Shown: positions 1 through 64,000 of the stretch, in pieces
Numbering within the stretch: position 1 is the first letter of the stretch
Layout: each line of letters begins with the position of its first letter
IMG/VR virus record: IMGVR_UViG_3300047321_000238
Coordinates: 62,001-126,000 of that record
Direction: 5' to 3' (one strand)
Length of the DNA stretch: 64,000 nucleotides
Made by a program: the position numbers and the translations under genes
The notes under the pieces: generated by a model
The model's input: only the letters and a program-made list of their open reading frames with translations
Databases searched by the model: none
Told to the model about the DNA's origin: nothing

Positions 1-242
1 TTGAAGACTCTCTATTAGCTGAAGTTGAATCAGTTAGCACTCCTGACACTATAAGTGATTCATTTGGATTAGATGACTTAGAAGGATTCAGTAACTCAAT
101 AATAGATTATTCTTGTTATGATGTTACTCCAGTTCAAGAAAACTATGATGAAAAACAATTCGTTGCAATTACAACAAACTACGATATTCCTCAAGTTGAC
201 ATGTGCAATGACGAAAACTATTTAAATGGTTTAACTCAATAA
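1..242 (+). CDS. 3' end of an acidic hypothetical protein (partial)
   Basis: Open frame from nt 3 (EDSLLAEVES...GLTQ) to TAA at 240-242, followed by a terminator. Confidence 0.7.
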   Translation, partial: EDSLLAEVESVSTPDTISDSFGLDDLEGFSNSIIDYSCYDVTPVQENYDEKQFVAITTNYDIPQVDMCNDENYLNGLTQ

Positions 243-252
243 TATCAACATT

Positions 253-285
253 AGAGTCTCATTAATTTGAGGCTCTTTTTATTTT
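253..285 (+). terminator. Rho-independent terminator
   Basis: AGAGTCTCA/TGAGGCTCT stem followed by T-rich tail. Confidence 0.75.
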
Positions 286-297
286 AAATTTGAAAGG

Positions 298-1398
298 ATG
301 ATTATAATGAAAACAATTAATAACAAACAATTAGAAACAGGAAAGAAAATAGTAAATCAATTAGGAGTTAACAAAACTGCTATAGCACTAACTCATTATA
401 ATGTAGAAAAGAACAATATTGATATCAGAATGTTTTTGTACTCAGATGAAGACATTACAATATATACAACTGGTAGATTGTTTTTAGGAACATATAAAAA
501 GGAAGATAAAAAGTTCTCATTCGATCCTGCTACTAAACTACCTTATGTTGTAGGATGCAATAACATTAAGACTCGTAGAGAAGTTAAGGATGCTATTAAG
601 AAAGTATTATCTACTCATGCAGATGTATTAAAAATGAGTAATGGATACAAAAACTTAATTAATGATGTAGAGGATGTTTTACTTTATGTTATCAAGAGTG
701 GAATTATTAAAGGCAGCTACTTACCACTTGAGGCACAACTAAAACATAATTGGATCATGAATCCAGACACAATAATTGTAGAGGGTGAGTCAGTAGCTAA
801 ACATGAAATAGCAGTAACAACAGATACTAATACAAAAACAGAAGGAGAAGTCAAAATGAATATAATGAGTGCGGCACATAAACTAAGAAAAGAAATGGAA
901 ATAGAAGATAAAGAATATGCATCTTACAGCTATAAACTTAAAATGAAGATTGCATTAAAGTATGCATGGGATACATGTCATATTAATAAAGTAGTAGCTA
1001 TTAAAGAAGTAGCTATTACTGTAGATAAAGTGATAAACATAAATACACGTAGACCAGAGCCAACAGCTAAGGATGAAGTTATGGCAAGTAAGCTTGAACC
1101 ATTAACAGCTAAGTGCGACAATGGCAAGAAAAGAATCAAAGGAGAAACTTATATTGTATCCACACCAGGACACGTTAATATAGAAGATCACATTGGAACA
1201 GTGATTAAGGCTTTTGATATATCCACTCAAATATTAGGCAGAAAAACATTAGCTGAGTTAAATGTGAAATTCACTGAAAGAAAGTTTGCAGAGAGCAGAT
1301 TTTACAGAGAGAATGCACATAAGTTAATTATTGTTACTAGCCATAAAGATGAATATGAACAAATTAAAAACCCAAGAGGATTTATACTTGTTAAATAG
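298..1398 (+). CDS. hypothetical protein, 366 aa
   Basis: Long ORF; GAAAGG SD suggests alternative start at 307; no recognisable motif. Confidence 0.8.
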   Translation: MIIMKTINNKQLETGKKIVNQLGVNKTAIALTHYNVEKNNIDIRMFLYSDEDITIYTTGRLFLGTYKKEDKKFSFDPATKLPYVVGCNNIKTRREVKDAIKKVLSTHADVLKMSNGYKNLINDVEDVLLYVIKSGIIKGSYLPLEAQLKHNWIMNPDTIIVEGESVAKHEIAVTTDTNTKTEGEVKMNIMSAAHKLRKEMEIEDKEYASYSYKLKMKIALKYAWDTCHINKVVAIKEVAITVDKVININTRRPEPTAKDEVMASKLEPLTAKCDNGKKRIKGETYIVSTPGHVNIEDHIGTVIKAFDISTQILGRKTLAELNVKFTERKFAESRFYRENAHKLIIVTSHKDEYEQIKNPRGFILVK

Positions 1399-1403
1399 TA
1401 TTG

Positions 1404-1906
1404 CCCCCTTCGGGGATAGATCAGTGCCATTCCTTCGGATAAATATAAATAAGCTCCCTCCGCTCGCAGTCCCTTCGGGAACAAATAAACTAACTTCGTT
1501 AGTAGAAATAAGCTTCGCAGACTAATCGTGCGGATTCTATGAGAGCTATATTGAAACTAAGTTCTTATTGAACTATTTAGTTCTCATAATAAATTCGCTA
1601 CACTCATAGTCTTAGTCATGCGTGTTATCTGAGATTATCCTTAATCCCAAATCTCATCTTATCCCAATAAACTCACTACGTTCGTAGTTTTAATCATGCG
1701 GATATCTTGAGACATTTATATGCTTACTCATAGTTATAAACTTACTTACGAGTGACATTATAAATTCAATTAGCTATTAATTAGCTACTACATACATACA
1801 ACAAGGGGGAAATAATAGGAGACTTGCGTTTAATCCATTTCTCAGGTTAAATCTATATGCTCTGTATGTATAAAATAAGCTACGCAGTTTAATCATGCGT
1901 ATTATT
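1404..1906. repeat. Cluster of TTC-loop mini inverted repeats and AAATAAGCT(T/A)CGCAG...ATC(A/G)TGCG repeats
   Basis: CCCC-TTC-GGGG, TCC-TTC-GGA, TCCC-TTC-GGGA, ACTAAC-TTC-GTTAGT; repeat copies at 1506 and 1873, partial copies at 1447 and 1681. Confidence 0.75.
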
Positions 1907-2180
1907 CGTGTAACTCTAATGCTGAAAATAGAGTGTAGACTTAGCAGGTTCTTCTATTGCTTGCTATATGTTGAACGTATAAATGGAATCCTTATATATT
2001 ATTTATGTCTGTAATAATATAAGAAGTTAGCCCAAGACATGTTGTATATATATGAGAGTGCACGCTTATGTATATATTCCTAATTAAATTATTAAATATG
2101 TATACATCCCTACTTACGAGTGAATGTATATATATAAGAATGATTTAAGCGAAAACGAAAAAATCAAAATTTGAAAGGAA

Positions 2181-2741
2181 ATGATTAAAATGGAAAAGAG
2201 AATATTTTTAGCAACAAAGAAAGAACACACAGTAGGAGTAGTGTTTAATGTAACAGAGAATAAATGTAACAGAATTCCTACAATCGTATATGAACACGCT
2301 GGACAAATGAATGGCTTCAGTGACACAAGACTTAGTGCAATGAGTGCATTAATAAAAGTAATTGAAGAAAATAATAGTACTGAACTTACAAATGTAGTAC
2401 CAGTATTTGTTAATGAAGCATTAGCAAAGTTTATAACTGATGAAACATATAAGTTCTGGATTAAGACTGGTGCAAAAAGTACTGGTGAAGTAATTAGTGA
2501 AAATGAAATGACAATACTAAAGAAGTTCGTAGAAGTTTGGAAAGAAAAAGGAGATGACTTTGTAATCAGAGATATATTTACTTGTCGTATTAATGATAAA
2601 GTAAAAGCTGACCCTGCAAAGATATCTAAATTCAAACCATACAGCAGACAAAATGACGCATACTGCAGATACTGTTGGGACGAAATTGCTAAACTATATA
2701 ATGAAACAGTTGAAGCATCTATAGCATCAGTTGCAGTTTAA
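2181..2741 (+). CDS. hypothetical protein (possible degenerate RNase H-like fold)
   Basis: ORF with GAAAGGA SD; weak resemblance to the RNase H helix region. Confidence 0.75.
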   Translation: MIKMEKRIFLATKKEHTVGVVFNVTENKCNRIPTIVYEHAGQMNGFSDTRLSAMSALIKVIEENNSTELTNVVPVFVNEALAKFITDETYKFWIKTGAKSTGEVISENEMTILKKFVEVWKEKGDDFVIRDIFTCRINDKVKADPAKISKFKPYSRQNDAYCRYCWDEIAKLYNETVEASIASVAV

Positions 2742-2843
2742 ATAAATAGATATATGAGATTGATTACTTATCGTAGTCTTTCTCATATTTTTTATGTTAT
2801 TTATGTGAAAATAATAAAACAATAAGAGGAGAGAATAAATAAA

Positions 2844-3038
2844 ATGAAAATTAATCAATCAAGAAAGTCAACACATTCAATCATGGCTCATCAAAGTTTC
2901 GAAGGAGTATTACTAATTAAAGATGGTATCAAAATGTATATACCTAAAGAATGGATTACTCAAAAAGGTAAGATAAAGAAGTATGCATTAAAAGCATTTG
3001 ATAAGTTACAAAAGGAAGAACTAAGAAAGGCAATTTAA
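2844..3038 (+). CDS. small basic hypothetical protein
   Basis: ORF track; GAGGAG upstream. Confidence 0.65.
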   Translation: MKINQSRKSTHSIMAHQSFEGVLLIKDGIKMYIPKEWITQKGKIKKYALKAFDKLQKEELRKAI

Positions 3039-3041
3039 ATT

Positions 3042-3206
3042 ATGTTCAGAATAAAATATGTAGTAAGTGGTTTGGTTAAAGAACAATTATATGAAGACAC
3101 ATTCTATGCAGTCAGTTTAAGACAAGCATGGTATTACTTTGGTAAGAAGTACGGCTTCAATATTAGGGACTTTAAGAGACTGAATAGTGGGGGAATAGCA
3201 TCATGA
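3042..3206 (+). CDS. small hypothetical protein, 54 aa (not in ORF track)
   Basis: MFRIKYVVSG...GGIAS; ATGA overlap with rnhA start. Confidence 0.6.
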   Translation: MFRIKYVVSGLVKEQLYEDTFYAVSLRQAWYYFGKKYGFNIRDFKRLNSGGIAS

Positions 3207-3685
3207 AGAAACTTAATGTGTTCATAGATGGAGCATGTAAAGATGTAAAGAACAAAGAAAAAGCAATTGGTGGTTGGGGATACATAATCACTGATGAATA
3301 TTTTAATGTTATCAAACAAGATAATGGCAAAATAAGAGAAGGCATCCAAGATAGTAATCGTGCAGAACTTGAAGGACTGTATCAAGCATTACTTAAGATG
3401 AAGACGTTTAAAGGAAATAATAAGTTCCATATCTATACTGATTGTGAAAGCATAGCAGATAGTTTAAATGGATATTCAGAACGTAGAGCCAATAGAGATT
3501 ATTGGGATAATATAGAACCTATATGTAAAAGGTTAGCAGGACACTTTAGAATATCTCACATCGTAAGTCATCAAGTAAATGATAACGATGATAAATTTAT
3601 TGAGTATAATAATAAAGTAGACAAGCTAGCAAGAATTGGAGCAAATAGTCTAACTAAAGCACCAGTAACAAACATAGCAATATAA
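3203..3685 (+). CDS. rnhA: ribonuclease HI
   Basis: VFIDGAC, SNRAELEG, YTDCES, VSH, NKVDKLA = RNase HI catalytic D/E/D/H/D motifs. Confidence 0.9.
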   Translation: MKKLNVFIDGACKDVKNKEKAIGGWGYIITDEYFNVIKQDNGKIREGIQDSNRAELEGLYQALLKMKTFKGNNKFHIYTDCESIADSLNGYSERRANRDYWDNIEPICKRLAGHFRISHIVSHQVNDNDDKFIEYNNKVDKLARIGANSLTKAPVTNIAI

Positions 3686-3696
3686 AAATTTATGAG

Positions 3697-4020
3697 ATGA
3701 AAGAGGTAATCATTATGAAACTAGGATTTAAATTAGGAAATATAGAATATAACGAAATCAAATTAAGCAATGTAGAATTAAACGTACAATTCTCAGCAGA
3801 AGAATTAGTAGCAGAATATGATTTATTAAAAAGAATAGCTAAAGAACTTCCAGAGATATGTACAGATTTAGCTAATGGAGCAGTAGCATTTGCAGAAATA
3901 GATAAAGCATTTACTAAGTATACAACTGCAGTAGTAGCAGAAGATTCAACAGAAGAAACAAAAACAACTGCAATGGATCTAGTTAAGTCAGCTATTAATA
4001 AAATCAATCAAGCAGTATAA
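3697..4020 (+). CDS. hypothetical protein
   Basis: ORF; likely start 3715 after GAGGT. Confidence 0.75.
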   Translation: MKEVIIMKLGFKLGNIEYNEIKLSNVELNVQFSAEELVAEYDLLKRIAKELPEICTDLANGAVAFAEIDKAFTKYTTAVVAEDSTEETKTTAMDLVKSAINKINQAV

Positions 4021-4050
4021 TTAAAACAATAAGAAGGAAGTGTAATTAAT

Positions 4051-4875
4051 ATGTCAAAAATAGATATAGATATGAATTCAACAGTAAAAATAAACGGTGG
4101 AAAGTCTTTAAATATGGCAGAGTTTGCAGATAAGTTTGGAGTAGATTTAGCTAATCCTCAATTAGTAGTATCAACAGCTAATATATTAGAGAAACAAGGC
4201 AAGTTAATAGTAGTTGAAACTAAATCTAAAGAAGAACAAATCGTAGACCAAGCAATGGGACAAGAAGTATTCCAAAGTGTTGTAGAAAATTTAGATAATG
4301 AAGAACAAGCTTATAAAGAACAACTAAGAGAAGCTAAGAAAGCAGAATCAGATGTATTAAAAATAACATTAGCATTTATAACAACATTAGATGCAACAAA
4401 GTTTAATATGTGGTTAACTAGCTTAGGAGTAACTGAAGTATCTCAAATAATAAAGAATGGTTGTATTAAACTATTAATAGAAGATATAACTCCGCAAGAA
4501 TATACTAAGATATCAGCTAAGTATAAAGCAGAGAAAGCTATTAATGCAACAGTTAATACAACAAGTAAAGTAATGAATGGAACTACTAATGCTGTAAACT
4601 ATGGTTTAAGTGAAGTAGTCGCACCTGTAGCTAAAATAGCAGGAGAAGCTGGTATGAATTTAGGTAAAGGATTATTCCATACTCTAATTAAAACAGGAGC
4701 AGGTTTAATCAATAGTGGAGCTAAAGCAGTTACAGATACTAAAATAGCTTTAATGACAGATCCTGAATGTTTAAGAGCAACTAGTCAATTAATCGATGCA
4801 AAGAATAATATAACTAGAGGCGTTAATAAACAAATGAATAATAGAGGATTTGGATCAGGAATCGAAATACTATAA
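4051..4875 (+). CDS. hypothetical protein, 274 aa
   Basis: ORF with GAAGGAAG SD; Gly/Ala-rich C-terminal half. Confidence 0.8.
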   Translation: MSKIDIDMNSTVKINGGKSLNMAEFADKFGVDLANPQLVVSTANILEKQGKLIVVETKSKEEQIVDQAMGQEVFQSVVENLDNEEQAYKEQLREAKKAESDVLKITLAFITTLDATKFNMWLTSLGVTEVSQIIKNGCIKLLIEDITPQEYTKISAKYKAEKAINATVNTTSKVMNGTTNAVNYGLSEVVAPVAKIAGEAGMNLGKGLFHTLIKTGAGLINSGAKAVTDTKIALMTDPECLRATSQLIDAKNNITRGVNKQMNNRGFGSGIEIL

Positions 4876-4893
4876 TAGATAGGAGTTGTTGTA

Positions 4894-5007
4894 ATGGGAC
4901 AATTAATAGCTAAAGTACTATTTAATCAGAAGGTGATGAGCAGTATTGTTCCGCCTTCTCTACTTAGTAATTTAGGAAACATAATAACAAAAGCAGTATT
5001 AAAATAA
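4894..5007 (+). CDS. small hypothetical peptide, 37 aa
   Basis: AGGAG SD; MGQLIAKVLF...KAVLK. Confidence 0.45.
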   Translation: MGQLIAKVLFNQKVMSSIVPPSLLSNLGNIITKAVLK

Positions 5008-5022
5008 TAGGAGTGATATATA

Positions 5023-5259
5023 ATGTTAGAACATCAACCAATCTTGAGAGCATTAATAGAACAAGGATATAGTAGCAAGATGTTAGGTGCAGTTATTAAT
5101 GAGAAGACTCAAAGAGGAACTGCATTAATCAAACTAGACTCTATAGAAAAACCATTTAATATATACTGGAATAAACATAAATCACAATGGCAAGACGTAA
5201 AACCAGCAGAAGAAGTATCACCTGCAATAGTAGAAAGATACTACGCATCAGCAATATAA
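5023..5259 (+). CDS. hypothetical protein
   Basis: AGGAGTG SD, ORF track. Confidence 0.75.
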   Translation: MLEHQPILRALIEQGYSSKMLGAVINEKTQRGTALIKLDSIEKPFNIYWNKHKSQWQDVKPAEEVSPAIVERYYASAI

Positions 5260-5320
5260 GATTAAAATAGCTATTGGTAATCTACTTAATCTAATATATA
5301 AATAATAAAATCCTATATAT

Positions 5321-5355
5321 AAATAAGCTTCGCAGTTTTAATCATGCGTATTATT
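5321..5355. repeat. Third full copy of the AAATAAGCTTCGCAGTTTTAATCATGCGTATTATT element
   Basis: Near-identical to 1873-1906. Confidence 0.8.
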
Positions 5356-5800
5356 TGTATATAGGTTGGACCCTTAATCCATGAAAAGACGATTGGAGCA
5401 TCTACGTATGTTGGGTATCGCAAAGTTTTCATTAATCCATCCCGTTCCTTATAGTATTATGCAGGATTTAGAATTCATTCTTGCATTCCTACTATAGGGA
5501 ATACCCCTAAAAAGACTCAATCTTGCAAGAAAAAGAAAACCAACTTTCAGAATTACTATTATTGTGGAATAGATTATAATATATGCAAATATATTTTTAA
5601 GCTATCTTAACACAATTATGGTTAATTTTTTTCAGAGTTGGACACTAGTGTAATATATATAACACCAATTAACAGCTAACGCAGTTATGGAAATAACACT
5701 TTGATATAGCTTAAAGTATATTTGCTGTTAATACACAATTCGTACTTACGAGTGCCGTAGATGCATATGCGACATAAAGTTAAGATGGATTTGTGCTTCC

Positions 5801-5988
5801 GAGTGCGAGCGTTAGCGAGCACGTATAATTAAATAGCGTTAGCGTCAATTATATAATAGCGTTAGCGTCAAAATTAAATAAAGCGTTAGCGTAGATTTAT
5901 AAATAGATATAATCTTCTATAGTATACCCATACTATTATGAAGTATATCGTCCTACAATTCCATTCAGTGACAGTTATAGCGTTAGCG
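5801..5988. repeat. Five direct repeats of AGCGTTAGCG in AT-rich spacers (iteron-like)
   Basis: Copies at 5808, 5835, 5858, 5882, 5979. Confidence 0.85.
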
Positions 5989-6351
5989 TTTAATAACAAG
6001 CGTAGAATCGATTGTATCATCTATTAAGAGTAGCCATGTGTATACATACTACTAAACTTTAATAGATGCAACGTTGAACACGTAGTGCGAAACACAATAA
6101 AATTATAATAATTTCTCTATACCTACCTAGCAGAATGTAAGTGATGTGGTAGTAGAGGATTAGGAGTCATATCTCCGTTTTAAAGAAATGGCACTCGTAG
6201 ACCTGAACCAAGACGGTTTTGGGACGTAATCGGTGCTTTCACGTTATAATGGATATAAGCGTAGTGAGTAGTCTAAAAACGAACGGATTACTATTACAGT
6301 AGTATATATACTTATATACACACATGGAATAAAAATAAAGGAGATTATAAT

Positions 6352-6582
6352 ATGCCTAATTATAATAGAATAAAACAAGAATTAATTAATAAAAGAATTG
6401 AAGAAAGATATGATGGAGTAGATATGTTAACATCACGTCTTACTAATGGAGATATAGCTATTAAATGTAATGATATAGATAATAAGTGTAACCATCCTAA
6501 TGGTTGTTGTATATTAAGTTTACAAGAATTTCAAGAATGGAATTGTAAATGTGCATATCAAAATAAGTATTACTTTAGGTAA
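6352..6582 (+). CDS. Cys-containing hypothetical protein
   Basis: AAGGAG SD; six Cys in the C-terminal half. Confidence 0.7.
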   Translation: MPNYNRIKQELINKRIEERYDGVDMLTSRLTNGDIAIKCNDIDNKCNHPNGCCILSLQEFQEWNCKCAYQNKYYFR

Positions 6583-6599
6583 GAAAGGATATATAATAG

Positions 6600-6932
6600 A
6601 TGGAAGTATTAAAGTATATTAATGATACGTTAGTATCATATACATTAGCTGAACTATATGATAATAGAATAGGAATATCTGTAAGTAACGTAGAAGAGTT
6701 TATAGACATAATCGATAAATTAGATGCAACAGGTTTAGTGTATATGCCTACCGATGTAAAACGAGATAAGGTAGCATTGTACAATAGAGGTACAAGTAAA
6801 AATAGTTGTATATTAATAGAAAGAAGACCTGACCTAGGTAAATGTGAATATATATTAAGGTATTATTCAGAAGACTATGTAACTATGTATGCTGGCACTA
6901 TAAAGAAGTATAGTGAGGTGACATTAGTATAA
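6600..6932 (+). CDS. tag-array paralog 1 (MEVLKYIN)
   Basis: Shared N-terminal peptide and YT(L/I)..L...I.I.V..EEF core. Confidence 0.85.
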   Translation: MEVLKYINDTLVSYTLAELYDNRIGISVSNVEEFIDIIDKLDATGLVYMPTDVKRDKVALYNRGTSKNSCILIERRPDLGKCEYILRYYSEDYVTMYAGTIKKYSEVTLV

Positions 6933-7252
6933 TGGAGTTGTTAAAGCATATTAATGATATGGCAAATACGTATACTATAAGTAAGCTGTTAAATACAAAC
7001 GCTATAGTACAGTGTGATAGTAAAGAAGAGTTTATGCAGTTAATATATAAGATAAACTGTACATCGTATCTACATACAACCCTTAGTGGTAGTACATGGG
7101 ATATTTATAATAACCAGGATAGATATAATGGAAGTATGGCAATATACTTTAACAGTAGACATCTAGAGTTTTGTTACGTAGATTATTATAAAACATATAG
7201 ACGTAAGAACCCTAAGTATAAGTATAGTGAAGTAAATATAGTAACTATATAG
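6932..7252 (+). CDS. tag-array paralog 2 (MELLKHIN)
   Basis: TAATG overlap; family core and FC..DYY motif. Confidence 0.85.
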   Translation: MELLKHINDMANTYTISKLLNTNAIVQCDSKEEFMQLIYKINCTSYLHTTLSGSTWDIYNNQDRYNGSMAIYFNSRHLEFCYVDYYKTYRRKNPKYKYSEVNIVTI

Positions 7253-7260
7253 AGTATGCA

Positions 7261-7293
7261 GAGTTTTTCTTCTGCACGCGAACATATGTTTAT
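7261..7293 (+). promoter_or_regulatory. Repeated intergenic motif TTTTTC-T(C/T)TGCACGC-(G/A)AACATATGTT-TAT, copy 1
   Basis: Matches 9793-9826 and partly 9444-9462; contains the palindrome AACATATGTT. Confidence 0.6.
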
Positions 7294-7319
7294 TATATGA
7301 AAGGAGATTAAGCAAGTCT

Positions 7320-7667
7320 ATGAGTATAGAGTTATTAGATTATATAAATAAGAATAGTAAAAAGTCTTATACTATACAACAGATGATAGATGATAAGATA
7401 GCAATTCAAGTATGTAGTAGAGAAGAGTTGCAAAATCTTATAGATATAAGAAGTAGTCATGGTTGTATTGGGTGTACAGTAGAATCATGGGATACGTATG
7501 TAATAAAATATAACAAAAAGAGATATAATGGTCGGATGTGTTTAGCATTTCAAAGACCAGGATTTCTTGATTTCTGTGATACAGGATATTATCTAAACCA
7601 AGGATATACTATAGTGCCTTATACAAGTCTAGTTATAATAGATAGTGATAAGGTGGTGTTAATATAA
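7320..7667 (+). CDS. tag-array paralog 3 (MSIELLDYIN)
   Basis: KIAIQVCSREE, FCDTGYYLNQGY. Confidence 0.85.
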   Translation: MSIELLDYINKNSKKSYTIQQMIDDKIAIQVCSREELQNLIDIRSSHGCIGCTVESWDTYVIKYNKKRYNGRMCLAFQRPGFLDFCDTGYYLNQGYTIVPYTSLVIIDSDKVVLI

Positions 7668-7984
7668 TGGAAGTATTAAGTCATATTAATAATATACAAA
7701 GGTTTAGTATGTCAGACTTTATAGATAAAGGATATGTAATAAAGGTATGTCATAGAGCTGGACTAGAAGCTATAGTAGAGTATTTAGATAATCATGGTGT
7801 AGAAGTTAACGATGATATACGTGGAGCTGATGATAGAAGATGTGAATACTTATGTTTAAGACTAGGAGGATGGACAGATAAGAGTGGTAACATAACAGGT
7901 TATTGTGCATGGCAAGCAAACTATGAACACTATAAGAGTAGAGGATGTACTATGTACGATTATGATGAGGTGGTGTTAGTATAA
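7667..7984 (+). CDS. tag-array paralog 4 (MEVLSHIN)
   Basis: TAATG overlap; family pattern. Confidence 0.85.
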   Translation: MEVLSHINNIQRFSMSDFIDKGYVIKVCHRAGLEAIVEYLDNHGVEVNDDIRGADDRRCEYLCLRLGGWTDKSGNITGYCAWQANYEHYKSRGCTMYDYDEVVLV

Positions 7985-7985
7985 T

Positions 7986-8318
7986 ATGGAGTTATTAAAA
8001 GAAGTAAATGAATTTAATAAGTATAGAATACGAGATATAATACGTAATAGCATGGATATATTAATACATACACCTAAGGAAGAAGACTTAATTATATTAT
8101 ATAACAAGTTAATTGAATTAGGATATATAATAAGTGATCACATGTTGCATATATATAGTTCGTATAAAGAAGAGACATGTATAAGATTCTATAAGTATAC
8201 TAGTCAAAGTAGTGTAGCAAATGAATTAGGAATGAGTTATGCTGATAAACCATGGTATATCGAGAATGAAAAACAAATGAAGATAATAAACATGGGGGAC
8301 ATAGTATGGAAGTATTAA
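7986..8318 (+). CDS. tag-array paralog 5 (MELLKEVN)
   Basis: IHTPKEE, KEETCI, YADKPWY. Confidence 0.85.
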   Translation: MELLKEVNEFNKYRIRDIIRNSMDILIHTPKEEDLIILYNKLIELGYIISDHMLHIYSSYKEETCIRFYKYTSQSSVANELGMSYADKPWYIENEKQMKIINMGDIVWKY

Positions 8319-8620
8319 GATATATTAATGATGTAGTATATGGTATGTATACTATAGAAGAATTAATAAATAAGAAGATAGCAGTACATGTACCTACAAA
8401 AGAAAAATTTAATAATATGCAAGATATGCTTATATTATTATATGGCAATAAAATAAAAACATTATCTTATGATAAAATAGGTAGGTATGCAAAGTTAATG
8501 TGTATTAACGTAGAGAGTAGTACAGGACCATATCAATATGACATGGTTATAAGTTATTGCGATAAACAATGGTATCTGGATAATGGTTATACTGTTATAA
8601 GTATGGATAGTATAAGATGA
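8306..8620 (+). CDS. tag-array paralog 6 (MEVLRYIN)
   Basis: KIAVHVPTKE, YCDKQWYLDNGY. Confidence 0.85.
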   Translation: MEVLRYINDVVYGMYTIEELINKKIAVHVPTKEKFNNMQDMLILLYGNKIKTLSYDKIGRYAKLMCINVESSTGPYQYDMVISYCDKQWYLDNGYTVISMDSIR

Positions 8621-8808
8621 GTAAAGAATTATTAAGTTATATAATAGTAATGTTTATTACGGGTTTCTTAATAGGAATAATGGGAAACCTAATGGGCTCA
8701 CCAAGTAAAAATAATATATTTATAGATGCTATATTATTTGGAATATTCATGATATTTTATCCATTTTATATTATTATATATGAAATAAGAAACAATAGAA
8801 AGAAGTGA
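8617..8808 (+). CDS. small membrane protein with tag-like start (MSKELLSYI)
   Basis: Two hydrophobic segments; ATGA overlap. Confidence 0.7.
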   Translation: MSKELLSYIIVMFITGFLIGIMGNLMGSPSKNNIFIDAILFGIFMIFYPFYIIIYEIRNNRKK

Positions 8809-8815
8809 AAATATC

Positions 8816-9127
8816 ATGGAGATATTAAGTTATATAAATGATATAGCCTTTAACACGTATACTATAAAACAGTTAATAGGTAATAAGATAGCAGTGCATG
8901 TACCCACGCTTAAAGAATTCAAAGATATGCAAGAGATAGTTAAAGCACACAATAAAGATGTATATATAATGGATGATAGTATATATAATTGTATGAAAGA
9001 GGAGACATGTCTTAATATAGAAAATTGGAGCGGAGATTGTATATGTGATATACAAATAGAATATTGCGATAAACAATGGTATATAGATAATGGTTATAAG
9101 ATTATAAGTATGGAGGATATAAGATGA
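8816..9127 (+). CDS. tag-array paralog 7 (MEILSYIN)
   Basis: KIAVHVPTLKE, KEETCL, YCDKQWYIDNGY. Confidence 0.85.
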   Translation: MEILSYINDIAFNTYTIKQLIGNKIAVHVPTLKEFKDMQEIVKAHNKDVYIMDDSIYNCMKEETCLNIENWSGDCICDIQIEYCDKQWYIDNGYKIISMEDIR

Positions 9128-9438
9128 GTGTAGAACTATTAAATTATATAAACAAAGAAATGTTTAAGATTATAATAACAGTAGATGAACTAGTTAATAA
9201 TGGAGTAGTTATACATGTAAATAATAGAGAAGAACAGGAAGAGTTTTTCACCGCAGTATGTAATGTGGATATACATGTACCTGCTGATACTAGAATACAT
9301 TCATATAAAACACATGGAGATAAGCTGTTACACTTAATACAAAATCATAATGGTTTATATAGAGTAATGTATGGCACTAAGATGTCATTAGGTAAGTATA
9401 GAGTATTAGAGTATAAAGATATAAGTATAGTTAAGTAA
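9124..9438 (+). CDS. tag-array paralog 8 (MSVELLNYIN)
   Basis: VVIHVNNREE core. Confidence 0.85.
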   Translation: MSVELLNYINKEMFKIIITVDELVNNGVVIHVNNREEQEEFFTAVCNVDIHVPADTRIHSYKTHGDKLLHLIQNHNGLYRVMYGTKMSLGKYRVLEYKDISIVK

Positions 9439-9443
9439 ACAAC

Positions 9444-9462
9444 GGTTTTTTCTTTGCACGCG
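9444..9462 (+). promoter_or_regulatory. TTTGCACGC motif, copy 2 (truncated)
   Basis: GGTTTTTTCTTTGCACGCG. Confidence 0.5.
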
Positions 9463-9483
9463 TAATAAGAAGGAGTGAACGTA

Positions 9484-9783
9484 GTGATTGAGTTATTAAA
9501 GTATATTAACAATGACTTCGTAAAAGAAGAAACTGTTGAAGCTATTAATAAAAGAAATAAGTTATTCAACGAACATGTATTAACATTAAGAAAAGATATA
9601 GAAGAACTTAATGATAGAATAGAACTAGATAATAAAAGAAAAAGTAAAGCATTATTTATTATAGTATCTTCTACTATAGTTAATCTTATAATACAATTAA
9701 TATCTATAAGTCTTTATATTAAAGTATCATCAGCTATAGTATATGTATTGCTATTACAATTAGTTATATGGAAGAAAGATTAA
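9484..9783 (+). CDS. coiled-coil + transmembrane protein with tag (MIELLKYIN)
   Basis: GTG start at 9484, 9 nt after AAGGAG; unrelated body. Confidence 0.75.
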   Translation: MIELLKYINNDFVKEETVEAINKRNKLFNEHVLTLRKDIEELNDRIELDNKRKSKALFIIVSSTIVNLIIQLISISLYIKVSSAIVYVLLLQLVIWKKD

Positions 9784-9792
9784 GTAGAAAAA

Positions 9793-9826
9793 GGTTTTTC
9801 TTTGCACGCAAACATATGTTTATATT
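9793..9826 (+). promoter_or_regulatory. TTTGCACGC-AAACATATGTT motif, copy 3
   Basis: Matches 7261-7293. Confidence 0.6.
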
Positions 9827-9844
9827 AAGAAGGAGTGATAAGTC

Positions 9845-10312
9845 ATGGAAGAATTGTTAGAATTATTGGGAGATAGAAGAATACCTAAGTATGAGGAGAC
9901 GACAGCATTTAATAACATACCTATTACAGATGAGTATGTAAAACATCAAATTATAAGTGAAGATAAAAAAGAAGTGAAGGCAATATTAAAAAGAATAAGG
10001 ACTAGCGGATTTCATTGCAATAGTACGAACAATTTAATAACTGTCATATTAGAGAACAAAGCTCTCTTAGATAAAATTAGTTTAGTAAAGGATGGTAGTT
10101 ATTTAAATACAAAGATACTTTTAAAACGTAATAGCAAACCATATATACTTATATATAGTGGAATTAAAACTGTATTAGGTGATAAAGTATTCGATTTGAA
10201 ATTTGATTATAGTGAAATAGAAATGTTAAATCTTATTACTGATAGAAGTGAAAGAGTATATATTAATATAAGAGATTATATAGATAGAGATAGATATAGA
10301 TGGAACTATTAA
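9845..10312 (+). CDS. hypothetical protein (MEELLELL)
   Basis: AAGGAGTG SD. Confidence 0.8.
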   Translation: MEELLELLGDRRIPKYEETTAFNNIPITDEYVKHQIISEDKKEVKAILKRIRTSGFHCNSTNNLITVILENKALLDKISLVKDGSYLNTKILLKRNSKPYILIYSGIKTVLGDKVFDLKFDYSEIEMLNLITDRSERVYINIRDYIDRDRYRWNY

Positions 10313-10629
10313 ATTATATAAACAACGTGTTAAATAAGTATAACTTTGATTATCTATATGATAATAAAGTAGCAATAAGAGTACCAACAGCAGACGATTA
10401 TTATATATTAGAGAAGATGATAAATGATTATTGTAAGAGAAAATATATATCAGTAAGATTATTACCATTCTTAAGGAATAGTAATTATATAAAAATACAT
10501 GCTACATGTATTAATATAGGACCAGAAACTATAACAAATCATTATGATATAAATATAAACTATTGTGATCAAGAATATTATATACAACAAGGATATACTA
10601 TAGTTAATATATCTGACTGTTGTATATAG
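10300..10629 (+). CDS. tag-array paralog 9 (MELLNYIN)
   Basis: KVAIRVPT, ATCI, YCDQEYYIQQGY. Confidence 0.85.
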   Translation: MELLNYINNVLNKYNFDYLYDNKVAIRVPTADDYYILEKMINDYCKRKYISVRLLPFLRNSNYIKIHATCINIGPETITNHYDININYCDQEYYIQQGYTIVNISDCCI

Positions 10630-10641
10630 GAGAGTAGTATA

Positions 10642-10854
10642 ATGGAACTATTAAAGTATATAAACAATTATAAACACAAGATGATGTGTGGCAGTACTAG
10701 TAGACAAAAAAGAGGATGTGACAATATCGATATAAAAGCATGTTGTATAACATGTAATAAGAGAGACGATTGTTACTTTGAATGTGCAGGCTCACAGACA
10801 GAAAGACATTATCGAAATATAGATGAGCCATGTGATAAAGGAGTAGTACTATGA
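10642..10854 (+). CDS. Cys-rich protein with tag (MELLKYIN)
   Basis: CCxxCx5Cx3C pattern. Confidence 0.8.
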   Translation: MELLKYINNYKHKMMCGSTSRQKRGCDNIDIKACCITCNKRDDCYFECAGSQTERHYRNIDEPCDKGVVL

Positions 10855-10982
10855 TGGAATTATTACAAGCAGTTAATAAAATGAATATGTATACTTTAAC
10901 AGATGTAGTCTATGCATTTACAAGAGGAAAGAAAATAGCAATAGAAATAAAAGATATTATAATAAAGAAGGAGTATTTATGA
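10851..10982 (+). CDS. truncated tag-array paralog, 43 aa (not in ORF track)
   Basis: MMELLQAVNKMNMYTLTDVVYAFTRGKKIAIEIKD...; AAGGAG SD; overlaps both neighbours. Confidence 0.65.
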   Translation: MMELLQAVNKMNMYTLTDVVYAFTRGKKIAIEIKDIIIKKEYL

Positions 10983-11347
10983 CCGAACTATTAAGTATGA
11001 TTAATAATTATTCTATAGGATATAGTTTAAACGATTTATATAATAAACATATAATAATTAGAATATTAAACAAAAAAGATTTATGTGATTTCATTGAAAT
11101 TTCTAATTATAATAATACAGTTAGAACCTTTAATGCAGAAAAAGTATGGAATAAATATGTAGAACCACTTAATAATTGTAATAAAATTATATGCATAGAA
11201 TTAGAAGTAAATGACGAAGAAGATAATTATGATTTTATGTTTACATTTGGAAGTATAAGTTATTATACTGATCCAATACTACATCGTGAAAATAAATATG
11301 AAATAGTAGATTATCATAAAGATATAATAAATAATTGGGAGATATAA
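10979..11347 (+). CDS. tag-array paralog 10 (MTELLSMIN)
   Basis: Family pattern. Confidence 0.85.
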   Translation: MTELLSMINNYSIGYSLNDLYNKHIIIRILNKKDLCDFIEISNYNNTVRTFNAEKVWNKYVEPLNNCNKIICIELEVNDEEDNYDFMFTFGSISYYTDPILHRENKYEIVDYHKDIINNWEI

Positions 11348-11350
11348 TTT

Positions 11351-11698
11351 ATGATTGAATTATTAAGTTTTGTTAATGATGAAACAAACATAAAAGAAAC
11401 AGTATATGTAGACGACATAGCTGGAAACAAAATAACATTAGAATTTTCTACTAAAGAAAGTTATATGATATTTTGTAAAGCTATGGACGAAACATATGAT
11501 ACTTATACTGAATATACAAAGAATGATGCATGGGAAGACTATATAGAAGATGAAGAGCAGAACAAAGATTTTAAAGGTAAGCTTGGTTTGAATCTACATG
11601 ATAATAAAAAAGGTTGGAACTATTGTGAAATTGATTGGTATAAAGATAATGGCTATAAAGTATATAAGTACGATGATATTATATTAAAGTACAATTAA
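11351..11698 (+). CDS. tag-array paralog 11 (MIELLSFVN)
   Basis: YCEIDWYKDNGY. Confidence 0.85.
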   Translation: MIELLSFVNDETNIKETVYVDDIAGNKITLEFSTKESYMIFCKAMDETYDTYTEYTKNDAWEDYIEDEEQNKDFKGKLGLNLHDNKKGWNYCEIDWYKDNGYKVYKYDDIILKYN

Positions 11699-11715
11699 AA
11701 AGGAAATGAAGAATA

Positions 11716-12042
11716 ATGAGGGAATTATTAAAACATATACAAGAGAATCAATATAAAATAGAAGATATTATAAAAGATAATGTAGCGTTGTATATTGATA
11801 ATAGAAAAGATTTAGATACTATAATAGAAGTAGCAAATAGACATAATATATTTATTGGGCCATTTATAAGAACATCATTAACGGATTCATATTGTAAAAA
11901 AGGAATCTTTATAAAGATAATACACATTAAAGAAAATGATTATTATGTGAAAGGATATAAATATAGATTAGGATGGAATTTCGATGATAATGATAAATCA
12001 CTCTTAACTGTATATAGTAGAGAGGATTATATATTAGTATAA
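11716..12042 (+). CDS. tag-array paralog 12 (MRELLKHIQ)
   Basis: YKIEDII..VALYI core. Confidence 0.8.
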   Translation: MRELLKHIQENQYKIEDIIKDNVALYIDNRKDLDTIIEVANRHNIFIGPFIRTSLTDSYCKKGIFIKIIHIKENDYYVKGYKYRLGWNFDDNDKSLLTVYSREDYILV

Positions 12043-12054
12043 GGAGAGATTAAT

Positions 12055-12366
12055 ATGGCCGAGCTATTAAAATATGTAAATGAAAATATTAAAGACAAAT
12101 ATACCGTAAAGATGATTATAGACAAAAGATTAGTAGTTAATGTAAAAACTAAAGAAGCGTTTAATGATATGCAGGATAAAATATGGGATTATAATCATAA
12201 AGTATGCTTTATAGATAATGATGTTTATTCCATACACAAATCACAAACATGCATTAAAGTAGAAAGAATAAATACATCGGAATATGATTTAAATATAGAA
12301 TTTTGTGACAAACAATGGTATATAGATGAAGGCTATCAAATAATTGATATAGGAAAAGTAATATAA
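12055..12366 (+). CDS. tag-array paralog 13 (MAELLKYVN)
   Basis: QTCI, FCDKQWYIDEGY. Confidence 0.85.
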   Translation: MAELLKYVNENIKDKYTVKMIIDKRLVVNVKTKEAFNDMQDKIWDYNHKVCFIDNDVYSIHKSQTCIKVERINTSEYDLNIEFCDKQWYIDEGYQIIDIGKVI

Positions 12367-12545
12367 TGGAGCTATTAAAATACATTAATACTCACATATA
12401 TAAAAGAAAATGTAAGTATGGATGTAGATATAAAGAAGATGAAGATGAACATATATGTTGTCATGATTGTGATCGTATAGATATATGTGACGCAGTCTGT
12501 TTCTCTTTAGATGAAAAGGAATGTGACTTCACTATTAAGGAATAA
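12366..12545 (+). CDS. Cys-rich protein with tag, 59 aa (not in ORF track)
   Basis: MELLKYINTHIYKRKCKYGC...CCHDCDRIDICDAVC...; TAATG overlap. Confidence 0.75.
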   Translation: MELLKYINTHIYKRKCKYGCRYKEDEDEHICCHDCDRIDICDAVCFSLDEKECDFTIKE

Positions 12546-12559
12546 GAAGGAGATGTATT

Positions 12560-13084
12560 ATGAGCGTTAAAGATGATTTACTACAAGAATTAAATAAAGT
12601 TTTAGCATTACAAGAAGAAATGGCTAAAAGAGTAGAAATAGTAAAAACTAAAATATTAGAGGAAGAAAATAAGAAAGTATTTTGGACACCAACTCATGGG
12701 CAACAATATTACTATATAAATAACGAAGTGATCGTTCTAGGCTGTCCTTATGACAATAACTGGCGTAGTGATAAAGTAAGAATAAAAAATCTTAACTATT
12801 ACGAAACAGAAAAAAAATGTGAAAGAGCCATATTTGAACAAATTTTAAACAGAAAATTGAATAAATTTGCTCATGAAAACAATGAAGAAGAAATTGATTG
12901 GAGTAATCCAGTGCAAGCTAAATATATGATAATATATGACAATGATTCAAAAAAGCTTGAAGCTAGTATCTATAGTCATATTCAATCTTTTGGACAAGTA
13001 TATTTCACATCAAAAGAAATAGCAGAACGAGCAATTAAAAATTTTAAAGATGATTTAATAAGATCTTTTACTACTAAGGAGTAA
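12560..13084 (+). CDS. hypothetical phage protein
   Basis: AAGGAG SD; IDW.N..Q.KY and VYFTSKEIAERAI motifs typical of Firmicute phage proteins. Confidence 0.8.
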   Translation: MSVKDDLLQELNKVLALQEEMAKRVEIVKTKILEEENKKVFWTPTHGQQYYYINNEVIVLGCPYDNNWRSDKVRIKNLNYYETEKKCERAIFEQILNRKLNKFAHENNEEEIDWSNPVQAKYMIIYDNDSKKLEASIYSHIQSFGQVYFTSKEIAERAIKNFKDDLIRSFTTKE

Positions 13085-13090
13085 TAATCT

Positions 13091-13717
13091 ATGGAAATAT
13101 TAAAACATATAAATGAATTAAAAACTAAAGGAATAGCATATATATGTTACGATACTGGAGGTAGTGGAGAAGATGGTAGAAGATTATACGCACGCAATAT
13201 ATATGATTATTATAAAGAATTATACTTCGATGTAGTAGTATTAAGCTATAGTACTCACGCAAAATATAATAATATAGATAATATTCTACCACAAGGAACT
13301 GGTGGCACTTATATGTCATCGCCATTAACTTTATTAATGCAAGATGCAGAGAGAGTTAAAAACGATAAAGAACTATGTCATTATGCTTACAACTTCAATC
13401 CTAATAATATAATTGTATTAGTAGGGGATGGAGATAACTGGAGTGAAGATAATGATAGATTCTGTAGATGTATAGAAGAGATAACAAAAACTAATAGTGT
13501 TGTATATCATGAAATATTAGGAGGTTCACATCATGATAATACAATGTACAAGCGGTTAAAAGCTAAAAGATATTCAAAGGTTCATCTCTATAAAGTAGAG
13601 AAAGAACAAGATATATTTGGCAATAAGAAAAAACAAATAAAAGGTGCCGATTATTATACTGCTATAACTGAAGATTTAGTAGATAGTATATTTGATTGGG
13701 ATGTATCATATGAATAA
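13091..13717 (+). CDS. vWA-like protein resembling the YhbH/YeaH (DUF444) C-terminus, with tag (MEILKHIN)
   Basis: DTGGS, GGTYMSS, DGDNWSEDNDR, YHEI. Confidence 0.75.
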   Translation: MEILKHINELKTKGIAYICYDTGGSGEDGRRLYARNIYDYYKELYFDVVVLSYSTHAKYNNIDNILPQGTGGTYMSSPLTLLMQDAERVKNDKELCHYAYNFNPNNIIVLVGDGDNWSEDNDRFCRCIEEITKTNSVVYHEILGGSHHDNTMYKRLKAKRYSKVHLYKVEKEQDIFGNKKKQIKGADYYTAITEDLVDSIFDWDVSYE

Positions 13718-14054
13718 TAAAGAATAAATAATATAAAGGAGATGATTGCCATGAGTATATTACCGATGATATTAGTATTAGTAATTGGTTATATTTTAGG
13801 CAAAAATAACGCACACTTAAAATAAGAAAGGAGTATAAAGATTAAATGTCATGAAACTCAATTTGAAAACAGACTTAATAAAAGCATTTATATTAATAGG
13901 GATTTTTACCGCTATATATTTAGTATGGTGGTTTTTTGAATTGTTTATTAATTATAAAATAATGGAGATGGTAGTAAATGGAGGTTTAACTTATTGTATA
14001 TACTACATATTAAGAAGTAATAAGTAGGAATAAGCAAGAAAGGAGTAAATTATT

Positions 14055-14246
14055 ATGGCTGATGCAACTTTAATAAATACACCACCAACAGGAACACCAC
14101 CGCCAGGACCAACAGGTATGCCACCAAATCCTGCACAAGGACTAGGAATGGGATCATGTTTAAATTCTCATATGAATGGTTATTTTATAAATTCATTTGG
14201 CAGTGGACATAAAACTACTGCAAAGAAAAAGAAGAAGAAAAAATAA
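14055..14246 (+). CDS. Pro-rich small protein with poly-Lys tail
   Basis: AAGGAG SD; TPPTGTPPPGP...KKKKKK. Confidence 0.65.
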   Translation: MADATLINTPPTGTPPPGPTGMPPNPAQGLGMGSCLNSHMNGYFINSFGSGHKTTAKKKKKKK

Positions 14247-14258
14247 GGAGGATTTTAT

Positions 14259-14405
14259 ATGGATTCAAATATGTACAATTACTTATATGGAATTGGAGAT
14301 AGAACCTCCTTATCTAGTCAAAATAAGAAAAGTACTAAAAAATCTACTAAGAAAACGGCAGTTAAAAAAACAACAGCTAAGAAGACTGCAACTAAAAAGA
14401 AATAA
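14259..14405 (+). CDS. Lys-rich histone-H1-like small protein, 48 aa (not in ORF track)
   Basis: AAGGAGG SD; KKSTKKSTKKTAVKKTTAKKTATKKK. Confidence 0.7.
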   Translation: MDSNMYNYLYGIGDRTSLSSQNKKSTKKSTKKTAVKKTTAKKTATKKK

Positions 14406-14414
14406 CATATCGTG

Positions 14415-14452
14415 AAAGAATGTATTTGTTTAATATAGATACATTCTTTTTT
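14415..14452 (+). terminator. Rho-independent terminator
   Basis: AAAGAATGTAT/ATACATTCTTT followed by T run. Confidence 0.75.
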
Positions 14453-14591
14453 GTTATATACAAATAATAAGGAGAAATGAATATGTATATAAGCACAGGA
14501 GCAAGTATTGCAATAATTATTTTTTTATCTACATCACTTATTTGTAATGTAGTGTCATTAATTATTCAAATAAACCAACATAATAAAGGAA

Positions 14592-14867
14592 ATGAAAATT
14601 ATGATAAGAAAGAATGAGAAGAAAAAAGCTTTAAAAGTTAATTTAATCTGTATAACATATTGTATTGTAATGGGAATACCTATAGGTATTTTACTTGAAC
14701 ATGTTAACAATGAAAATATAGCAACTGCAATATTTATGTTTTTTAGTATTAGTGTAGTATTATTATCTATTTATTTAGACAATAAAGGCAAAACTACTAT
14801 CTATAAAAGTATTCCTTATAATGAAGAGTATGAAAAATTTATGAAACAAATAGAAATGATACATTAA
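14592..14867 (+). CDS. membrane protein
   Basis: Two hydrophobic segments. Confidence 0.7.
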   Translation: MKIMIRKNEKKKALKVNLICITYCIVMGIPIGILLEHVNNENIATAIFMFFSISVVLLSIYLDNKGKTTIYKSIPYNEEYEKFMKQIEMIH

Positions 14868-14868
14868 T

Positions 14869-15132
14869 ATGGAGATATTAAATCATATCAATAATGCTAT
14901 GAGTATAAACTTTCATGAAGATTCATTGCTTATAGCTAATATATTAGTAAACTACACGCTTGAATATCAAGATTATAGTGAGAATAAAAAAGCTGCAGAC
15001 TATATGGTAAAGGGAGTAAGTTATGTTATGGGAGATAGTCATTGGTCAATCAAAAATGTATATAACTTAGCAGAAACCGTTAAAGGATTGTATGTAGCAG
15101 GAGTTCCACTACATCAATATAGGAAGGGATAA
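14869..15132 (+). CDS. hypothetical protein with tag (MEILNHIN)
   Basis: Tag on an unrelated body. Confidence 0.75.
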   Translation: MEILNHINNAMSINFHEDSLLIANILVNYTLEYQDYSENKKAADYMVKGVSYVMGDSHWSIKNVYNLAETVKGLYVAGVPLHQYRKG

Positions 15133-15136
15133 TTGT

Positions 15137-15634
15137 ATGGAATATCATGTATTTGGAAAAGTAGTTCAAAGAAATTATGTATTAGAAGTAGATAACTTCT
15201 TTTTGTGTGACACAGTTAAATTACCAATAACAGTAGAGCAATATTTAAAAAAGAATTTAGCATGGGAGAAATATAATGAATCAAATGCATATATAGGCGG
15301 CAGCCATCCTAATAACAAATTCTTAAATGATTGCATATTAATACACAAAGATACTATTATTGAGCATAAAGAATTATTTGTAATAGATGTATGCAGAACG
15401 TTTATGGATGGAGATATATACGTATATAAGAATAAAGAATACAAAGCAAAATATAAATACAATGGCGATTTGAATCGACATGAATTATATATAGACTATA
15501 TATTAAAGTTACGTGAGAATGACTTGCAAAAAGCATCTAGCGAAATAATATTAAACTATATTAAGGAATACAATAAATCAATTAAGAATAAAAAAGAAAC
15601 TAAAAAAAAGAAACCCTGGTATAAAATATTTTGA
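15137..15634 (+). CDS. hypothetical protein
   Basis: ORF in operon. Confidence 0.75.
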   Translation: MEYHVFGKVVQRNYVLEVDNFFLCDTVKLPITVEQYLKKNLAWEKYNESNAYIGGSHPNNKFLNDCILIHKDTIIEHKELFVIDVCRTFMDGDIYVYKNKEYKAKYKYNGDLNRHELYIDYILKLRENDLQKASSEIILNYIKEYNKSIKNKKETKKKKPWYKIF

Positions 15635-15795
15635 AAATAACGAACAAGGAAAGGAGATGACAATATGTTAGCAATAATTGGAGCATTTTTATTAAAAGCA
15701 ATAGGTGTATTTAATATGGTATGTTCAACAGTTTCAAACTTAAGAATGATAGCATGCATAGGATACTAATATAAATAAAAAGAGAGGCAATATAT

Positions 15796-16002
15796 ATGAA
15801 AGTAACAACAGGATTAAAACCAATTATAAAAGCATTAAAACCAGTAACAAAAAATGTTACAAAAAAGGTGACAACAACTGTAACACAAATAGCTGGAACA
15901 GTTAATAAGAAATCAATAGATAGAGTAAAAGCACAAGTATCTTTAGTAGTAGCTCAAAAAGCAGTCGAAATTGCGAAAGTTGCATTAAAAGGATTTCTAT
16001 AA
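15796..16002 (+). CDS. small basic hypothetical protein
   Basis: GAGAGG SD; K/T/V-rich. Confidence 0.7.
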   Translation: MKVTTGLKPIIKALKPVTKNVTKKVTTTVTQIAGTVNKKSIDRVKAQVSLVVAQKAVEIAKVALKGFL

Positions 16003-16025
16003 AATAATCTAAGGGGTGATTAAAT

Positions 16026-16370
16026 ATGTTAAAAAGATATTATCAAAATAAAGAAAAAAGTTTCAGAATACAAAGTGAAGAAATACATGCATTTTTAGAA
16101 GATTATCGATATATATGTAAAGGAATAAGAGAAGGCAAAAAGATTTCAAAAGCAATGGAGGAACGTATGGATAGTACATTTAAAACCATAGCTTGTAAAA
16201 TAAGAAATGATGCAAAGATTAAAAACGTTATGTCGTTAATACCTATGTACAATGATATGGTATTAGTAGAAGTTTATGATTATGAATTACCAGATCCAAA
16301 TTGGAATGCATTTTGCGAACCAAAATTAGATGAAGATAAAGAGTTATGGTATTTTGAAATAGAAGAGTAA
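16026..16370 (+). CDS. hypothetical protein
   Basis: GGGGTG SD. Confidence 0.75.
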   Translation: MLKRYYQNKEKSFRIQSEEIHAFLEDYRYICKGIREGKKISKAMEERMDSTFKTIACKIRNDAKIKNVMSLIPMYNDMVLVEVYDYELPDPNWNAFCEPKLDEDKELWYFEIEE

Positions 16371-16392
16371 AAATAATCTTAGGGGGATTATT

Positions 16393-16632
16393 ATGGAATA
16401 CAGACGCAAAAGAGACGAAGAAACAAAGAAAATGCTTAAGAGTATAATACGTGAGATGGCTACAGTTGGAATTGTATTTATCTTATTGGGACTAATAGGT
16501 TTTGTAGTGTTTCATTACACTGGTAAATATCTAATACATCCTGCAGTATATTTTGTAGCAGTAGCTGGAGGTACTTTTACATCATTAACAGCTGGTATTA
16601 TGTATTTAAATTTAGTAGTAAGGAAAAGGTAA
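16393..16632 (+). CDS. membrane protein
   Basis: Two TM segments. Confidence 0.7.
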   Translation: MEYRRKRDEETKKMLKSIIREMATVGIVFILLGLIGFVVFHYTGKYLIHPAVYFVAVAGGTFTSLTAGIMYLNLVVRKR

Positions 16633-16637
16633 ATAAT

Positions 16638-16832
16638 ATGAAGAAGATACAAGCTTTTAATCAAATGATAAATGGCAATAGAATTAGACACGAATATTTC
16701 GGATCATCAGAGTATTTGTATATGGAGTATGGTATAATATATTCCGAAGAAGGATACAACTTCGAAGACGCATGGGATAATAGAAATGGCCCAGAATGGG
16801 AAGAAGGTTGGAGCTTATATGGAGCTGCTTAG
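16638..16832 (+). CDS. hypothetical protein
   Basis: ORF in operon. Confidence 0.7.
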   Translation: MKKIQAFNQMINGNRIRHEYFGSSEYLYMEYGIIYSEEGYNFEDAWDNRNGPEWEEGWSLYGAA

Positions 16833-17061
16833 TTTTATTAATAAATTAAGTGAAAGATATACTGAATATAGTATGGTATGTTCAAGAATAGATAATCTTG
16901 CTGACAATAAATACTATCCATTATTATTAGTTAGTGATAAAGATAATATAAAAGAAGCAATTAAAAAATGGTTTAATATTTATTGTTATGTAGATGAAAC
17001 TCAAATACTACAAGCTATAGATATTTATCTTGAAGTAAGAAAAGAAATAACAGGAGATTAA
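16819..17061 (+). CDS. hypothetical protein with tag (MELLSFIN)
   Basis: Start re-assigned to ATG 16819 after GGAG. Confidence 0.75.
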   Translation: MELLSFINKLSERYTEYSMVCSRIDNLADNKYYPLLLVSDKDNIKEAIKKWFNIYCYVDETQILQAIDIYLEVRKEITGD

Positions 17062-17083
17062 TTTTATCGGGGGATAGATATAT

Positions 17084-17518
17084 ATGAGTAAACATGAGAA
17101 AGAAATAGCAAATAAAATTGCATTATATGTTAGTTCAACATATGAAATAATAGACAAGGAAATAATGAAAATGGGCAAAGGACTTTTTAATCGAAAATGC
17201 CACTTGAATTCAGTTCAATGTCTTAAAGATGAATATAACAATGCAACAGAGGTTTATGCTTGTATAACATTAGATGCAGGTTGTATCTCTAATCCTGTAC
17301 TTCACTTCATAAATAAAACAAGTGAAGGATTCTATGTAGATAATACATTAGGATGGGAATATGCTTTATATGATTATTACATTATAAAGAAATTAAATGA
17401 AGATGAATGTAATCATGTGTGGGATTCATTACAAAACATAAGAGACTCGTTAGTTAACTTACAATGTGGTAAGTTATATCAAAAGATATTTTGTATCCAA
17501 AGTTATAATGTATTATAA
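17084..17518 (+). CDS. hypothetical protein
   Basis: GGGGGA SD. Confidence 0.75.
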   Translation: MSKHEKEIANKIALYVSSTYEIIDKEIMKMGKGLFNRKCHLNSVQCLKDEYNNATEVYACITLDAGCISNPVLHFINKTSEGFYVDNTLGWEYALYDYYIIKKLNEDECNHVWDSLQNIRDSLVNLQCGKLYQKIFCIQSYNVL

Positions 17519-17551
17519 ATATGTACAAGCCTAAACAATGGGAGGAAAGAT

Positions 17552-17827
17552 ATGAAGACAGTATTAAAAATCGTTGCTGTATGTACTTTAGGTATGTTTG
17601 ATAGTTTTTTAGCACGAACTTATGAAGCTATACAAACCTTAATTAACAGTCGTTCAGCTGTACAAGCTTTAAAGAACTCCAATGAAGGATATGTAGTAAG
17701 TCAAGTATTTCAATTTGATGGAACTGTATTCTATGGAGTAATGATATTAATAAATGTATTAATCCTTTATTTGATGTTTAGAACATCATTTAAAGTTAAT
17801 AAAGATAAAAATGAAGAAACAAAATAA
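17552..17827 (+). CDS. membrane protein upstream of SPFH gene
   Basis: GGGAGG SD; hydrophobic termini. Confidence 0.75.
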   Translation: MKTVLKIVAVCTLGMFDSFLARTYEAIQTLINSRSAVQALKNSNEGYVVSQVFQFDGTVFYGVMILINVLILYLMFRTSFKVNKDKNEETK

Positions 17828-17852
17828 TAAATATGATGGGGGAAAAATAATT

Positions 17853-18821
17853 ATGAAAAACGTAAATAAAAAAGTGTTAGCAGCAATCTTACTAGTAGGA
17901 ATATCTTCAACAGGACTTATGGCATGTAAGCCATATAACACTCCTGAATTTGTAGATATATCACCATCTCAAACAGCATTTGCTATTCCATTAAAGGGAA
18001 ATGGAGCAGATCAAGTTAAGTTAGATTCAGAAGAAGCTGTTAAAGCAAACTTAGTTACATCTAAAAGAGTACCAATCAGTAAAGAATGGTTACAAACAGG
18101 TAGAGCATTTATATTTGAAGAAGGTAAATGGATTGCAAATGAAGTAGTTATAGTAGTTGAGCGTAAGCCAGAAACTAGAGCTTGGACAGAAGCATCAGGA
18201 ACTGGAACTTCTGTAACAAATGAAGGAATAGAAGCAGAGACTAAAGGCTCAATAGCTTTTATAGCTGGCATGAATTGTACAGCTAGTATTCAAGAGTCTG
18301 ATGCTGCTAAGTATTTATTTAACTATAATGAAAAACCTTTAAAAGATGTAATGGATACAGAAATTAGAGCAGCAGTAGAATCTAAGTTTGGCGAAGAAAT
18401 AGCTAAACGTGATTTAGAAGTAGTTCTTGTTGAGAAAGAACAAATTATGACTGCAGTTAGAACTTATGTTGATGACATGTTTTCTAAGAAAGGAATCACT
18501 ATAAACCAATTAGGTTTAAAAGGTGAGTTCACATATAAAGATCCTAAAGTTCAAGCATCTTTAAATGCTAAATTTACAGCAGCTAAAGACCAAGAATCTC
18601 AAACAATTGTAAATGAAACAAATAAAGCTAAAGCAATTGCTGATGCAGAAGTTATTAGAACTCAAGCATCTACAATGTCTGACACTATTAAACTTAAACA
18701 AGCAGAAGCAGCAATCATTGAAGCAAATGCTAAATTAGAAATGGCTAAATCTATAGGTAACATGAAAGATGTAAAAGTATTAGGAAACAATCCTTTGTTT
18801 GGATCAGACATGTTAAAATAA
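17853..18821 (+). CDS. SPFH/band-7 family lipoprotein
   Basis: Lipobox LMAC; vmDteIRa, GITInqlgl and Ala-rich coiled tail typical of SPFH. Confidence 0.75.
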   Translation: MKNVNKKVLAAILLVGISSTGLMACKPYNTPEFVDISPSQTAFAIPLKGNGADQVKLDSEEAVKANLVTSKRVPISKEWLQTGRAFIFEEGKWIANEVVIVVERKPETRAWTEASGTGTSVTNEGIEAETKGSIAFIAGMNCTASIQESDAAKYLFNYNEKPLKDVMDTEIRAAVESKFGEEIAKRDLEVVLVEKEQIMTAVRTYVDDMFSKKGITINQLGLKGEFTYKDPKVQASLNAKFTAAKDQESQTIVNETNKAKAIADAEVIRTQASTMSDTIKLKQAEAAIIEANAKLEMAKSIGNMKDVKVLGNNPLFGSDMLK

Positions 18822-18828
18822 TAAATAC

Positions 18829-18863
18829 ATGCCAGTGTGAATACTTTTCACTCTGGTATTTTA
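18829..18863 (+). terminator. probable terminator
   Basis: CCAG.GTGAA/TTCAC.CTGG followed by TATTTT. Confidence 0.55.
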
Positions 18864-18963
18864 AAACACATAAACACATAAATACAGTAAATACTTTAAG
18901 GAAACATATAGCAGCAAAATTAAGCTCAGTAAGAACTAGACGAAAGAAACGAGGTGTAGCTTA

Positions 18964-19380
18964 GTGCTTAAAAACAAAGAAAGAAGAGACTATACAAAAA
19001 AACATAATAAAGCATATACGATTGTAGAAGGAATGTTATTAGGTAAAAATACAATACATGGTCTTCTTCATGATGTAGATAAAATAATTTTATATTGTTT
19101 TTTTAATTATAAAACAGTGCATGAATTTCATAGGAAACATTCGAAGCATCATGAGAAAGCTAAGACATTTGAAGATTATTTATCAATGGTAATAGATTGG
19201 GAATGTGCCCGATTTACTAAGCCAGATAAAGGTCTAAATGCATATGATACATTGTATAAATATTATCCAGAACTTGAAAGCAGGATCTTACCTATATTAG
19301 ACGCATTTAATTTAGCTAAGAGTGAAAGCAACTGGTTAGATCATTATAAAGACTATATAGAAGAAAGGTTGGCTGTCTAG
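18964..19380 (+). CDS. His-rich HD-like hypothetical protein
   Basis: LHDVDK, HRKHSKHH, MVIDWEC. Confidence 0.65.
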   Translation: MLKNKERRDYTKKHNKAYTIVEGMLLGKNTIHGLLHDVDKIILYCFFNYKTVHEFHRKHSKHHEKAKTFEDYLSMVIDWECARFTKPDKGLNAYDTLYKYYPELESRILPILDAFNLAKSESNWLDHYKDYIEERLAV

Positions 19381-19595
19381 TGAGATGGAAAAAGATAATC
19401 AAGAAATTTCCTAAGATAGGAGATACAAGAGTAATTAGTTATTTCGCATTACTTTTAGTAGAAATAGATAAAGAAGTAAGATGGCTTGAAAAAGTAACAG
19501 TAAAACAAATAAGAGCATATAAGTACTATGGTCCTTGTGGTCAATACGGTCCACATTGGAAGAATATAAAATTTATAGATGAAGAGGTGAAATAA
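19380..19595 (+). CDS. hypothetical protein
   Basis: Coupled ORF. Confidence 0.65.
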   Translation: MRWKKIIKKFPKIGDTRVISYFALLLVEIDKEVRWLEKVTVKQIRAYKYYGPCGQYGPHWKNIKFIDEEVK

Positions 19596-20371
19596 TGTTA
19601 AAGTTTATTGGAAGAGGATCTTGTTTTAATTCAAAAGAAGGAAACAATTCAGCTTATATAAAAAAAGGTGAAAGTTTCTTATTAATAGATTGTGGTTGTC
19701 TAACTGCAAATAAGATAATTGAATCAAATTTATTAGATGGAGTAAAGAAAGTTCATATATTAATAACGCATTTCCACGATGATCATGTTGGTAGCTTGGG
19801 AAGCTTACTATTATATTGTCGTTATGCATTAGATATAATACCAGATATATATTTTGAAGACAAACAGTATTTAGTTGATTTCTTAGCTATGCAAGGACTA
19901 TTAGAACATGAAGTTTATACGTATATGACAAATAGATATGTTGACGATATGAAATTAACTTATTCTCCAGTTCCAACAAAACATTATGAATTTTATAAGC
20001 CAATTCAAGAGACTGTTTATTCAAGTGAAATAACAAAGACTGTAGTCATGACAAATTACTTTAAATGCTATGGATATTATCTTGTAAAAAATAATATTGA
20101 AAGAACAAATCAACATGCATATTATTCTGGAGACAGCAATTCAATTCCAAAAAATATGTTAGATATATTAGAATTTTATGATTCAGCAATTTTATATCAA
20201 GATGTATGCTTATCAGATGAACATGGATATGCTCATTTACCTCTAAGTAAGTTATGTGAATTAATACCTAAAGAATTAAGACATAAAGTATATTGTATGC
20301 ATTTGAACTCAGATGAATTAATAACTAAATGTAAAGAAGAAGGATTCAACGTTGTTGAAGTGGAGGTTTAA
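19595..20371 (+). CDS. metallo-beta-lactamase fold hydrolase (RNase Z-like)
   Basis: LIDCG, THFHDDHVG, YSGDS, AH, MH motifs. Confidence 0.85.
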   Translation: MLKFIGRGSCFNSKEGNNSAYIKKGESFLLIDCGCLTANKIIESNLLDGVKKVHILITHFHDDHVGSLGSLLLYCRYALDIIPDIYFEDKQYLVDFLAMQGLLEHEVYTYMTNRYVDDMKLTYSPVPTKHYEFYKPIQETVYSSEITKTVVMTNYFKCYGYYLVKNNIERTNQHAYYSGDSNSIPKNMLDILEFYDSAILYQDVCLSDEHGYAHLPLSKLCELIPKELRHKVYCMHLNSDELITKCKEEGFNVVEVEV

Positions 20372-20373
20372 AA

Positions 20374-20604
20374 ATGGAACATGAACATTTATGTACAATA
20401 CAAATTGTAGAAAAATTTCAAGCACTGATTTCAGAAGTAAAAGATTTTGAATCAGCACTTAAAAGCCTTAGAGGAAACGGACCAGATTGGAACGTTGGTA
20501 TAGAAAAAGACGAAAGACCAGCTGTTAAAACTTTATATTTAGCTTATAAAGAAGCAAAAGAAAGAGCTAATGATTTCAATCAAATTATTTGGAAAGAGGC
20601 GTAA
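20374..20604 (+). CDS. hypothetical protein
   Basis: GGAGG SD. Confidence 0.7.
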   Translation: MEHEHLCTIQIVEKFQALISEVKDFESALKSLRGNGPDWNVGIEKDERPAVKTLYLAYKEAKERANDFNQIIWKEA

Positions 20605-20605
20605 G

Positions 20606-21367
20606 ATGAATAAGATATTAAAAAACAGTATAGTAATTATTGTTCTTCTTATGGCATATTCTTTTATAAGTAATTTTGCAAATATAAATGCTTTGTTTAT
20701 GCCAAAAGTAGATACAATATTCGAAGACTTTAAAACATTATTTGCTAATGGAATGCTAACAGAATCTATATTAAAATCATTTTTAAGGATAACAATAGCT
20801 ACAAGTATATCTTGTGCAATAAGTGTTCCTTTAGCATTACTTATATATAGTTCTAAAACATTAGATGATATTATATCACCTATAGCAAATATGTTTAGAT
20901 ATGTACCAATAACTGCTTTCGGCCCATTATTAATATTATGGGTTGGAATAGGCGAAGATATGAAGATAACATTCTTATTTTGTGCAACATTCTTTTATTT
21001 CTTACCAACATTGGTAATGAACATGAAAGAAATAGACATAAGACTTATAGAAACAGGTTACACAATGGGAATGAGTAAGTTCCAAGTAATAACTAAAATT
21101 GTAGTACCTTATACGTTACCAAGTATATGCCAAAGCATTCTTATGATGTATGGAATAGGTTGGTCGTATATAGTTGTAGCAGAAGCTACAAATGCAACAA
21201 GAGGCTTAGGGTATTTAATCAATATAGGTTCTGCAAGAGGTAGAACTGATATGGTATTTATGTCTATGATAACTATAATGGCAATAAGCTTTATAGTAGA
21301 CACAATTGGTAATAAATTAATAGCTAAATGTTTTAGCTGGAAGTTTAAAAAAATAGAGGAAAATTAA
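20606..21367 (+). CDS. ABC transporter permease (SsuC/TauC/NitT type)
   Basis: FRYVPITAFGPLLILWVGIGE, EtGyTMG EAA loop, WSYIVVAE, RGLGYLI. Confidence 0.9.
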   Translation: MNKILKNSIVIIVLLMAYSFISNFANINALFMPKVDTIFEDFKTLFANGMLTESILKSFLRITIATSISCAISVPLALLIYSSKTLDDIISPIANMFRYVPITAFGPLLILWVGIGEDMKITFLFCATFFYFLPTLVMNMKEIDIRLIETGYTMGMSKFQVITKIVVPYTLPSICQSILMMYGIGWSYIVVAEATNATRGLGYLINIGSARGRTDMVFMSMITIMAISFIVDTIGNKLIAKCFSWKFKKIEEN

Positions 21368-21368
21368 T

Positions 21369-21632
21369 ATGGATTCAAATAAATTTAGTAAAATATTATT
21401 AGAAAAAAACGATAAAGATTATGGCTTATGCCCACCACCTATAAATGCTCAAGAAGGATTAAATATCTTAATTGAGCATTTTTTAGGAGAAGATTGGTTT
21501 GTAACAATGCCAATGTGTCAAGAACAGGTAAATACAGCAGCCATTTATACAATATTAAATAAATATCAAAAAAAAGAATCATTAATCGAAATCGTTAAGA
21601 ACATGATAATAAGTAGAGGAAAAATGATATAA
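21369..21632 (+). CDS. hypothetical protein
   Basis: ORF in operon. Confidence 0.7.
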   Translation: MDSNKFSKILLEKNDKDYGLCPPPINAQEGLNILIEHFLGEDWFVTMPMCQEQVNTAAIYTILNKYQKKESLIEIVKNMIISRGKMI

Positions 21633-21663
21633 TAAATAATATAATTTGAGGAGGAAATAACAA

Positions 21664-23718
21664 ATGGGATTAGCATTTAGAAATTTTAAAAAAATATTTC
21701 AAGGAAATTTTGAGGGACTAGTAAAAGATGAAAGTAAATTATTTGAGGTAACAGTAGATAAAGATGAATTATGGTATTTATATCTTAATTCATTCCCAGC
21801 TGGCACTAATGAAATGTATAGAAACAGAAGAGAATTTGATTGTTCTTGCTGTAGACAATTCATGAGAGCTGTAGCTAGTGCCGTTACTATAAAAAATAAT
21901 AAAATAGTTACTATGTGGGACTTTGACGCACAAAGTACTACGTTCCAACCAGTAATTGATGCATTAGATGCTTATATCAAATCTAAAGCTATCAATAGTG
22001 TTTATGTTAGTAAGCTTAAGAAAATAGGTACTGACAGCAATAGAGAATTAGTAGATGGAAATGCAAACACTTGGGAACATTTCTTTTTAGAACTTCCAGA
22101 TAAGTTTGTTGATAGAAGTGATAAGTCTGAAGGAGATATCCAAGGAACTTATAGATCTACTAAAGATGTATTTAAAAGATCTTTAGAAGAATTAACAGTA
22201 GAATCAGTTGAAACATTATTGGAATTAATTGCTTCTAATTCTTTGTATAAAGGTGAAGAATGGAAAGCTGCATTAACAGAATTCTTAAAGCTTAAAAAAG
22301 AATATGAAAAATTACCAGAAGAAGAAAAAGATTTATACGCTTGGGTTAAATCAGTTGATGTCAATATGGCTGTTGGTAGAATAAGAAATCATTCTATCGG
22401 AGTACTTCTTGTTGATCTAAGTGAAGGTATGGATCTAGAAAAAGCTATTAATAAATATGAAACTGTAATTGTAGCACCAGAAAACTTCAAGAGAAAGAGA
22501 GTGTTATATACTTCTAGACAATTAGAAGAAGGTAAAACAAAATTAACTGAAGGAGGATATATGCCAGCACTTCCAAGAAGACATGCTAATCTTGATGATA
22601 TAAGTGTTAACAACATTTTATTTAGCAACAAAGATTCAGCTAAAAGAATGAAAGGAACTGACATATTTGATGAAATGGCAAGTGCTGTTCCAGTTAATCC
22701 TAAGAAGTTCAATAAAGTTGAAGAAATTGCTATAGAAGACTTTGTTAAAAATGTGCTTCCATTAACAAGAGAAGTTGAAGTATATTTAGAAAATAAACAT
22801 TCTAATAACATGATGTCATTGATAACTGCACAAGATGCAGAAGCACCATCTATGTTTAAATGGAATAATCCTTTCTCATGGGCATACTCAGGTAATATCA
22901 CTGACTCTTCTATGAAAGAAAGAGTAAAAGCAGCTGGTGGTGGTGTAGACGGTGTATTAAGATTTAGTATACAATGGAATTCAGGAACTGCCCATGATAG
23001 AAATGATTTAGATGCACATTGTAAAGAACCAGAAAATTATGAAATTTATTTCAACAATAGACACAAGATTAGTCCAACTGGAGGAAAATTAGATGTAGAT
23101 ATTACTAATCCTAGAATTGGAATTCCTGCAGTAGAAAATATAACATGGGCAAATACAAGCAGTATGAAAGAAGGAACTTATAGATTCTTCGTTGATGGTT
23201 TTGCTAATAGAGGAGGTCGTGATGGCTTTACTGCTGAAATAGAATTCAACGGTCAAATCTTCTCATTCGAATACAATAAAGAAGTAAGAGATAAAGAAAA
23301 AGTCATGGTTGCTGAAGTCACTTATAGCAAAGAAAATGGATTCAGTATTAAAGAATTATTACCATCTACTGTGTCTTCGAAAGAAGTATGGGGATTAAAT
23401 ACTAATCAATTTGTACCAGCAAGTGTTGTTATGTTCTCACCAAATTTTTGGGATGAACAAGAAGGAATTGGACATAAGCACTATTTCTTCATGTTGAAGA
23501 ATTGCGTTAACCCAGAGAAACCAAACGGTTTCTATAACGAATTCTTAAACAATGATTTAACACCTATTGCAAGAGTTACTGAATTCTTAGGAAGTAAAAT
23601 GGCTGTGCAAGATGTTAAGGATCAATTATCAGGAGTAGGATTCTCTTCTACTAAGAGGAACAATCTTATAGTAAAAGTAAAAGGTCAAACTGAAAGAGTA
23701 TTAAAAATAATATTTTAA
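21664..23718 (+). CDS. large conserved phage protein, 684 aa, with YfaP/DUF2135-like C-terminal segment
   Basis: FDCSCCRQF; LRFSIQWN...DLDAHC...GKLDVD. Confidence 0.7.
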
Positions 23719-23739
23719 TTAAGAGAGGAAAGATGTAAA

Positions 23740-24120
23740 ATGGAAAAAAATTTATTTGAATTAGCAACAAGAATGAGATTGAGGTTCCCACACAATGGGA
23801 TTGTAGATGTTGAAGGATTGTGGCAATTACCAGTCACTAAATTAGATGCAATATACAAGGTTTTAAATTCTGAAGCAAAGCAAACAAAAGAAGAAAGTCT
23901 TCTTGATACAAAAACAGCTAAAGATGAAGAACTTGAACTTAAAATTGAAATAGTAAAACACATTGTAAAGACAAAGCAAGATGAAGCTAAAACTTTAAAA
24001 AATGCTGCGGCTAAGAAAGAAGAAAAGGAAAAGCTTCTTAGTGTATTAGATAGAAAAGAAAATGAAGCTTTAGAATCTTTATCAGCTGAAGAACTTAAGA
24101 AAAGAATAGCAGAACTATAA
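23740..24120 (+). CDS. coiled-coil phage protein
   Basis: LFELATRMRLRFP...VEGLWQL; E/K-rich tail. Confidence 0.75.
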   Translation: MEKNLFELATRMRLRFPHNGIVDVEGLWQLPVTKLDAIYKVLNSEAKQTKEESLLDTKTAKDEELELKIEIVKHIVKTKQDEAKTLKNAAAKKEEKEKLLSVLDRKENEALESLSAEELKKRIAEL

Positions 24121-24197
24121 TTTTAACGAATTCATTATTTGATATGTAATGTATTGAATAATGAATTCATATTAATGAAAACTAGGAGGAATTTAGT

Positions 24198-24380
24198 ATG
24201 AAGAAAATAGTATCAAGTGATTTAATAGTATATGATGACATGCAAGAGTTTATGGATGAATATCAAAAACTAATAGATATTAAACAACTAAATGGAGAAG
24301 AAGTCGAAACACATTATGCTCATACCCCACAAGGTAATTTCTTTTCAGCATTAGTATTAGGTAGAAAGGATAGATATTAA
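24198..24380 (+). CDS. hypothetical protein
   Basis: AGGAGG SD. Confidence 0.7.
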   Translation: MKKIVSSDLIVYDDMQEFMDEYQKLIDIKQLNGEEVETHYAHTPQGNFFSALVLGRKDRY

Positions 24381-24486
24381 TATGGAACAGAGCAAAACGT
24401 TAGACCAAATATGTACAAAAAAAGGCTTTAAGCCTAATAAAATATATCTATTCAATACTAAATTAATTAAATAGAAGGGTGATAAT

Positions 24487-24705
24487 ATGGATTTGTATAT
24501 AAACATAATAAAAGCTCAGTTAGATAACATAATACAATCTAATAAACATTATGTCGCAGCTAAGGGCGATAAAGGTAAGAAACAGTCAGCTTTAGTACTG
24601 GCTACTAATATATGCAAACTAGAAAAAATTATAGAAGAATCATTAAAAGAGATTGAAAAAGCAGGAGTAGATGTAGATAGAGTAAGAATGAGGTTAGATT
24701 TATGA
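24487..24705 (+). CDS. hypothetical protein
   Basis: AAGGGTG SD. Confidence 0.7.
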   Translation: MDLYINIIKAQLDNIIQSNKHYVAAKGDKGKKQSALVLATNICKLEKIIEESLKEIEKAGVDVDRVRMRLDL

Positions 24706-25331
24706 TAGAATGTACTGGTTTATCTATGAAATATGGAAAACAAGAAATCTTTAAAAACTTTAATCATACCTTTAAAGATAACTCAATAACAGCAATTATG
24801 GGTGAGTCAGGTAAAGGCAAGACTACATTAATTAAATGTATAGCAGGGCTTAATAAAGCTTATGAAGGACAGATTCTATATAAGAAGTCAAAGGAGGATG
24901 CCGCAGGAGATACCATCACTAAACCACATAAGGATATATTTATGATGCATCAAAGCTATACTAATTTTCCTTGGAAAAATTGTTTAGAAAATGTATTGTT
25001 TCCATTAGAAATTAATGGTAAGATAAGTGAAGCAGATATACTAGAAGCAAAAGAGATTTTGGCTTCTGTTAATCTAAATGGATATGAAGATAAACATCCT
25101 AGTGAATTATCTGGAGGAATGAATCAAAGGTTAGCAATGGCAAGAATGCTAATGGCCAAGCCTAGAGTTCTTTTGATGGACGAGCCTATGAGTGCGTTAG
25201 ATAGCGTAACTAGAGGTAAAGTACAGGATTTATTGATGAATTTCCAAAGGAAACTAAAAAATACAATCATATTAATAACACATGATGAAAGCGAAGCTAA
25301 GAGAATATCAAGTGAGATAATAAATTTTTAG
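24702..25331 (+). CDS. ABC transporter ATP-binding protein
   Basis: Walker A GESGKGKTT, signature LSGGMNQR, Walker B LLMDEP, ITHD. Confidence 0.95.
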   Translation: MIECTGLSMKYGKQEIFKNFNHTFKDNSITAIMGESGKGKTTLIKCIAGLNKAYEGQILYKKSKEDAAGDTITKPHKDIFMMHQSYTNFPWKNCLENVLFPLEINGKISEADILEAKEILASVNLNGYEDKHPSELSGGMNQRLAMARMLMAKPRVLLMDEPMSALDSVTRGKVQDLLMNFQRKLKNTIILITHDESEAKRISSEIINF

Positions 25332-25343
25332 GAGGAAAAAATT

Positions 25344-25880
25344 ATGGGATTTATGGACAAAATTAAAAACGCATTAATAGAAGAGGACGTTACTTCGGTA
25401 AACGTAGGGCCTGCAGGGAGAGTAAATGTAACTCCAGTAGCAACGTATGAACCAATTATAGAAGTAGATACTACAAATGTATTAAGTATTGACAATATCT
25501 ATGAAGCTGGCTGTATTACAGACAGAGAAAGATCAATCTATAAAGTAGAAGAAATTAGAAAGATACTTCCAGATAGTCTTACAAAAGAAGCAAAGAAAGC
25601 TTCAGTTGTTGGAATGTTAAGTGTTTCAAAGATAACTGTAGAAGAAGTATGTTTAGATGCAGATAAGAGAACTGAATTGCTATTAAATACATTAGAACAA
25701 TTCACTCAAGAAACTGTAGCTATTAGACAACAAGCTCAAGTAGAAATTGATGAGTTAGAAGCTCAAGTTGAAGCAAAGAAAGCAGAAGTAACTGCAAGAA
25801 ACTTAGAACAAGAAAAACAAGGTGAAATTATAACTACAGAATTAGAAGCAATTAGAACAATAAATGAATTTATTAAATAA
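25344..25880 (+). CDS. hypothetical coiled-coil protein of the ABC/PspA module
   Basis: AGGAGG SD; between ATPase and PspA-like genes. Confidence 0.75.
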   Translation: MGFMDKIKNALIEEDVTSVNVGPAGRVNVTPVATYEPIIEVDTTNVLSIDNIYEAGCITDRERSIYKVEEIRKILPDSLTKEAKKASVVGMLSVSKITVEEVCLDADKRTELLLNTLEQFTQETVAIRQQAQVEIDELEAQVEAKKAEVTARNLEQEKQGEIITTELEAIRTINEFIK

Positions 25881-25896
25881 GAGAGGATGATGTAAA

Positions 25897-26625
25897 ATGA
25901 TAACTTTAATCGTTGGAGCATTAATTGTATTCGGAGGTATTTTAGTAGTATTTCCAAAGTCTAGAGTATTGTTAAAAGGAATGGTCAATGTCTTCATAGA
26001 AGATGCAGCTAAAACTCCTGAAGGAGCTAAAGCAGTATATAATGAAGCTATTGATCAAAAGAAGAAAGATTATACTAGAGCAGCTGATACATTACAAAAG
26101 TTCACGGGAGCTCTTGAAACAGCTAAGAATAATCAAATTAGAGCAGAAAAAGATTTAAAGAATGCTGAACATCAATGTGATGTATTAATGAGTCAAAACA
26201 ATGAAGCTGATGCACAAATCATGGTGCAAGAAGTAATGCTTCATAGAAAAGAAATCGAAACTTATTCAGCTCAAGTTGCTAAGTTAACACCAGCAGTTGA
26301 AGAAGCTAGAAATATAGCTACAACATTCCAAAAAGATGTTAAAGAACTTCAAGTCAAGAGAGAAATGAATGTTAAAGATCTTGAACTTAATATTCAAAAT
26401 AAAGAGTTATATGATAGTTTAGATGAGTTAAGACATTCTAAACCAATCAATAATCTTCTTAAATCAGTTGAAGAAGGTATTGTTGAAAAGAGAGAAATAG
26501 CTGTTGGAGCTAGAGAAGTTCATGAAAACAAACTTACAACAAAGATCGATAGAATTAACACTAAAGTAGCTGATGTCGAAAGTGATAATTATTTAGCTAG
26601 TTTAAGAGATAAATATAAGAAATAA
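25897..26625 (+). CDS. PspA/IM30-like coiled-coil protein with N-terminal TM
   Basis: TM then long heptad helix ending YLASLRDKY. Confidence 0.7.
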   Translation: MITLIVGALIVFGGILVVFPKSRVLLKGMVNVFIEDAAKTPEGAKAVYNEAIDQKKKDYTRAADTLQKFTGALETAKNNQIRAEKDLKNAEHQCDVLMSQNNEADAQIMVQEVMLHRKEIETYSAQVAKLTPAVEEARNIATTFQKDVKELQVKREMNVKDLELNIQNKELYDSLDELRHSKPINNLLKSVEEGIVEKREIAVGAREVHENKLTTKIDRINTKVADVESDNYLASLRDKYKK

Positions 26626-26655
26626 TTGTAACAAATATGAGGAGGATGTAATAAA

Positions 26656-28224
26656 ATGAAAAGATTTAAATTTACAAAAACAGCGAGGATTTTATTAGTA
26701 ATACTAGCTTTAGCTATAATAGGTGTGTTAGGTTGGAAAACTGGAGCAGCTAAAAAAGTAGTAACATTTGCAAAGAACGATGTATCTTCAGTATTTAGTA
26801 AAAATGATAGTACTGATGAAATGTATGCAAAAGCAGAAGCAATTAAAAAAGAAGATGGAGCTATTAATATATCATTAGATGAATGGGTTGGTTGGAAACC
26901 TATTATAGATGCTAACGGTGGTTTACAAACTGCTAAAGGAAGTATCTTAGATAAAAAAGGAATTAAATTAAACATTTCAGTAATTAATGATTATACTCAA
27001 TCAAGTAATGCTTTAATCAAAGGTGATCTTAATGCCGCTGGTTATACAGTAAATAGATATGCTTTTCTTTATGACAAATTTAAATCAGCTAATGTTGAAA
27101 CTAATATGGGTATCATAATTGATAACTCCAATGGTGGTAACGGAATTATAGCTAAAAAAGGTATTAATAGTTTAAGAGATTTAATAGGTAAGAAGATTGG
27201 TATTCCAAGATTCTCTGAATGTCAAGCAATGGTAGAATTCTTAATCCAAAAATCAGATTTAACAGCTGATGAAGCTACAAAATTAAGAGCAGGATTCGTT
27301 CCATTTGACTCTCCAGATGATACAGCTAAAGCATTCTATGCTGGAGAATTAGATGCAGCATCAACTTGGCAACCATATCTAACACAAGCAACATCTACAG
27401 TAGATGCACATATATTGTTCTCTACAAAAGATGCTCCAAACTTAATTATGGATGGTCTTGTGTTTAGAAAAGATTTCGCAGATAAGAATAAAGAAACTAT
27501 CGAAAAATTATTAGAAGGTATTTTAGAAGCACAAGCAATATATTCTACAGATGCAAAAGCTATATCTCAATCTTTCCCAATGTTTGCAACTCAAACAGAT
27601 AAAGAAACTTTAGATATGACTGGTGATTCACAACCAACTAATAGTGCAAGTATGTTAAATTATATGGATAAAAACGGAGCTGCTGTCAACTTATTCAGAG
27701 ATATGGCTAACATATGGTCTGGATTAGGAGAAAAATCAGATCCAGCAAATGCAGCAGTTGCATTTGATAACACTTATATTAAAGATGTTGCACCTAAATA
27801 TACTGATGCTAAGGTAGCAAAGCCAACATTTACTGCAGAACAAAAACAAACTGCACAATCTCAAGATAATAAACAAGCTTTATTAAGTCAAAAATTATCT
27901 ATTAGTTTTGATGTTGGTAGTGCAAGTATATCTTCAGATAGTTATGCATCATTAAAAGAATTCTTTAACACAGCGAATATATTAAACGGTACTGTTATCC
28001 AAATTGAGGGTAACACAGATAATACTGGAGATGCAACAGCTAACCAAGCATTATCTGAAAAGAGAGCACAAAGTATTGCAAAATACTTACAAGCTCAAGG
28101 TTTAGATGCAAGTAGATTCGTAGTTATTGGTAATGGACCTAATAAACCAGTTGCAGATAATAATTCTGCCGAAGGTCAAGCTGCTAATAGAAGAACAGAT
28201 ATGTACTTCAAAGTAGTTAAATAA
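26656..28224 (+). CDS. SsuA/THI5-like substrate-binding protein fused to an OmpA/MotB-like domain
   Basis: DNSNGGNGII, DLIGKKI, GELDAASTWQPY; IEGNTD, NQALSEKRA, NRRTD. Confidence 0.85.
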   Translation: MKRFKFTKTARILLVILALAIIGVLGWKTGAAKKVVTFAKNDVSSVFSKNDSTDEMYAKAEAIKKEDGAINISLDEWVGWKPIIDANGGLQTAKGSILDKKGIKLNISVINDYTQSSNALIKGDLNAAGYTVNRYAFLYDKFKSANVETNMGIIIDNSNGGNGIIAKKGINSLRDLIGKKIGIPRFSECQAMVEFLIQKSDLTADEATKLRAGFVPFDSPDDTAKAFYAGELDAASTWQPYLTQATSTVDAHILFSTKDAPNLIMDGLVFRKDFADKNKETIEKLLEGILEAQAIYSTDAKAISQSFPMFATQTDKETLDMTGDSQPTNSASMLNYMDKNGAAVNLFRDMANIWSGLGEKSDPANAAVAFDNTYIKDVAPKYTDAKVAKPTFTAEQKQTAQSQDNKQALLSQKLSISFDVGSASISSDSYASLKEFFNTANILNGTVIQIEGNTDNTGDATANQALSEKRAQSIAKYLQAQGLDASRFVVIGNGPNKPVADNNSAEGQAANRRTDMYFKVVK

Positions 28225-28235
28225 TAAAGATAATT

Positions 28236-28264
28236 GGGCTCATATAAATGGGCCCTTTGTTTTA
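28236..28264 (+). terminator. Rho-independent terminator
   Basis: GGGCTCAT/ATGGGCCC followed by TTTGTTTT. Confidence 0.8.
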
Positions 28265-28325
28265 TTAATATATGTATTCAGTAATATGAATATAAATATT
28301 AGTAAAAATAAAAGGAGTTATTATT

Positions 28326-28589
28326 ATGATATTGTTAAATATTTTTATCACTTTTTGCGTTTGGGCAATTGGTTGTTATGTTGTTCAAGAATATGAGTTT
28401 TTTAATGAATTTGCTGAAAAATTTCCAAGACCGATAGAATTATTCATTAAAATTTTGTATATGACTCCCTATGTAGGTCTTATAATAGTTGTTACTACTA
28501 TTTGTCTTTTGTTATGTGGATGTATAATTGGAATAATTATATTATATCCTATAAGTTGTATTACAAGTATATTTGAAAAAGATAAATAA
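28326..28589 (+). CDS. membrane protein
   Basis: AAGGAG SD; hydrophobic. Confidence 0.7.
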   Translation: MILLNIFITFCVWAIGCYVVQEYEFFNEFAEKFPRPIELFIKILYMTPYVGLIIVVTTICLLLCGCIIGIIILYPISCITSIFEKDK

Positions 28590-28604
28590 TAAGGTGGATG
28601 ATAG

Positions 28605-28946
28605 ATGGAATTATTAAAGTATATCAATAATCTAAATAACATTAGTAAACCTCGAACAGTTATAAAAATTAAAAGAGGAGTAATAAATAACTTACCTAAT
28701 AGATTAGAACCAAATGAAATATTTTATGTAACAGATGCCCATATATTAGGAGTAGCTGATAGCACAGGAAATCCTAATTTATTAGTAGCAGTCGAAGAAC
28801 TACCTTATATAGAAGATTTTCCTGTATATCCCGATAGAAATAAATTATACTATTCAATATTGAATGAGCAAGTATATTATTATGATTATCAGACTCAGAG
28901 ATATGAACCTGTTAGATTAAATACATTTAATTTAGATATTAGATAA
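28605..28946 (+). CDS. hypothetical protein with tag (MELLKYIN)
   Basis: Tag on an unrelated body, 11.5 kb from the array. Confidence 0.8.
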   Translation: MELLKYINNLNNISKPRTVIKIKRGVINNLPNRLEPNEIFYVTDAHILGVADSTGNPNLLVAVEELPYIEDFPVYPDRNKLYYSILNEQVYYYDYQTQRYEPVRLNTFNLDIR

Positions 28947-28957
28947 GGAGGAGTATT

Positions 28958-29167
28958 ATGGTAGAAAAGAAAATAGTTAATGTAAATTACTATAGAAGTT
29001 GGTTTGGTATAATTCATAAATGCACAATCATAGGACATGAAACCTTTTATCCTATAATATGTGATACGTATACAAGATATCTTATAAAAATAGAAAGTAA
29101 CGGCAAATTAAAATATGTTCATGAGAAAAGAATAGTCAGTGGAAAGGAAGAAGTTTATGATATCTAA
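28958..29167 (+). CDS. hypothetical protein
   Basis: AGGAGGAG SD. Confidence 0.7.
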   Translation: MVEKKIVNVNYYRSWFGIIHKCTIIGHETFYPIICDTYTRYLIKIESNGKLKYVHEKRIVSGKEEVYDI

Positions 29168-29472
29168 ATTGATATAGCAACTTCTCCAGTTCCTACTATT
29201 ACAATTGTATCACCAACATGAATAATCCCTAAATTTATAACTTCATCTTTATTATCAAATTTTTTTTGTACCCTTTCATTTCCATTAGAATCAAATATTG
29301 ATAAATACATAGTATTTGAAGACATTAGTTTGGCGGTAGCATTATATTCTTTTACAGCATCTATAGTATAGATGCCTTGTTTATATGTATTTGATATAAA
29401 AACTGCTTTTGCAGGACAAGCTAAAAAGAATACTGATAATGTAAGAATTATTAAAGGAATTTTAAATTTCAT
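29164..29472 (-). CDS. secreted Clostridium-type hypothetical protein (only credible minus-strand gene)
   Basis: GAGGTG SD 6 nt before ATG 29472; signal peptide; NTYKQGIY...IVGTGEV. Confidence 0.75.
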   Translation of the reverse strand: MKFKIPLIILTLSVFFLACPAKAVFISNTYKQGIYTIDAVKEYNATAKLMSSNTMYLSIFDSNGNERVQKKFDNKDEVINLGIIHVGDTIVIVGTGEVAISI

Positions 29473-29716
29473 AGTATGCACCTCATTTCATTATATTTTG
29501 TTTAATTTTAATAAGATGTATACATTTAAAATTATATGAGTTAAGGAGAAACAACTTATGAATAAATTTAAAGAAGGATCTATTAAAACATATGGGTGGG
29601 AATTATCTTACTCTAATGAACTAGGTAAGAATAAATTACCTAAAGACGAAAAGAAATATATTAGAAGATTATCAAGAAATAAATTGAAAAGAATTAAAAA
29701 TGAGGAGGAATAAATC

Positions 29717-30127
29717 ATGGCCATTAAAAAAGATTACTATTGTAAAGACTGCGGACATAACAATAATGGATGGTGTCCTAAGAAAAAGAAGAATGGATTA
29801 AAAGACATTACAGCAAAAGATTGTAATGAAAAGACATTAGAGAAGAACATAGACGGAATAGAAATAGAAATAGAAGTAGAAGACGACATATTAAGTAAAG
29901 CAAATAAAGAAATGGCTTGTACTAAACAATCTCTTTGTGATGACATAGACAAAGTAAACGATGTAGCTCAATCATTAAAAAATAAAGAGATGCTTGATTT
30001 CTTAAAAGAACATTTACGTTTAGACAGCGATACTAGATCAGGATTAATTCCAGGAAGTAAAATAGTAACGGTCACTTTAATGATTGACGATGAGCCAATC
30101 AGTGATATAGATTTTTTAACAAGATAA
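29717..30127 (+). CDS. hypothetical protein with N-terminal Cys cluster
   Basis: CKDC.H...WC...C. Confidence 0.75.
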   Translation: MAIKKDYYCKDCGHNNNGWCPKKKKNGLKDITAKDCNEKTLEKNIDGIEIEIEVEDDILSKANKEMACTKQSLCDDIDKVNDVAQSLKNKEMLDFLKEHLRLDSDTRSGLIPGSKIVTVTLMIDDEPISDIDFLTR

Positions 30128-30171
30128 TACGTAATATGTAGATATGGCGACTTAACTAAAAGGGGAATATC

Positions 30172-30429
30172 GTGATGAAAATTAACACAATAGCAGAGAT
30201 TGTCTTAAAATACAAAGAAAAGGAATATAAATTTAATTTTGATTTTGGGAGTTATATTCCAAGTGAAAATGCAGAATATTTGTTTGAAGATGGTAATTAT
30301 GCTTGTGATTGTAATAGGTCAATGTTTATAAAGAAATATTGTAATAAGGATTTTTTGGAATTACAATGCGGTGGAGATGAAATAGATTTAATAAGCTTCA
30401 CAATAATACAAGAGGGGCAAAAAGAATAA
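30172..30429 (+). CDS. hypothetical protein
   Basis: GNYACDCNRS motif. Confidence 0.7.
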   Translation: MMKINTIAEIVLKYKEKEYKFNFDFGSYIPSENAEYLFEDGNYACDCNRSMFIKKYCNKDFLELQCGGDEIDLISFTIIQEGQKE

Positions 30430-30479
30430 TGAGACGCAATACTAAAATATTACGCATAAAAAATAAGGAGGAAATTATT

Positions 30480-31157
30480 ATGAAAATTATCGCATTTATA
30501 GGGCCTACAGGCACAGGAAAGAGTTCTATACAAAAAGGAGTACAAGAATACTACAGAGATAGAGCAAGCTATACAAATGACAGCATGAATGACTACTTGC
30601 GAGTTAAAACAGTTGTTACAACTACAGACAGAGCAATAAGACATGGAGAAAAGAATGGAAAGGATTATCACTTCGTTATACCTGAAACATTTAAAACTGG
30701 AGTAGTCAATGACCACTTTATTGAAGTAAAGACAGTTAAAGATTATGAAGAGAAAGAAATTCATTATGGATTAAAAAAAGATGCTTTAGGTATCTTAAGT
30801 AATAATAATGACATATTATTGTTATCACTAGATATTGGTGGATTAATTAATCTACAACAGTATCTACAAGAACAAGAATTAGATTCAAATGAAATATTAT
30901 TCCCAATCTTCATTGAAACATCTGCTGAAAGAAGAATGAGAAGATGTATGATTAGAGCTACAGGAGATACTGGACAAGGGCCTCATATAAAATGTCCAGA
31001 TGAAACTGTATATAAGATTTGTGAAAGAATGATTCATGATGCAGAAGAAAACGAAGAAGCTAAAGATTATTGTATTTTAACAATTAAAAATGAAATGGAT
31101 TGTGATAAGCAAGAATGTGTTAGCTTTGTTATTAAGTTAATTCAAGGCATGCTTTAA
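30480..31157 (+). CDS. gmk: guanylate kinase-like protein
   Basis: GPTGTGKSS, TTTDRAIRHGEKNGKDYHFV; start re-assigned after AAGGAGG. Confidence 0.8.
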   Translation: MKIIAFIGPTGTGKSSIQKGVQEYYRDRASYTNDSMNDYLRVKTVVTTTDRAIRHGEKNGKDYHFVIPETFKTGVVNDHFIEVKTVKDYEEKEIHYGLKKDALGILSNNNDILLLSLDIGGLINLQQYLQEQELDSNEILFPIFIETSAERRMRRCMIRATGDTGQGPHIKCPDETVYKICERMIHDAEENEEAKDYCILTIKNEMDCDKQECVSFVIKLIQGML

Positions 31158-31173
31158 TTAGGAGGTGCAAACC

Positions 31174-31377
31174 ATGAAAAAAATAACAGAAGAACAGTTA
31201 ACAGAAATATCAGCACAAATATGCGACATATTTGAAGATGTTCTTGAAGAAAATGATGTTACTATTCCAGATGATGAAAGAGATGATAATCAAGAAGATC
31301 AAGCAAGATTATTTGGAGCTACTTATTATGAAGTAGAAGACAAAGTAAAAGAAATATTAAGAAAATTAGGGGAGTAA
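31174..31377 (+). CDS. acidic hypothetical protein
   Basis: AGGAGGTG SD. Confidence 0.7.
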   Translation: MKKITEEQLTEISAQICDIFEDVLEENDVTIPDDERDDNQEDQARLFGATYYEVEDKVKEILRKLGE

Positions 31378-31380
31378 ACT

Positions 31381-32022
31381 ATGAAAAAATTTAAAAGTTC
31401 ACTACTTATAGCTATAGTATTATGTTTTTTAATGTCAATGCCAGCGATTAGTGCACAAGCAGTAGGCACTTCGGTAGGAAGTAGTAGCAAGACTACAACA
31501 ACTACTAAGACACCTACAACAACGACTAAGACGCCACAAACAAGTACAAACAGTACAGGATTTAAAAGTGGTAGTTATTCAGGTACAGGTAGTCAGACTC
31601 AAACAAGTAAAACTGCTCCTGCACCAACTACACCTAAAACACAAACAGGTAGTACAGGAAGTACATCTACTAAAACACAAACAAGTGGAACTAGTGGTAC
31701 TCAAACAGGAAGTGTTAGTAAGAAGTCAATAGACACTAGCAGTCCTGCTTTAAAGAGTATTCCTTCAGATTATAGTGGTCATTCTACAAGCAACAATTAT
31801 TATTATCATGATAGCAGTAGTGGCTTTTATAATGCAATGAGTAGCTATTATTTCTGGAGAGCATTACATCCACAAGATAGAGTATATTATGTAGATGGAC
31901 ATGAGCAAATTGCACCAGCTAGCACTGGAGTAAGATCTATGTTTGCTGATATCTTTACGCTTATATTTTTAATAGCTTTAGGTTATGGAATATATTATTT
32001 TGGATTTAAAAAAAGGAGGTAA
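31381..32022 (+). CDS. secreted/membrane protein with Thr/Ser/Gly low-complexity region
   Basis: Signal peptide, TTTKTP/TQTSG repeats, C-terminal TM followed by KKRR. Confidence 0.8.
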   Translation: MKKFKSSLLIAIVLCFLMSMPAISAQAVGTSVGSSSKTTTTTKTPTTTTKTPQTSTNSTGFKSGSYSGTGSQTQTSKTAPAPTTPKTQTGSTGSTSTKTQTSGTSGTQTGSVSKKSIDTSSPALKSIPSDYSGHSTSNNYYYHDSSSGFYNAMSSYYFWRALHPQDRVYYVDGHEQIAPASTGVRSMFADIFTLIFLIALGYGIYYFGFKKRR

Positions 32023-32185
32023 TTATGAAAAGATTAATTGATTTTTTTGTTGGAGCAGGTATCCTGTTTATGATTAGTTATTCTGCATTTGAATGGAAGA
32101 GTCCAATATTAGTAATGGCTTTCTCATTAATCTTTGGAGTAAGAGGTTATTGGGAAGGATATTCAAAAGGAATGAATAATAGAAA

Positions 32186-32608
32186 ATGAATTTAGAATGT
32201 AGTTCTAAGGGTGATACTGATTATTCCGCTCTATTTGCAAAAGTAGACGGGGTATCCATTGAACATAGATATCAGTTATCTAAACGATTTCTATTTAATC
32301 AATGCATAGTTCACCCTGAGACATATAAACAAGCAAAGTATTGGCAAAGAAGAAATGAGTACTTCTTATTAGATTTTGTAGTAGACTCACATATATACTC
32401 ATTAGAATACCTTAGTATGTTTTATAACAGTCTATGGTATAAATACTTAATCAAGAATTCTAAGCTTATAAAGAACTTAGAGAAGTATGACACATTCACT
32501 GACTGCTTTAAAAACAGTAACACAATCAATAGTCAATGTGATATAATTGCTTTAGTAGCAAACAAAGGCATTGATGAATTAAAAAGACAAAGTGGAATAT
32601 TTATATAA
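32186..32608 (+). CDS. hypothetical phage protein
   Basis: LECSSKGD motif. Confidence 0.7.
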   Translation: MNLECSSKGDTDYSALFAKVDGVSIEHRYQLSKRFLFNQCIVHPETYKQAKYWQRRNEYFLLDFVVDSHIYSLEYLSMFYNSLWYKYLIKNSKLIKNLEKYDTFTDCFKNSNTINSQCDIIALVANKGIDELKRQSGIFI

Positions 32609-32619
32609 GGAGGAATCAC

Positions 32620-33081
32620 ATGGTAAAACAAGTTGAATCTAAATCAATGATTGATGCAATAGCAGCTGTTAAAGATGATGAAATAACTTTTGCTAAATTG
32701 AATAACTTCATAATTAAAAAGAATTCAAGTGGCGAAGTTAGAATATATCATGGAAAGCCAGCTCCAGTATCATTTCCTGTAGATCATGACTTTGCATGTT
32801 TTATTGAAACATTTGAAAAGAGTGATTTAAAAACAGGAATGATTGTTAGAACTAGAGATGGTTACAAATATATAGTTATAGATAATCGTTTAATGCATGA
32901 TACTGAAAATTTAGACTTAAGATATTATAAAGATGATTTAACTCATTCAGATATCAATAATAAAAAGATGGATATTATTAAAATATATAAATCAAAGCCA
33001 GACGAAGTGGAAGGTTTGGATGATTATTTTGATACTAAAAATCTTAATATTATAGCTTCAATAAATGTAATTAAAGACTAA
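32620..33081 (+). CDS. hypothetical phage protein
   Basis: AGGAGG SD; DLKTGMIV.TRDG motif. Confidence 0.75.
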   Translation: MVKQVESKSMIDAIAAVKDDEITFAKLNNFIIKKNSSGEVRIYHGKPAPVSFPVDHDFACFIETFEKSDLKTGMIVRTRDGYKYIVIDNRLMHDTENLDLRYYKDDLTHSDINNKKMDIIKIYKSKPDEVEGLDDYFDTKNLNIIASINVIKD

Positions 33082-33090
33082 ACACTAAAG

Positions 33091-34083
33091 GTGGGAAGAG
33101 AGATGAACTTAAAAAATATACTGGATAAGTATACGAAAGCAAGCTTAGTTGAGGCTTTTTTACACTTGTATCCACATCAGAAAACTTCAATATCTGGTTA
33201 CGAATATATAATAGATGAATTAAAAGATAAAGTTCAAGAAGAAACTGATACTATACTTCATATAGATATGTATATGAAAGATGGTAAAGATTCTTATGAA
33301 GTTTATGGACTTAACCAGAATAAAAGAATAGATCTTTCTTTTATGCCATGGAATAAATGGGTAACCATGGAGATAGATCCCGAAATACTTGAATATATAG
33401 ATGAGAAGGTTATATTTGGACATGCTCTATATGAAATATCATTTAATAGTTGCACCGAAGATATGGTACATGGATTAGGAATAGATATATCAGATGTAAT
33501 TGAAACTTTATTATCTAATCCTAACACTAAAGTTACTGCAGTTTCTTCTATGGAAGACTTATTTAAAGAAATGGATAAGTGGAAAGAAGAGTTAATGAAT
33601 AGCTTTACAATAGAAGAGCTAGGAACTTTTGAACTTCAATCTGATGAATTAGTATTAAGTGATGCAAATTGTTTTGATGATAAAATAATATTAGGCAATA
33701 TGAAACAAGGGACCTGGCATGCTTCTGTAGTTAATTGTAGTGCAAGTGATGAAATAGAAAATGATTATATTGAATTGGCAATTAAACATGAAGATATAAA
33801 AGATGTTGATATCTATGATTTATATTATACTGGACCTGTAGATCTGCATGAAGATAAATTAATTACAGACAATAAAAAAATTGTAGTTATGGATGCAAGC
33901 AAGTTGGATGAGAATAAAACGTTTAACATAGAAGACTTTGAGCCTTGTATATTAGAAAGTGGAGTTCTAGCAATTGCTGGCGTAGAGGAAGGGCCTTATG
34001 AAATCTATTTATTTAAAGATGAAGAAGGTAAAATAGTAGGCTTAAGAATAGCATTCATGCAAGAAGAAGATGATGAATATTAG
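33091..34083 (+). CDS. acidic two-domain hypothetical protein
   Basis: Long ORF; alternative start 33103. Confidence 0.8.
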   Translation: MGREMNLKNILDKYTKASLVEAFLHLYPHQKTSISGYEYIIDELKDKVQEETDTILHIDMYMKDGKDSYEVYGLNQNKRIDLSFMPWNKWVTMEIDPEILEYIDEKVIFGHALYEISFNSCTEDMVHGLGIDISDVIETLLSNPNTKVTAVSSMEDLFKEMDKWKEELMNSFTIEELGTFELQSDELVLSDANCFDDKIILGNMKQGTWHASVVNCSASDEIENDYIELAIKHEDIKDVDIYDLYYTGPVDLHEDKLITDNKKIVVMDASKLDENKTFNIEDFEPCILESGVLAIAGVEEGPYEIYLFKDEEGKIVGLRIAFMQEEDDEY

Positions 34084-34845
34084 AAATAATATAGCTTTGA
34101 GAATTTATTTTTCAAGGCTTCATTTTTGTATGGACAAGTACTAAATATTATTGTAAAATGTAAACAAGCATTAAATTTATACTGCATTGAGAAGTGCTCA
34201 ATATGGAGCATTGTTGTACAGGTACGAAGTGAGAAGAGAAGAATATACAGCAGTATTAAGATTAGTGCTTTTTTGACCAAAAAATTAAATATATTAATAT
34301 AAGAGTTGACATGGACAATCTCTATAAAATAACCTGTCGTAAAAGGCGTACCTCCCCACGTATTGAAAAAAGTATACAAAGGGCTAGGGATTATTCTATA
34401 CTTTTTGACTATATCCAAGAAGTATAAACCCCTCGTGTGAATAGTAGGGTGAGACTCCCAGACGAGGTTAAATAATAATATTAGGCGATAAGAACTGACG
34501 AACTTATCAATTGGATGTCCTAGTGATTGATTTCACGGCATTGTTATAGTAATACATTTATGTAGTTGTTTTAGGGTTAGGAATGGAACAATTAAAGCTA
34601 TAATGCTGATATAGATATGAAGACACAATTCAGAATATACTTAGCGTATATTTCATATGAAAACCTTTTTTGCTGATTATGCATTAAGGGTTTTTATATT
34701 CATCTGTGTCCACAGGAATTCCTTAGCATATATTCTGAAGAGCAACACGCAAGCAATATGACTTATAAATTTAGATATAAGCTATTAAATAAACGTTTAA
34801 TGGTTGATATGTAAATTTTATATTTTATAAGGGAGGATTATTAAG

Positions 34846-35124
34846 ATGAGTAATAATAACAGTAGTAGTTCCAGTTCTTCTGGACTAGGTTTCTTAGGAG
34901 CGTTAACATTACTATTCGTAGGGCTAAAGCTAACACACTTCATTGATTGGAGCTGGTGGTGGATAACTGTACCTATATGGGGACCAGTATTAGCAGTTAT
35001 AGCTTTCCTAGTTATAACATTCGTTTGTGCAATTCTTAAGAGCATGTATGATGATCATCGTCATGAAAAAAGAATGAAGATACTAAAAGAACAAATGGAA
35101 AAGTTAAAAGAAAAGACAAGATAG
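34846..35124 (+). CDS. phage membrane protein
   Basis: Poly-Ser, GLKLTHFIDWSWWW. Confidence 0.75.
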   Translation: MSNNNSSSSSSSGLGFLGALTLLFVGLKLTHFIDWSWWWITVPIWGPVLAVIAFLVITFVCAILKSMYDDHRHEKRMKILKEQMEKLKEKTR

Positions 35125-35316
35125 GGGAAACATACGAATGACAAATTACAGAGTAATGAAAGTAAAAGTAAAATGTTCTTGTTGTGAAACACCAACGATA
35201 TTATATCATTATTTAGATAAAGTAAGAAAGAAAGAACCATTAAAGCCTATGTACTGTTTTGTATGTAGAAAAAAGAAAGTATATATTTACTAAAACATAA
35301 TAAGGAGGAATATGGC

Positions 35317-35817
35317 ATGAGAACATATGATAGATTTATAAAGGACGAGAAAGATATACACGTACAATGTTATGATGATTTCGGAGGTTCCATGTCATCA
35401 TTCAAAATAGGAGAAAAAGTACCACAAGCTAAAATGAATAATGACTTTCAAATTTCAGCAACTTACGGTGAACATTATAATATATTTGACTACATGACAT
35501 CAGATACCATAATCTTAATTAGATATGGTATTTTTGTTGGCCTAAAATCGACTAAAACCATTGTAGAAACTGAAGTTAAAGATATTTTATGTATTGATAA
35601 ATATGGTAGTGAATTAGAATTAAATACCCAATCCGAGTATATTGAATTTAGAAATGAACAAAATTTAGAGCAACATATAAGAGTAGACTTTTATAAAAGA
35701 ATATGTGATAATTTTGATTCATCTGTAGACAAACCAAATACAAAACTTAATCGCCAAGGCATCTTAGATAGTATCGTAGCTAAACTTAGTGGTTTTAAGC
35801 ATGGGAGGACTAAATAG
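35317..35817 (+). CDS. hypothetical protein
   Basis: AAGGAGG SD. Confidence 0.75.
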   Translation: MRTYDRFIKDEKDIHVQCYDDFGGSMSSFKIGEKVPQAKMNNDFQISATYGEHYNIFDYMTSDTIILIRYGIFVGLKSTKTIVETEVKDILCIDKYGSELELNTQSEYIEFRNEQNLEQHIRVDFYKRICDNFDSSVDKPNTKLNRQGILDSIVAKLSGFKHGRTK

Positions 35818-35826
35818 TAAAAGAAG

Positions 35827-36054
35827 GTGATAATAATGGAAGAATTCAAACAAGAATTAAAAAATGCTTTAAAAATTAATAGTTCAGACAGTGTAGATGT
35901 TATAATAGATACTGAAAAGAAAACTGTATATGGAAGTTTTCATAGCAGGCATGATTCACATCCAGTTACAGAAACTTATACATTAACTGAAGAAGAATTA
36001 GAAGAATTAATTAGTTATTGCGAAACAAATGACATATGCTATTGTGAAGATTAA
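35827..36054 (+). CDS. hypothetical protein
   Basis: AAGGTG SD. Confidence 0.7.
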   Translation: MIIMEEFKQELKNALKINSSDSVDVIIDTEKKTVYGSFHSRHDSHPVTETYTLTEEELEELISYCETNDICYCED

Positions 36055-36079
36055 ATAAATAAATAAATAAATAAATAAA
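36052..36079 (+). repeat. (TAAA)7 simple sequence repeat
   Basis: Seven perfect copies directly before the NAMPT SD. Confidence 0.9.
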
Positions 36080-36093
36080 AAGGTGGAGATATT

Positions 36094-37524
36094 ATGTTAA
36101 AAGATATTAGAAAAAATCCAATTAAGTTAACTGATTGCTATAACTTATCACATGAGGAATTAAAATGTAATACAGACTTTGAAGTTTCTCATATGTATAA
36201 TAGAGCAGACGGAATGTTATTATATGGCTTTAAAGAAATTGCATTAGGTATTCTTAGTATAAAGATTACAGAAGAAATGGTTGAAGATGCAGCAGTTGAT
36301 GCTGAAGAATTAAACTTAACTTTCCCTAAAGATTTATGGATGAGAGTAGTTACAGAATGTAGAGGATATGTTCCATTAGAAGTTCAATCAGTTCCAGAAG
36401 GAACATGGTGCCCTAAAGGAACTCCATTTGCTCAAGTAAGAAATACCGTAGAAGGTTTCGGAGAAATGGTTACATGGTTTGAAGGCGTGTTTATGATGGC
36501 GTATTTCCCATCTACATGTGCAACTAGAGCATTTGAAATGAGAAACTATTTAGAAGAAAAGAAAGAACAATACGGATACGATGATAGCTTTCTATGGAGA
36601 TTTCATAGTTTTGGATTCAGAGGACATAAAAGCTTGGAAGATGCGTACTTCGCAGGAACTGCATGGTCAACATTCTTATTAGGAACAGATGATTTCCATA
36701 TAAGACAACACATGTCAGAAGATACTGTTATGGGAAGTATTGCAGCGTTAGCTCATAAAGTTACGCAACAATATGATAATGAATATGATTGTTTCATTCG
36801 TTCAATAGATTATGCAGCTGCAAGCGGTAAGAATATCGTAGCTTTAGTTATAGATACTTACAATGCATATAGAGTTATTCAAGAATATGTGTTAAAATTA
36901 GCTGAGTATGCTAAAGGAAAAGGAGTTCATATTGTATTTAGACCAGATAGTGGAGACATTTTTGGACAAGCAATGGCTATATATACAAGAGTTTCAACTG
37001 CAGGTTATAAAAATGTAAGTGTAATAATTGGAGAAGGTATGAGTTTTAATAATGCTAAATCAATGGATAAAAAATTTGAGTTAATGGGAGTGCCATTAAC
37101 ATTTATTGCTTATGGTATAGGAGCAGGATTCTATAAAGATATAGAAAGAGATACTTTAGGATGGGCAATGAAGACTGGTTATTCTAATGGAGCTCCAAGA
37201 ATGAAAGTAGTTAAGTCGGATCCATTTAAGCAATCAATACCTGGGATTGTAGATTTAATGTACGATGAAGATGATTTAATGACAGTATATATAGAAAAAG
37301 AAGATAATGCTGCTGATTCAATATATGAATGTATATATAGATATGATCTTGATCAAAATACAACACCTTCTATGAAAGACTTATCTTATATTCCTGCACA
37401 AGCTATTAAGGATAGAGCATACAATACTACAGGATATAGAGTTGGAGAAAAAATACAAGAAAGAATAATCATATCTAATGAAATTAAAGAACTTATAAAT
37501 GTAATAACAAAAAAATATGAATAA
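36094..37524 (+). CDS. nadV: nicotinamide phosphoribosyltransferase (NAMPT/NadV)
   Basis: TDCYNLSH, FHSFGFRG, GTD, AHKV, VIDTY, RPDSG, GEG, GIGAG. Confidence 0.85.
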   Translation: MLKDIRKNPIKLTDCYNLSHEELKCNTDFEVSHMYNRADGMLLYGFKEIALGILSIKITEEMVEDAAVDAEELNLTFPKDLWMRVVTECRGYVPLEVQSVPEGTWCPKGTPFAQVRNTVEGFGEMVTWFEGVFMMAYFPSTCATRAFEMRNYLEEKKEQYGYDDSFLWRFHSFGFRGHKSLEDAYFAGTAWSTFLLGTDDFHIRQHMSEDTVMGSIAALAHKVTQQYDNEYDCFIRSIDYAAASGKNIVALVIDTYNAYRVIQEYVLKLAEYAKGKGVHIVFRPDSGDIFGQAMAIYTRVSTAGYKNVSVIIGEGMSFNNAKSMDKKFELMGVPLTFIAYGIGAGFYKDIERDTLGWAMKTGYSNGAPRMKVVKSDPFKQSIPGIVDLMYDEDDLMTVYIEKEDNAADSIYECIYRYDLDQNTTPSMKDLSYIPAQAIKDRAYNTTGYRVGEKIQERIIISNEIKELINVITKKYE

Positions 37525-38245
37525 AACAGGAGATAAAACAATGGACATATATTTAATCTGTGAAAATAACAAAGACGTTGAAGATTACTTAACGGTTGGT
37601 AAAGAATATAAAGTAATAAGCATGTTTCCTAAAACTGGACTAATTCTAGTAAAAAGCGATACAGGATTAGTTGAACATGTAAAAGAAAGTAGATTCAAAG
37701 TAAGAAAGGATGATAGTATGAAAACATGTTATAAACCATTTATTATCGAGATAAACGTAGAAGGTAAAGAAGCTTCAGGACATATATCATATGTAGATGA
37801 AAATTTACCAACAATGGATTCAATGAATGAATTCTTAAATATACCATCACCATTTGGAATAGATTTAAAATTAACAAAAACAGGTAGAGGTACTAGAGTA
37901 TTCTTCTTTGATAAAGATGGATCAGATAAAGCTTTAGCTAACAATATGGAAGCTTTAGAGTTTGCTTATTTAATTAAGAAGACAATAGTATTGTATAATA
38001 TATTGCTACAAAACAAAGAATATGTAGTAAAGACAGTTTATGATGTACAATTTCAACCTGAAGGAAAACTATATACATTCAGAAGTACTGATAGCCCAAT
38101 AATTGGACAACTTGTAGTATGCAATAGTTGTAATGGTAAAGATTATGGTATGGTAGTAGCAATTAAAGAAGAATCAGAACATGAATATAATTCAAGAGCA
38201 TATTGTACAACATCTAATATTCTGTCACGAAGAGCACCATTTTAA
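37517..38245 (+). CDS. multi-domain hypothetical protein
   Basis: Coupled to NAMPT. Confidence 0.75.
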   Translation: MNKTGDKTMDIYLICENNKDVEDYLTVGKEYKVISMFPKTGLILVKSDTGLVEHVKESRFKVRKDDSMKTCYKPFIIEINVEGKEASGHISYVDENLPTMDSMNEFLNIPSPFGIDLKLTKTGRGTRVFFFDKDGSDKALANNMEALEFAYLIKKTIVLYNILLQNKEYVVKTVYDVQFQPEGKLYTFRSTDSPIIGQLVVCNSCNGKDYGMVVAIKEESEHEYNSRAYCTTSNILSRRAPF

Positions 38246-38257
38246 TTTAAATAGAAT

Positions 38258-38287
38258 AGCTGGAGACTTAAAACCTCTGGCTTTTTT
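38258..38287 (+). terminator. Rho-independent terminator
   Basis: AGCTGGAG/CTCTGGCT followed by T run. Confidence 0.65.
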
Positions 38288-38321
38288 ATAAAATAAATAG
38301 ATGAATAGGAGTGAATGTAAA

Positions 38322-38624
38322 ATGAATAAAAAGAAAAAATTTAGAGAAAACATAATAGTAAGAGCACAGGATTGTGGCAAACATATAACAGAGACAGGCG
38401 ATACTTTAAGAACAACAGCGAAATTATTTGGTTGTTCAAAATCAACAGTACACAAAGACATAAATGATAGATTATTATTCATCAATAAAAGATTGTATAA
38501 TAAAGCTAGAAAGGTACTAGAAAAGAATTTAGCTGAGAGAAATTTAAGAGGAGGATTAGCTACTAAGAATAAATATGCTAATTCAGGCAAAGACAATAAC
38601 ATATTAGATAAAAGCAAAAGCTAA
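38322..38624 (+). CDS. spoIIID: SpoIIID-like sporulation transcription regulator
   Basis: TLRTTAKLFGCSKSTVHKDI.DRL...L.KN..ER..RGG.AT..KY. Confidence 0.9.
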   Translation: MNKKKKFRENIIVRAQDCGKHITETGDTLRTTAKLFGCSKSTVHKDINDRLLFINKRLYNKARKVLEKNLAERNLRGGLATKNKYANSGKDNNILDKSKS

Positions 38625-38950
38625 TGGAACTATTGGCATACGTAAGGAAAATTTGGTTAAGAAAACATTCTAAAGGAAAGTGGGAGACTAAAGATGGATC
38701 AGAACAGTATGTTGAAGAACTTACTGATGACCATCTAATGAGGATCCCACATTTCATTTGGAAACAATATCGTAGCTATTCAAAAACAATGATTTCAGAT
38801 GTGATCAAAGAAGAAATAGAAGAAAGAAATATGTATATTGACTATGATAACGAATGTAAAGTAAGACGTAATCATCCAGCTCTTAAAGCAATTTCCTCTA
38901 AATCTAATGTCGCTAAAAAGAAAACACATAATAAAATATTTTATAAATAA
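38624..38950 (+). CDS. hypothetical protein with tag-like start (MELLAYVR)
   Basis: TAATG overlap with spoIIID. Confidence 0.75.
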   Translation: MELLAYVRKIWLRKHSKGKWETKDGSEQYVEELTDDHLMRIPHFIWKQYRSYSKTMISDVIKEEIEERNMYIDYDNECKVRRNHPALKAISSKSNVAKKKTHNKIFYK

Positions 38951-38971
38951 GAAATTAAATGAGGAAGCAAT

Positions 38972-39520
38972 ATGACAAAAGAAGAGTTTAAAGCGATGAT
39001 AATAGAAAACTATATAAAAGGGAAAAAAATAGTTTTTGTTAACATTGGAACAGAAAAATATATAGGAGATAGTTTTGCACCATTATTAGGTTCTATGCTA
39101 CAATGTAAACTAGATATTATTAAGATATATGGAACATTAGATGAAACAATTAATGGCAGAAACATGATAGAAGAATTAGAACATATTAATAAGAAATATA
39201 AGAATGATTTTATAATAGGAGTTGACGCAGCGTTTTCTGATGATTACGATAATTGTAATGAAGATTTTATAATACGTAAAGAATCTTTTAAGCCAGGCGA
39301 AGGAGTTGGTAAAAACCATCTACCACACATTGGAAATGCATGTATTAAATTTTGTATCAGAAATGACGAAGAAGATCATTTTGATTCATTAAAAAAACCA
39401 AACATCAAAGAAATATATAATAGAACAAAGAAAGCAGCAGACTTCATATTTGAAATAGATGAAGAACTAAAAGCGTTGGAGGTGCAATATGAAGACAGAG
39501 ATAGTCATTACACTGAGTAA
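38972..39520 (+). CDS. yyaC: spore protease YyaC-like protein
   Basis: IGTEKYIGDSFAPLLG, YGTLD, IIGVDAA, PGEGVGK.LP.IG. Confidence 0.85.
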   Translation: MTKEEFKAMIIENYIKGKKIVFVNIGTEKYIGDSFAPLLGSMLQCKLDIIKIYGTLDETINGRNMIEELEHINKKYKNDFIIGVDAAFSDDYDNCNEDFIIRKESFKPGEGVGKNHLPHIGNACIKFCIRNDEEDHFDSLKKPNIKEIYNRTKKAADFIFEIDEELKALEVQYEDRDSHYTE

Positions 39521-39692
39521 AGATGAATATGATCAAAAAATAGCAGAGCTTGAAGCATTAATAGCTGATCTTGATGTGCAGTATAATTTTATATTAAATC
39601 ACACAAACGATAGTGAAATCATACATGCTTTAATAAATATCAAGAAGGCTTTTATTAAGATGCGTGAAGAATTAATTATTTATGAAATTTAA
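39489..39692 (+). CDS. hypothetical protein
   Basis: GGAGGTG SD. Confidence 0.7.
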   Translation: MKTEIVITLSKDEYDQKIAELEALIADLDVQYNFILNHTNDSEIIHALINIKKAFIKMREELIIYEI

Positions 39693-40059
39693 AGTAATAG
39701 TAGCTGGAGGTAGACTTTTTGATGACTATGAGCTATTAAAAGAATGTTTGGACATGTTACTTACTTTATACGTAATGTACGGGTATGAAATAGTTATAGT
39801 ATCTGGCACAGCAAAAGGTGCAGATACACTAGGTGAAAGATATGCTAAAGAAAGAGGCTACGAAATTATACGAATGCCTGCAGACTGGAGTATCGGTAAA
39901 AGTGCTGGTTATAGACGCAATGCGGATATGGCTGACATAGCTGATGCTTCAGTTTGTTTTTGGTCAGGTTCTAAAGGAACGGGCCATATGATAGATTTAT
40001 CAAAAAGTAAAGGATTAGATTATAGAATAATAGAGTACGAGGAGGAAGAGTATGAATAG
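39682..40059 (+). CDS. SLOG superfamily (YspA/DUF2493-like) protein
   Basis: VAGGR.F.DY, SGTAKGADTLGERYA, FWSGSKGT.HMI. Confidence 0.85.
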   Translation: MKFKVIVAGGRLFDDYELLKECLDMLLTLYVMYGYEIVIVSGTAKGADTLGERYAKERGYEIIRMPADWSIGKSAGYRRNADMADIADASVCFWSGSKGTGHMIDLSKSKGLDYRIIEYEEEEYE

Positions 40060-40270
40060 CATGGATATATATAGCGAAGAAGGAACTAAAGTAAGATTTA
40101 GAAATAAAGGTGGATATGATAGTGAACCAAAAAATGCAGTTAAAGCAAGATTAGTTGAAGGAGAAATATATACTGTAAATTTTACTAATGTTGGTGGTTG
40201 GTCAAGTGACGTTATATTAAAAGAATTTCCAGGTAGAAGATTTAATACTGTAATGTTTGAGGAGGTATAA
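40052..40270 (+). CDS. hypothetical phage protein
   Basis: GAGGAGG SD. Confidence 0.7.
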   Translation: MNSMDIYSEEGTKVRFRNKGGYDSEPKNAVKARLVEGEIYTVNFTNVGGWSSDVILKEFPGRRFNTVMFEEV

Positions 40271-40271
40271 T

Positions 40272-40562
40272 ATGCAATATGAATTATCTGATGAAGAAAA
40301 ACTAGAAGTAGTAAAAAAAAGATTAAATGCTCTTAATTTAAATGTAACCAGAAGTGGATCTAATTTAACTTTATTTAACATGGACAATGGAGAAATCAAT
40401 CTAAGTATCTTTGATGAAGTAAACGATAGAGCTTATGCTATGTCATTAAATGATGAAGCTTTAGATGAAATGTATAAATATTTAAAACAAAGACATGAAT
40501 TAAAAAAAGAATTAGATTACTTAGAAAAACCTAGAGTAACAAGAAAAAGAGGACCTTTTTAA
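40272..40562 (+). CDS. hypothetical protein
   Basis: GAGGAGG SD; start re-assigned. Confidence 0.7.
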   Translation: MQYELSDEEKLEVVKKRLNALNLNVTRSGSNLTLFNMDNGEINLSIFDEVNDRAYAMSLNDEALDEMYKYLKQRHELKKELDYLEKPRVTRKRGPF

Positions 40563-40573
40563 ATAAAATAATT

Positions 40574-41056
40574 ATGGGGGAAAATAAAATGAATCACTTG
40601 ATTGTATATTTAGATGAAAACAAAAATATGATAAATGAGATACATGATAGTGCAGCAATAAGCCTATCAATAATACACGCAAATCTAATAGCATATAGGA
40701 ATAATAGACAAGTCTTAAATGTTAAGATGTTTAATGCAAAAGAACTTATACTTAAAGCAATTAAAGAAGAAAAAATAGATACTGTAATAAACACGATTAT
40801 AGCGTATAATGAAGATAATAAGTATATATTAAACAAGGTAGCAGATTTAGCTGTTAATGATGGAATAATATTTAAACAAGAAGAATTCGAAAATAGCGTG
40901 ATACAATTTTTAGAACTTGATGAGTATCTTATAGCTTTGTATGGAATATATAATGCGTATGGAATTATTGATTTCAAAAGTATCCATGTTAAGAATAAAA
41001 ATTTAGTAATAATAATGGACAAGGAGATAGATAATGGAGAGAAAAGAGCTGTTTAG
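40574..41056 (+). CDS. hypothetical protein
   Basis: ORF in operon. Confidence 0.7.
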   Translation: MGENKMNHLIVYLDENKNMINEIHDSAAISLSIIHANLIAYRNNRQVLNVKMFNAKELILKAIKEEKIDTVINTIIAYNEDNKYILNKVADLAVNDGIIFKQEEFENSVIQFLELDEYLIALYGIYNAYGIIDFKSIHVKNKNLVIIMDKEIDNGEKRAV

Positions 41057-41795
41057 AGCATTGTTTGGTTCAGATAATTATGATCTTTCAATGAAAGCAA
41101 ATGAAAAGTTAAAGATACCAGCTAGCGATAAAGACTATAAGGTATTCTTAGTGCCATCATTTGATGACCTATATACAAAAAAGGAATATTCTTTTGATGA
41201 AATTACCGAGACTGTAGATCTTGTATATAGTGATATAAGAAAGTTAGAAAGAGTTTCTACAAATCTTAATTGGTTAGAAATATTCTTTAGTAAAGAGATA
41301 ATATATAATCCAACTTTATCTATAAGAGAAAGACAATTATTAAATTTAATATTTAATATGAGACATGATATAGTACGTATGAATTTAGCATATTTCTTTG
41401 ATTCATGTATGGGAATGCATATAGAACGTGTAAAAAGATTACACAAATATTCTGCTTCATGTTTATATATGAAAGACTTATACGGATATAATATCAAAGA
41501 AGCATTACATGCTTATAGGGTGCCAGATACTGCAATTAGATTTGCAGATGGTGGATTTAAAGATTTAGGTGCTGCGTTGAGATATGAAGGTGAATCAAAA
41601 GACTTTATGATGAAGATCAGACACGGAGAGATATCTGAAGAAGTAATGATTAAAACATTAGATGGTATAAAAAATTATGCTAATGAAAAATATCAAGAAG
41701 CATATCATGCATTTGCTAAAAATGAAGAAGTTGAAGTAAAATTAAAAGCAATAATATATGAGTTAGTTAAAATAAATGTAGTTAAGGGGGAATAA
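41034..41795 (+). CDS. predicted nucleotidyltransferase (Pol-beta superfamily)
   Basis: LFGSDNY...SDKDY GS/DxD motif; N.N.LE.FF. Confidence 0.75.
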   Translation: MERKELFRALFGSDNYDLSMKANEKLKIPASDKDYKVFLVPSFDDLYTKKEYSFDEITETVDLVYSDIRKLERVSTNLNWLEIFFSKEIIYNPTLSIRERQLLNLIFNMRHDIVRMNLAYFFDSCMGMHIERVKRLHKYSASCLYMKDLYGYNIKEALHAYRVPDTAIRFADGGFKDLGAALRYEGESKDFMMKIRHGEISEEVMIKTLDGIKNYANEKYQEAYHAFAKNEEVEVKLKAIIYELVKINVVKGE

Positions 41796-41797
41796 CA

Positions 41798-42364
41798 TTG
41801 AGAGAATGTAATATATGCAAAAAGGAATTAAAAGAATCAGAGTACCAATTATGTGAAGGTTGTAAGACTGTTGGCAATGAATTTTTTAAAGTAAAAGGAT
41901 CTGTAAGTAAACCTACAAAGAAATTAAATAGAGAAGAATATTACTTAGGAATAGCTAAAGCTGTTTCAGTAGGTGGTACATGCCTTAGACGTAACTATGG
42001 TGCCATTATAGTAAACAACGATGAGATTATATCTACTGGTTATACAGGAGCTCCTAGAGGTAACGCTAACTGTTGTGACTTAGGAGTTTGTGAAAGGCAA
42101 AGATTAAAGATTGCTCCTGGAGAAAGATATGAATTATGCAAATCAGTTCATGCTGAACAAAATGCAATAATATCAGCATCTAGACAAGAAATGCTTGGAG
42201 CTACATTATATCTATATGGATATGATAAAGAAAAGGATTGTGAAATACTTGTAGCTCAACCGTGTGATTTATGTAGTAGAATGATTATAAATGCTGGAAT
42301 ATCTAAAGTAGTAGCAGCAAATTATATATGGTATCCATCAGCTAATAGAAAGTATATAGAATAG
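41798..42364 (+). CDS. dCMP/cytidine deaminase
   Basis: CLRRNYGA, TGYTG, VHAEQNAI, PCDLC. Confidence 0.9.
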   Translation: MRECNICKKELKESEYQLCEGCKTVGNEFFKVKGSVSKPTKKLNREEYYLGIAKAVSVGGTCLRRNYGAIIVNNDEIISTGYTGAPRGNANCCDLGVCERQRLKIAPGERYELCKSVHAEQNAIISASRQEMLGATLYLYGYDKEKDCEILVAQPCDLCSRMIINAGISKVVAANYIWYPSANRKYIE

Positions 42365-42374
42365 AGGTGATTGC

Positions 42375-42623
42375 ATGGATATAGAAATGAGAAGTCCTTA
42401 TCTTGAAGTAATTGAAATTAAAAGAAAGATTACTGCAGAATTATTTAAAGATTTAAAAGTCGGACATAAAATTAGATTATCTCAAATAATCGAAAAAGGA
42501 AGATCAGGATATGTAGCAAAAATAACAGTTACTAACGATGAAAACGGTAAAAAAATAACTAAAACTATGCATGAATTGTGCAATATTTTAGATAGTTTTA
42601 GATTAGTATCAGTAAATAGATAG
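42375..42623 (+). CDS. hypothetical protein
   Basis: GAGGTG SD. Confidence 0.7.
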   Translation: MDIEMRSPYLEVIEIKRKITAELFKDLKVGHKIRLSQIIEKGRSGYVAKITVTNDENGKKITKTMHELCNILDSFRLVSVNR

Positions 42624-42826
42624 GAGATGTTTATAATGAGTAATAAATTTCAAAGAGCTGTGAGTAAAGAAGTATTAAGAAGAGTGAGTAAAGAACTTGA
42701 TGTTGAAGGTTATGGTGTTAATAAGATTAGATCAATAATTAATCTTGATATTGGAAAAATTCAAAGAGAAGTTCGTAAAGAAATTAGAAAAGGTCCAAGG
42801 TTATAAAATATTAGGGGGAAATAATA

Positions 42827-43120
42827 TTGAACAAATATCAAAATAATATTAAGAAATTAACATTAAAAAAAATGGCAGATATATATAAAAATTTTATTAA
42901 AGAGCATGGAACTTATAGAGAAATGTTAAATAGTGTTACTACTGAAAAAGAATATGTATTTCATATTGATATGAAAAATCCAGTAGTAAGTAAATATTGT
43001 GACGCTGCTGATATTGCATTTAAATCTTTTGAAGTAACAAGAAAAGAAGTTCGTAAAGGTCTAAAAGATAACAAAAAGGCATTAAATTTATTAAAAAAAA
43101 TGGAGCCTGTAAATTATTAA
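42827..43120 (+). CDS. hypothetical protein
   Basis: AGGGGG SD, TTG start. Confidence 0.7.
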   Translation: MNKYQNNIKKLTLKKMADIYKNFIKEHGTYREMLNSVTTEKEYVFHIDMKNPVVSKYCDAADIAFKSFEVTRKEVRKGLKDNKKALNLLKKMEPVNY

Positions 43121-43141
43121 TAAATAAGACATTAGGGGGAA

Positions 43142-43831
43142 ATGATATTGAATAAAATAAATGATTTTTTTAAAGGATGGACAAAGCTAGATTTTGCTTG
43201 GCTATTAATAGCTAATGCAATCATGTTAGGATTATCTATCAGAAATGGTGATACAGTAGTATCTATGATATGTGCTGTAACAGGAATAGTTAGTGTTATA
43301 TTTGCAAGTAAGCAAATGACAGCTAATTATGTAGTAGGACTTATAAATGTAGCGTTATATGCTTATCTTTCATATCAAGCCAAATTATATGGAGATTTTC
43401 AATTAAATGCTTTCTTCTATGTACCAATGCAATTCATAGGATATTATATGTGGAATAAAGCTAAAAACAAATCATCAGAACATAAAGTTGAAGCTAAAAG
43501 ACTAACTGGAGAGCAAGCTATATTTATATCAGTAGGAACAATAGGAACTATATTGGTATACGCTAAAATATTAGATATGCTTAGAGGAAATATAACTTTA
43601 ATCGATTCAGCCTCTACAGTACTATCAGTGATAGCTATGATATTAATGGTTAAACAATATACTGAACAATGGTATATGTGGGTTCTTGTTAATATAGTAT
43701 CTATAGTAATGTGGGTAGTATCTTTATCACAAGGCACAGGAGATTTGGCTACATTATTAATGTGGGTAGTTTTCTTAATTAATTCTATATTTGGATTAGT
43801 TAATTGGAGAAAGGCTAGTAAGAAGGCTTAA
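43142..43831 (+). CDS. pnuC: nicotinamide riboside transporter PnuC
   Basis: LYGD, GYYMW, DSASTVLSVIAMILM, EQWYMWVLVNIVSI. Confidence 0.9.
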   Translation: MILNKINDFFKGWTKLDFAWLLIANAIMLGLSIRNGDTVVSMICAVTGIVSVIFASKQMTANYVVGLINVALYAYLSYQAKLYGDFQLNAFFYVPMQFIGYYMWNKAKNKSSEHKVEAKRLTGEQAIFISVGTIGTILVYAKILDMLRGNITLIDSASTVLSVIAMILMVKQYTEQWYMWVLVNIVSIVMWVVSLSQGTGDLATLLMWVVFLINSIFGLVNWRKASKKA

Positions 43832-43987
43832 ATGATAATTATTAAGATTATAGTAGCTGTCTTTATTGTTTCTTGGATATTAGCTAAGGATTCTGTAGAG
43901 AAATAGGAAGAAGGTTAAATTATGATCAAATTAATAATTGTAATATTTATTGTATTGTATGTAGTAAGTATTATGAATGAATAAGAT

Positions 43988-44012
43988 GGAGCTCTAATAG
44001 GCTCCTACTTTA
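43988..44012 (+). terminator. probable terminator
   Basis: GGAGC/GCTCC followed by TACTTTT. Confidence 0.55.
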
Positions 44013-44475
44013 TATGAGCTATTAATAATATAATGGTTGATATAAAGTATTACGTAATAAAGAAAGGGTGGAGTAATTATGGCATATGAAATTAAGTGTC
44101 TTCATTGTGGACAGGAATATGATGGCCTGGATTATGTTGAAACAGGAGGTATGATATGAATAATAAAAATGAGATATATGTTTGTAATGCTAATTGTCCC
44201 GAATTAGATAGTGATAATAGTAAGCACTGTACCTGTACCGTTAAAAATGAAGAAGATAAGTTTAATATGTTAAATAATGAATGTCCATGTGGAAATAATT
44301 CAAAATGGGCATTAAAAGAAAAGTTACAATAAACATGGAGGAATAAAATTATGAAGCTTGAATTAGCAATATGTAAAGAATGTAAACACAAATCCTTCTG
44401 TAAAAAGAAAAAAGTTCAATGTGAAGAGTATTCAATTTTAATAAGAGCATTAGAAAGCAAATAAGGAGGTTTAAT

Positions 44476-44664
44476 ATGTCAAATAAATTTCAAAGATTAG
44501 CTATTCAAGTGGCTAAAGATGATTCTAAAAAGGAGTATTATATAAATAGAAAGTTTAATATTAGAGAAACTAAGTCTTTAGTATTGGCAGGATTTAGAGA
44601 AGAACTAAGAACATATGAAGATGCAAGAAGATATAAAAATTGGAATAAAAATATAGAATTTTAA
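44476..44664 (+). CDS. hypothetical protein
   Basis: AAGGAGG SD. Confidence 0.7.
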   Translation: MSNKFQRLAIQVAKDDSKKEYYINRKFNIRETKSLVLAGFREELRTYEDARRYKNWNKNIEF

Positions 44665-44675
44665 GGAGGATTAAT

Positions 44676-44942
44676 ATGGACGAAGATAATAGAGTTTATT
44701 ACAAGATTTTTAAGTCTCCAGGGATAAACAATAAATTAACTATTATTACTATGCAATGGTTTGACGAAAATCAATATGAACAAAAGAGATTTTTTAAAGA
44801 TAAGCAAGGAAATCAATTAGAATTCGAAGACAAAGAGAAAGCAGTTGAATGGTTATTAGACAATATTAAAGAAGAACTTATAGATGAAGAGTATCTAAAA
44901 TGCAAAATAATGAAAGACGAAGATTATTTATTAAGTAAATAA
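44676..44942 (+). CDS. hypothetical protein
   Basis: AAGGAGG SD. Confidence 0.7.
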   Translation: MDEDNRVYYKIFKSPGINNKLTIITMQWFDENQYEQKRFFKDKQGNQLEFEDKEKAVEWLLDNIKEELIDEEYLKCKIMKDEDYLLSK

Positions 44943-44969
44943 ATTATATTAAAGATGGGGGAATAAGAA

Positions 44970-45848
44970 ATGAAAGTTCAAAGTTTAAGTATTAGTGTAC
45001 CAGCAAAGTGTACAAATAATTGCTATTTTTGTGTAGCACACATGCACAGGGAGGACTATTGTAATCAAATAGAAAACAATACAAGATTTATCGATTTATA
45101 TACTAAGGATTATAAAAAGAGATTAATGTTTGCAAGAGACAATGGATGCAATACAGTTATGTTAACTGGAAATGGTGAACCATTATTAAATAAAAGATTC
45201 TTAGAAAGATTTGCATTATGGAATGAATCATTGCCAAAGCCTTTTGTATGGATTGAAATTCAAACTTCAGGAACATTGTTAGATGATGAATATCTAAGAT
45301 ACTTAAGAAATACAGTAGGAGTTAATACTATTAGTTTATCATTATCGAATATTTTTGATTCAGATAAAAATGCAGAATATAATAGAACTCAAGCAGGAGT
45401 TAAAATTGATATCGATAAATTATGTGATGAAATAAAGAAATATGATTTCAATTTAAGATTATCACTTAATATGACAGACTATTATAATGACACTGAAATT
45501 AAGAGTATTTTTGAAAGAGCAAAACAATTAGGAGCAGATCAAATCACATTTAGAAAGCTATATACTAGTAGTATAAATGGAGAGAATGAACAAAATAAGT
45601 GGATTGAAAAGCATGCTTGTGCGTCTTCTAAGTATGAAGAATTAACACAGTATGTTAAAAAGAATAGTACACCTTTAGAAGTATTACCTTTTGGAGCAAT
45701 CAAGTATTCATTAGGCTCTTTTGCAGTAGTAGTTGATGATGATTCAATGAGTACTCAAATAAAAGATGATACAGTTAAATATTTAATACTTAGAGAAAAT
45801 TGCAAATTATATTCAAAATGGGAAGATAAAAATTCATTAATATTCTAG
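44970..45848 (+). CDS. radical SAM protein
   Basis: CTNNCYFC (CxxxCxxC), LTGNGEPLL. Confidence 0.9.
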   Translation: MKVQSLSISVPAKCTNNCYFCVAHMHREDYCNQIENNTRFIDLYTKDYKKRLMFARDNGCNTVMLTGNGEPLLNKRFLERFALWNESLPKPFVWIEIQTSGTLLDDEYLRYLRNTVGVNTISLSLSNIFDSDKNAEYNRTQAGVKIDIDKLCDEIKKYDFNLRLSLNMTDYYNDTEIKSIFERAKQLGADQITFRKLYTSSINGENEQNKWIEKHACASSKYEELTQYVKKNSTPLEVLPFGAIKYSLGSFAVVVDDDSMSTQIKDDTVKYLILRENCKLYSKWEDKNSLIF

Positions 45849-45860
45849 GAGGAATAATAA

Positions 45861-46301
45861 ATGAAAAGAGTACAATTTCTAAAAACAGAAGAAGATTTTA
45901 AGACATTAAAAATTGGAGATAATATCTTATTAAAATATAAAGATGGAAAGATATTTATGTTAAAAATAACTAAAATAGAGGAAAATCAATTAATTGTAAA
46001 AGAAGATGTTAGTTTTCTTCAAGAAACATACATAAATATTTCTTCTGTGATTAATAACGGATTAAATAAATATTTAGAATACATCATTGTAGAAAGAAAT
46101 ATAAAAAGTCCATATAGTACTCAACTTGATGGACTTATAAAGAGTATGAAAGAGCTTAGAGTAAGGTTAATGAAAGCTTATTATAGTAAGCAATTTTGTG
46201 ATAATAAAACAATATTACTTGATTTAAAGGCGATGTCAAAAGGAATTGCAACAATGATGAATGATAAGCTATTATATAACATATTAAAAGGAGCTAAATG
46301 A
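45861..46301 (+). CDS. hypothetical protein
   Basis: AGGAGG SD. Confidence 0.7.
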   Translation: MKRVQFLKTEEDFKTLKIGDNILLKYKDGKIFMLKITKIEENQLIVKEDVSFLQETYINISSVINNGLNKYLEYIIVERNIKSPYSTQLDGLIKSMKELRVRLMKAYYSKQFCDNKTILLDLKAMSKGIATMMNDKLLYNILKGAK

Positions 46302-46494
46302 TATGGTAGATAATAAAAAAGATAATGCATTTATTGAAAAAATTGCTAAAGAAATTGATGAAAATAAAATACACATAGGAATTGAAAATATATTAGAACT
46401 AGTTTATGATATGGGAGTTAAAGAAGGAAAAGCATTGGTAGTAAAAAATGCTGTTGAATTCATAAGTAAGTAAATAATCTTGAGGGGGATTAAA

Positions 46495-47553
46495 ATGAAT
46501 AAAATATCAGACATGCCAAAGAAAGGTGTATGGTTTGCTAAAGCATTACCACCACATAGAGGTCATTTAAGTACAATATTACAAGCTGCTACACAAGTAC
46601 AACAATTAGATGTAATTGTATCAGAGCATGAAGAAGGAAATGGTAAACTGTGTAGAAATGTCGGAATACCATATATGCCAGGAGCAAAAAGAGTACAATG
46701 GCTTAGTCAGGAATTAATGGACATGCCTCATATTACCGTTAAGTTACTTAATGAAAATAATATGCCTGTATATCCTAATGGATGGGATATGTGGACTCAA
46801 GAATTACAAAAAGTTGCAGGAGAAAAAATAGATATGTTTTTCTGCGGTAAAAAAGATATAGATGTATATGGACCAAAATTAAAGAGTTATTTTCCAGGAG
46901 TTAAAGTTACAGCGTATGATACAGATACTTGTTACTTTAATATATCAGCTACAGAGATCAGAAGTAATCCAATTAAGCATTGGGACTATATATTAGGACC
47001 AGCAAGACCATTCTTTGCTAAGAAAATATTAATAGCTGGAACTGAAAGCACAGGTAAGACTACTTTAACTAAAACTTTAGCTAAGATGTATCATACATCA
47101 TGGAGTGAAGAAGTAGGAAGATATTATGCAACGCAATATCTAGGAGGTAATGAAAATTACTTTACTGATGAAGACTTTACAAGAATAGCTCATTTGCAAG
47201 TTGAACAAGATCATCAAGCATTAAGAAACTGTAATAGAGTTTGTTTCTTTGATACAGACGCTACAGCAACAGATTACTTCAGTCAATTATATATGGGACA
47301 TAGCAATAGCATAGTTAGAAGCTATATAGATCCTGATAAGTATGACATAGTGTTCATGTTGAAGCCTGATGTTGAATGGGTAGATGATGGCATGAGATTA
47401 AATGGATCACAAGAGCAAAGAATTAAACTTCATAATAAATTAAAAGATATGTATGATAATTTAGGATTTAAAGTAGTTGAAGTAGGTGGAACATACCAAG
47501 AAAGACTTAAATTTATATTATCAAAAATAGATGAAATGATTGGGGGAAAATAA
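46495..47553 (+). CDS. nadR: NadR-like NMN adenylyltransferase / ribosylnicotinamide kinase
   Basis: PPHRGH (HxGH), NISATEIR, GTESTGKTT, FFDTD, WVDDGMR. Confidence 0.9.
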   Translation: MNKISDMPKKGVWFAKALPPHRGHLSTILQAATQVQQLDVIVSEHEEGNGKLCRNVGIPYMPGAKRVQWLSQELMDMPHITVKLLNENNMPVYPNGWDMWTQELQKVAGEKIDMFFCGKKDIDVYGPKLKSYFPGVKVTAYDTDTCYFNISATEIRSNPIKHWDYILGPARPFFAKKILIAGTESTGKTTLTKTLAKMYHTSWSEEVGRYYATQYLGGNENYFTDEDFTRIAHLQVEQDHQALRNCNRVCFFDTDATATDYFSQLYMGHSNSIVRSYIDPDKYDIVFMLKPDVEWVDDGMRLNGSQEQRIKLHNKLKDMYDNLGFKVVEVGGTYQERLKFILSKIDEMIGGK

Positions 47554-48132
47554 ATGAGAAAGCTATTAAGCGTAGATAAACAAACGGATAATAAATTCTT
47601 AAACATGTTTGTAGCAAACTATGAAGAAGACGGTGAAGAGTCTAAATACTTTATTGCATCAAGAAAAAAGAATGCAGAAGATTTAGATTGTATGACTGGT
47701 AAGATGGTAGCTGATGCAGTAATAATCGTTCCTGTATATACTAATGGAGATATATTATTTATTAAGCAATTTAGAAAACCTATAAATGATTATATATATG
47801 AATTTCCAGCAGGATTAATCGATGCAGGTGAAACTAGTAAACAAGCTGCAATAAGAGAGCTTCATGAAGAAACTGGATTAAGTGTAGTAAGTGCTAGAGA
47901 ATTAATCAAGCCTACGTATACATCAGTTGGAATGTCAGATGAAGCTGTAGGAATATATATAGCTGAAGTTCAAGGAGAACTATCTCAAGAATATCAAGAA
48001 AAAAGCGAGGATATAAATTTTGAAATAGTAAAAATAGATGACTTAGCAAAGTTCATTAAAGAAAACAAAGTAGCAATGCAAGCATCAATACTTTCTTTAT
48101 TCTTATATAGCATAGAAAAAGGAGAATATTAA
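47554..48132 (+). CDS. NUDIX hydrolase (ADP-ribose pyrophosphatase-like)
   Basis: KQFR, EFPAGLID.GE....AA.REL.EETG. Confidence 0.9.
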   Translation: MRKLLSVDKQTDNKFLNMFVANYEEDGEESKYFIASRKKNAEDLDCMTGKMVADAVIIVPVYTNGDILFIKQFRKPINDYIYEFPAGLIDAGETSKQAAIRELHEETGLSVVSARELIKPTYTSVGMSDEAVGIYIAEVQGELSQEYQEKSEDINFEIVKIDDLAKFIKENKVAMQASILSLFLYSIEKGEY

Positions 48133-48338
48133 TGGATATAGAAAATATTCCTGATGATATTTTTTATACTGAATATGAGAGAAGAAAATCAGAAAGAAAA
48201 TCAAACCAAGAAGCCAAAGAAAAACAAGAAGAGCGACAAAGAATTAGATGGTTAGAATCTAATGGAGGAACGTGTGGTAATGATCAATGTGCTACATCTT
48301 ATTGTAGAATAAATTGTTATGGTTGTGATGGTTTTTAA
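48132..48338 (+). CDS. hypothetical protein with C-terminal Cys cluster
   Basis: Coupled ORF. Confidence 0.65.
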   Translation: MDIENIPDDIFYTEYERRKSERKSNQEAKEKQEERQRIRWLESNGGTCGNDQCATSYCRINCYGCDGF

Positions 48339-48356
48339 TTTAAGGAGTGATATACA

Positions 48357-48662
48357 ATGTCATCTAATGTAATAAAATTTAATTTAAAAAAAGAAGTAGA
48401 ATTGGATAAAGAATTTCAACCAATAAATGAAGAAAAAATATCTCTTTATGCTAATTGTGATGCAGTATCTTCATGGGTAGCCTATGTTGAAAATTATGAA
48501 CAAGCAAAAGAACTTATTTTACCAGAAAATATAGATGATTTATTTAATAGTTCATTAAGTTGTGATGAATTAGAAATATTTGTTGCAGTTTTAAATAATC
48601 ATTCAGAATATTATTTTTTTAATGAAGTATTTGATTATGAAGATTACAAAAATAAGGAGTGA
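48357..48662 (+). CDS. hypothetical protein
   Basis: AAGGAGTG SD. Confidence 0.7.
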   Translation: MSSNVIKFNLKKEVELDKEFQPINEEKISLYANCDAVSSWVAYVENYEQAKELILPENIDDLFNSSLSCDELEIFVAVLNNHSEYYFFNEVFDYEDYKNKE

Positions 48663-48667
48663 TGTAA

Positions 48668-49120
48668 ATGGAAATAAAAGAAGTGAAAGGCAATTTATTA
48701 GAAGCAAGTGAAGATCTAATATGTCATCAAGTAAACTGCCAAGGTAGAATGGGTAGTGGAGTAGCTTTAGCTATTAAAGAAAAGTATCCACAAGTATATA
48801 AGCAATATAAAACTATGTGTAAATTAACGAATCCTTTAGGAGAAGCACAAGCAATCCAAGTATCAGAAAAACAAATAGTAATTAATATGTATGCACAAGA
48901 ATTCTATGGATATGATAAAAAGCAATATACTAGTTACGAAGCGTTTGAGAAGTGTTGTAAGAAGATTCGAGATATTGCAATTCAATTTAACTTAAGTGTA
49001 GCAATGCCATATAAGATTGGTAGTGTACGCGGAGGAGCTGAATGGGACGAGATATACAAGATATTAGTAAAGTATTTTGGACCACTAAGTAAAGTAAATT
49101 TAACGCTGTATAAATTATAA
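48668..49120 (+). CDS. macro domain (Appr-1-p processing) protein
   Basis: KGNLL, HQVNCQGRMGSGVA, MPYKIGS.RGG..W. Confidence 0.9.
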   Translation: MEIKEVKGNLLEASEDLICHQVNCQGRMGSGVALAIKEKYPQVYKQYKTMCKLTNPLGEAQAIQVSEKQIVINMYAQEFYGYDKKQYTSYEAFEKCCKKIRDIAIQFNLSVAMPYKIGSVRGGAEWDEIYKILVKYFGPLSKVNLTLYKL

Positions 49121-49162
49121 AAGAATGAGTTAAGAGAGGAGCATTATATAAACTTAAATAAT

Positions 49163-49450
49163 ATGGATGTATTAAAGCATATAAATCGAATTAGTAGTAA
49201 AAAAATTGCTGTAGTAATGTTCAGTCGTGGTACTATGTGTTATTTTAAAACTACATTAGATGATCTAGAAGAAAATGATATGGTCTTAGTTCACACTAAG
49301 CAGGGATATGAAATAGCACATTTTTATGAATATACAACCTATGAATTTGATGTTGAAAAAGCTATTCATTGGATAGTACAAAAAATAGATACAACAGAAT
49401 ATGAAGAAAATAAAAAATTATTTGAGGAGGATAACAATGTTAATAACTAG
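49163..49450 (+). CDS. hypothetical protein with tag (MDVLKHIN)
   Basis: Tag on an unrelated body. Confidence 0.7.
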   Translation: MDVLKHINRISSKKIAVVMFSRGTMCYFKTTLDDLEENDMVLVHTKQGYEIAHFYEYTTYEFDVEKAIHWIVQKIDTTEYEENKKLFEEDNNVNN

Positions 49451-49700
49451 AATAGGAAATGAAGATATAACAGTTGAAATAACAAACTCTAGCTATTGTT
49501 CTATACCAAAATATACGATTGCATTAGGAGAAGCTGATGATTTAAGTGCAGTTCCTGAAATTAAATATGAAGATATAGATAAAACTGTAGCTATAATGCT
49601 AGAAGCTAAAAAAATGATAGAAGATGAAATGGAATTAGACGCTAAAAATAAAGCTGAAGCAGAAAAAGCTAAGGAATTAGCAAACAAAACAATAGATTAG
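49437..49700 (+). CDS. hypothetical protein
   Basis: GAGGAGG SD; start re-assigned. Confidence 0.7.
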   Translation: MLITRIGNEDITVEITNSSYCSIPKYTIALGEADDLSAVPEIKYEDIDKTVAIMLEAKKMIEDEMELDAKNKAEAEKAKELANKTID

Positions 49701-49709
49701 GGGGAATAC

Positions 49710-50204
49710 ATGTTAATAGAAATCGTACAAGCATTCATGACAAAAATTATGGATAATGGCTTAGGGACGTTTAAAAGTATTTATATTAATAAAGAACAAT
49801 ACGTTAGAGGATCCTTATTTGCATCAGCTTCTACATTCTTTTATCTTGTAGGAGTCAAACAGGTTGCTACAAGTGGTTGGTTAGTCATTGGAGTAATGAC
49901 ATTTGCCACTTTTATAGGGACATTGTTCCCTGGAATTTTCATGAAGAAAATAGAAAAAGATAAAACATGGACTTTTAATGTAATGGCAACATCTTTTGAA
50001 GAAGGTATTGAATTTGCAGATAAAATAAGAGAGCTTGATAATAGTTACAATATAGATATTAATACAACTATAAGTTATGATATTAATTTAAATAAAGTAG
50101 TTAGTTGTTCAATAGATTGTCCAACGAAAGAATCAAGTAAAATAGTATTAAATTTATTACCAGAAGATTTCAGTAAAAAGGTTAATATACCATTAGAAAT
50201 ATAA
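49710..50204 (+). CDS. membrane protein
   Basis: Hydrophobic N-terminal half. Confidence 0.75.
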   Translation: MLIEIVQAFMTKIMDNGLGTFKSIYINKEQYVRGSLFASASTFFYLVGVKQVATSGWLVIGVMTFATFIGTLFPGIFMKKIEKDKTWTFNVMATSFEEGIEFADKIRELDNSYNIDINTTISYDINLNKVVSCSIDCPTKESSKIVLNLLPEDFSKKVNIPLEI

Positions 50205-50212
50205 CAGGAGGA

Positions 50213-50773
50213 ATGTTTATGGGAATTATACACGGAATATATACAAAGTTTATGGATTTATATTGGTGGCAAATGTTATTGTGTGGAGCATATTTTTTAT
50301 ACTTCGTAACAAGAACATGCCAATTTTGGGATGCAACAGATGATGCTGGATTATGGAAAGGTTATAAAAAATTAATCTTTAGATATGAGAAAGCTTTTAA
50401 AATATATCATATTGTAAGAATAATATTTGATATGCCTCCAGCAGTAATAGGAATATTCTTTCCATTTTTAAAAAAAGTATTAGGGCATGAAATATATAAA
50501 TTCAAACCAGACGTACTACCAAAATATGAGTATTTAGTTACAGTATCAAGTACTATAATAAGAGATACACAAATGGTAGATACATCACAAGAAGGATTCA
50601 ATACTTTATGGAACGTTGAAGATGAACGTGATAAATTAATATGGAGTGATATAGATAATAAGGATATTGTATTAGGAACTGTTTATACAACATCTGGATC
50701 AGAAGCTGAAAAGGAAATGTCAGAGAAATATACCACAGATTCAAGATTTCTACACTCATATAGAATAAGGTAG
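50213..50773 (+). CDS. membrane-associated hypothetical protein
   Basis: AGGAGG SD. Confidence 0.75.
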   Translation: MFMGIIHGIYTKFMDLYWWQMLLCGAYFLYFVTRTCQFWDATDDAGLWKGYKKLIFRYEKAFKIYHIVRIIFDMPPAVIGIFFPFLKKVLGHEIYKFKPDVLPKYEYLVTVSSTIIRDTQMVDTSQEGFNTLWNVEDERDKLIWSDIDNKDIVLGTVYTTSGSEAEKEMSEKYTTDSRFLHSYRIR

Positions 50774-50783
50774 GTAAAAGTAA

Positions 50784-51251
50784 ATGAGTTTTTTAGGAAA
50801 ACAATTAAAACACGCATGGGCTTTTCTTAATGCAAAAGATACAAGAGAAGTTGATAGCGAAGTTCATACAATGCCTATAGATACTAAAGCTAATAATGAA
50901 GCTTTAGAAAGATTAATGGCTATAAGACATGACGGACCTGAAAGAGAGCAAGCTATTAATAATATTGTTAATATGGAACATGATATGATTAAATTACAAA
51001 TGCCAATGGAAGTAAAACCTAATGTTAAAGCTTATCTTATAACTTATCATGCATATTATCATTCACCTAGTAGTAAAGTAGCTATACCGATAATATGTAA
51101 AGATGAAAAAGAGATGTTAATGATACTAGAAGAAACAACAGGCTGTAAAGCACCTAGACTAGAAATAAAAAATCAACTAGAAATTCCTTTAGCTATGGTA
51201 AAAATAAAAGATTTAGATGCACAAAGTTTCTATAATCTAATGAAAGCGTGA
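50784..51251 (+). CDS. hypothetical protein (C-terminus paralogous to 52565-52798)
   Basis: IKDLDAQSFYNLMK. Confidence 0.75.
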   Translation: MSFLGKQLKHAWAFLNAKDTREVDSEVHTMPIDTKANNEALERLMAIRHDGPEREQAINNIVNMEHDMIKLQMPMEVKPNVKAYLITYHAYYHSPSSKVAIPIICKDEKEMLMILEETTGCKAPRLEIKNQLEIPLAMVKIKDLDAQSFYNLMKA

Positions 51252-51422
51252 TAAGTATGTTTCAATATATAGTAGGAGCAATATTATTTGCATGGATGTT
51301 AACTTGGTTTGGATTTGATAATTTTATATTAGGTGTTATTAATAGCTTTTTTGGAACTAGATTCGATATAAATGCATATTATATATCAGCAATTATATTA
51401 GCGATATTAGATAGGTGGTAGT

Positions 51423-51647
51423 ATGCAAGATAAAATAGTATTTATATTAGCTAATCTTGTTATAATTTTATTTGTATTTTTGAATAGTATATGTCTATTA
51501 AAATTATTAACATGGATACAAGGTGATAGATTTGAAGATAACAAGTATATTGACTTATTAAAAACAATAATAGCAGCATTTTTAAATATGTTATTATTAT
51601 ATCCAGAATTACATGGCTTAGGATTTATATTCAAAATAATAAAATAA
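51423..51647 (+). CDS. membrane protein
   Basis: AGGTGG SD; hydrophobic. Confidence 0.65.
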   Translation: MQDKIVFILANLVIILFVFLNSICLLKLLTWIQGDRFEDNKYIDLLKTIIAAFLNMLLLYPELHGLGFIFKIIK

Positions 51648-51663
51648 AAAAGATTTGACTAAC

Positions 51664-51695
51664 AAGGAGGAGCTTAATGCTCCTTCTTTTATTTT
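51664..51695 (+). terminator. Rho-independent terminator
   Basis: AAGGAGGAGC/GCTCCTTCTT followed by TTATTTT. Confidence 0.8.
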
Positions 51696-51715
51696 AAAGA
51701 AAGAGGTGAATTAAG

Positions 51716-51940
51716 TTGAACACTTTATTTGTATTAAAGGATTGTTCAGAAAAAAATGTCACTTATGGAGTTTTAATTATTAAAGCAGAAGTAACGCAAT
51801 TAGAAGTTGAAATAGCTATTAGCAATATAAAAGCAGATATGGATGATGAATTAGAAACTTCTTTTACAATAAATGAACACATATTACCTAAATTGCCATG
51901 GGAAGTCGAATTAGTAAAAGCTCCCATAGTAACAGTTTAG
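51716..51940 (+). CDS. hypothetical protein
   Basis: GAGGTG SD, TTG start. Confidence 0.65.
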   Translation: MNTLFVLKDCSEKNVTYGVLIIKAEVTQLEVEIAISNIKADMDDELETSFTINEHILPKLPWEVELVKAPIVTV

Positions 51941-51951
51941 TAGGTGATTAT

Positions 51952-52239
51952 ATGAAAAATTTATATATGTTATTATGCATTTTGGTTATAACAATTCCAT
52001 TATTAATTTATGGAGAAAATAGTAATAAAGCAGAAATAAATAAACAAGTACATGCGATTAATGGAGAAGTAATTTCTATTGACGGTCTAGGACTTTTTGA
52101 ACACGATCCGTTACCATGGGGAGGAAAAGGAACTACCAAATATAAATTTCTTTATAAACAAAATGGACAACTTAAAACAGGATATGTAATGTTCTCTTTT
52201 GGAGAAACATGGATTATGAATATTGAGGAAGTGAAATAA
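51952..52239 (+). CDS. small exported/membrane protein
   Basis: AGGTG SD; N-terminal hydrophobic segment. Confidence 0.7.
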   Translation: MKNLYMLLCILVITIPLLIYGENSNKAEINKQVHAINGEVISIDGLGLFEHDPLPWGGKGTTKYKFLYKQNGQLKTGYVMFSFGETWIMNIEEVK

Positions 52240-52565
52240 TGAAAAAAAAAGCAATGGAATTCAATGTAAGTGGACTTAAGTGTGATAATCCATTATGTGA
52301 TTATAAAGACATGTCAATTTTATCAAGTCGTTATAAACAATATGTTAATGCCCCATGTCCAAAATGTGGAGAAAACTTATTAACTGAAGCAGATTATAAA
52401 TCTCTAAAAGTACTTAGAGGCATAGCTAGATTTGTAAACTTTATATATTTCTTTATTCCTAAAAGTATGATAAAAAAAGATAGAGCAACAATGAAAGTAA
52501 CACACGATGGCTCAGGTGTTCCAACATTTGGACCAATAGAAATCATTAAAGAAGAGGTGAAATAA
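52239..52565 (+). CDS. Zn-ribbon-like hypothetical protein
   Basis: CDNPLC...CPKCG. Confidence 0.75.
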   Translation: MKKKAMEFNVSGLKCDNPLCDYKDMSILSSRYKQYVNAPCPKCGENLLTEADYKSLKVLRGIARFVNFIYFFIPKSMIKKDRATMKVTHDGSGVPTFGPIEIIKEEVK

Positions 52566-52798
52566 TGAAAGCATATAGTATATATTTTAATGCACCTGGA
52601 GTTAATGGAAGCACTACTTTAATTTGTAAAGAGAACGATTCGGCTATTCTTTCAATGTTAGCTAAGAAATATGACTGTAAAGAAGAACATATGAAAATTG
52701 AACAAGTATCGGAAGTAAATTTAGAAGAAATTAATATTAAAAATTTAGATGCAAGAAGTTTCTTAAATTTAATGAAAATTGGAATATTGGAAGGATAA
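52565..52798 (+). CDS. hypothetical protein
   Basis: IKNLDARSFLNLMK. Confidence 0.7.
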   Translation: MKAYSIYFNAPGVNGSTTLICKENDSAILSMLAKKYDCKEEHMKIEQVSEVNLEEINIKNLDARSFLNLMKIGILEG

Positions 52799-52850
52799 TA
52801 AATATTTTAAATAAATTTACCCAAAATATAAAAAATATTCAAAAAAGGTG

Positions 52851-52879
52851 TTGACAACTTGTCCATTGTTTGGTATATT
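52851..52879 (+). promoter_or_regulatory. sigma-A promoter driving the RNA cluster
   Basis: TTGACA-17 nt-TATATT with TG extension and A-rich UP-like region. Confidence 0.85.
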
Positions 52880-53086
52880 GGTTATATCGTAGCTAACGGT
52901 AACGGTTACGAGACAATGACTTTTAGAATTCTTCTTATTGGATAATTCTTTTCATGGTACACCTCCTTTCGAATATAATATATATAAGCTATGCTGTTCA
53001 GCCTTTCAGCATAAGAGGTAAAGTCCTCGACATAATAAAAGAGTGTAGTAACTTCAGGGCGTGGATGTTACTACGCAAATACATAT

Positions 53087-53173
53087 GGAAGAGTGGCCGA
53101 GATGGTTGATGGCGGCAGACTGTAAATCTGTTCTGTAAAAAGCACGTTGGTTCGAATCCAACCTTTTCCACCA
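53087..53173 (+). tRNA. tRNA-Tyr(GTA)
   Basis: Cloverleaf, long variable arm, CCA. Confidence 0.95.
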
Positions 53174-53412
53174 AAGTCTAAGGTTAAGATATATTCACTC
53201 AATTGACTTGAATTGAATAAAGTTACACATTAGGTTAGTAATACTTTGATTAAAGATATATTCATCAGAATATTGATAGTCAATTATAACTATACGTAAT
53301 ATGGATGTTTCTGAACTTCAGCCCCTGTGGTACATAAATATGTGAGAAATATCGGAGTATTCTAATTAGGAATATGTGTCTAGTAGTAGGTCGGGACTAG
53401 ACAAAATAATAT

Positions 53413-53488
53413 GGATAGATAGCTCAGATGGTAGAGCAGTGGATTGAAGATCCGCGTGTCCAAGGTTCGATTCCTTGTCTGTCCACCA
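53413..53488 (+). tRNA. tRNA-Phe(GAA)
   Basis: Cloverleaf, 76 nt, CCA. Confidence 0.95.
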
Positions 53489-53557
53489 GTAGGTTTTTGT
53501 TAGCTTTTGCCGTAGAACTCCTAGAGAGAGTCAAATCAAAAACTATCTCCACCATAT

Positions 53558-53634
53558 GGCTCTGTAGCTCAGTTGGAAGAGCATCCGTATTATTAAACGG
53601 AGTGTCGGAGGTTCAATTCCTCCCAAAGTCTCCA
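53558..53634 (+). tRNA. tRNA-like gene with 8-nt anticodon loop ATTATTAA (Asn-like?)
   Basis: D and T arms and CCA intact; TCCGT/ACGGA stem. Confidence 0.7.
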
Positions 53635-53697
53635 TTCATCCTTTTTATATTTTTATATTGTAGATACTCTCTATTATTGGGAGGGTATTTGCAACAT

Positions 53698-53772
53698 GGC
53701 TCATTAGTATAGCGGTTAGTACACTGCCCTGTCACGGCAGAAGCGGGAGTTCGATTCTCCCATAAGTCGCCA
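53698..53772 (+). tRNA. tRNA-Asp(GTC)
   Basis: Cloverleaf, CCA, one acceptor mismatch. Confidence 0.9.
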
Positions 53773-53831
53773 TAGGATTTTCTTTTGTCAGTTTCTTTCT
53801 AGATCAAAAAAGTAAACTGTAAAACCTATAT

Positions 53832-53920
53832 GGAGCAATACTCAAGTGGCTTAAGAGTCCAGTCTTGAAAACTGGTAGGCTGTAACAGGTGCGTAGGTTC
53901 GAATCCTACTTGCTCCGCCA
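53832..53920 (+). tRNA. tRNA-Ser(TGA)
   Basis: Cloverleaf, long variable arm, GCCA. Confidence 0.95.
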
Positions 53921-53986
53921 AGGCGTTAAGCCTATGTTTTCTTTAGACGTAAGTTTCTTTTCTCAAAAGCAAACACGTTGAATTAT

Positions 53987-54063
53987 GGGTTCTTAGCTCA
54001 GATGGCTAGAGCACTGGCCTCCAAATCCAGGTGTCCTAGGTTCGATTCCTAGAGGGCTCGCCA
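53987..54063 (+). tRNA. tRNA-Trp(CCA)
   Basis: Loop CT-CCA-AA, G73, CCA. Confidence 0.9.
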
Positions 54064-54140
54064 ATAAAGAGTAAAGTTGTACCGCTCTAATGTTAGTTAT
54101 TAGTGTACATCGCAAAGGAGAATGACTAACAAAACAATAT

Positions 54141-54231
54141 GGAACTGTACTCAAGAGGTTTAAGAGGAGCCCTTGCTAAGGGTTTAGACGAATTTATTCG
54201 TGCTAGGGTTCGAATCCCTACGATTCCGCCA
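54141..54231 (+). tRNA. tRNA-Ser(GCT)
   Basis: Cloverleaf, long variable arm, GCCA. Confidence 0.9.
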
Positions 54232-54570
54232 AGGGTAGTTCAACACACTTCTAGTAGAGTTTCTACAAGTGGCAAGAGTAAATGTATGCAGTTAACTTAT
54301 AAGAACATTGCATAGCAGTATAGAACCAGTGGTAATGATCCACCGATACTGCAAAAGGTTTTAATGCTTAGTAGGAACAACTAAGTAGTGTACGCTATCT
54401 ACAAAAGAGTATCCTCATGGTGCTGATACTTGAAAGATGGATAAGGGTGAACCACTTGAAACCCGATAGCAAAAGACCTAATAAGTAGCAAAATTAGGTT
54501 TAAAACTCTAAATATAATTAGGGATTAAAGCAATTACAAATGCAAGTTTAGGACTTTTATAATAGTCCTT
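54232..54570 (+). ncRNA. candidate structured ncRNA (~340 nt)
   Basis: Many nested stems (GCAGTAT/ATACTGC, GCTATC/GATAGC, ACCTAAT/ATTAGGT); no ORF. Confidence 0.45.
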
Positions 54571-54575
54571 TATAT

Positions 54576-54651
54576 GCTGAATTAGCACAATTGGCAGTGC
54601 ATCTGACTTGTAATCAGAAGGTTAAGAGTTCGAATCTCTTATTCAGCTCCA
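54576..54651 (+). tRNA. tRNA-Thr(TGT)
   Basis: Perfect cloverleaf, CCA. Confidence 0.95.
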
Positions 54652-54780
54652 AAACCAGTATTCGGTGGCAATCTAATTGCACTAGCTGACGAGGTTTGTC
54701 ACACAGAGATAGACGTTAATTCTCGGAGTCTTTATTAGGAAGACATCTAGACAGTATGGTAGGGACTGTCCAACCGATAT

Positions 54781-54855
54781 AGCATTGTTGAGGAGTGGTT
54801 TCTCGCTAGCTCAAAAAGCTAGAGCACACTGGTTCGATTCCAGTCTTTGCGACCA
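54781..54855 (+). tRNA. degenerate tRNA-like gene (loop TCAAAAA)
   Basis: D, anticodon and T stems paired, ACCA end; acceptor has 3 mismatches; no U33. Confidence 0.6.
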
Positions 54856-54993
54856 TAATCTATGTAAGTCTTCACAGATTCTAATTGTGTGAAGCCGAAA
54901 CTTATATCAACGCGGTAAGGATAAAGTATTAGATAAACCATCCTATTAGCAGAGATTACGGGTGCAGAAGTTCGTAGTTATAGCATCCACCAA

Positions 54994-55069
54994 CAGGATA
55001 TAGGACAGTTGGTAGTCCGCCACATTTGGGATGTGGAGATCCTAGGTTCGAGTCCTAGTATCCTGACCA
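54994..55069 (+). tRNA. tRNA-Pro(TGG)
   Basis: C1-G72, A73, TT-TGG-GA loop, CCA. Confidence 0.95.
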
Positions 55070-55305
55070 AGGTCGTCTGTAGTTTAAGCGAATTCTTTAC
55101 TAACTAGCTTAACAAAAAACTTACTGTTGATTCAAAGCATGCCTGCGATCATGGCCAATGATTTGTTAGTTTTAATCATAAGCTGAATCAAAGTGTTCTT
55201 AGGAAGTACAATATGCATATCGTTCAAAAGCGAAAGATTTCATAGATGGCGTTTATAATAAGAACAACAATAAAGTAATGAGCCACCTGCCATTACTTTA
55301 AATAT

Positions 55306-55383
55306 CAGGATGTAGCTCAGTTGGTAGAGTGCTGGCACGATTATAGCCAGAAGTCGTAGGTTCAATCCCTACTGTCCTGACCA
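55306..55383 (+). tRNA. tRNA-Pro-like body with 9-nt anticodon loop ACGATTATA
   Basis: CAGGATG/TGTCCTG-ACCA; CTGGC/GCCAG stem. Confidence 0.8.
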
Positions 55384-55390
55384 AAGTGTG

Positions 55391-55471
55391 GGGAGCACAT
55401 ATTGCGGAAAGCTTTGTAACCAAAAGTAAGGAATGTTGTTCTGGCATAAAGTTCCTTTGCTCCCATGGTTA
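55391..55471 (+). ncRNA. novel ~74-nt branched RNA, copy 1, plus ATGGTTA tail
   Basis: GGGAGCA/TGCTCCC closing stem; covaries with copy 2. Confidence 0.75.
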
Positions 55472-55667
55472 TTTACTTGGTAGCTATACCAAGACTATAA
55501 AATAGTCGTATCTTAGGAACGTAAGCACTAAGCGTCATCAGGCTAAAGACTAATAATTAATTTATTAGAGATGAGAACCCTGACCAATGTATTGAAAGCT
55601 TAACGGATGTTGGAAACGTTAGTTTTTAGGGTGATAACCTTGAGTAGTGTCTAAATAATCATAATAT

Positions 55668-55746
55668 CAGGATGTAGCTCAGTTGGTAGAGCACTGGCAT
55701 TAATAGGAGCCAGAGGTCGTAGGTTTGAGTCCTACTGTCCTGACCA
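55668..55746 (+). tRNA. tRNA-Pro-like body with 10-nt anticodon loop ATTAATAGGA
   Basis: Same acceptor and anticodon stems as 55306. Confidence 0.8.
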
Positions 55747-55754
55747 TATCTGTC

Positions 55755-55836
55755 GAGAGTACAGTTTGCAGAAAAGCTTAAGAACCTAAAGCAGGGAATG
55801 TTGTTCTGGTATAAAGTTCCCTTACTCTCATGGTTA
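55755..55836 (+). ncRNA. novel ~74-nt branched RNA, copy 2, plus ATGGTTA tail
   Basis: GAGAGTA/TACTCTC closing stem. Confidence 0.75.
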
Positions 55837-55840
55837 ACAA

Positions 55841-55915
55841 TGGGGAATAGTCAAGCGGAAAGACAGTGGATTTTGATTCCACGATGCGAAGGTTCGAACC
55901 CTTCTTCCTCAGCCA
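55841..55915 (+). tRNA. tRNA-Gln(TTG)
   Basis: U1-A72, G73, TT-TTG-AT loop, CCA. Confidence 0.95.
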
Positions 55916-56010
55916 CCTACAATAGTAGGAGTTTATTATAAGTCCGATTTCAATCTTTTATTAGCTATTAATGGCTCGCCAAAGTAATCATTAATAGCTA
56001 ATATAATATC

Positions 56011-56086
56011 ATGAAGGTAGGATAGTTGGTAGTCCACCAGTTTGTGGCACTGGTTTACGCGAGTTCGAGTCTCGTCCTTCATTCCA
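56011..56086 (+). tRNA. tRNA-His(GTG), atypical acceptor end
   Basis: TT-GTG-GC loop; A1-U72, U73, no genomic G-1. Confidence 0.85.
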
Positions 56087-56087
56087 T

Positions 56088-56164
56088 GGCTTCATAGCTC
56101 AGTTGGCTAGAGCAATCGGTTCATACCCGAAAGATCATTGGTTCAAGTCCAATTGAAGCCACCA
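56088..56164 (+). tRNA. tRNA-Met(CAT), elongator type
   Basis: GGTTCATACCCG arm as in Firmicute elongator Met; CCA. Confidence 0.9.
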
Positions 56165-56372
56165 TAATAAAGAAGATATTCAATATTTGTAAATAATTTC
56201 TCCCGTAGAATGTGTTTATGTGTGTGGTTGAATGTCTTTTTTATTTTCTAAATATTTACCGTTTATACTTAAACTTATTAGATACTTGCAAACAATACTG
56301 AATAAAACTGTTGTGGCAAGAGTATATAAATGGTATGGTGTAAGTATCTAATAATACAAAAAGGAGTATACT

Positions 56373-56696
56373 ATGAGAGAACACACTTTAATATTAGAAA
56401 AAGTAACACCTAGTAAAACTGAATTAGTAGATAACAAATTTTACAGATTAGAATTCACTGGTTTAAATAATCAAATATATACTGCATTTGTTGACAAAAA
56501 AGATGTTGATAATGAAGTTATACTTTTGAATGATACATTTGATGTAATAAAAGTAGATATATTTAGAGATAATTTAAATGAATCAGTTAATGATAATATA
56601 TTTGAGACACAACCTCATTTAAAGTATGAAGGAGTCTATTCTTATATTACAATAGATATAAATCATACAGATCCAGCAGTGTTCAATAGAATATAA
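56373..56696 (+). CDS. hypothetical protein embedded in the tRNA cluster
   Basis: AAGGAG SD. Confidence 0.75.
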   Translation: MREHTLILEKVTPSKTELVDNKFYRLEFTGLNNQIYTAFVDKKDVDNEVILLNDTFDVIKVDIFRDNLNESVNDNIFETQPHLKYEGVYSYITIDINHTDPAVFNRI

Positions 56697-56869
56697 TGAA
56701 AAATCACCGAGAAATAAGCCTGATTATGCCAATTAGTTCGTCACCTCTAGTTGAAGGTTCATTCTAATAGGTACGAGTTTGCTACGTTAAATGTTTGTAA
56801 TCAGTAAAAGTTCTAAAATGTTATTATGAATTCGAATAGTAATGACGTGCTAGTGTGCACAGGTTGACT

Positions 56870-56990
56870 AGTAACATGGAGAAGGCGGTCCATCTTCGAT
56901 AGAAGACCAGGGGTTCGATTCCCTTTGTTATCGCCACAAAACGGTAATAGTTTGGTACGGATTAGAGATTCGACTCCTCTACTCTCCACA
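56870..56990 (+). ncRNA. tRNA-like element with two T-loop hairpins
   Basis: AGGGG-TTCGATT-CCCTT and TAGAG-ATTCGACTC-CTCTA; internal GCCA. Confidence 0.6.
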
Positions 56991-56996
56991 AAATAT

Positions 56997-57091
56997 GTGG
57001 GTATGGTGAAATTGGCAGACACAGGCAAAAAGCGGCAACTCAGATGATATGCTCAGTTGTGTGAAGGTTCGAATCCTTCTACCCTACATCA
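56997..57091 (+). tRNA. tRNA-Leu-like body with collapsed anticodon arm
   Basis: GTGAAATTGGCAGACAC D arm, long variable stem, perfect T arm; no anticodon stem; ends ATCA. Confidence 0.65.
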
Positions 57092-57092
57092 T

Positions 57093-57173
57093 GGGTTAAT
57101 AGTTCAATTGGTTAGAATACCGTTTGCTTACAAACAACGGAGATGTAGGTTCGAGTCCTACAAGGGCCTGCCA
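57093..57173 (+). tRNA. tRNA-like gene with 11-nt loop containing CTTACAA (Val-like)
   Basis: CCGTT/AACGG stem, T arm, GCCA; weak acceptor. Confidence 0.65.
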
Positions 57174-57187
57174 AATAAATATAATAT

Positions 57188-57256
57188 GGGCCGATAGCTC
57201 AGTGGCAGAGCATATGACTTTTACTCATATACGTGGGTTCGATTCCCAATAGCCTA
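57188..57256 (+). pseudogene. degenerate tRNA-Lys-like gene, 8-nt loop CTTTTTAC, no CCA
   Basis: D and T arms present; acceptor mismatched. Confidence 0.6.
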
Positions 57257-57429
57257 TAATAGTTATTATCACAATTATAAGAATCACAGAGTGGGTTCTT
57301 GGTATTTAGGAATGACGTCAAAGGTAATGCATGTTAGTGGGACGTTGAAGGGTGCTCGTAACTTTAGCTAAGTTAGGAAGAGCATACCTAGTAGTTGTCT
57401 GAGGGTTGGCAATCACAAAAAAATAATAT

Positions 57430-57500
57430 GAGTTTGTAGCTCAGTGGTAGAGCATAGGAATTTTAATCCTAGACATAGGTTCGATTCCTGTCATAGCTCA
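57430..57500 (+). tRNA. tRNA-Lys(TTT), somewhat degenerate, CCA not encoded
   Basis: TAGGA-ATTTTAA-TCCTA arm; T arm intact. Confidence 0.7.
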
Positions 57501-57862
57501 AAAACAAAAGGACATTAATCATGAGGAGGTAAATAGGTCTTATGATTTAAATTTTTGGAGTTATAATTGAGGGAATATAAATAGCCAAAAACCCGTTTCT
57601 CCTTAGTGCCTATTTGCTAATGCGAGAAGGTTATAACTTGTGAGTATAGAAAGTCCTCTATACTTGATAATGAGAATAGTTGCCCGTATTCCCTTGTGGT
57701 TAAGACAATTATTCAATAGTTCGTGAGGCTACCAGTCTGGCAACAGATGAGAGTTTGTGGTAATCTCGAAACCACCAAATCGACAAGTGAGTGAAAAGCT
57801 CACAAAAAAAATCCTAATTCTCTTCTAATCGAAAGAGCAAGTTTTAGTATGCTTGCTCTTTT
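57501..57862 (+). ncRNA. candidate structured ncRNA ending in a terminator
   Basis: AGTATAGA/TCTATACT, GAATAGTTG/CAATTATTC, TCTG-GCAA-CAGA, GTGAG/CTCAC; AAAGAGCAAG/CTTGCTCTTT hairpin. Confidence 0.45.
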
Positions 57863-57869
57863 ATATTAT

Positions 57870-57952
57870 GCCGATATAGTTCAAGGTGAGCACTAAGGGA
57901 GCTCCGCTAACGTGGCTTAGAAGTGTAGGTTCGATTCCTATAGTCGGCACCA
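57870..57952 (+). tRNA. tRNA-Thr-like body with 18-nt insertion-type anticodon loop
   Basis: GCCGATA...AGTCGGC-ACCA; CTAAG/CTTAG stem around GGAGCTCCGCTAACGTGG. Confidence 0.75.
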
Positions 57953-58194
57953 TTGACATACTATTAATTTTATGGTAATGTCAAATATATAATATTAATT
58001 TGTTGCAAATACATAGTATATATTTCTTGAGTAAGATTAATGATAACGATTAATTTTGCTAGGTTAAAAGCCACATGTAAATATATACTTTGTGTTTTTA
58101 ATAACATTATCAAAAAAAATAAATTATTAAGAGTAAAGTATTTTTATATGATTAGTGTTGACTTATTTGTAAACTAATAACATGAGTGATGAGA

Positions 58195-58226
58195 AGAGAG
58201 CGGCTGTACCCCGTCTCTCTTTTTAT
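58195..58226 (+). terminator. Rho-independent terminator
   Basis: AGAGAG.CGG/CCGTCTCTCT followed by T run. Confidence 0.7.
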
Positions 58227-58374
58227 TATGCAAAAACTAAGTATTTTTAATTACAATTGGTAGCTTACTGTAAAAAGAGGTTCCTATTTTGTTAAATTAA
58301 AGGTAAAATAGAGGTAATATTAAAATGTTACTTGTATTTTAACTTTAAATTAAAAAGCAAAGGAGAAAATTAAT

Positions 58375-59175
58375 ATGATTAAAAAAACAATAGCAATTCT
58401 ATTAATGATTGTTGTAACAATACCATCATTGAAAACAAATGCTACTGTTTTAGTACCTGAGCAAAACAGTACAACAACAATTAAAGTTGAGGACAAATTA
58501 TTAAATCCTACAAGTTATCAGTACCTTACAGTGACAGATTTCAGATTGAAGAATTTTATTGAAATTGTCGAAGAAGCGAAAAAACTAAAAGAGGAGATAA
58601 AAGCAGCACAAGAAAAACAAGCAGCAATAGATAAAGCAAGACAAGCCGTAATCGATGACAATAGTAGAAAGAATAATGTTCATGTTTATCAAGAAAATCT
58701 TACTAGTGTGTCAGGAATTACAGTAGAAGAATTAAATCAAGTATTTTATAAAATTGGAAAACCAAAAATGGCAAAGTATTCTCAAGCATTTATTGATGCA
58801 GAGAAACAATACGGAGTCAATGCACTATTTATAGCTTCAATAGTTGCACAAGAATCTGGCTGGGCCACCAAAGCTGGTGGAACTAATGGTACTAACTTAA
58901 CTGGGCATGCAGTATATAATGCTCAAGCGACAGGAACTACTTTCAATTCAGGTTATGAAGGTATACTAGAAACCGCAAGACTATTAAAAGAAGATTACTT
59001 GACATCAAGTGGAAAATATTTTAATGGATATAGCGTAGAAGATGTAAATCTACATTATTGTTTATTACAAGATATGAAGACTACTGATTATAAATGGTCG
59101 GTAGCTATTACAAATATAGAAAATACTTTTGAAAAAGTTTATCAACACGATGTAAAAACATTAGAACAAATCTAA
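58375..59175 (+). CDS. secreted glucosaminidase (GH73-like) cell-wall hydrolase
   Basis: Signal peptide; AEKQYGVNALFIASIVAQESGW, NLTG. Confidence 0.85.
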   Translation: MIKKTIAILLMIVVTIPSLKTNATVLVPEQNSTTTIKVEDKLLNPTSYQYLTVTDFRLKNFIEIVEEAKKLKEEIKAAQEKQAAIDKARQAVIDDNSRKNNVHVYQENLTSVSGITVEELNQVFYKIGKPKMAKYSQAFIDAEKQYGVNALFIASIVAQESGWATKAGGTNGTNLTGHAVYNAQATGTTFNSGYEGILETARLLKEDYLTSSGKYFNGYSVEDVNLHYCLLQDMKTTDYKWSVAITNIENTFEKVYQHDVKTLEQI

Positions 59176-59200
59176 TACAACAATATCTGATGGAGGATTT

Positions 59201-59869
59201 ATGGCAAAAGAAATCAAAGAAAAACAGATTGATTTTATAATAGACGATATAATGACTTCAGAACAAGTTGCCAATTATTATGAAGTTGGAATAGATGCAA
59301 TTCAAATTATGATTACTAGACATAGAAAAGAATTCGATAAAAGTGGACTAAAAGTTCTTAAATCAAATGAACTAAAAGAATTTAAGAAAAACTTACAAAA
59401 TAAATCTATTGTTGAAAAATTAAAGTTTGTATCTAAATTAACAATATTAAATTATGATTCGATATTGTTAACAGCATTTTATCTTCAAAATAATCATGTA
59501 GCAAATAAAGTTAAAATAGAAATATTGAAAGTCAATTCAGAACTATATAAATATTATGAAGATATAACAATATCTAAAGGATACAAAAAAAGATTTGAAA
59601 AGGGTTTTGAAGAAGTTATATATCCATTATTTAATAAGCATAACAAGATAGAAAAACAAGTTCAATGTGGCAAATATTTTATAGATTTTGTTATCAATGA
59701 TAAGATAGCTATTGAAATAGATGAAAATGGTCATAAAGACTATGATGTTCTAAATGAAATAAAAAGAGAAAGAGCCATAAAAGCAAAAGGATATAAGCTA
59801 TTAAGATTCAATCCAGAAGAACAAGATTGCCTGGAATTCATAGGTGAAATTATTGAGTTGTTAAAATAG
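59201..59869 (+). CDS. ORF6N-like DNA-binding domain fused to DUF559/Vsr-like PD-(D/E)xK nuclease
   Basis: MTSEQVANYYEV...RHRKEF; KYFIDFVI...AIEIDENGH. Confidence 0.75.
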   Translation: MAKEIKEKQIDFIIDDIMTSEQVANYYEVGIDAIQIMITRHRKEFDKSGLKVLKSNELKEFKKNLQNKSIVEKLKFVSKLTILNYDSILLTAFYLQNNHVANKVKIEILKVNSELYKYYEDITISKGYKKRFEKGFEEVIYPLFNKHNKIEKQVQCGKYFIDFVINDKIAIEIDENGHKDYDVLNEIKRERAIKAKGYKLLRFNPEEQDCLEFIGEIIELLK

Positions 59870-59920
59870 CATTTCAATATTTACAATATATAAATAATAT
59901 AAATCAAGGGGGAAAATATC

Positions 59921-61084
59921 ATGAAAAACGCAAAAATGATTAATTTAGTAGAGGACAAACAAGCAAGGGAAGGTTTAATCGCTCGTACAGAGGTATTAGA
60001 TAGAGTAAAGGTTATACCTTACTTAACATCTGATTTAGTAATTGATACAAAAACCGTATCAGATTATTATGGAGTTGGGAAAAAAGCAATTGATTCATTA
60101 TTAATAAGACATAAAGATGAATTAGAATTAAACGGTCTAACAATCCTTAAGGGAGATGAATTAAAAGAGTTTAAGACTCACCTTCAAAATGAAGGCGACT
60201 CCGTAAGATTAAAAAGAGTAGCTACTTTGGCTTTATTTACAAAAAGAGCTTTATTAAATGTTGGTATGTTATTAACTGATTCAGAAGTTGCTGAAAAAGT
60301 AAGAGATTATCTTTTAAATATTGAAGAAAATTCTACTGATGAACAAAAAACAGCAGCAGCAGATGAAACTATTAAGAAAGCTACAATGACTAAAGAAGAA
60401 TTAAAAGAACACAATGCTAAGAAATTATTAAACAAGCAACACAGAGAAAAAAGTAAATTAGTTAAAATACAAGCAACAATAGATAGATGTACTCTTTATG
60501 GAATTCCTAAAGAAGAGGCTAGTTTCTTAGTTCAAAAAGCATTAGCTGAAGGTGTAAAAGTAGAAACAGTTATACTTGGACAAGTAGAAAAGAATAAAGA
60601 ATTAGCTGTTAATGTTAATAGAGGCATTGTAAGAGAGAAGATTGATTATGTTGCAAATAATTGTTATGATGGCGATTATGAAATAGTATATCATTTAATG
60701 TCTGAAAAAATGAGATTTGAAATAGGATTTAATATGAGAGCTCATAGAAGTAGACTTAAAGCTGCTAATGAAAAGAGAGTTGCTAAAGGAGAAAAGAAGT
60801 TAGATGTTCCATCTTATTTAGACATCATCGTTGAATACAATGCTTTTGCATCAGCAGATAAAGTAATAAATGCATTGATTGATGAAAAGGACGAGATGAA
60901 AGTTAAAGTAGCGGAAATGAGAGCAGAGAAAATAGAAGCTGAAAAAGCTGAAAAAGCTAAAATAGCAAAAGCAAAGGCTAAAGCTGAAGAAGCTAAAACT
61001 ATTAAAGTAACTTATGTAGAACCAAAACCTACTGGAAAAGCTTCTCAAAAACCAAAGAATCCTAAGAAAGATTTTACATTTTAA
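59921..61084 (+). CDS. ORF6N-like antirepressor-type DNA-binding protein
   Basis: TKTVSDYYGVG...RHKDEL; LFTKRALLNVGMLLTDSEVA.KVRDYLL. Confidence 0.75.
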   Translation: MKNAKMINLVEDKQAREGLIARTEVLDRVKVIPYLTSDLVIDTKTVSDYYGVGKKAIDSLLIRHKDELELNGLTILKGDELKEFKTHLQNEGDSVRLKRVATLALFTKRALLNVGMLLTDSEVAEKVRDYLLNIEENSTDEQKTAAADETIKKATMTKEELKEHNAKKLLNKQHREKSKLVKIQATIDRCTLYGIPKEEASFLVQKALAEGVKVETVILGQVEKNKELAVNVNRGIVREKIDYVANNCYDGDYEIVYHLMSEKMRFEIGFNMRAHRSRLKAANEKRVAKGEKKLDVPSYLDIIVEYNAFASADKVINALIDEKDEMKVKVAEMRAEKIEAEKAEKAKIAKAKAKAEEAKTIKVTYVEPKPTGKASQKPKNPKKDFTF

Positions 61085-61101
61085 ATAAAAGGTATAAGAC
61101 T

Positions 61102-61144
61102 CTCTTTCTTAAGTAATGTATATTGAAATTTACTTAAGAAAGAG
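61102..61144. promoter_or_regulatory. Perfect 15-bp inverted repeat overlapping the protease SD
   Basis: CTCTTTCTTAAGTAA-13 nt-TTACTTAAGAAAGAG. Confidence 0.7.
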
Positions 61145-61155
61145 GGTTCTTTATT

Positions 61156-61875
61156 ATGATTTATAATTTAAGAAAACAAAAAGAAGACGAAAGGGATTTC
61201 ATGCTTTCAGCTATTGTGGCTCCGCAAGCAAAATTACCTAAGTCGGTTGACTTAAGAAGTCAATGTCCACCAATTTTTGATCAAGGGCAATTAGGCTCAT
61301 GTTCAGCTAATGCAGGATGTGCTAGTATTGCTACATTGCTCAAAAAACCAACCCTTACACTTTCTAGATTATATATGTATTATAGAGAAAGAGAAAAGGA
61401 AGGTACAATTTCACAAGACAGTGGTGCTCAAATGAGAGATATATGTAAAGTTGCAGCTGTAGGTGTATGTGAAGAAAAATACATGCCTTATGTAATTGCT
61501 GACTTTGCTAAGATTCCATCAACTGAAGCTACTGCAAATGCTGTAAACTACAAAGCAAATGGTTATCATGCAGTTAGAACATTAAATGAAATTAAACAAG
61601 TTTTAGCTTTAGGTTCAACAGTTCTTACTGGTATGCAAGTCTTTGAAAGTTTTGAATCAGCAACTGTTGCAAAAACAGGAGTAGTTCCAATGCCAAAATC
61701 TAACGAACAAAACTTAGGCGGACATGCTGTAGAGTTCGTAGGTTATGAAGATGCTAAGAAAAGACTTATTGTAAGAAATTCTTGGGGAACTGCATGGGGA
61801 GATAAGGGATATTTCTATATGCCTTACGACTTCATAACACAAGGATTCGCATTCGATTTTTGGGTGCTAGTTTAA
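61156..61875 (+). CDS. papain-like (C1) cysteine peptidase
   Basis: DQGQLGSCSANA, GGHAV, RNSWG..WGDKGYF. Confidence 0.95.
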   Translation: MIYNLRKQKEDERDFMLSAIVAPQAKLPKSVDLRSQCPPIFDQGQLGSCSANAGCASIATLLKKPTLTLSRLYMYYREREKEGTISQDSGAQMRDICKVAAVGVCEEKYMPYVIADFAKIPSTEATANAVNYKANGYHAVRTLNEIKQVLALGSTVLTGMQVFESFESATVAKTGVVPMPKSNEQNLGGHAVEFVGYEDAKKRLIVRNSWGTAWGDKGYFYMPYDFITQGFAFDFWVLV

Positions 61876-61896
61876 AATTGAATAGAGAATGATTCT

Positions 61897-61928
61897 AAAA
61901 CCCTACATGTTAATTCGTGTAGGGTTTT
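61897..61928 (+). terminator. Rho-independent terminator
   Basis: AAAACCCTACA/TGTAGGGTTTT. Confidence 0.8.
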
Positions 61929-62001
61929 AATATTATTCTTTTATAGAATAAATATAAAATAAATGATAGAATATAAACATATAAAACAAGGAGGAAACAT
62001 A

Positions 62002-62601
62002 ATGAATACAAGCAATTTAGTGCCAATGGTTATAGAAAGAGAAGGTAACTCTGAAAGGGCAATGGATTTAATCAGTAGAATGATGAAAGACAGGATTATA
62101 TTTCTTAATGGAGAAGTAAATGATATGTCAGCAAATCTATTAGTATCACAACTAATATTTTTAGAAGCAGATAGCCCAAACCAACCAATAACAATGTATA
62201 TCAACAGTCCAGGTGGTTCAGTTACTGCAGGACTTGCAATCAAAAATACAATGCATTACGTAAAAAGTCCAGTATGGACAGTAGGAATGGGAATGTGTGC
62301 CTCTATGGGAGCATTCTTACTAGCGTCAGGGGAGCCAGGACATAGATCGGTATTGCCAGATACAACGGTAATGATACATCAAGTATTAGGTGGTGCAGAA
62401 GGACAAGTTACCGATATGAAATTAAGAGTAGAATTTGCAGAAAGTCTTAAGATTAAATTAAATAAATACCTTTCACAATATACACAAGGAAAAGTAGACT
62501 ATGATACAATGGTAGCTCTGTGTGAAAGAGATAATTTTTTAACAGCTGAAAAAGCGTTAGAATTAGGATTAATAGATGAAATAGTAGAAAAACAAGTATA
62601 A
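62002..62601 (+). CDS. clpP: ATP-dependent Clp protease proteolytic subunit
   Basis: YINSPGGSVTAG, CASMGAFLL, MIHQ, RDNFL; start after AAGGAGG. Confidence 0.95.
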   Translation: MNTSNLVPMVIEREGNSERAMDLISRMMKDRIIFLNGEVNDMSANLLVSQLIFLEADSPNQPITMYINSPGGSVTAGLAIKNTMHYVKSPVWTVGMGMCASMGAFLLASGEPGHRSVLPDTTVMIHQVLGGAEGQVTDMKLRVEFAESLKIKLNKYLSQYTQGKVDYDTMVALCERDNFLTAEKALELGLIDEIVEKQV

Positions 62602-62616
62602 GAGGAGGCATAACTA

Positions 62617-63873
62617 ATGAGTAATGAAAAGAAAATTTGTGGATTTTGTGGCAAAACAGAAGGAGCAATGATAAGAGGAGTTTCTAGTTTTATATGCTTC
62701 GATTGTTTAGGGATTTGTAATGAAAAAATCAAAGGCGTAAAATCTAAAGGAAAACAATTAAAGCTTATAGCTAATTTAAAGCCATCAGCTATTAAAAATA
62801 TGTTAAACGAGTACGTAATTGATCAAGATATTGCTAAGGAAAAATTAGCAGTAGCTATTTATAATCATTATAAGATGAATAAGTACTTTGATGAACATGA
62901 TGGCAATCCACCAATCGAGATTGAAAAATCTAATGTAATTTTACTAGGTCCAACAGGTTCAGGTAAAACACATATAGTTAAGACATTAGCAAAAGAATTA
63001 GGGATTCCACTTGGAATTGCAGATGCTACTGGATTAACTGAAGCAGGATACGTTGGAGAAGACGTTGAAAATTGTATAAGAAAGTTAATTGAAAATGCAG
63101 ATGGAGACGTAGAAAAAGCAGCTAGAGGAATAATCTATATAGATGAAATCGATAAGATTTGCCGTAAAGGTGAAAATGTCTCTGTTTCAAGAGACGTATC
63201 TGGAGAAGGAGTTCAACAAGCTCTATTAAAATTAGTTGAAGGTACGATTGCAGAAGTTCCACCAAAGGGAGGAAGAAAGCATCCAGATCAAGAATGTATT
63301 AAGATTGATACATCAAGAATACTATTTATAGTAGGAGGATCTTTTGAAGGTATAGAAAAAACTATAGCTAAAAGAAAACAAGGTAAATCTACTATGGGAT
63401 TTGGTTCTAAAATAGTAGATACAAAGAAAGCTGAATTTAATGAATACATCCACGATGTAGTTGTTGATGATATAAAGAAGTTTGGAATGTTACCTGAATT
63501 CTTAGGAAGATTCCCTGTTATAGCTACACTGAATGAATTGAATGAAGAAGCTTTAATTAAAATATTAACCGAGCCAAAAAATTCTTTAGTTAAGCAATAT
63601 ACAGAACTATTAAAGATGGATTCAATCGATCTTATTATTGAACCTGGAGCACTTGCAGCAATAGCACATAAAGCTATTGAAAGAAAAACTGGTGCAAGAA
63701 GTTTAAGAGCAATAGTAGATGAAAAATTACTAGACTACATGTACAAGTTGCCAGATGATGAGTTGGCAGACACGATTACTATAACAAAAGAAGTAATTGA
63801 AGAAAATGCAGAAGCTGTTATAACTCATAGAGAACCAACACCAGAAGAAGAAATTGAACAAATAGCAGAATAA
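62617..63873 (+). CDS. clpX: ATP-dependent Clp protease ATPase subunit
   Basis: CGFCG..C..C zinc domain, GPTGSGKT, YIDEIDK, RDVSGEGVQQ, GGRKHP, MGF loop, GARSLR. Confidence 0.95.
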   Translation: MSNEKKICGFCGKTEGAMIRGVSSFICFDCLGICNEKIKGVKSKGKQLKLIANLKPSAIKNMLNEYVIDQDIAKEKLAVAIYNHYKMNKYFDEHDGNPPIEIEKSNVILLGPTGSGKTHIVKTLAKELGIPLGIADATGLTEAGYVGEDVENCIRKLIENADGDVEKAARGIIYIDEIDKICRKGENVSVSRDVSGEGVQQALLKLVEGTIAEVPPKGGRKHPDQECIKIDTSRILFIVGGSFEGIEKTIAKRKQGKSTMGFGSKIVDTKKAEFNEYIHDVVVDDIKKFGMLPEFLGRFPVIATLNELNEEALIKILTEPKNSLVKQYTELLKMDSIDLIIEPGALAAIAHKAIERKTGARSLRAIVDEKLLDYMYKLPDDELADTITITKEVIEENAEAVITHREPTPEEEIEQIAE

Positions 63874-63927
63874 AAATTATCAAAATATAAAAATAATAAT
63901 ATGAAGAAATTCGAGGAGGAATTAACA

Positions 63928-64000
63928 ATGAATAAATTATCACAAAACTTTTACAACATGATGCAAGAAGGATACAAAATGGCGAAAGGAATTACTGACG
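63928..64000 (+). CDS. 5' end of a hypothetical protein (partial)
   Basis: GAGGAGG SD; MNKLSQNF... runs off the window. Confidence 0.6.
   Translation, partial: MNKLSQNFYNMMQEGYKMAKGITD

What the first reader, a model, noticed from the sequence alone, without database searches (positions are those of the whole stretch)
53558..57952. Series of tRNA-like genes with intact elbows but rebuilt anticodon loops
Seen: loops of 8 (53558), 9 (55306), 10 (55668), 11 (57093), 8 (57188) and 18 nt (57870), a U33-less loop (54781) and a collapsed arm (56997). D arms, T arms, anticodon stems and mostly CCA are retained. Random decay should hit all arms, so damage concentrated at the anticodon suggests selection. 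Known: host defences and toxins (PrrC, VapC, PARIS/AriB) cut anticodon loops, and phage tRNAs can counter them. Inference: non-decoding tRNA mimics acting as nuclease decoys, synthetase/T-box/RelA modulators, or frameshift suppressors.
Basis: partly seen in the sequence, partly recalled or inferred. Interest (0 to 1): 0.85.

Follow-up and report, generated by a model that had tools for sequence, protein, structure and literature searches.

The report
Conserved non-decoding tRNA mimics in phage
A large uncultivated phage carries, beside 11 normal tRNA genes, about ten tRNA-shaped genes that cannot read codons normally, and at least six of them are kept in shape by evolution in related phages, so they are working RNAs of unknown job and not dead genes.

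Summary
The window is part of a 248-kb uncultivated phage contig. Positions 53087-57952 hold a same-strand array of 11 canonical tRNAs and at least 10 non-canonical tRNA-like genes. One is wrong: 57188 has a normal 7-nt Lys loop, and its defects lie in the acceptor stem, T stem and missing CCA.

Two related phages (L087, L088) settle the main question. The 9/10-15-nt-loop pair (A3/A4), the 18-nt-loop gene (A10), the 11-nt-loop gene (A7) and the collapsed-arm gene (A6) are as conserved as real tRNAs. Their stems carry compensatory changes. The enlarged loops persist, and A10 has an invariant palindromic core GGAGCUCC. One element (A5/A5b) is a permuted, YrlA-like tRNA module. By contrast, 53558 (A1) and 54781 (A2) are specific to this phage and look degenerate.

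So selection for non-decoding tRNA mimics is supported, but the function is unknown. In relatives the array also holds RtcB, a Ro60-like gene and Y-RNA-like modules, which points to RNA repair or quality control, or to decoys. Frameshift suppression is unlikely because loop length varies between orthologues.

The parts
52851..52879 (+). Promoter-like site upstream of the array (TTGACA, 17 nt, TATATT, with a TG extension)
   Evidence: 11 of 12 matches, the best site in the region. It lies in a block that is 83% identical to L087.
53087..53173 (+). Canonical tRNA-Tyr(GUA)
53413..53488 (+). Canonical tRNA-Phe(GAA)
53558..53634 (+). A1: a cloverleaf with CCA, discriminator U73 and an 8-nt loop AUUAUUAA. 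It is specific to this phage.
   Evidence: The positional orthologue in L087 is a canonical tRNA-Asn(GUU) with the same 3' flank. No relative shares its anticodon arm.
53698..53772 (+). Canonical tRNA-Asp(GUC)
53832..53920 (+). Canonical tRNA-Ser(UGA)
   Evidence: 91% identical to L087.
53987..54063 (+). Canonical tRNA-Trp(CCA)
54141..54231 (+). Canonical tRNA-Ser(GCU)
54576..54651 (+). Canonical tRNA-Thr(UGU)
54781..54855 (+). A2: a tRNA-like gene with loop UCAAAAA (C33), 4 of 7 acceptor pairs and CCA. Probably a degenerate copy.
   Evidence: Absent between Thr and Pro in L087.
54994..55069 (+). Canonical tRNA-Pro(UGG)
55306..55383 (+). A3: a Pro-type body with CCA, all 21 pairs formed, and a 9-nt loop ACGAUUAUA
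   Evidence: L087 788-865 has the same scaffold with a 9-nt loop and a fully compensated anticodon stem.
55391..55464 (+). Structured RNA directly 3' of A3, duplicated after A4
   Evidence: 22 pairs, 3 of them with compensatory double changes between the two copies. No Rfam match.
55668..55746 (+). A4: a Pro-type body with CCA, a 10-nt loop AUUAAUAGGA and an unusual T loop UUUGAGU
   Evidence: The orthologue L087 3213-3296 is 88% identical, has the same T loop and a 15-nt loop, and its closing pair changed from C-G to A-U.
55755..55829 (+). Second copy of the structured RNA, 3' of A4
55841..55915 (+). Canonical tRNA-Gln(UUG)
56011..56086 (+). tRNA-His(GUG). The cloverleaf is canonical, but the discriminator is U.
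56088..56164 (+). Canonical tRNA-Met(CAU)
   Evidence: 99% identical to L087 and 96% to L088.
56373..56696 (+). ORF107: a conserved small protein that splits the array. Its function is unknown.
   Evidence: Orthologues in L087 (60% aa) and L088 (52% aa) sit at the same place. No Pfam match. The model has low confidence, is rich in beta strands and has no significant fold match.
56878..56987 (+). A5/A5b: one composite RNA. Its parts in order are a terminal stem, a 5-bp hairpin with a 4-nt loop (56893-56906), a T arm (56909-56925), a closed 8-bp 'acceptor' hairpin whose loop contains CCA (56926-56949), and a small D-like arm. This is a permuted tRNA topology, like YrlA.
   Evidence: Rfam tRNA scores only 23 bits. 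The alignment with L088 4528-4657 shows the 3' acceptor strand pairing with the downstream strand, with 2 compensated pairs. The 5' strand of the supposed cloverleaf is not supported in L088. 78% identical to L088. Absent in L087.
56997..57091 (+). A6: a class-II-like tRNA shape in which the anticodon arm is reduced to a 2-bp stem around AAAAA, next to a 9-bp long arm. The 3' end is A-UCA.
   Evidence: It is 93% identical to L087. None of the 7 substitutions breaks a pair, and the D stem shows a compensated U-A to C-G change. Positions 57022-57059 are invariant.
57093..57173 (+). A7: a tRNA-like gene with an 11-nt loop UGCUUACAAAC. The acceptor stem is largely broken in this phage. The 3' end is G-CCA.
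   Evidence: The L087 orthologue has a 10-nt loop with the shared core GCUUAYAAA, a compensated anticodon stem, 2 compensated T-stem pairs and 6 of 7 acceptor pairs.
57188..57256 (+). A8: a Lys(UUU)-like gene with a normal 7-nt loop CUUUUAC, an imperfect short acceptor stem and no CCA
   Evidence: 95% identical to L087. The L088 orthologue is a canonical tRNA-Lys scoring 61 bits, with the same loop.
57430..57500 (+). A9: a second Lys(UUU)-like gene with loop AUUUUAA, a 3-nt variable region, an imperfect acceptor stem and no CCA. It evolves fast.
   Evidence: Only 56% identical to the element at the same place in L087.
57870..57952 (+). A10: a cloverleaf with A73-CCA and an 18-nt anticodon loop whose first 8 nt are the palindrome GGAGCUCC
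   Evidence: Orthologues lie at L087 5472-5554 and L088 4881-4966. The loop is 18 nt in all three and the core is invariant. 61 of 63 cells are paired, and 5 pairs carry compensatory double changes.

Best explanation
This is the tRNA array of an uncultivated phage of about 248 kb. Besides 11 working tRNAs it encodes a set of tRNA-derived non-coding RNAs.

In at least six of them (A3, A4, A5/A5b, A6, A7, A10) evolution preserves the parts of a tRNA that proteins and RNase P recognise: the acceptor helix, the D/T elbow and often CCA. The anticodon arm has been turned into something that cannot decode:
- loops of 9 to 18 nt, one with an invariant self-complementary core;
- a vestigial 2-bp arm beside a conserved long arm;
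- a permuted module like the tRNA-like domain of bacterial Y RNAs.

Inferred mechanism:
- The mimics are transcribed with the tRNAs from the promoter-like site at 52851.
- The tRNA-processing machinery cuts them out. Nearly all are preceded by the same AUAU leader as the real tRNAs, and most carry CCA.
- They then act off the ribosome as ligands, scaffolds or decoys for tRNA-binding proteins.

The context in relatives is an RtcB ligase, a Ro60-like protein and Y-RNA-like modules inside the same array. This makes an RNA repair or quality-control particle the leading specific guess, ahead of decoys against tRNA-directed host defence.

A1, A2 and probably A9 are lineage-specific degenerate copies.
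For: Shown:
- Inventory of the elements and their arm pairing.
- Orthologues in L087 and L088 in conserved order around ORF107.
- A3/A4 family: 84 of 84 cells paired, and 4 pairs with changes on both sides.
- A10 family: 61 of 63 cells paired, 5 pairs compensated, and the same 18-nt loop with an invariant GGAGCUCC core in three phages.
- A6: 7 substitutions, none disruptive, and a 38-nt invariant core.
- A7: compensated anticodon and T stems, with the enlarged loop retained.
- A5/A5b: a closed acceptor hairpin with 2 compensations.
- Identity to L087 is 0.88 (A4), 0.93 (A6) and 0.87 (A10). Canonical tRNAs range from 0.58 to 0.99, and the ORF107 DNA is 0.71.
- GC content of the mimics is 0.43-0.51 in a genome of 0.29.
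- The AUAU leader is shared with the canonical tRNAs.

Context:
- RtcB lies next to the array in L087.
- In L088 a DUF2828/DUF7788 gene sits inside the array. Its structure model matches Ro60/TROVE structures. It is followed by permuted tRNA modules, one of which matches Rfam YrlA at 40 bits.
- Y RNAs with tRNA-like domains that RNase P, the CCA-adding enzyme, TruB and DusA recognise are known in bacteria and phages (PMC4201824).
- Ro/TROVE proteins with a tRNA-like partner have been noted in jumbo phages (PMC7824862).
Against: - Only two relatives were found, so the covariation rests on 2 to 4 sequences per element. The counting tool itself warns that related sequences can beat its shuffles without any structure.
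- There are no expression data.
- Neither RtcB nor a Ro60-like gene lies within these 64 kb, and I could not read the rest of the contig.
- Rfam YrlA scores only 19 bits in the window, at the junction of A7 and A8.
- A5/A5b is missing from the closest relative.
- The acceptor stem of A7 is broken in this phage.
- A1 and A2 have no orthologues.
- Nothing ties any element to a particular protein partner.
Confidence: 0.6

Rival explanations
1. Ordinary decay. The odd genes are pseudo-tRNAs left by duplication and turnover in a phage tRNA array. Damage appears concentrated in the anticodon loop only because tRNA-like genes are recognised by their intact elbows.
For: - A2 has 4 of 7 acceptor pairs and no orthologue.
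- A1 sits where relatives have a normal tRNA-Asn, and its loop looks like a 3-nt duplication.
- A9 is only 56% identical to its positional counterpart.
- A8 and A9 lack CCA and have imperfect acceptor stems.
- Fragments with only a T-like or only a D-like arm exist at 56938-56992 and 57350-57420.
Against: - For A3, A4, A6, A7 and A10 the stems covary, the enlarged loops persist across phages, and identity equals that of real tRNAs and exceeds that of ORF107 and the spacers.
- GC content stays near 0.5 in a genome of 0.29.
Confidence: 0.15
2. Insert-bearing pre-tRNAs. The extra loop nucleotides are short intron-like inserts, of the kind reported as 'enigmatic introns' in megaphage tRNAs. A nuclease removes them and a ligase such as RtcB rejoins the halves, giving decoding tRNAs.
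For: - Lak megaphage tRNAs carry conserved inserts, including a tRNA inside a tRNA (10.1101/356790).
- In L004 and L005 a complete tRNA-like gene sits in the anticodon loop of an outer tRNA, and removing it leaves the Lys loop CUUUUAA.
- Many phage arrays contain tRNA matches 115-194 nt long.
- RtcB lies next to the array in L087.
Against: - No excision from the loops of A3, A4, A7 or A10 gives a 7-nt loop with U33 and a purine at position 37 that is conserved between orthologues.
- A4's loop is 10 nt here and 15 nt in L087, with no conserved anticodon.
- No splicing endonuclease and no bulge-helix-bulge motif was seen.
- The inserts are far too short for group I introns.
Confidence: 0.1
3. 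Processing punctuation only. The tRNA shapes serve merely as RNase P and 3'-end cutting signals that release the structured RNAs lying between them.
For: - The RNA 3' of A3 and A4 is structured, with 3 compensated pairs.
- Several spacers fold better than shuffled sequence.
- The AUAU leader is kept.
Against: - The non-tRNA parts of the mimics are their most conserved parts: the GGAGCUCC core of A10 and the 38-nt core of A6. A mere cutting signal would not need them.
- The flank RNA of A4 is poorly conserved in L087, at 0.52 identity.
Confidence: 0.1
4. Expanded-anticodon decoders: frameshift suppressors or quadruplet readers.
For: - A1 has an 8-nt loop, as classic +1 frameshift suppressor tRNAs do.
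- A3 and L087 788-865 share a central AUU in their 9-nt loops.
Against: - Loop length is not conserved: 10 vs 15 nt and 11 vs 10 nt.
- An 18-nt loop cannot present an anticodon.
- A1 is specific to this phage and has lost the Asn discriminator G73.
- The ORF map of the window gives no sign of genes that need frameshifting, though it was inspected only by eye.
Confidence: 0.04

Closest known systems
YrlA-type bacterial and phage Y RNAs, the tRNA-like partners of Ro60/Rsr (Rfam RF02553; PMC4201824)
   Same: - They are tRNA-derived non-coding RNAs that keep the T arm, D arm and an acceptor-like helix but have no decoding anticodon.
- tRNA enzymes recognise them.
- They are encoded beside Ro60 and often RtcB.
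- A5/A5b has the same permuted order (T arm, closed acceptor hairpin, D arm), and relative L088 has such modules after a Ro60-like gene.
   Different: - A3, A4, A6, A7 and A10 are not permuted. They have free 5' and 3' ends with a discriminator and CCA, like real tRNAs.
- They keep an anticodon stem that carries an oversized loop.
- No window element reaches the Rfam threshold.
- No Ro60-like gene lies in these 64 kb.
tRNAs with 'enigmatic introns' in Lak megaphages, including a tRNA within a tRNA (10.1101/356790)
   Same: - Phage tRNA genes with conserved extra sequence in the anticodon loop, found in large gut-type phages.
   Different: - The inserts here are short (2 to 11 extra nt).
- They vary in length between orthologues.
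- Removing them leaves no recognisable anticodon loop.
Phage tRNAs with anticodon-loop substitutions proposed to evade host anticodon nucleases (PMC10264068)
   Same: - The variation is concentrated in the anticodon loop of phage tRNAs.
- A8 and its orthologues keep a Lys loop with C38 (CUUUUAC) in three phages.
   Different: Those tRNAs keep 7-nt loops and still decode. The mimics here cannot.
Small stable RNAs (species 1 and 2) in the phage T4 tRNA gene cluster (from my own knowledge, not checked here)
   Same: Non-tRNA structured RNAs that are co-encoded and co-processed with a phage tRNA cluster and whose function is unknown.
   Different: They are not tRNA-shaped, and no homology was tested.
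+1 frameshift suppressor tRNAs with 8-nt anticodon loops (SufB2, SufJ; PMC4238358 was listed but not read)
   Same: An extra nucleotide in the anticodon loop of an otherwise intact tRNA, as in A1.
   Different: Suppressors keep a defined extended anticodon and their charging identity. Here loop lengths run to 18 nt and vary between orthologues.

Membership tests
tRNA (Rfam RF00005) | Cloverleaf with a 7-bp acceptor stem, D arm, anticodon stem and T arm that scores above the family threshold (29 bits) | tested here: met
   - Scores in bits: A1 50.7, A2 39.2, A3 52.0, A4 56.7, A7 32.0, A8 43.1, A9 46.5, A10 36.4.
- A5 scores 23.3 bits and A6 has no tRNA match, so these two do not meet it.
tRNA (functional decoder) | A 7-nt anticodon loop with U33 and a purine at position 37 | tested here: not met
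   - Loop lengths are 8, 9, 10, 11 and 18 nt (A1, A3, A4, A7, A10).
- A2 has C33, A5 has a 4-nt loop, and A6 has no anticodon arm.
- Only A8 and A9 meet this feature.
YrlA / Y RNA tRNA-like domain (RF02553) | Permuted order: T arm, then a closed acceptor-like hairpin, then a D arm, all inside a terminal stem | tested here: met
   Met for A5/A5b only: an 8-bp closed hairpin with 2 compensated pairs relative to L088. The other elements have the normal tRNA order.
YrlA / Y RNA tRNA-like domain (RF02553) | Score at or above the Rfam gathering threshold (69 bits) | tested here: not met
   - The best score in the window is 19 bits, at the A7/A8 junction.
- L088 reaches 40 bits.
- None of 11 other Ro60-like phage loci scored at the gathering threshold.
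YrlA / Y RNA tRNA-like domain (RF02553) | Encoded within a few kb of a Ro60/TROVE gene on the same strand | tested here: inconclusive
   - No homologue of the L088 Ro60-like gene, or of L087's RtcB, lies in the window.
- The rest of the contig could not be read.
- In L088 the feature is met: the DUF2828/DUF7788 gene lies at 1654-3144 and its model matches Ro60 structures at E 1e-8.
YrlA / Y RNA tRNA-like domain (RF02553) | Binding by a Ro60 protein to a conserved helix of the RNA | not testable with these tools
   This needs immunoprecipitation or a gel-shift assay.
Intron-bearing phage tRNA (Lak type) | Removing the insert restores a canonical 7-nt anticodon loop | tested here: not met
   - It holds for the nested tRNA in L004 and L005, which leaves CUUUUAA.
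- For A3, A4, A7 and A10 I found no excision conserved between orthologues that gives U33 and a purine at 37. This was by inspection.
Frameshift-suppressor tRNA | An enlarged loop of fixed size with a defined extended anticodon, conserved among relatives | tested here: not met
   A4 has 10 vs 15 nt and A7 has 11 vs 10 nt. A1 has no orthologue with the same loop.
Pseudogene (neutral decay) | Substitutions fall on stems and loops alike, and divergence matches that of the spacers | tested here: not met
   - Not met for A3, A4, A6, A7 and A10.
- A2 is compatible with decay, and A1 and A9 may be.

The most novel reading that the evidence does not exclude
A10-type RNAs, and perhaps A4 and A6, may be a new class of phage-encoded tRNA mimic that ends in CCA. 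In this reading the anticodon loop has been replaced by a conserved recognition element, which in A10 is an invariant self-complementary 8-mer able to form a kissing dimer. The mimics would use the tRNA body to enter tRNA-handling pathways and the new loop to capture or regulate a specific partner. That partner could be a host tRNA-directed defence nuclease or a Ro60/RtcB repair particle. If so, many 'pseudo-tRNAs' in large phages would be active players in the phage-host conflict.
Probability: 0.2. Interest if true: 0.85.

Novelty: new variant of a known kind. Interest (0 to 1): 0.6.

Why it matters
Large phages often carry 'pseudo' or 'undetermined' tRNAs that are usually written off as decaying genes or prediction noise. 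Here several of them are conserved and covary like functional RNAs while being unable to decode. They sit in arrays that, in relatives, also hold RtcB, a Ro60-like protein and Y-RNA-like modules.

If that holds, phage tRNA arrays are hubs for tRNA-mimicking regulators or decoys. That bears on why phages carry tRNA genes at all, on how phages and hosts fight over tRNA, and on how tRNA genes in viral genomes should be annotated. The elements are short and well defined, so the question can be tested directly at the bench.

Tried and rejected
Searches for relatives that failed:
- Megablast and blastn of the array against 50,697 annotated phages gave only generic tRNA matches.
- A homologue search with ORF107 found only itself. 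Its orthologues turned up later by tblastn.
- DNA probes for the A3/A4 flank, the A1 anticodon arm and the A10 core found only the window's own contig in IMG/VR.
- The A10 core found nothing in JGI metagenomes with the strict probe. The loose probe gave 14 hits without tRNA context, which I treat as chance.
- Three small contigs carrying the lysozyme-like gene held PcfJ genes but no tRNAs.
- ClpX-based loci gave one distant syntenic relative, L008, whose array is mostly outside the fetched stretch.

Readings considered and dropped:
- The idea that the second half of the array (56870-57952) is a tRNA graveyard. I held it until relatives showed A6, A8 and A10 to be 87-95% conserved.
- A7 plus A8 as a YrlA-like module (Rfam 19 bits). 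The cross-pairing is not conserved in L087.
- A10 as a D-armless tRNA-Leu(AAG), which is ARAGORN's reading. L088 loses those pairs without compensation, whereas the D stem covaries.
- A10's insert as a fragment of tRNA-Ser. The only support is a 70% match over 27 nt, which is too weak.

Tests that gave nothing:
- Spacer folding z-scores are mixed and not decisive.
- The ORF107 structure model has no significant match.
- The other two GGAGCTCC sites in the window lie in coding sequence and show no extended complementarity to A10.
- A custom covariance model for the permuted modules was not built, because the helix registers differ in the MAFFT alignment.

Full report
WHAT THE WINDOW IS

The window is part of IMG/VR contig IMGVR_UViG_3300047321_000238, which is 247,883 bp long. 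Window position equals contig position minus 62,000. The sequence is about 29% G+C and nearly all genes lie on the + strand. One large protein is about 60% identical to proteins of Bacillus Tsarbomba-like myoviruses, but no annotated phage is close at the DNA level. The window also carries NAD-salvage genes, ClpP and ClpX, and a lysozyme-like gene. It is therefore an uncultivated jumbo phage of a low-G+C host.

CHECK OF THE OBSERVATION

ARAGORN and the Rfam tRNA model find a same-strand array from 53087 to 57952. A script confirmed the pairs in each arm.

Eleven genes are canonical: Tyr, Phe, Asp, Ser(UGA), Trp, Ser(GCU), Thr, Pro, Gln, His and Met. All of them encode CCA.

The non-canonical genes are:
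- A1 (53558): 8-nt loop.
- A2 (54781): loop UCAAAAA with C33, and 4 of 7 acceptor pairs.
- A3 (55306): 9-nt loop.
- A4 (55668): 10-nt loop.
- A5 (56870): anticodon hairpin with a 4-nt loop.
- A5b (56938): half of a tRNA.
- A6 (56997): no real anticodon arm.
- A7 (57093): 11-nt loop and a broken acceptor stem.
- A8 (57188): normal Lys loop, imperfect acceptor stem, no CCA.
- A9 (57430): a second Lys-like gene, no CCA.
- A10 (57870): 18-nt loop.

The statement that the arms and CCA are retained holds cleanly only for A1, A3, A4 and A10.

FIRST IMPRESSION, AND WHY IT WAS NOT ENOUGH

Within this genome alone the picture is ambiguous. Everything after ORF107 (56373-56696) is non-canonical, with defects in every arm, and there are stray T-like and D-like fragments. 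That looks like a graveyard.

Other facts argued against simple decay:
- A3 and A4 are tandem copies that differ in almost every loop position but in no stem pair.
- Each is followed by a structured RNA with three compensated pairs.
- The odd genes keep about 0.5 G+C in a genome of 0.29.

FINDING RELATIVES

DNA probes and ORF107 found nothing at first. The lysozyme-like protein just downstream of the array (58375-59175) had relatives at 79% and 59% identity on large contigs. I fetched these as L087 and L088. blastn shows a colinear array in both, and ORF107 has orthologues at the same place. L089, L090 and L008 are more distant.

ELEMENT-BY-ELEMENT COMPARISON

A3 and A4
- L087 has two genes on the same Pro-like scaffold.
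- One has a 9-nt loop and a completely different anticodon stem that is fully compensated.
- The other is 88% identical to A4. It has the same odd T loop (UUUGAGU) and a loop of 15 nt instead of 10.
- Across the four sequences all 84 cells pair, and 4 pairs changed on both sides.

A10
- The loop is 18 nt in the window, L087 and L088. Its first 8 nt, GGAGCUCC, and the anticodon stem are invariant.
- The acceptor stem is rewritten with full compensation. Overall 61 of 63 cells pair, and 5 pairs carry double changes.
- The D stem covaries. That rules out ARAGORN's alternative reading of A10 as a Leu tRNA.

A6
- It is 93% identical to L087.
- None of the 7 substitutions breaks a pair, and one D-stem pair is compensated.
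- The 38 nt that replace the anticodon arm and form the long arm are invariant.

A7
- The enlarged loop persists (11 nt here, 10 nt in L087) with the shared core GCUUAYAAA.
- The anticodon stem and two T-stem pairs are compensated.
- The L087 copy has a good acceptor stem.

A5/A5b
- In L088 the supposed 5' acceptor strand does not pair.
- Instead the 3' strand pairs with the strand downstream, giving 8 bp closed by a loop that contains CCA, with two compensations.
- This is the permuted layout of the tRNA-like domain of YrlA Y RNAs.

A8
- It is 95% identical to L087.
- Its L088 orthologue is a canonical tRNA-Lys with the same CUUUUAC loop, so A8 may still be a Lys tRNA of unusual shape.

A1, A2 and A9
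- A1 sits where L087 has a normal tRNA-Asn(GUU), with the same 3' flank. Its loop reads like an AUU duplication, and it has U73 instead of G73.
- A2 is absent from L087.
- A9 is poorly conserved.

Overall identity to L087 is 0.74-0.95 for A4, A6, A7, A8 and A10. Canonical tRNAs range from 0.58 to 0.99, and the ORF107 DNA is 0.71.

CONTEXT IN RELATIVES AND IN OTHER PHAGES

L087 has an RtcB ligase gene directly upstream of the array and a GIY-YIG endonuclease gene inside it.

L088 has a DUF2828/DUF7788 gene inside the array.
- Its AlphaFold model (mean pLDDT 79) matches TROVE/Ro60 structures as the ten best PDB hits, including a phage Ro60.
- The gene is followed by about 1 kb of repeated units that contain permuted tRNA modules. 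Several have the loop N-CCA-AUAU, which is the same junction seen between neighbouring tRNAs.
- One module matches Rfam YrlA at 40 bits.

In 11 other phage loci the Ro60-like gene always lies inside a same-strand tRNA array. Several of those arrays contain tRNA matches of 115-194 nt.

Phages that share the Pro-like 5' half show more extreme cases:
- L004 and L005 have a complete tRNA-like gene nested in the anticodon loop of an outer tRNA.
- L006 has a replacement of about 70 nt in place of the anticodon arm.

The literature gives three points of reference:
- Y RNAs with tRNA-like domains occur near Ro60 in more than 250 bacteria and phages (PMC4201824).
- Ro/TROVE proteins with a tRNA-like partner are noted in some jumbo phages (PMC7824862).
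- Lak megaphage tRNAs carry conserved 'enigmatic introns' (10.1101/356790).

INTERPRETATION

Shown: at least six elements are conserved, structurally constrained RNAs that keep a tRNA body and lack a usable anticodon loop.

Inferred:
- They are co-transcribed from the promoter-like site at 52851.
- They are processed like tRNAs, given the shared AUAU leader and CCA.
- They act off the ribosome through the parts they retain, plus a new element in place of the anticodon.

The new elements are the most conserved parts of A6 and A10. That argues for a specific partner and against a role as a cutting signal only. The only contextual lead is the RtcB, Ro60-like and Y-RNA-like neighbourhood in relatives, so I rank an RNA repair or quality-control particle first and decoys against tRNA-directed defence second. 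Neither was tested.

RIVALS

- Decay fits A2 and perhaps A1 and A9, but not the rest.
- Intron-like inserts that are spliced out remain possible, but no conserved excision restores an anticodon loop.
- Frameshift decoding is unlikely, because loop length varies between orthologues.
- Punctuation alone does not explain the conserved loop cores.

NOVELTY AND LIMITS

tRNA mimics (Y RNAs) and insert-bearing phage tRNAs are both known. Conserved, non-permuted tRNA mimics that end in CCA and carry oversized anticodon loops have not, to my knowledge, been described. In particular I found no report of one with an invariant palindromic core, neither in the papers I searched nor in Rfam. I rate this a new variant of a known kind.

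The limits are:
- Only two informative relatives were found.
- There are no expression data.
- I could not read the rest of the contig.

Noticed in passing
window 55391-55464 and 55755-55829: A structured RNA of about 75 nt follows each of A3 and A4. The two copies share 22 predicted pairs, 3 of them with compensatory double changes. There is no Rfam match, and the RNA is poorly conserved in L087 (identity 0.52).
   Followed up: partly
L004 2095-2204 (-) and L005 8030-8139 (-): A complete 75-nt tRNA-like gene sits inside the anticodon loop of an outer tRNA. It has a perfect 7-bp acceptor stem, CCA and an 8-nt loop. Removing it leaves the Lys loop CUUUUAA. The arrangement is conserved in both contigs.
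   Followed up: partly
L005 9472-9528 (-): An HDV-like ribozyme match (HDV-F-prausnitzii, 40.5 bits, just under the threshold of 44) lies directly 3' of a tRNA-Ile(UAU) that lacks CCA and has a long variable region. This is the arrangement described for theta ribozymes.
   Followed up: no
L088 1654-3144 and 3150-4200: The predicted structure of the DUF2828/DUF7788 protein matches Ro60/TROVE. The gene is followed by about 8 tandem repeat units with a shared motif close to TAACAGCAATT. At least four of the units contain permuted tRNA modules. In 11 other phage loci the same gene always sits inside a tRNA array.
   Followed up: partly
window 56165-56372: The 208-nt spacer upstream of ORF107 is 92% identical to L087. 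That is far more than the ORF itself (71%) or the other spacers. It also folds well (z = -4.9 against mononucleotide shuffles). It may be a promoter or leader, or another RNA.
   Followed up: no
window, 5' of nearly every tRNA and tRNA-like gene (e.g. 53408-53412, 55301-55305, 57183-57187): A conserved (A)AUAU leader ends exactly at position -1 of most canonical and non-canonical genes. It is also present in L004, L005, L008, L087 and L088. It reappears as N-CCA-AUAU in the loops of the permuted modules in L088.
   Followed up: partly
window 37189, 42047, 57898: GGAGCTCC occurs 3 times, against 0.11 expected. The two sites outside A10 lie in coding sequence (Gly-Ala-Pro codons) and show no extended complementarity to the A10 loop.
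   Followed up: yes
window 56011-56086: tRNA-His has discriminator U and a C at position -1, instead of the usual bacterial G(-1):C73 pair. It is only 67% identical to the L087 copy.
   Followed up: no
window 36094-37524, 43142-43831, 46480-47553, 47554-48132: An NAD salvage set: a nicotinate phosphoribosyltransferase-like gene, a PnuC-type NMN transporter, an AAA_28 (NadR-like) gene and a NUDIX gene. This matches what has been reported for gut jumbo phages.
   Followed up: no
window 57832-57862: A terminator-like hairpin followed by a run of T lies directly 5' of A10. A10 may therefore have its own transcription unit, or the hairpin may be a processing element.
   Followed up: no
L008 331-395: A distant syntenic relative (247-kb contig) has a tRNA-like gene whose anticodon arm is reduced to the palindrome ATACATATGTAT. 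It has no CCA.
   Followed up: no
L096 4582-5027; L107 2083-2211; L093 10129-10212: GOLLD, RAGATH-33 and skipping-rope RNAs are found in phage tRNA arrays that also carry the Ro60-like gene.
   Followed up: no

What the first reader, a model, noticed from the sequence alone, without database searches (positions are those of the whole stretch)
55306..55836. Duplicated cassette: aberrant tRNA-Pro body + covarying 74-nt RNA whose tail is complementary to the tRNA CCA end
Seen twice (362 nt apart): a tRNA-like gene, a 7-8-nt spacer, then a branched RNA. The closing stem changes from GGGAGCA/TGCTCCC to GAGAGTA/TACTCTC (two compensatory pairs), and the inner stem from AGGAA/TTCCT to GGGAA/TTCCC (a third). 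The loops GAAAG..AACC.AAA and TGTTGTTCTGG(C/T)ATAAAG are conserved. Both copies end in ATGGTTA, which can pair with the partner's TGACCA 3' end (6-7 bp). Known: T-box antiterminators (UGGN) and RNase P (GGU) bind tRNA NCCA in this way. Inference: an undescribed two-component RNA system in which a partner RNA caps or senses the acceptor end of a non-decoding tRNA.
Basis: partly seen in the sequence, partly recalled or inferred. Interest (0 to 1): 0.9.

Follow-up and report, generated by a model that had tools for sequence, protein, structure and literature searches.

The report
Duplicated orphan RNA beside aberrant tRNAs
An uncultivated giant phage carries, inside its tRNA gene array, two copies of a real but so far unique 74-base folded RNA, each placed just after a non-decoding copy of a proline tRNA; the proposed "capping" of the tRNA end by this RNA is not supported by related phages.

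Summary
Two cassettes lie 362 nt apart. Each has a tRNA-Pro-derived cloverleaf with a 9- or 10-nt anticodon loop, a 7-8-nt spacer, and a 74-75-nt three-way-junction RNA ending in AUGGUUA. Two helices of that RNA carry three compensatory double changes and no broken pair (simulation P about 4e-5). The 16-nt apical loop and the tail are almost invariant.

The RNA matches no Rfam family, even at E<=10. It has no exact-pattern or BLAST match in IMG/VR, GenBank phages, JGI metagenomes or GTDB genomes.

- UGGU:ACCA is a 4-bp match shared by 7 of the 16 tRNA ends in the array.
- The same tail also pairs with the element's own AACC loop (7 bp in copy A, 4 in B).
- Neither pairing covaries.
- The closest relative (L086) keeps the aberrant tRNA but not the element or any UGGU. 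A distant relative (L088) keeps an element-like sequence with no tRNA-like beside it.

Best reading (confidence 0.4): a lineage-restricted small structured RNA, co-transcribed in the poly-tRNA precursor and punctuated by non-decoding tRNA bodies. Its working surface is probably the invariant loop (core AUGUUGUUCU). Function is unproven. Interest is moderate.

The parts
52851..52879 (+). Strong sigma-70-type promoter (TTGACA-17-TATATT with TG), the only good promoter upstream of the tRNA array. It implies that the cassettes are transcribed as part of one poly-tRNA precursor.
   Evidence: 11 of 12 hexamer matches. No promoter-like or terminator-like site lies at the cassettes.
55261..55269 (+). 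AGAACAACA in the 5' leader of tRNA-like A. It is the exact complement of the apical-loop core UGUUGUUCU and is a possible cis or trans pairing site (inferred).
   Evidence: only 2 plus-strand copies in 64 kb (0.86 expected on both strands); conserved in the L086 leader (3196). The L086 trailer holds that locus's only TTGTTCTG (3342).
55306..55383 (+). tRNA-like A: a tRNA-Pro-type body (C1-G72, A73, encoded CCA) with a 9-nt anticodon loop ACGAUUAUA. Non-decoding.
   Evidence: (52.0 bits).
55384..55390 (+). 7-nt spacer AAGUGUG.
55391..55464 (+). Element A, a 74-nt three-way junction. Closing stem 55391-55397 with 55458-55464. P2 55411-55415 with 55423-55427, loop GUAACCA 55416-55422. P3 55428-55434 with 55451-55457, invariant 16-nt loop 55435-55450.
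   Evidence: (106.3 bits to model R1).
55465..55471 (+). Tail AUGGUUA of copy A. It is complementary to the own P2 loop (7 bp) and to ACCA (4 bp accessible).
55668..55746 (+). tRNA-like B: the same tRNA-Pro-type body with a 10-nt anticodon loop AUUAAUAGGA. It is the ortholog of L086 3213-3296, which has a 15-nt loop.
   Evidence: (56.7 bits).
55747..55754 (+). 8-nt spacer UAUCUGUC.
55755..55829 (+). Element B, 75 nt. Closing stem 55755-55761 with 55823-55829. P2 55776-55780 with 55788-55792, loop 55781-55787. P3 55793-55799 with 55816-55822, loop 55800-55815.
   Evidence: (111.3 bits).
55830..55836 (+). Tail AUGGUUA of copy B. tRNA-Gln starts only 4 nt further on, at 55841.

Best explanation
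The 74-nt element is a lineage-restricted, recently duplicated small structured RNA. It is made as part of the phage's single poly-tRNA transcript.

Fold: a three-way junction in which a 7-bp closing helix stacks on a 7-bp helix (P3) that presents an invariant 16-nt loop. A short hairpin (P2) presents AACC, which can pair with the GGUU of the 3' tail to form a pseudoknot.

Role of the tRNA-like: each copy follows a tRNA-Pro-derived cloverleaf that has lost decoding ability (anticodon loops of 9-15 nt) but keeps everything the tRNA-processing enzymes recognise. I read these bodies as punctuation or processing handles, like plant-mitochondrial t-elements. They would delimit, or remain fused to, the neighbouring non-tRNA RNAs.

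Mode of action: the element most likely acts through sequence-specific recognition of its apical loop (core AUGUUGUUCU). The partner could be an AGAACAACA-type sequence, one of which lies in the cassette's own leader, or a protein.

Shown: the duplication, the two covarying helices, loop and tail invariance, the tRNA-Pro origin of the cloverleaf and selection on it, co-transcription context, and absence from known families and from close relatives.

Inferred: processing, the pseudoknot, the loop as working surface, and any biological role.
For: Structure and constraint:
- Three compensatory pairs and no broken pair in 14 bp. Simulation gives P about 4e-5.
- Loop plus tail differ at 1 of 23 positions, against 7 of 21 for the other unpaired parts (p=0.019).

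Retention of the loop core in relatives:
- The loop core is the only part kept in relatives. The L088 Met-Gln spacer aligns with score 35-37 against a null of 19 +/- 3 (0 of 1000 shuffles), including the 12-mer GAAUGUUGUUCU.
- The plus-strand 9-mer TGTTGTTCT occurs only in these elements among the window, L086, L087, L088 and L089.
- L086 keeps TTGTTCTG once, in the tRNA-like's trailer.
- The complementary AGAACAACA sits in the leader in both the window and L086.

tRNA-like as a selected, non-decoding body:
- 100% of cloverleaf pairs are kept, with anticodon-stem compensation, while the loops drift between 9, 10, 15 and 9 nt.
- The body matches a normal tRNA-Pro.

Transcription context:
- One promoter lies ahead of the array, with no terminator at the cassettes.

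Precedents:
- t-elements act as RNase P/Z signals (PMC1920247).
- RNase P processes small phage RNAs such as M3 and the C4 antisense RNA (PMC11143913).
Against: - Only two copies exist in one genome, so the comparative power is low.
- The closest relative, L086, lacks the element. The function is therefore dispensable or quickly replaced.
- The L088 relative folds differently.
- No trans target for the loop stands out from shuffled queries within the window. The 9-bp leader match has roughly a 3% chance of arising by position alone.
- The pseudoknot loses 2 of its 6 pairs in copy B without compensation.
- In Firmicutes an encoded CCA blocks RNase Z (own knowledge). How the element would be separated from the tRNA-like is therefore unclear.
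- No expression data exist.
Confidence: 0.4

Rival explanations
1. The element's UGGU tail pairs with the ACCA end of the adjacent non-decoding tRNA, in cis in the precursor or in trans after processing. This would cap it against charging or exonucleases, or sense its state, in a T-box-like manner.
For: - The nested MFE and partition function of each whole cassette pair ACCA(U) with (A)UGGU, with p about 0.4 in A and 0.8 in B.
- The tail is invariant between copies.
- T-box UGGN:NCCA pairing is an established precedent (own knowledge).
Against: - Only 4 bp are accessible, at -2.9 kcal/mol.
- The match fits 7 of the 16 tRNA ends in the array.
- There is no covariation.
- The tail has a stronger competing partner in the element's own loop.
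- The L086 aberrant tRNAs at 3213 and 788 have no UGGU-bearing partner.
- The L088 element-like sequence has CAUUG in place of CAUGG and no tRNA-like neighbour.
- There is no T-box match.
Confidence: 0.12
2. The element is a structured but essentially functionless by-product of a tandem duplication in a fast-evolving tRNA array, or a decaying spacer. It would be kept only as an insulating fold between tRNAs.
For: - It is restricted to one genome.
- It is absent at the syntenic site of the 79% relative and of L087 and L089.
- The array holds other degenerate tRNA-like relics and a CCCTGACCA remnant at 55579.
- The L088 relative has a different fold.
Against: - Three compensatory substitutions with none disruptive since the duplication argue for selection on the fold.
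- Near-invariance of a 16-nt loop and the tail, against 33% divergence of the other unpaired parts, argues for sequence-specific constraint.
- The loop core is retained across phages whose neighbouring glucosaminidase proteins are only 51% identical.
Confidence: 0.2
3. The element is a new class of self-cleaving ribozyme that releases the 3' end of the upstream tRNA-like, analogous to theta or HDV-like ribozymes next to phage tRNAs.
For: - Position 7-8 nt after a tRNA 3' end.
- Compact 74-nt fold with possible pseudoknot and invariant unpaired nucleotides.
- The helix order P1-P2-P3-P3'-P1'-P2' resembles the HDV nesting.
- Theta ribozymes set the precedent (PMC10879173).
- A relative encodes RtcB beside the array.
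Against: - There is no P4 and no J4/2 with a catalytic C. Copy B has only 11 nt between the P1 3' strand and tRNA-Gln.
- An HDV-like descriptor gives 0 solutions in both copies.
- No ribozyme family is hit at E<=10.
- There is no hammerhead core.
Confidence: 0.08
4. The conserved sequence is a DNA-level site, such as a protein-binding or recombination site, or a small ORF (ATG at 55433), and not an RNA.
For: - The 12-mer GAATGTTGTTCT is conserved in L088 in a different predicted fold.
- Some 3'-strand changes are synonymous in the MLFW(H/Y)KVPLL frame.
Against: - Compensatory changes on the 5' strand lie outside the ORF.
- The ORF is 16 codons in A, runs into tRNA-Gln in B, and is 3 codons in L088 (sequence).
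- AGGA lies only 1-2 nt from the ATG.
- Paired double changes are the signature of a single-stranded fold.
Confidence: 0.04

Closest known systems
Plant-mitochondrial t-elements, and tRNA punctuation generally, e.g. MALAT1-mascRNA and gammaherpesvirus tRNA-like/miRNA transcripts (the last two from own knowledge)
   Same: Non-decoding tRNA-like cloverleaves are kept because tRNA-processing enzymes recognise them, and they delimit neighbouring RNAs (PMC1920247). Here the cloverleaf is conserved with compensation while the anticodon loop drifts.
   Different: This is a bacteriophage setting, inside a true tRNA array. CCA is encoded. Processing has not been shown, and the neighbours are small ncRNAs and not mRNAs.
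C4 antisense RNA of phages P1/P7 (Rfam RF01695)
   Same: It is a phage RNA of about 77 nt, cut out of a longer transcript by RNase P (PMC11143913). Its loops pair with complementary sites on the same transcript (own knowledge). Here the 74-nt RNA has a loop with an exact 9-nt complement in its own leader.
   Different: No covariance-model match at E<=10. The genomic context differs (a tRNA array, not an immunity operon). No target at a ribosome-binding site was found.
Theta / minimal HDV-like ribozymes next to phage tRNAs
   Same: A small structured RNA immediately 3' of a phage tRNA, with a nested helix order.
   Different: It lacks P4 and the J4/2 catalytic cytosine. L3 is 16 nt, not 5-10. 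The spacer is 7-8 nt, not within 5 nt. The descriptor search gives zero hits.
T-box riboswitch antiterminator (UGGN:NCCA)
   Same: A UGGU able to pair with a tRNA ACCA end. The host is probably a Firmicute.
   Different: There is no Stem I, specifier loop or T-box sequence. UGGU lies in a 3' tail and not in a helix bulge. The element is not upstream of a regulated gene. There is no Rfam match.
Small stable RNAs in phage tRNA clusters (T4 species 1/2, rnaC/rnaD) and tRNA-spacer-derived RNAs such as E. coli 3'ETS-leuZ (own knowledge)
   Same: A non-tRNA RNA encoded within and co-transcribed with a tRNA operon. Function is unknown (T4) or exerted by base pairing (3'ETS).
   Different: BLAST found no similarity to any GenBank phage, a collection that includes T4-like phages. 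Structure was not compared directly.
phi29 pRNA
   Same: A three-way-junction phage RNA that uses AACC:GGUU loop pairing (own knowledge).
   Different: No Rfam pRNA match. The size and context are wrong, and jumbo myoviruses do not use pRNA.

Membership tests
tRNA (RF00005), for the two tRNA-like genes | Cloverleaf scoring above the family gathering score | tested here: met
   52.0 and 56.7 bits against a gathering score of 29. All 21 cloverleaf pairs are kept.
tRNA (RF00005), for the two tRNA-like genes | 7-nt anticodon loop with U33 and a readable triplet | tested here: not met
   The loops are 9 nt (ACGAUUAUA) and 10 nt (AUUAAUAGGA). The L086 orthologs have 15 and 9 nt.
tRNA-Pro | C1-G72 and A73 acceptor identity; body similar to tRNA-Pro | tested here: met
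   Alignment A4. Outside the anticodon arm the sequence is near-identical to L090 tRNA-Pro(UGG).
tRNA-Pro | G35-G36 anticodon | tested here: not met
   Copy A has no GG in the loop. Copy B has GG, but in a 10-nt loop with no defined anticodon position.
tRNA (RF00005), for the 74-nt element | Match to the tRNA covariance model, or sequence similarity to an array tRNA | tested here: not met
   No hit at E<=10. No significant local alignment to any of 20 tRNA or tRNA-like genes.
T-box riboswitch | Stem I with specifier loop, conserved T-box sequence, and UGGN in the antiterminator bulge | tested here: not met
   No RF00230 hit at E<=10. UGGU lies in an unstructured 3' tail of a 74-nt RNA.
RNase P RNA | Match to the bacterial RNase P covariance models | tested here: not met
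   No hit.
HDV-like / theta ribozyme | Nested double pseudoknot with P1, P2, P3 (short L3) and P4, and a catalytic C opening J4/2 | tested here: not met
   The descriptor search gives 0 solutions in both copies. Only 11 nt follow the P1 3' strand in copy B. There is no Rfam HDV-family hit.
HDV-like / theta ribozyme | Self-cleavage at the 5' end of P1 | not testable with these tools
   Needs an in vitro transcription and cleavage assay.
Hammerhead, twister, pistol, hatchet and other Rfam ribozymes | Covariance-model match | tested here: not met
   Zero hits at E<=10 on each copy alone.
C4 antisense RNA (P1/P7) | Covariance-model match (RF01695) | tested here: not met
t-element-like processing handle | Ends of the tRNA-like coincide with processed RNA ends | not testable with these tools
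   No transcript data are available. Only the conserved cloverleaf with a drifting loop supports it.
Y RNA (YrlA) | Covariance-model match; Ro60 gene nearby | tested here: not met
   Only chance-level YrlA hits elsewhere in the array (E 1.5-2.5), and none on the cassette. The D-arm pattern did pick up true YrlA-like loci in metagenomes (L101, L102), but these are unrelated.

The most novel reading that the evidence does not exclude
The element is a CCA-end-responsive RNA switch or a new ribozyme class. Its invariant UGGUUA tail would toggle between an internal mimic of a tRNA 3' end (loop UAACCA) and the real UGACCA end of the adjacent non-decoding tRNA-Pro body. This would couple the state or processing of that tRNA-like to exposure of the invariant apical loop. 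The result would be a phage-encoded RNA-only sensor of tRNA 3' ends outside the T-box family.
Probability: 0.07. Interest if true: 0.8.

Novelty: new variant of a known kind. Interest (0 to 1): 0.38.

Why it matters
Phage tRNA arrays are usually read only as codon-supply or anti-defence devices. This array shows that they can also carry selected non-tRNA RNAs and non-decoding tRNA bodies.

If the tRNA-Pro-like cloverleaves are processing handles, that would extend the 't-element / tRNA punctuation' principle to bacteriophages. If the 74-nt RNA has a specific partner, it adds a new small-RNA family to giant-phage biology.

The practical value is limited for now. The family has two members in one uncultivated genome, plus one degenerate relative.

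Tried and rejected
- Rfam at gathering score and at E<=10, on the array and on each copy alone: nothing.
- Exact-pattern scans:
  - The 15-mer, the loop 17-mer and a gapped loop pattern in IMG/VR gave only the source contig plus chance coding hits.
  - The loop pattern in JGI metagenomes and in GTDB genomes gave zero.
- BLASTN of each element against 50,697 GenBank phages: chance hits only.
- Covariance model R1 on the window and four relatives: only the two known copies.
- Aberrant-tRNA patterns in IMG/VR and metagenomes: only normal tRNA-Pro genes, the source contig, or YrlA-like Y RNAs.
- The 107-aa ORF inside the array as a handle for relatives: no homologs.
- A third, decayed cassette in the A-B spacer: the alignment is not significant.
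- Homology of the L086 trailer to the element: not significant, although a TTGTTCTG core remains.
- A tRNA origin for the element: no significant similarity to any array tRNA.
- Trans targets of the apical loop in the window: no better than shuffled queries.
- HDV-like descriptor: zero solutions.
- Small-ORF reading: rejected, because the length is not conserved (3 codons in L088) and the 5'-strand compensation lies outside the ORF.
- Promoter or terminator within the cassette: none.

Full report
**Context**

The window is a plus-strand-only stretch of a 247,883-bp uncultivated phage contig, IMGVR_UViG_3300047321_000238. Loci L010 and L085 are identical pieces of it.

Protein hits point to a giant myovirus of a spore-forming Firmicute:
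- The best tblastn hits of the 684-aa protein are Bacillus Herelleviridae at about 60% identity.
- YyaC-like DUF1256 and DUF444 proteins are present.

A tRNA array runs from about 53087 to 57952. ARAGORN finds 16 genes and Rfam finds 19 tRNA hits. A single strong sigma-70-type promoter lies upstream at 52851-52879. There are no promoter-like or terminator-like sites at the cassettes. The cassettes are therefore most likely transcribed within one poly-tRNA precursor.

**Checking the observation**

The two cassettes are real and lie 362 nt apart.
- Each has a tRNA-like gene (55306-55383; 55668-55746), a 7- or 8-nt spacer, and a 74- or 75-nt element (55391-55464; 55755-55829) followed by AUGGUUA.
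- Both tRNA-likes pass the Rfam tRNA model (52.0 and 56.7 bits). Their anticodon loops are 9 and 10 nt.
- Outside the anticodon arm they are almost identical to an ordinary phage tRNA-Pro(UGG) found in IMG/VR (L090 8775-8850). They share C1-G72 and A73 with all tRNA-Pro genes of the related phages. "Aberrant tRNA-Pro body" is therefore correct.
- Across four aberrant and six normal tRNA-Pro sequences, all 21 cloverleaf pairs are kept in every sequence. This includes compensated anticodon stems in the aberrant ones. They are selected structures, not decaying pseudogenes.

The element folds as a three-way junction:
- a 7-bp closing stem;
- a 5-bp hairpin P2 whose loop contains AACC;
- a 7-bp helix P3 stacked on the closing stem, carrying a 16-nt loop GUUGUUCUGG(C/U)AUAAA.

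The closing stem and P3 contain three double compensatory changes and no disrupted pair. If the 17 observed substitutions are placed at random, P(at least 3 compensatory pairs and none broken) is about 4e-5.

The P3 loop plus the tail differ at 1 of 23 positions. The other unpaired segments differ at 7 of 21 (p=0.019).

With only two sequences these are the limits of comparative inference. The column-shuffle control is uninformative (57 of 500).

**Is it a known RNA?**

No. Rfam 15 gives nothing over the elements at gathering score, nothing at E<=10 over the array, and nothing at E<=10 when each copy is searched alone. That last search uses the laxest filters.

This excludes, at covariance-model level, tRNA, T-box, RNase P RNA, the HDV family, hatchet, hammerhead, twister, pistol, C4 antisense RNA, pRNA and Y RNA.

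Theta ribozymes sit next to phage tRNAs, so I read the defining paper (PMC10879173). They are minimal HDV-like folds with a P4/L4 hairpin and a catalytic cytosine opening J4/2, and their cleavage site lies within 5 nt of the tRNA. Here:
- the helix order resembles HDV nesting, but one nucleotide and then the tail follow the P1 3' strand;
- in copy B only 11 nt remain before tRNA-Gln;
- an explicit descriptor search finds no solution in either copy.

The element also shows no significant similarity to any tRNA of the array.

**Is it found elsewhere?**

- Exact-pattern scans of IMG/VR with three different patterns returned only the source contig plus chance hits in coding DNA.
- The loop pattern is absent from the JGI metagenome collection and from GTDB genomes.
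- BLASTN against GenBank phages finds nothing.

Relatives of the phage were reached through the glucosaminidase gene at 58375-59175. This gave L086 (79% aa identity), L087 (59%), L088 (51%) and L089 (46%), all with syntenic tRNA arrays. Model R1, built from the two copies, finds no further copy in the window or in these loci.

What the relatives show:
- **L086** has Pro, then a conserved 209-nt spacer, then one aberrant tRNA (3213-3296), then 97 nt, then Gln.
  - The aberrant tRNA has a 15-nt loop, AUUAAUUAUAAUAGA, and is clearly the ortholog of copy B.
  - The 97 nt are not significantly similar to the element and contain no UGGU.
  - A second L086 aberrant tRNA (788-865) also has no such partner.
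- **L087 and L089** have Pro and Gln about 80 nt apart, with no cassette.
- **L088** has neither an aberrant tRNA nor any tRNA-like in its Met-Gln spacer.
  - That spacer nevertheless contains a segment significantly similar to the element (score 35-37 against 19 +/- 3; 0 of 1000 shuffles).
  - The segment includes the 12-mer GAAUGUUGUUCU, but in a different predicted fold and with CAUUG where the tail has CAUGG.

So the two "components" are not coupled in evolution. The one feature that persists is the core of the apical loop.

**The tail**

UGGUUA can pair with UGACCA, but G72 and U71 are in the acceptor stem. The accessible match is ACCA:UGGU, at -2.9 kcal/mol. Seven of the 16 tRNAs in the array end in ACCA.

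The tail is equally, or better, complementary to the element's own P2 loop: GUAACCA:UGGUUAU at -7.1 kcal/mol in A, and AACC:GGUU at -4.1 in B. AACC is the only conserved island in that loop.

Arguments each way:
- Against the pseudoknot: two flanking pairs are lost in B without compensation.

Neither pairing is proven. They are mutually exclusive, which leaves a switch as a low-probability but interesting possibility.

**An additional lead**

The exact complement of the loop core, AGAACAACA, lies at 55261-55269 in the leader of tRNA-like A. It is one of only two plus-strand copies in 64 kb. It is conserved in the L086 leader. The only TTGTTCTG in 20.8 kb of L086 lies in the trailer of its aberrant tRNA. 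In L088 the motif is predicted to pair with a downstream GAACAG.

This suggests that the loop core works by base pairing. It is a positional coincidence test (roughly 3%), not covariation. A duplex-energy scan of the window found no target better than shuffled queries give.

**Explanation**

I commit to the following, at confidence 0.4.
- The element is a lineage-restricted, selected small RNA produced from the poly-tRNA precursor.
- The tRNA-Pro-derived cloverleaves are non-decoding bodies, kept because processing enzymes recognise them. They serve as punctuation or handles for the adjacent non-tRNA RNAs.
- Plant-mitochondrial t-elements are the established precedent (PMC1920247). RNase P is known to process small phage RNAs such as M3 and the C4 antisense RNA (PMC11143913).
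- The invariant apical loop is the working surface.

Rivals:
- a neutral or decaying structured spacer (0.2);
- a new self-cleaving ribozyme (0.08);
- a DNA site or small ORF (0.04). The ORF is 16 codons in A, reads into tRNA-Gln in B and is 3 codons in L088.

**Novelty and verdict**

The RNA is undescribed and the aberrant tRNA-Pro lineage is unusual. Non-tRNA RNAs inside phage tRNA operons and non-decoding tRNA-like handles are, however, known kinds. I therefore call this a new variant of a known kind.

Interest is moderate (0.38). The structure is real and selected. The family has two members in one uncultivated genome, the attractive CCA-capping mechanism lacks comparative support, and the function remains inferred.

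Noticed in passing
window 55070-55275 (ortholog L086 3004-3212): The roughly 206-nt noncoding stretch between tRNA-Pro and tRNA-like A is about 92% identical to the relative, with a 68-nt perfectly identical block. That is better conserved than the neighbouring protein (79% aa). It is predicted to be closed by a terminal helix starting 2 nt after the tRNA-Pro CCA. It has no Rfam hit, and its 20-mer occurs nowhere else in the IMG/VR or GTDB collections. It is probably a separate structured ncRNA.
   Followed up: partly
window 55261-55269; L086 3196-3204 and 3342-3349: AGAACAACA in the leader of the aberrant tRNA is the exact complement of the element's loop core. It is conserved in L086, whose trailer holds that locus's only TTGTTCTG. 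This may be a leader-trailer or sRNA-target pairing.
   Followed up: partly
window 53558-53634; L086 788-865: A third aberrant tRNA-like gene, with an 8-nt anticodon loop (AUUAUUAA). Its positional ortholog in L086 has a tRNA-Pro-type acceptor and a 9-nt loop. Non-decoding tRNA bodies are a recurrent feature of this phage lineage.
   Followed up: partly
window 54781-54852, 56870-56933, 57100-57161, 57435-57493: Four further tRNA-like hits seen by Rfam only and not called by ARAGORN. 57414-57488 is a 79% duplicate of the tRNA-Lys region. The array contains several degenerate or atypical tRNA-likes.
   Followed up: no
window 55579-55587: CCCTGACCA in the spacer between the cassettes looks like the 3' end of a lost tRNA-Pro-type gene. 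Alignment of the spacer to a cassette was not significant.
   Followed up: yes
window 36094-37524, 43142-43831, 46480-47553, 47554-48132: An NAD salvage set: nicotinamide phosphoribosyltransferase, a PnuC-type NMN transporter, a NadR-like NMN adenylyltransferase and a Nudix hydrolase. This is the kind of set phages use to counter NAD-depleting defence.
   Followed up: no
window 19595-20371: A metallo-beta-lactamase-fold protein with sub-threshold similarity to the anti-Pycsar protein Apyc1 (35 bits; cut-off 50).
   Followed up: no
window 20570-21367, 21664-23718, 24702-25331: An ABC-transporter permease and ATPase flank a 684-aa protein of the widespread phage family phrog_1735. That protein is 60% identical to proteins of Bacillus Herelleviridae.
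   Followed up: no
window 61156-63873: A papain-like protease, ClpP and a ClpX-like AAA+ ATPase lie in a row. This order is conserved in relatives L086-L089.
   Followed up: no
L086 1-413; L087 1654-3144: Relatives encode an RtcB RNA ligase and a DUF2828/DUF7788 protein directly beside or inside their tRNA arrays. The window has neither at the syntenic place.
   Followed up: no
L101 2660-2800; L102 1290-1430: The D-arm search pattern picked up permuted tRNA-like RNAs (T-arm before D-arm) just upstream of ORFs that begin like Ro60/TROVE proteins (MAKFNR / MSKFNR). By my reading these are YrlA-type Y RNAs, although neither the RNA nor the ORF was scanned against a family library. They are unrelated to the cassette.
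   Followed up: no
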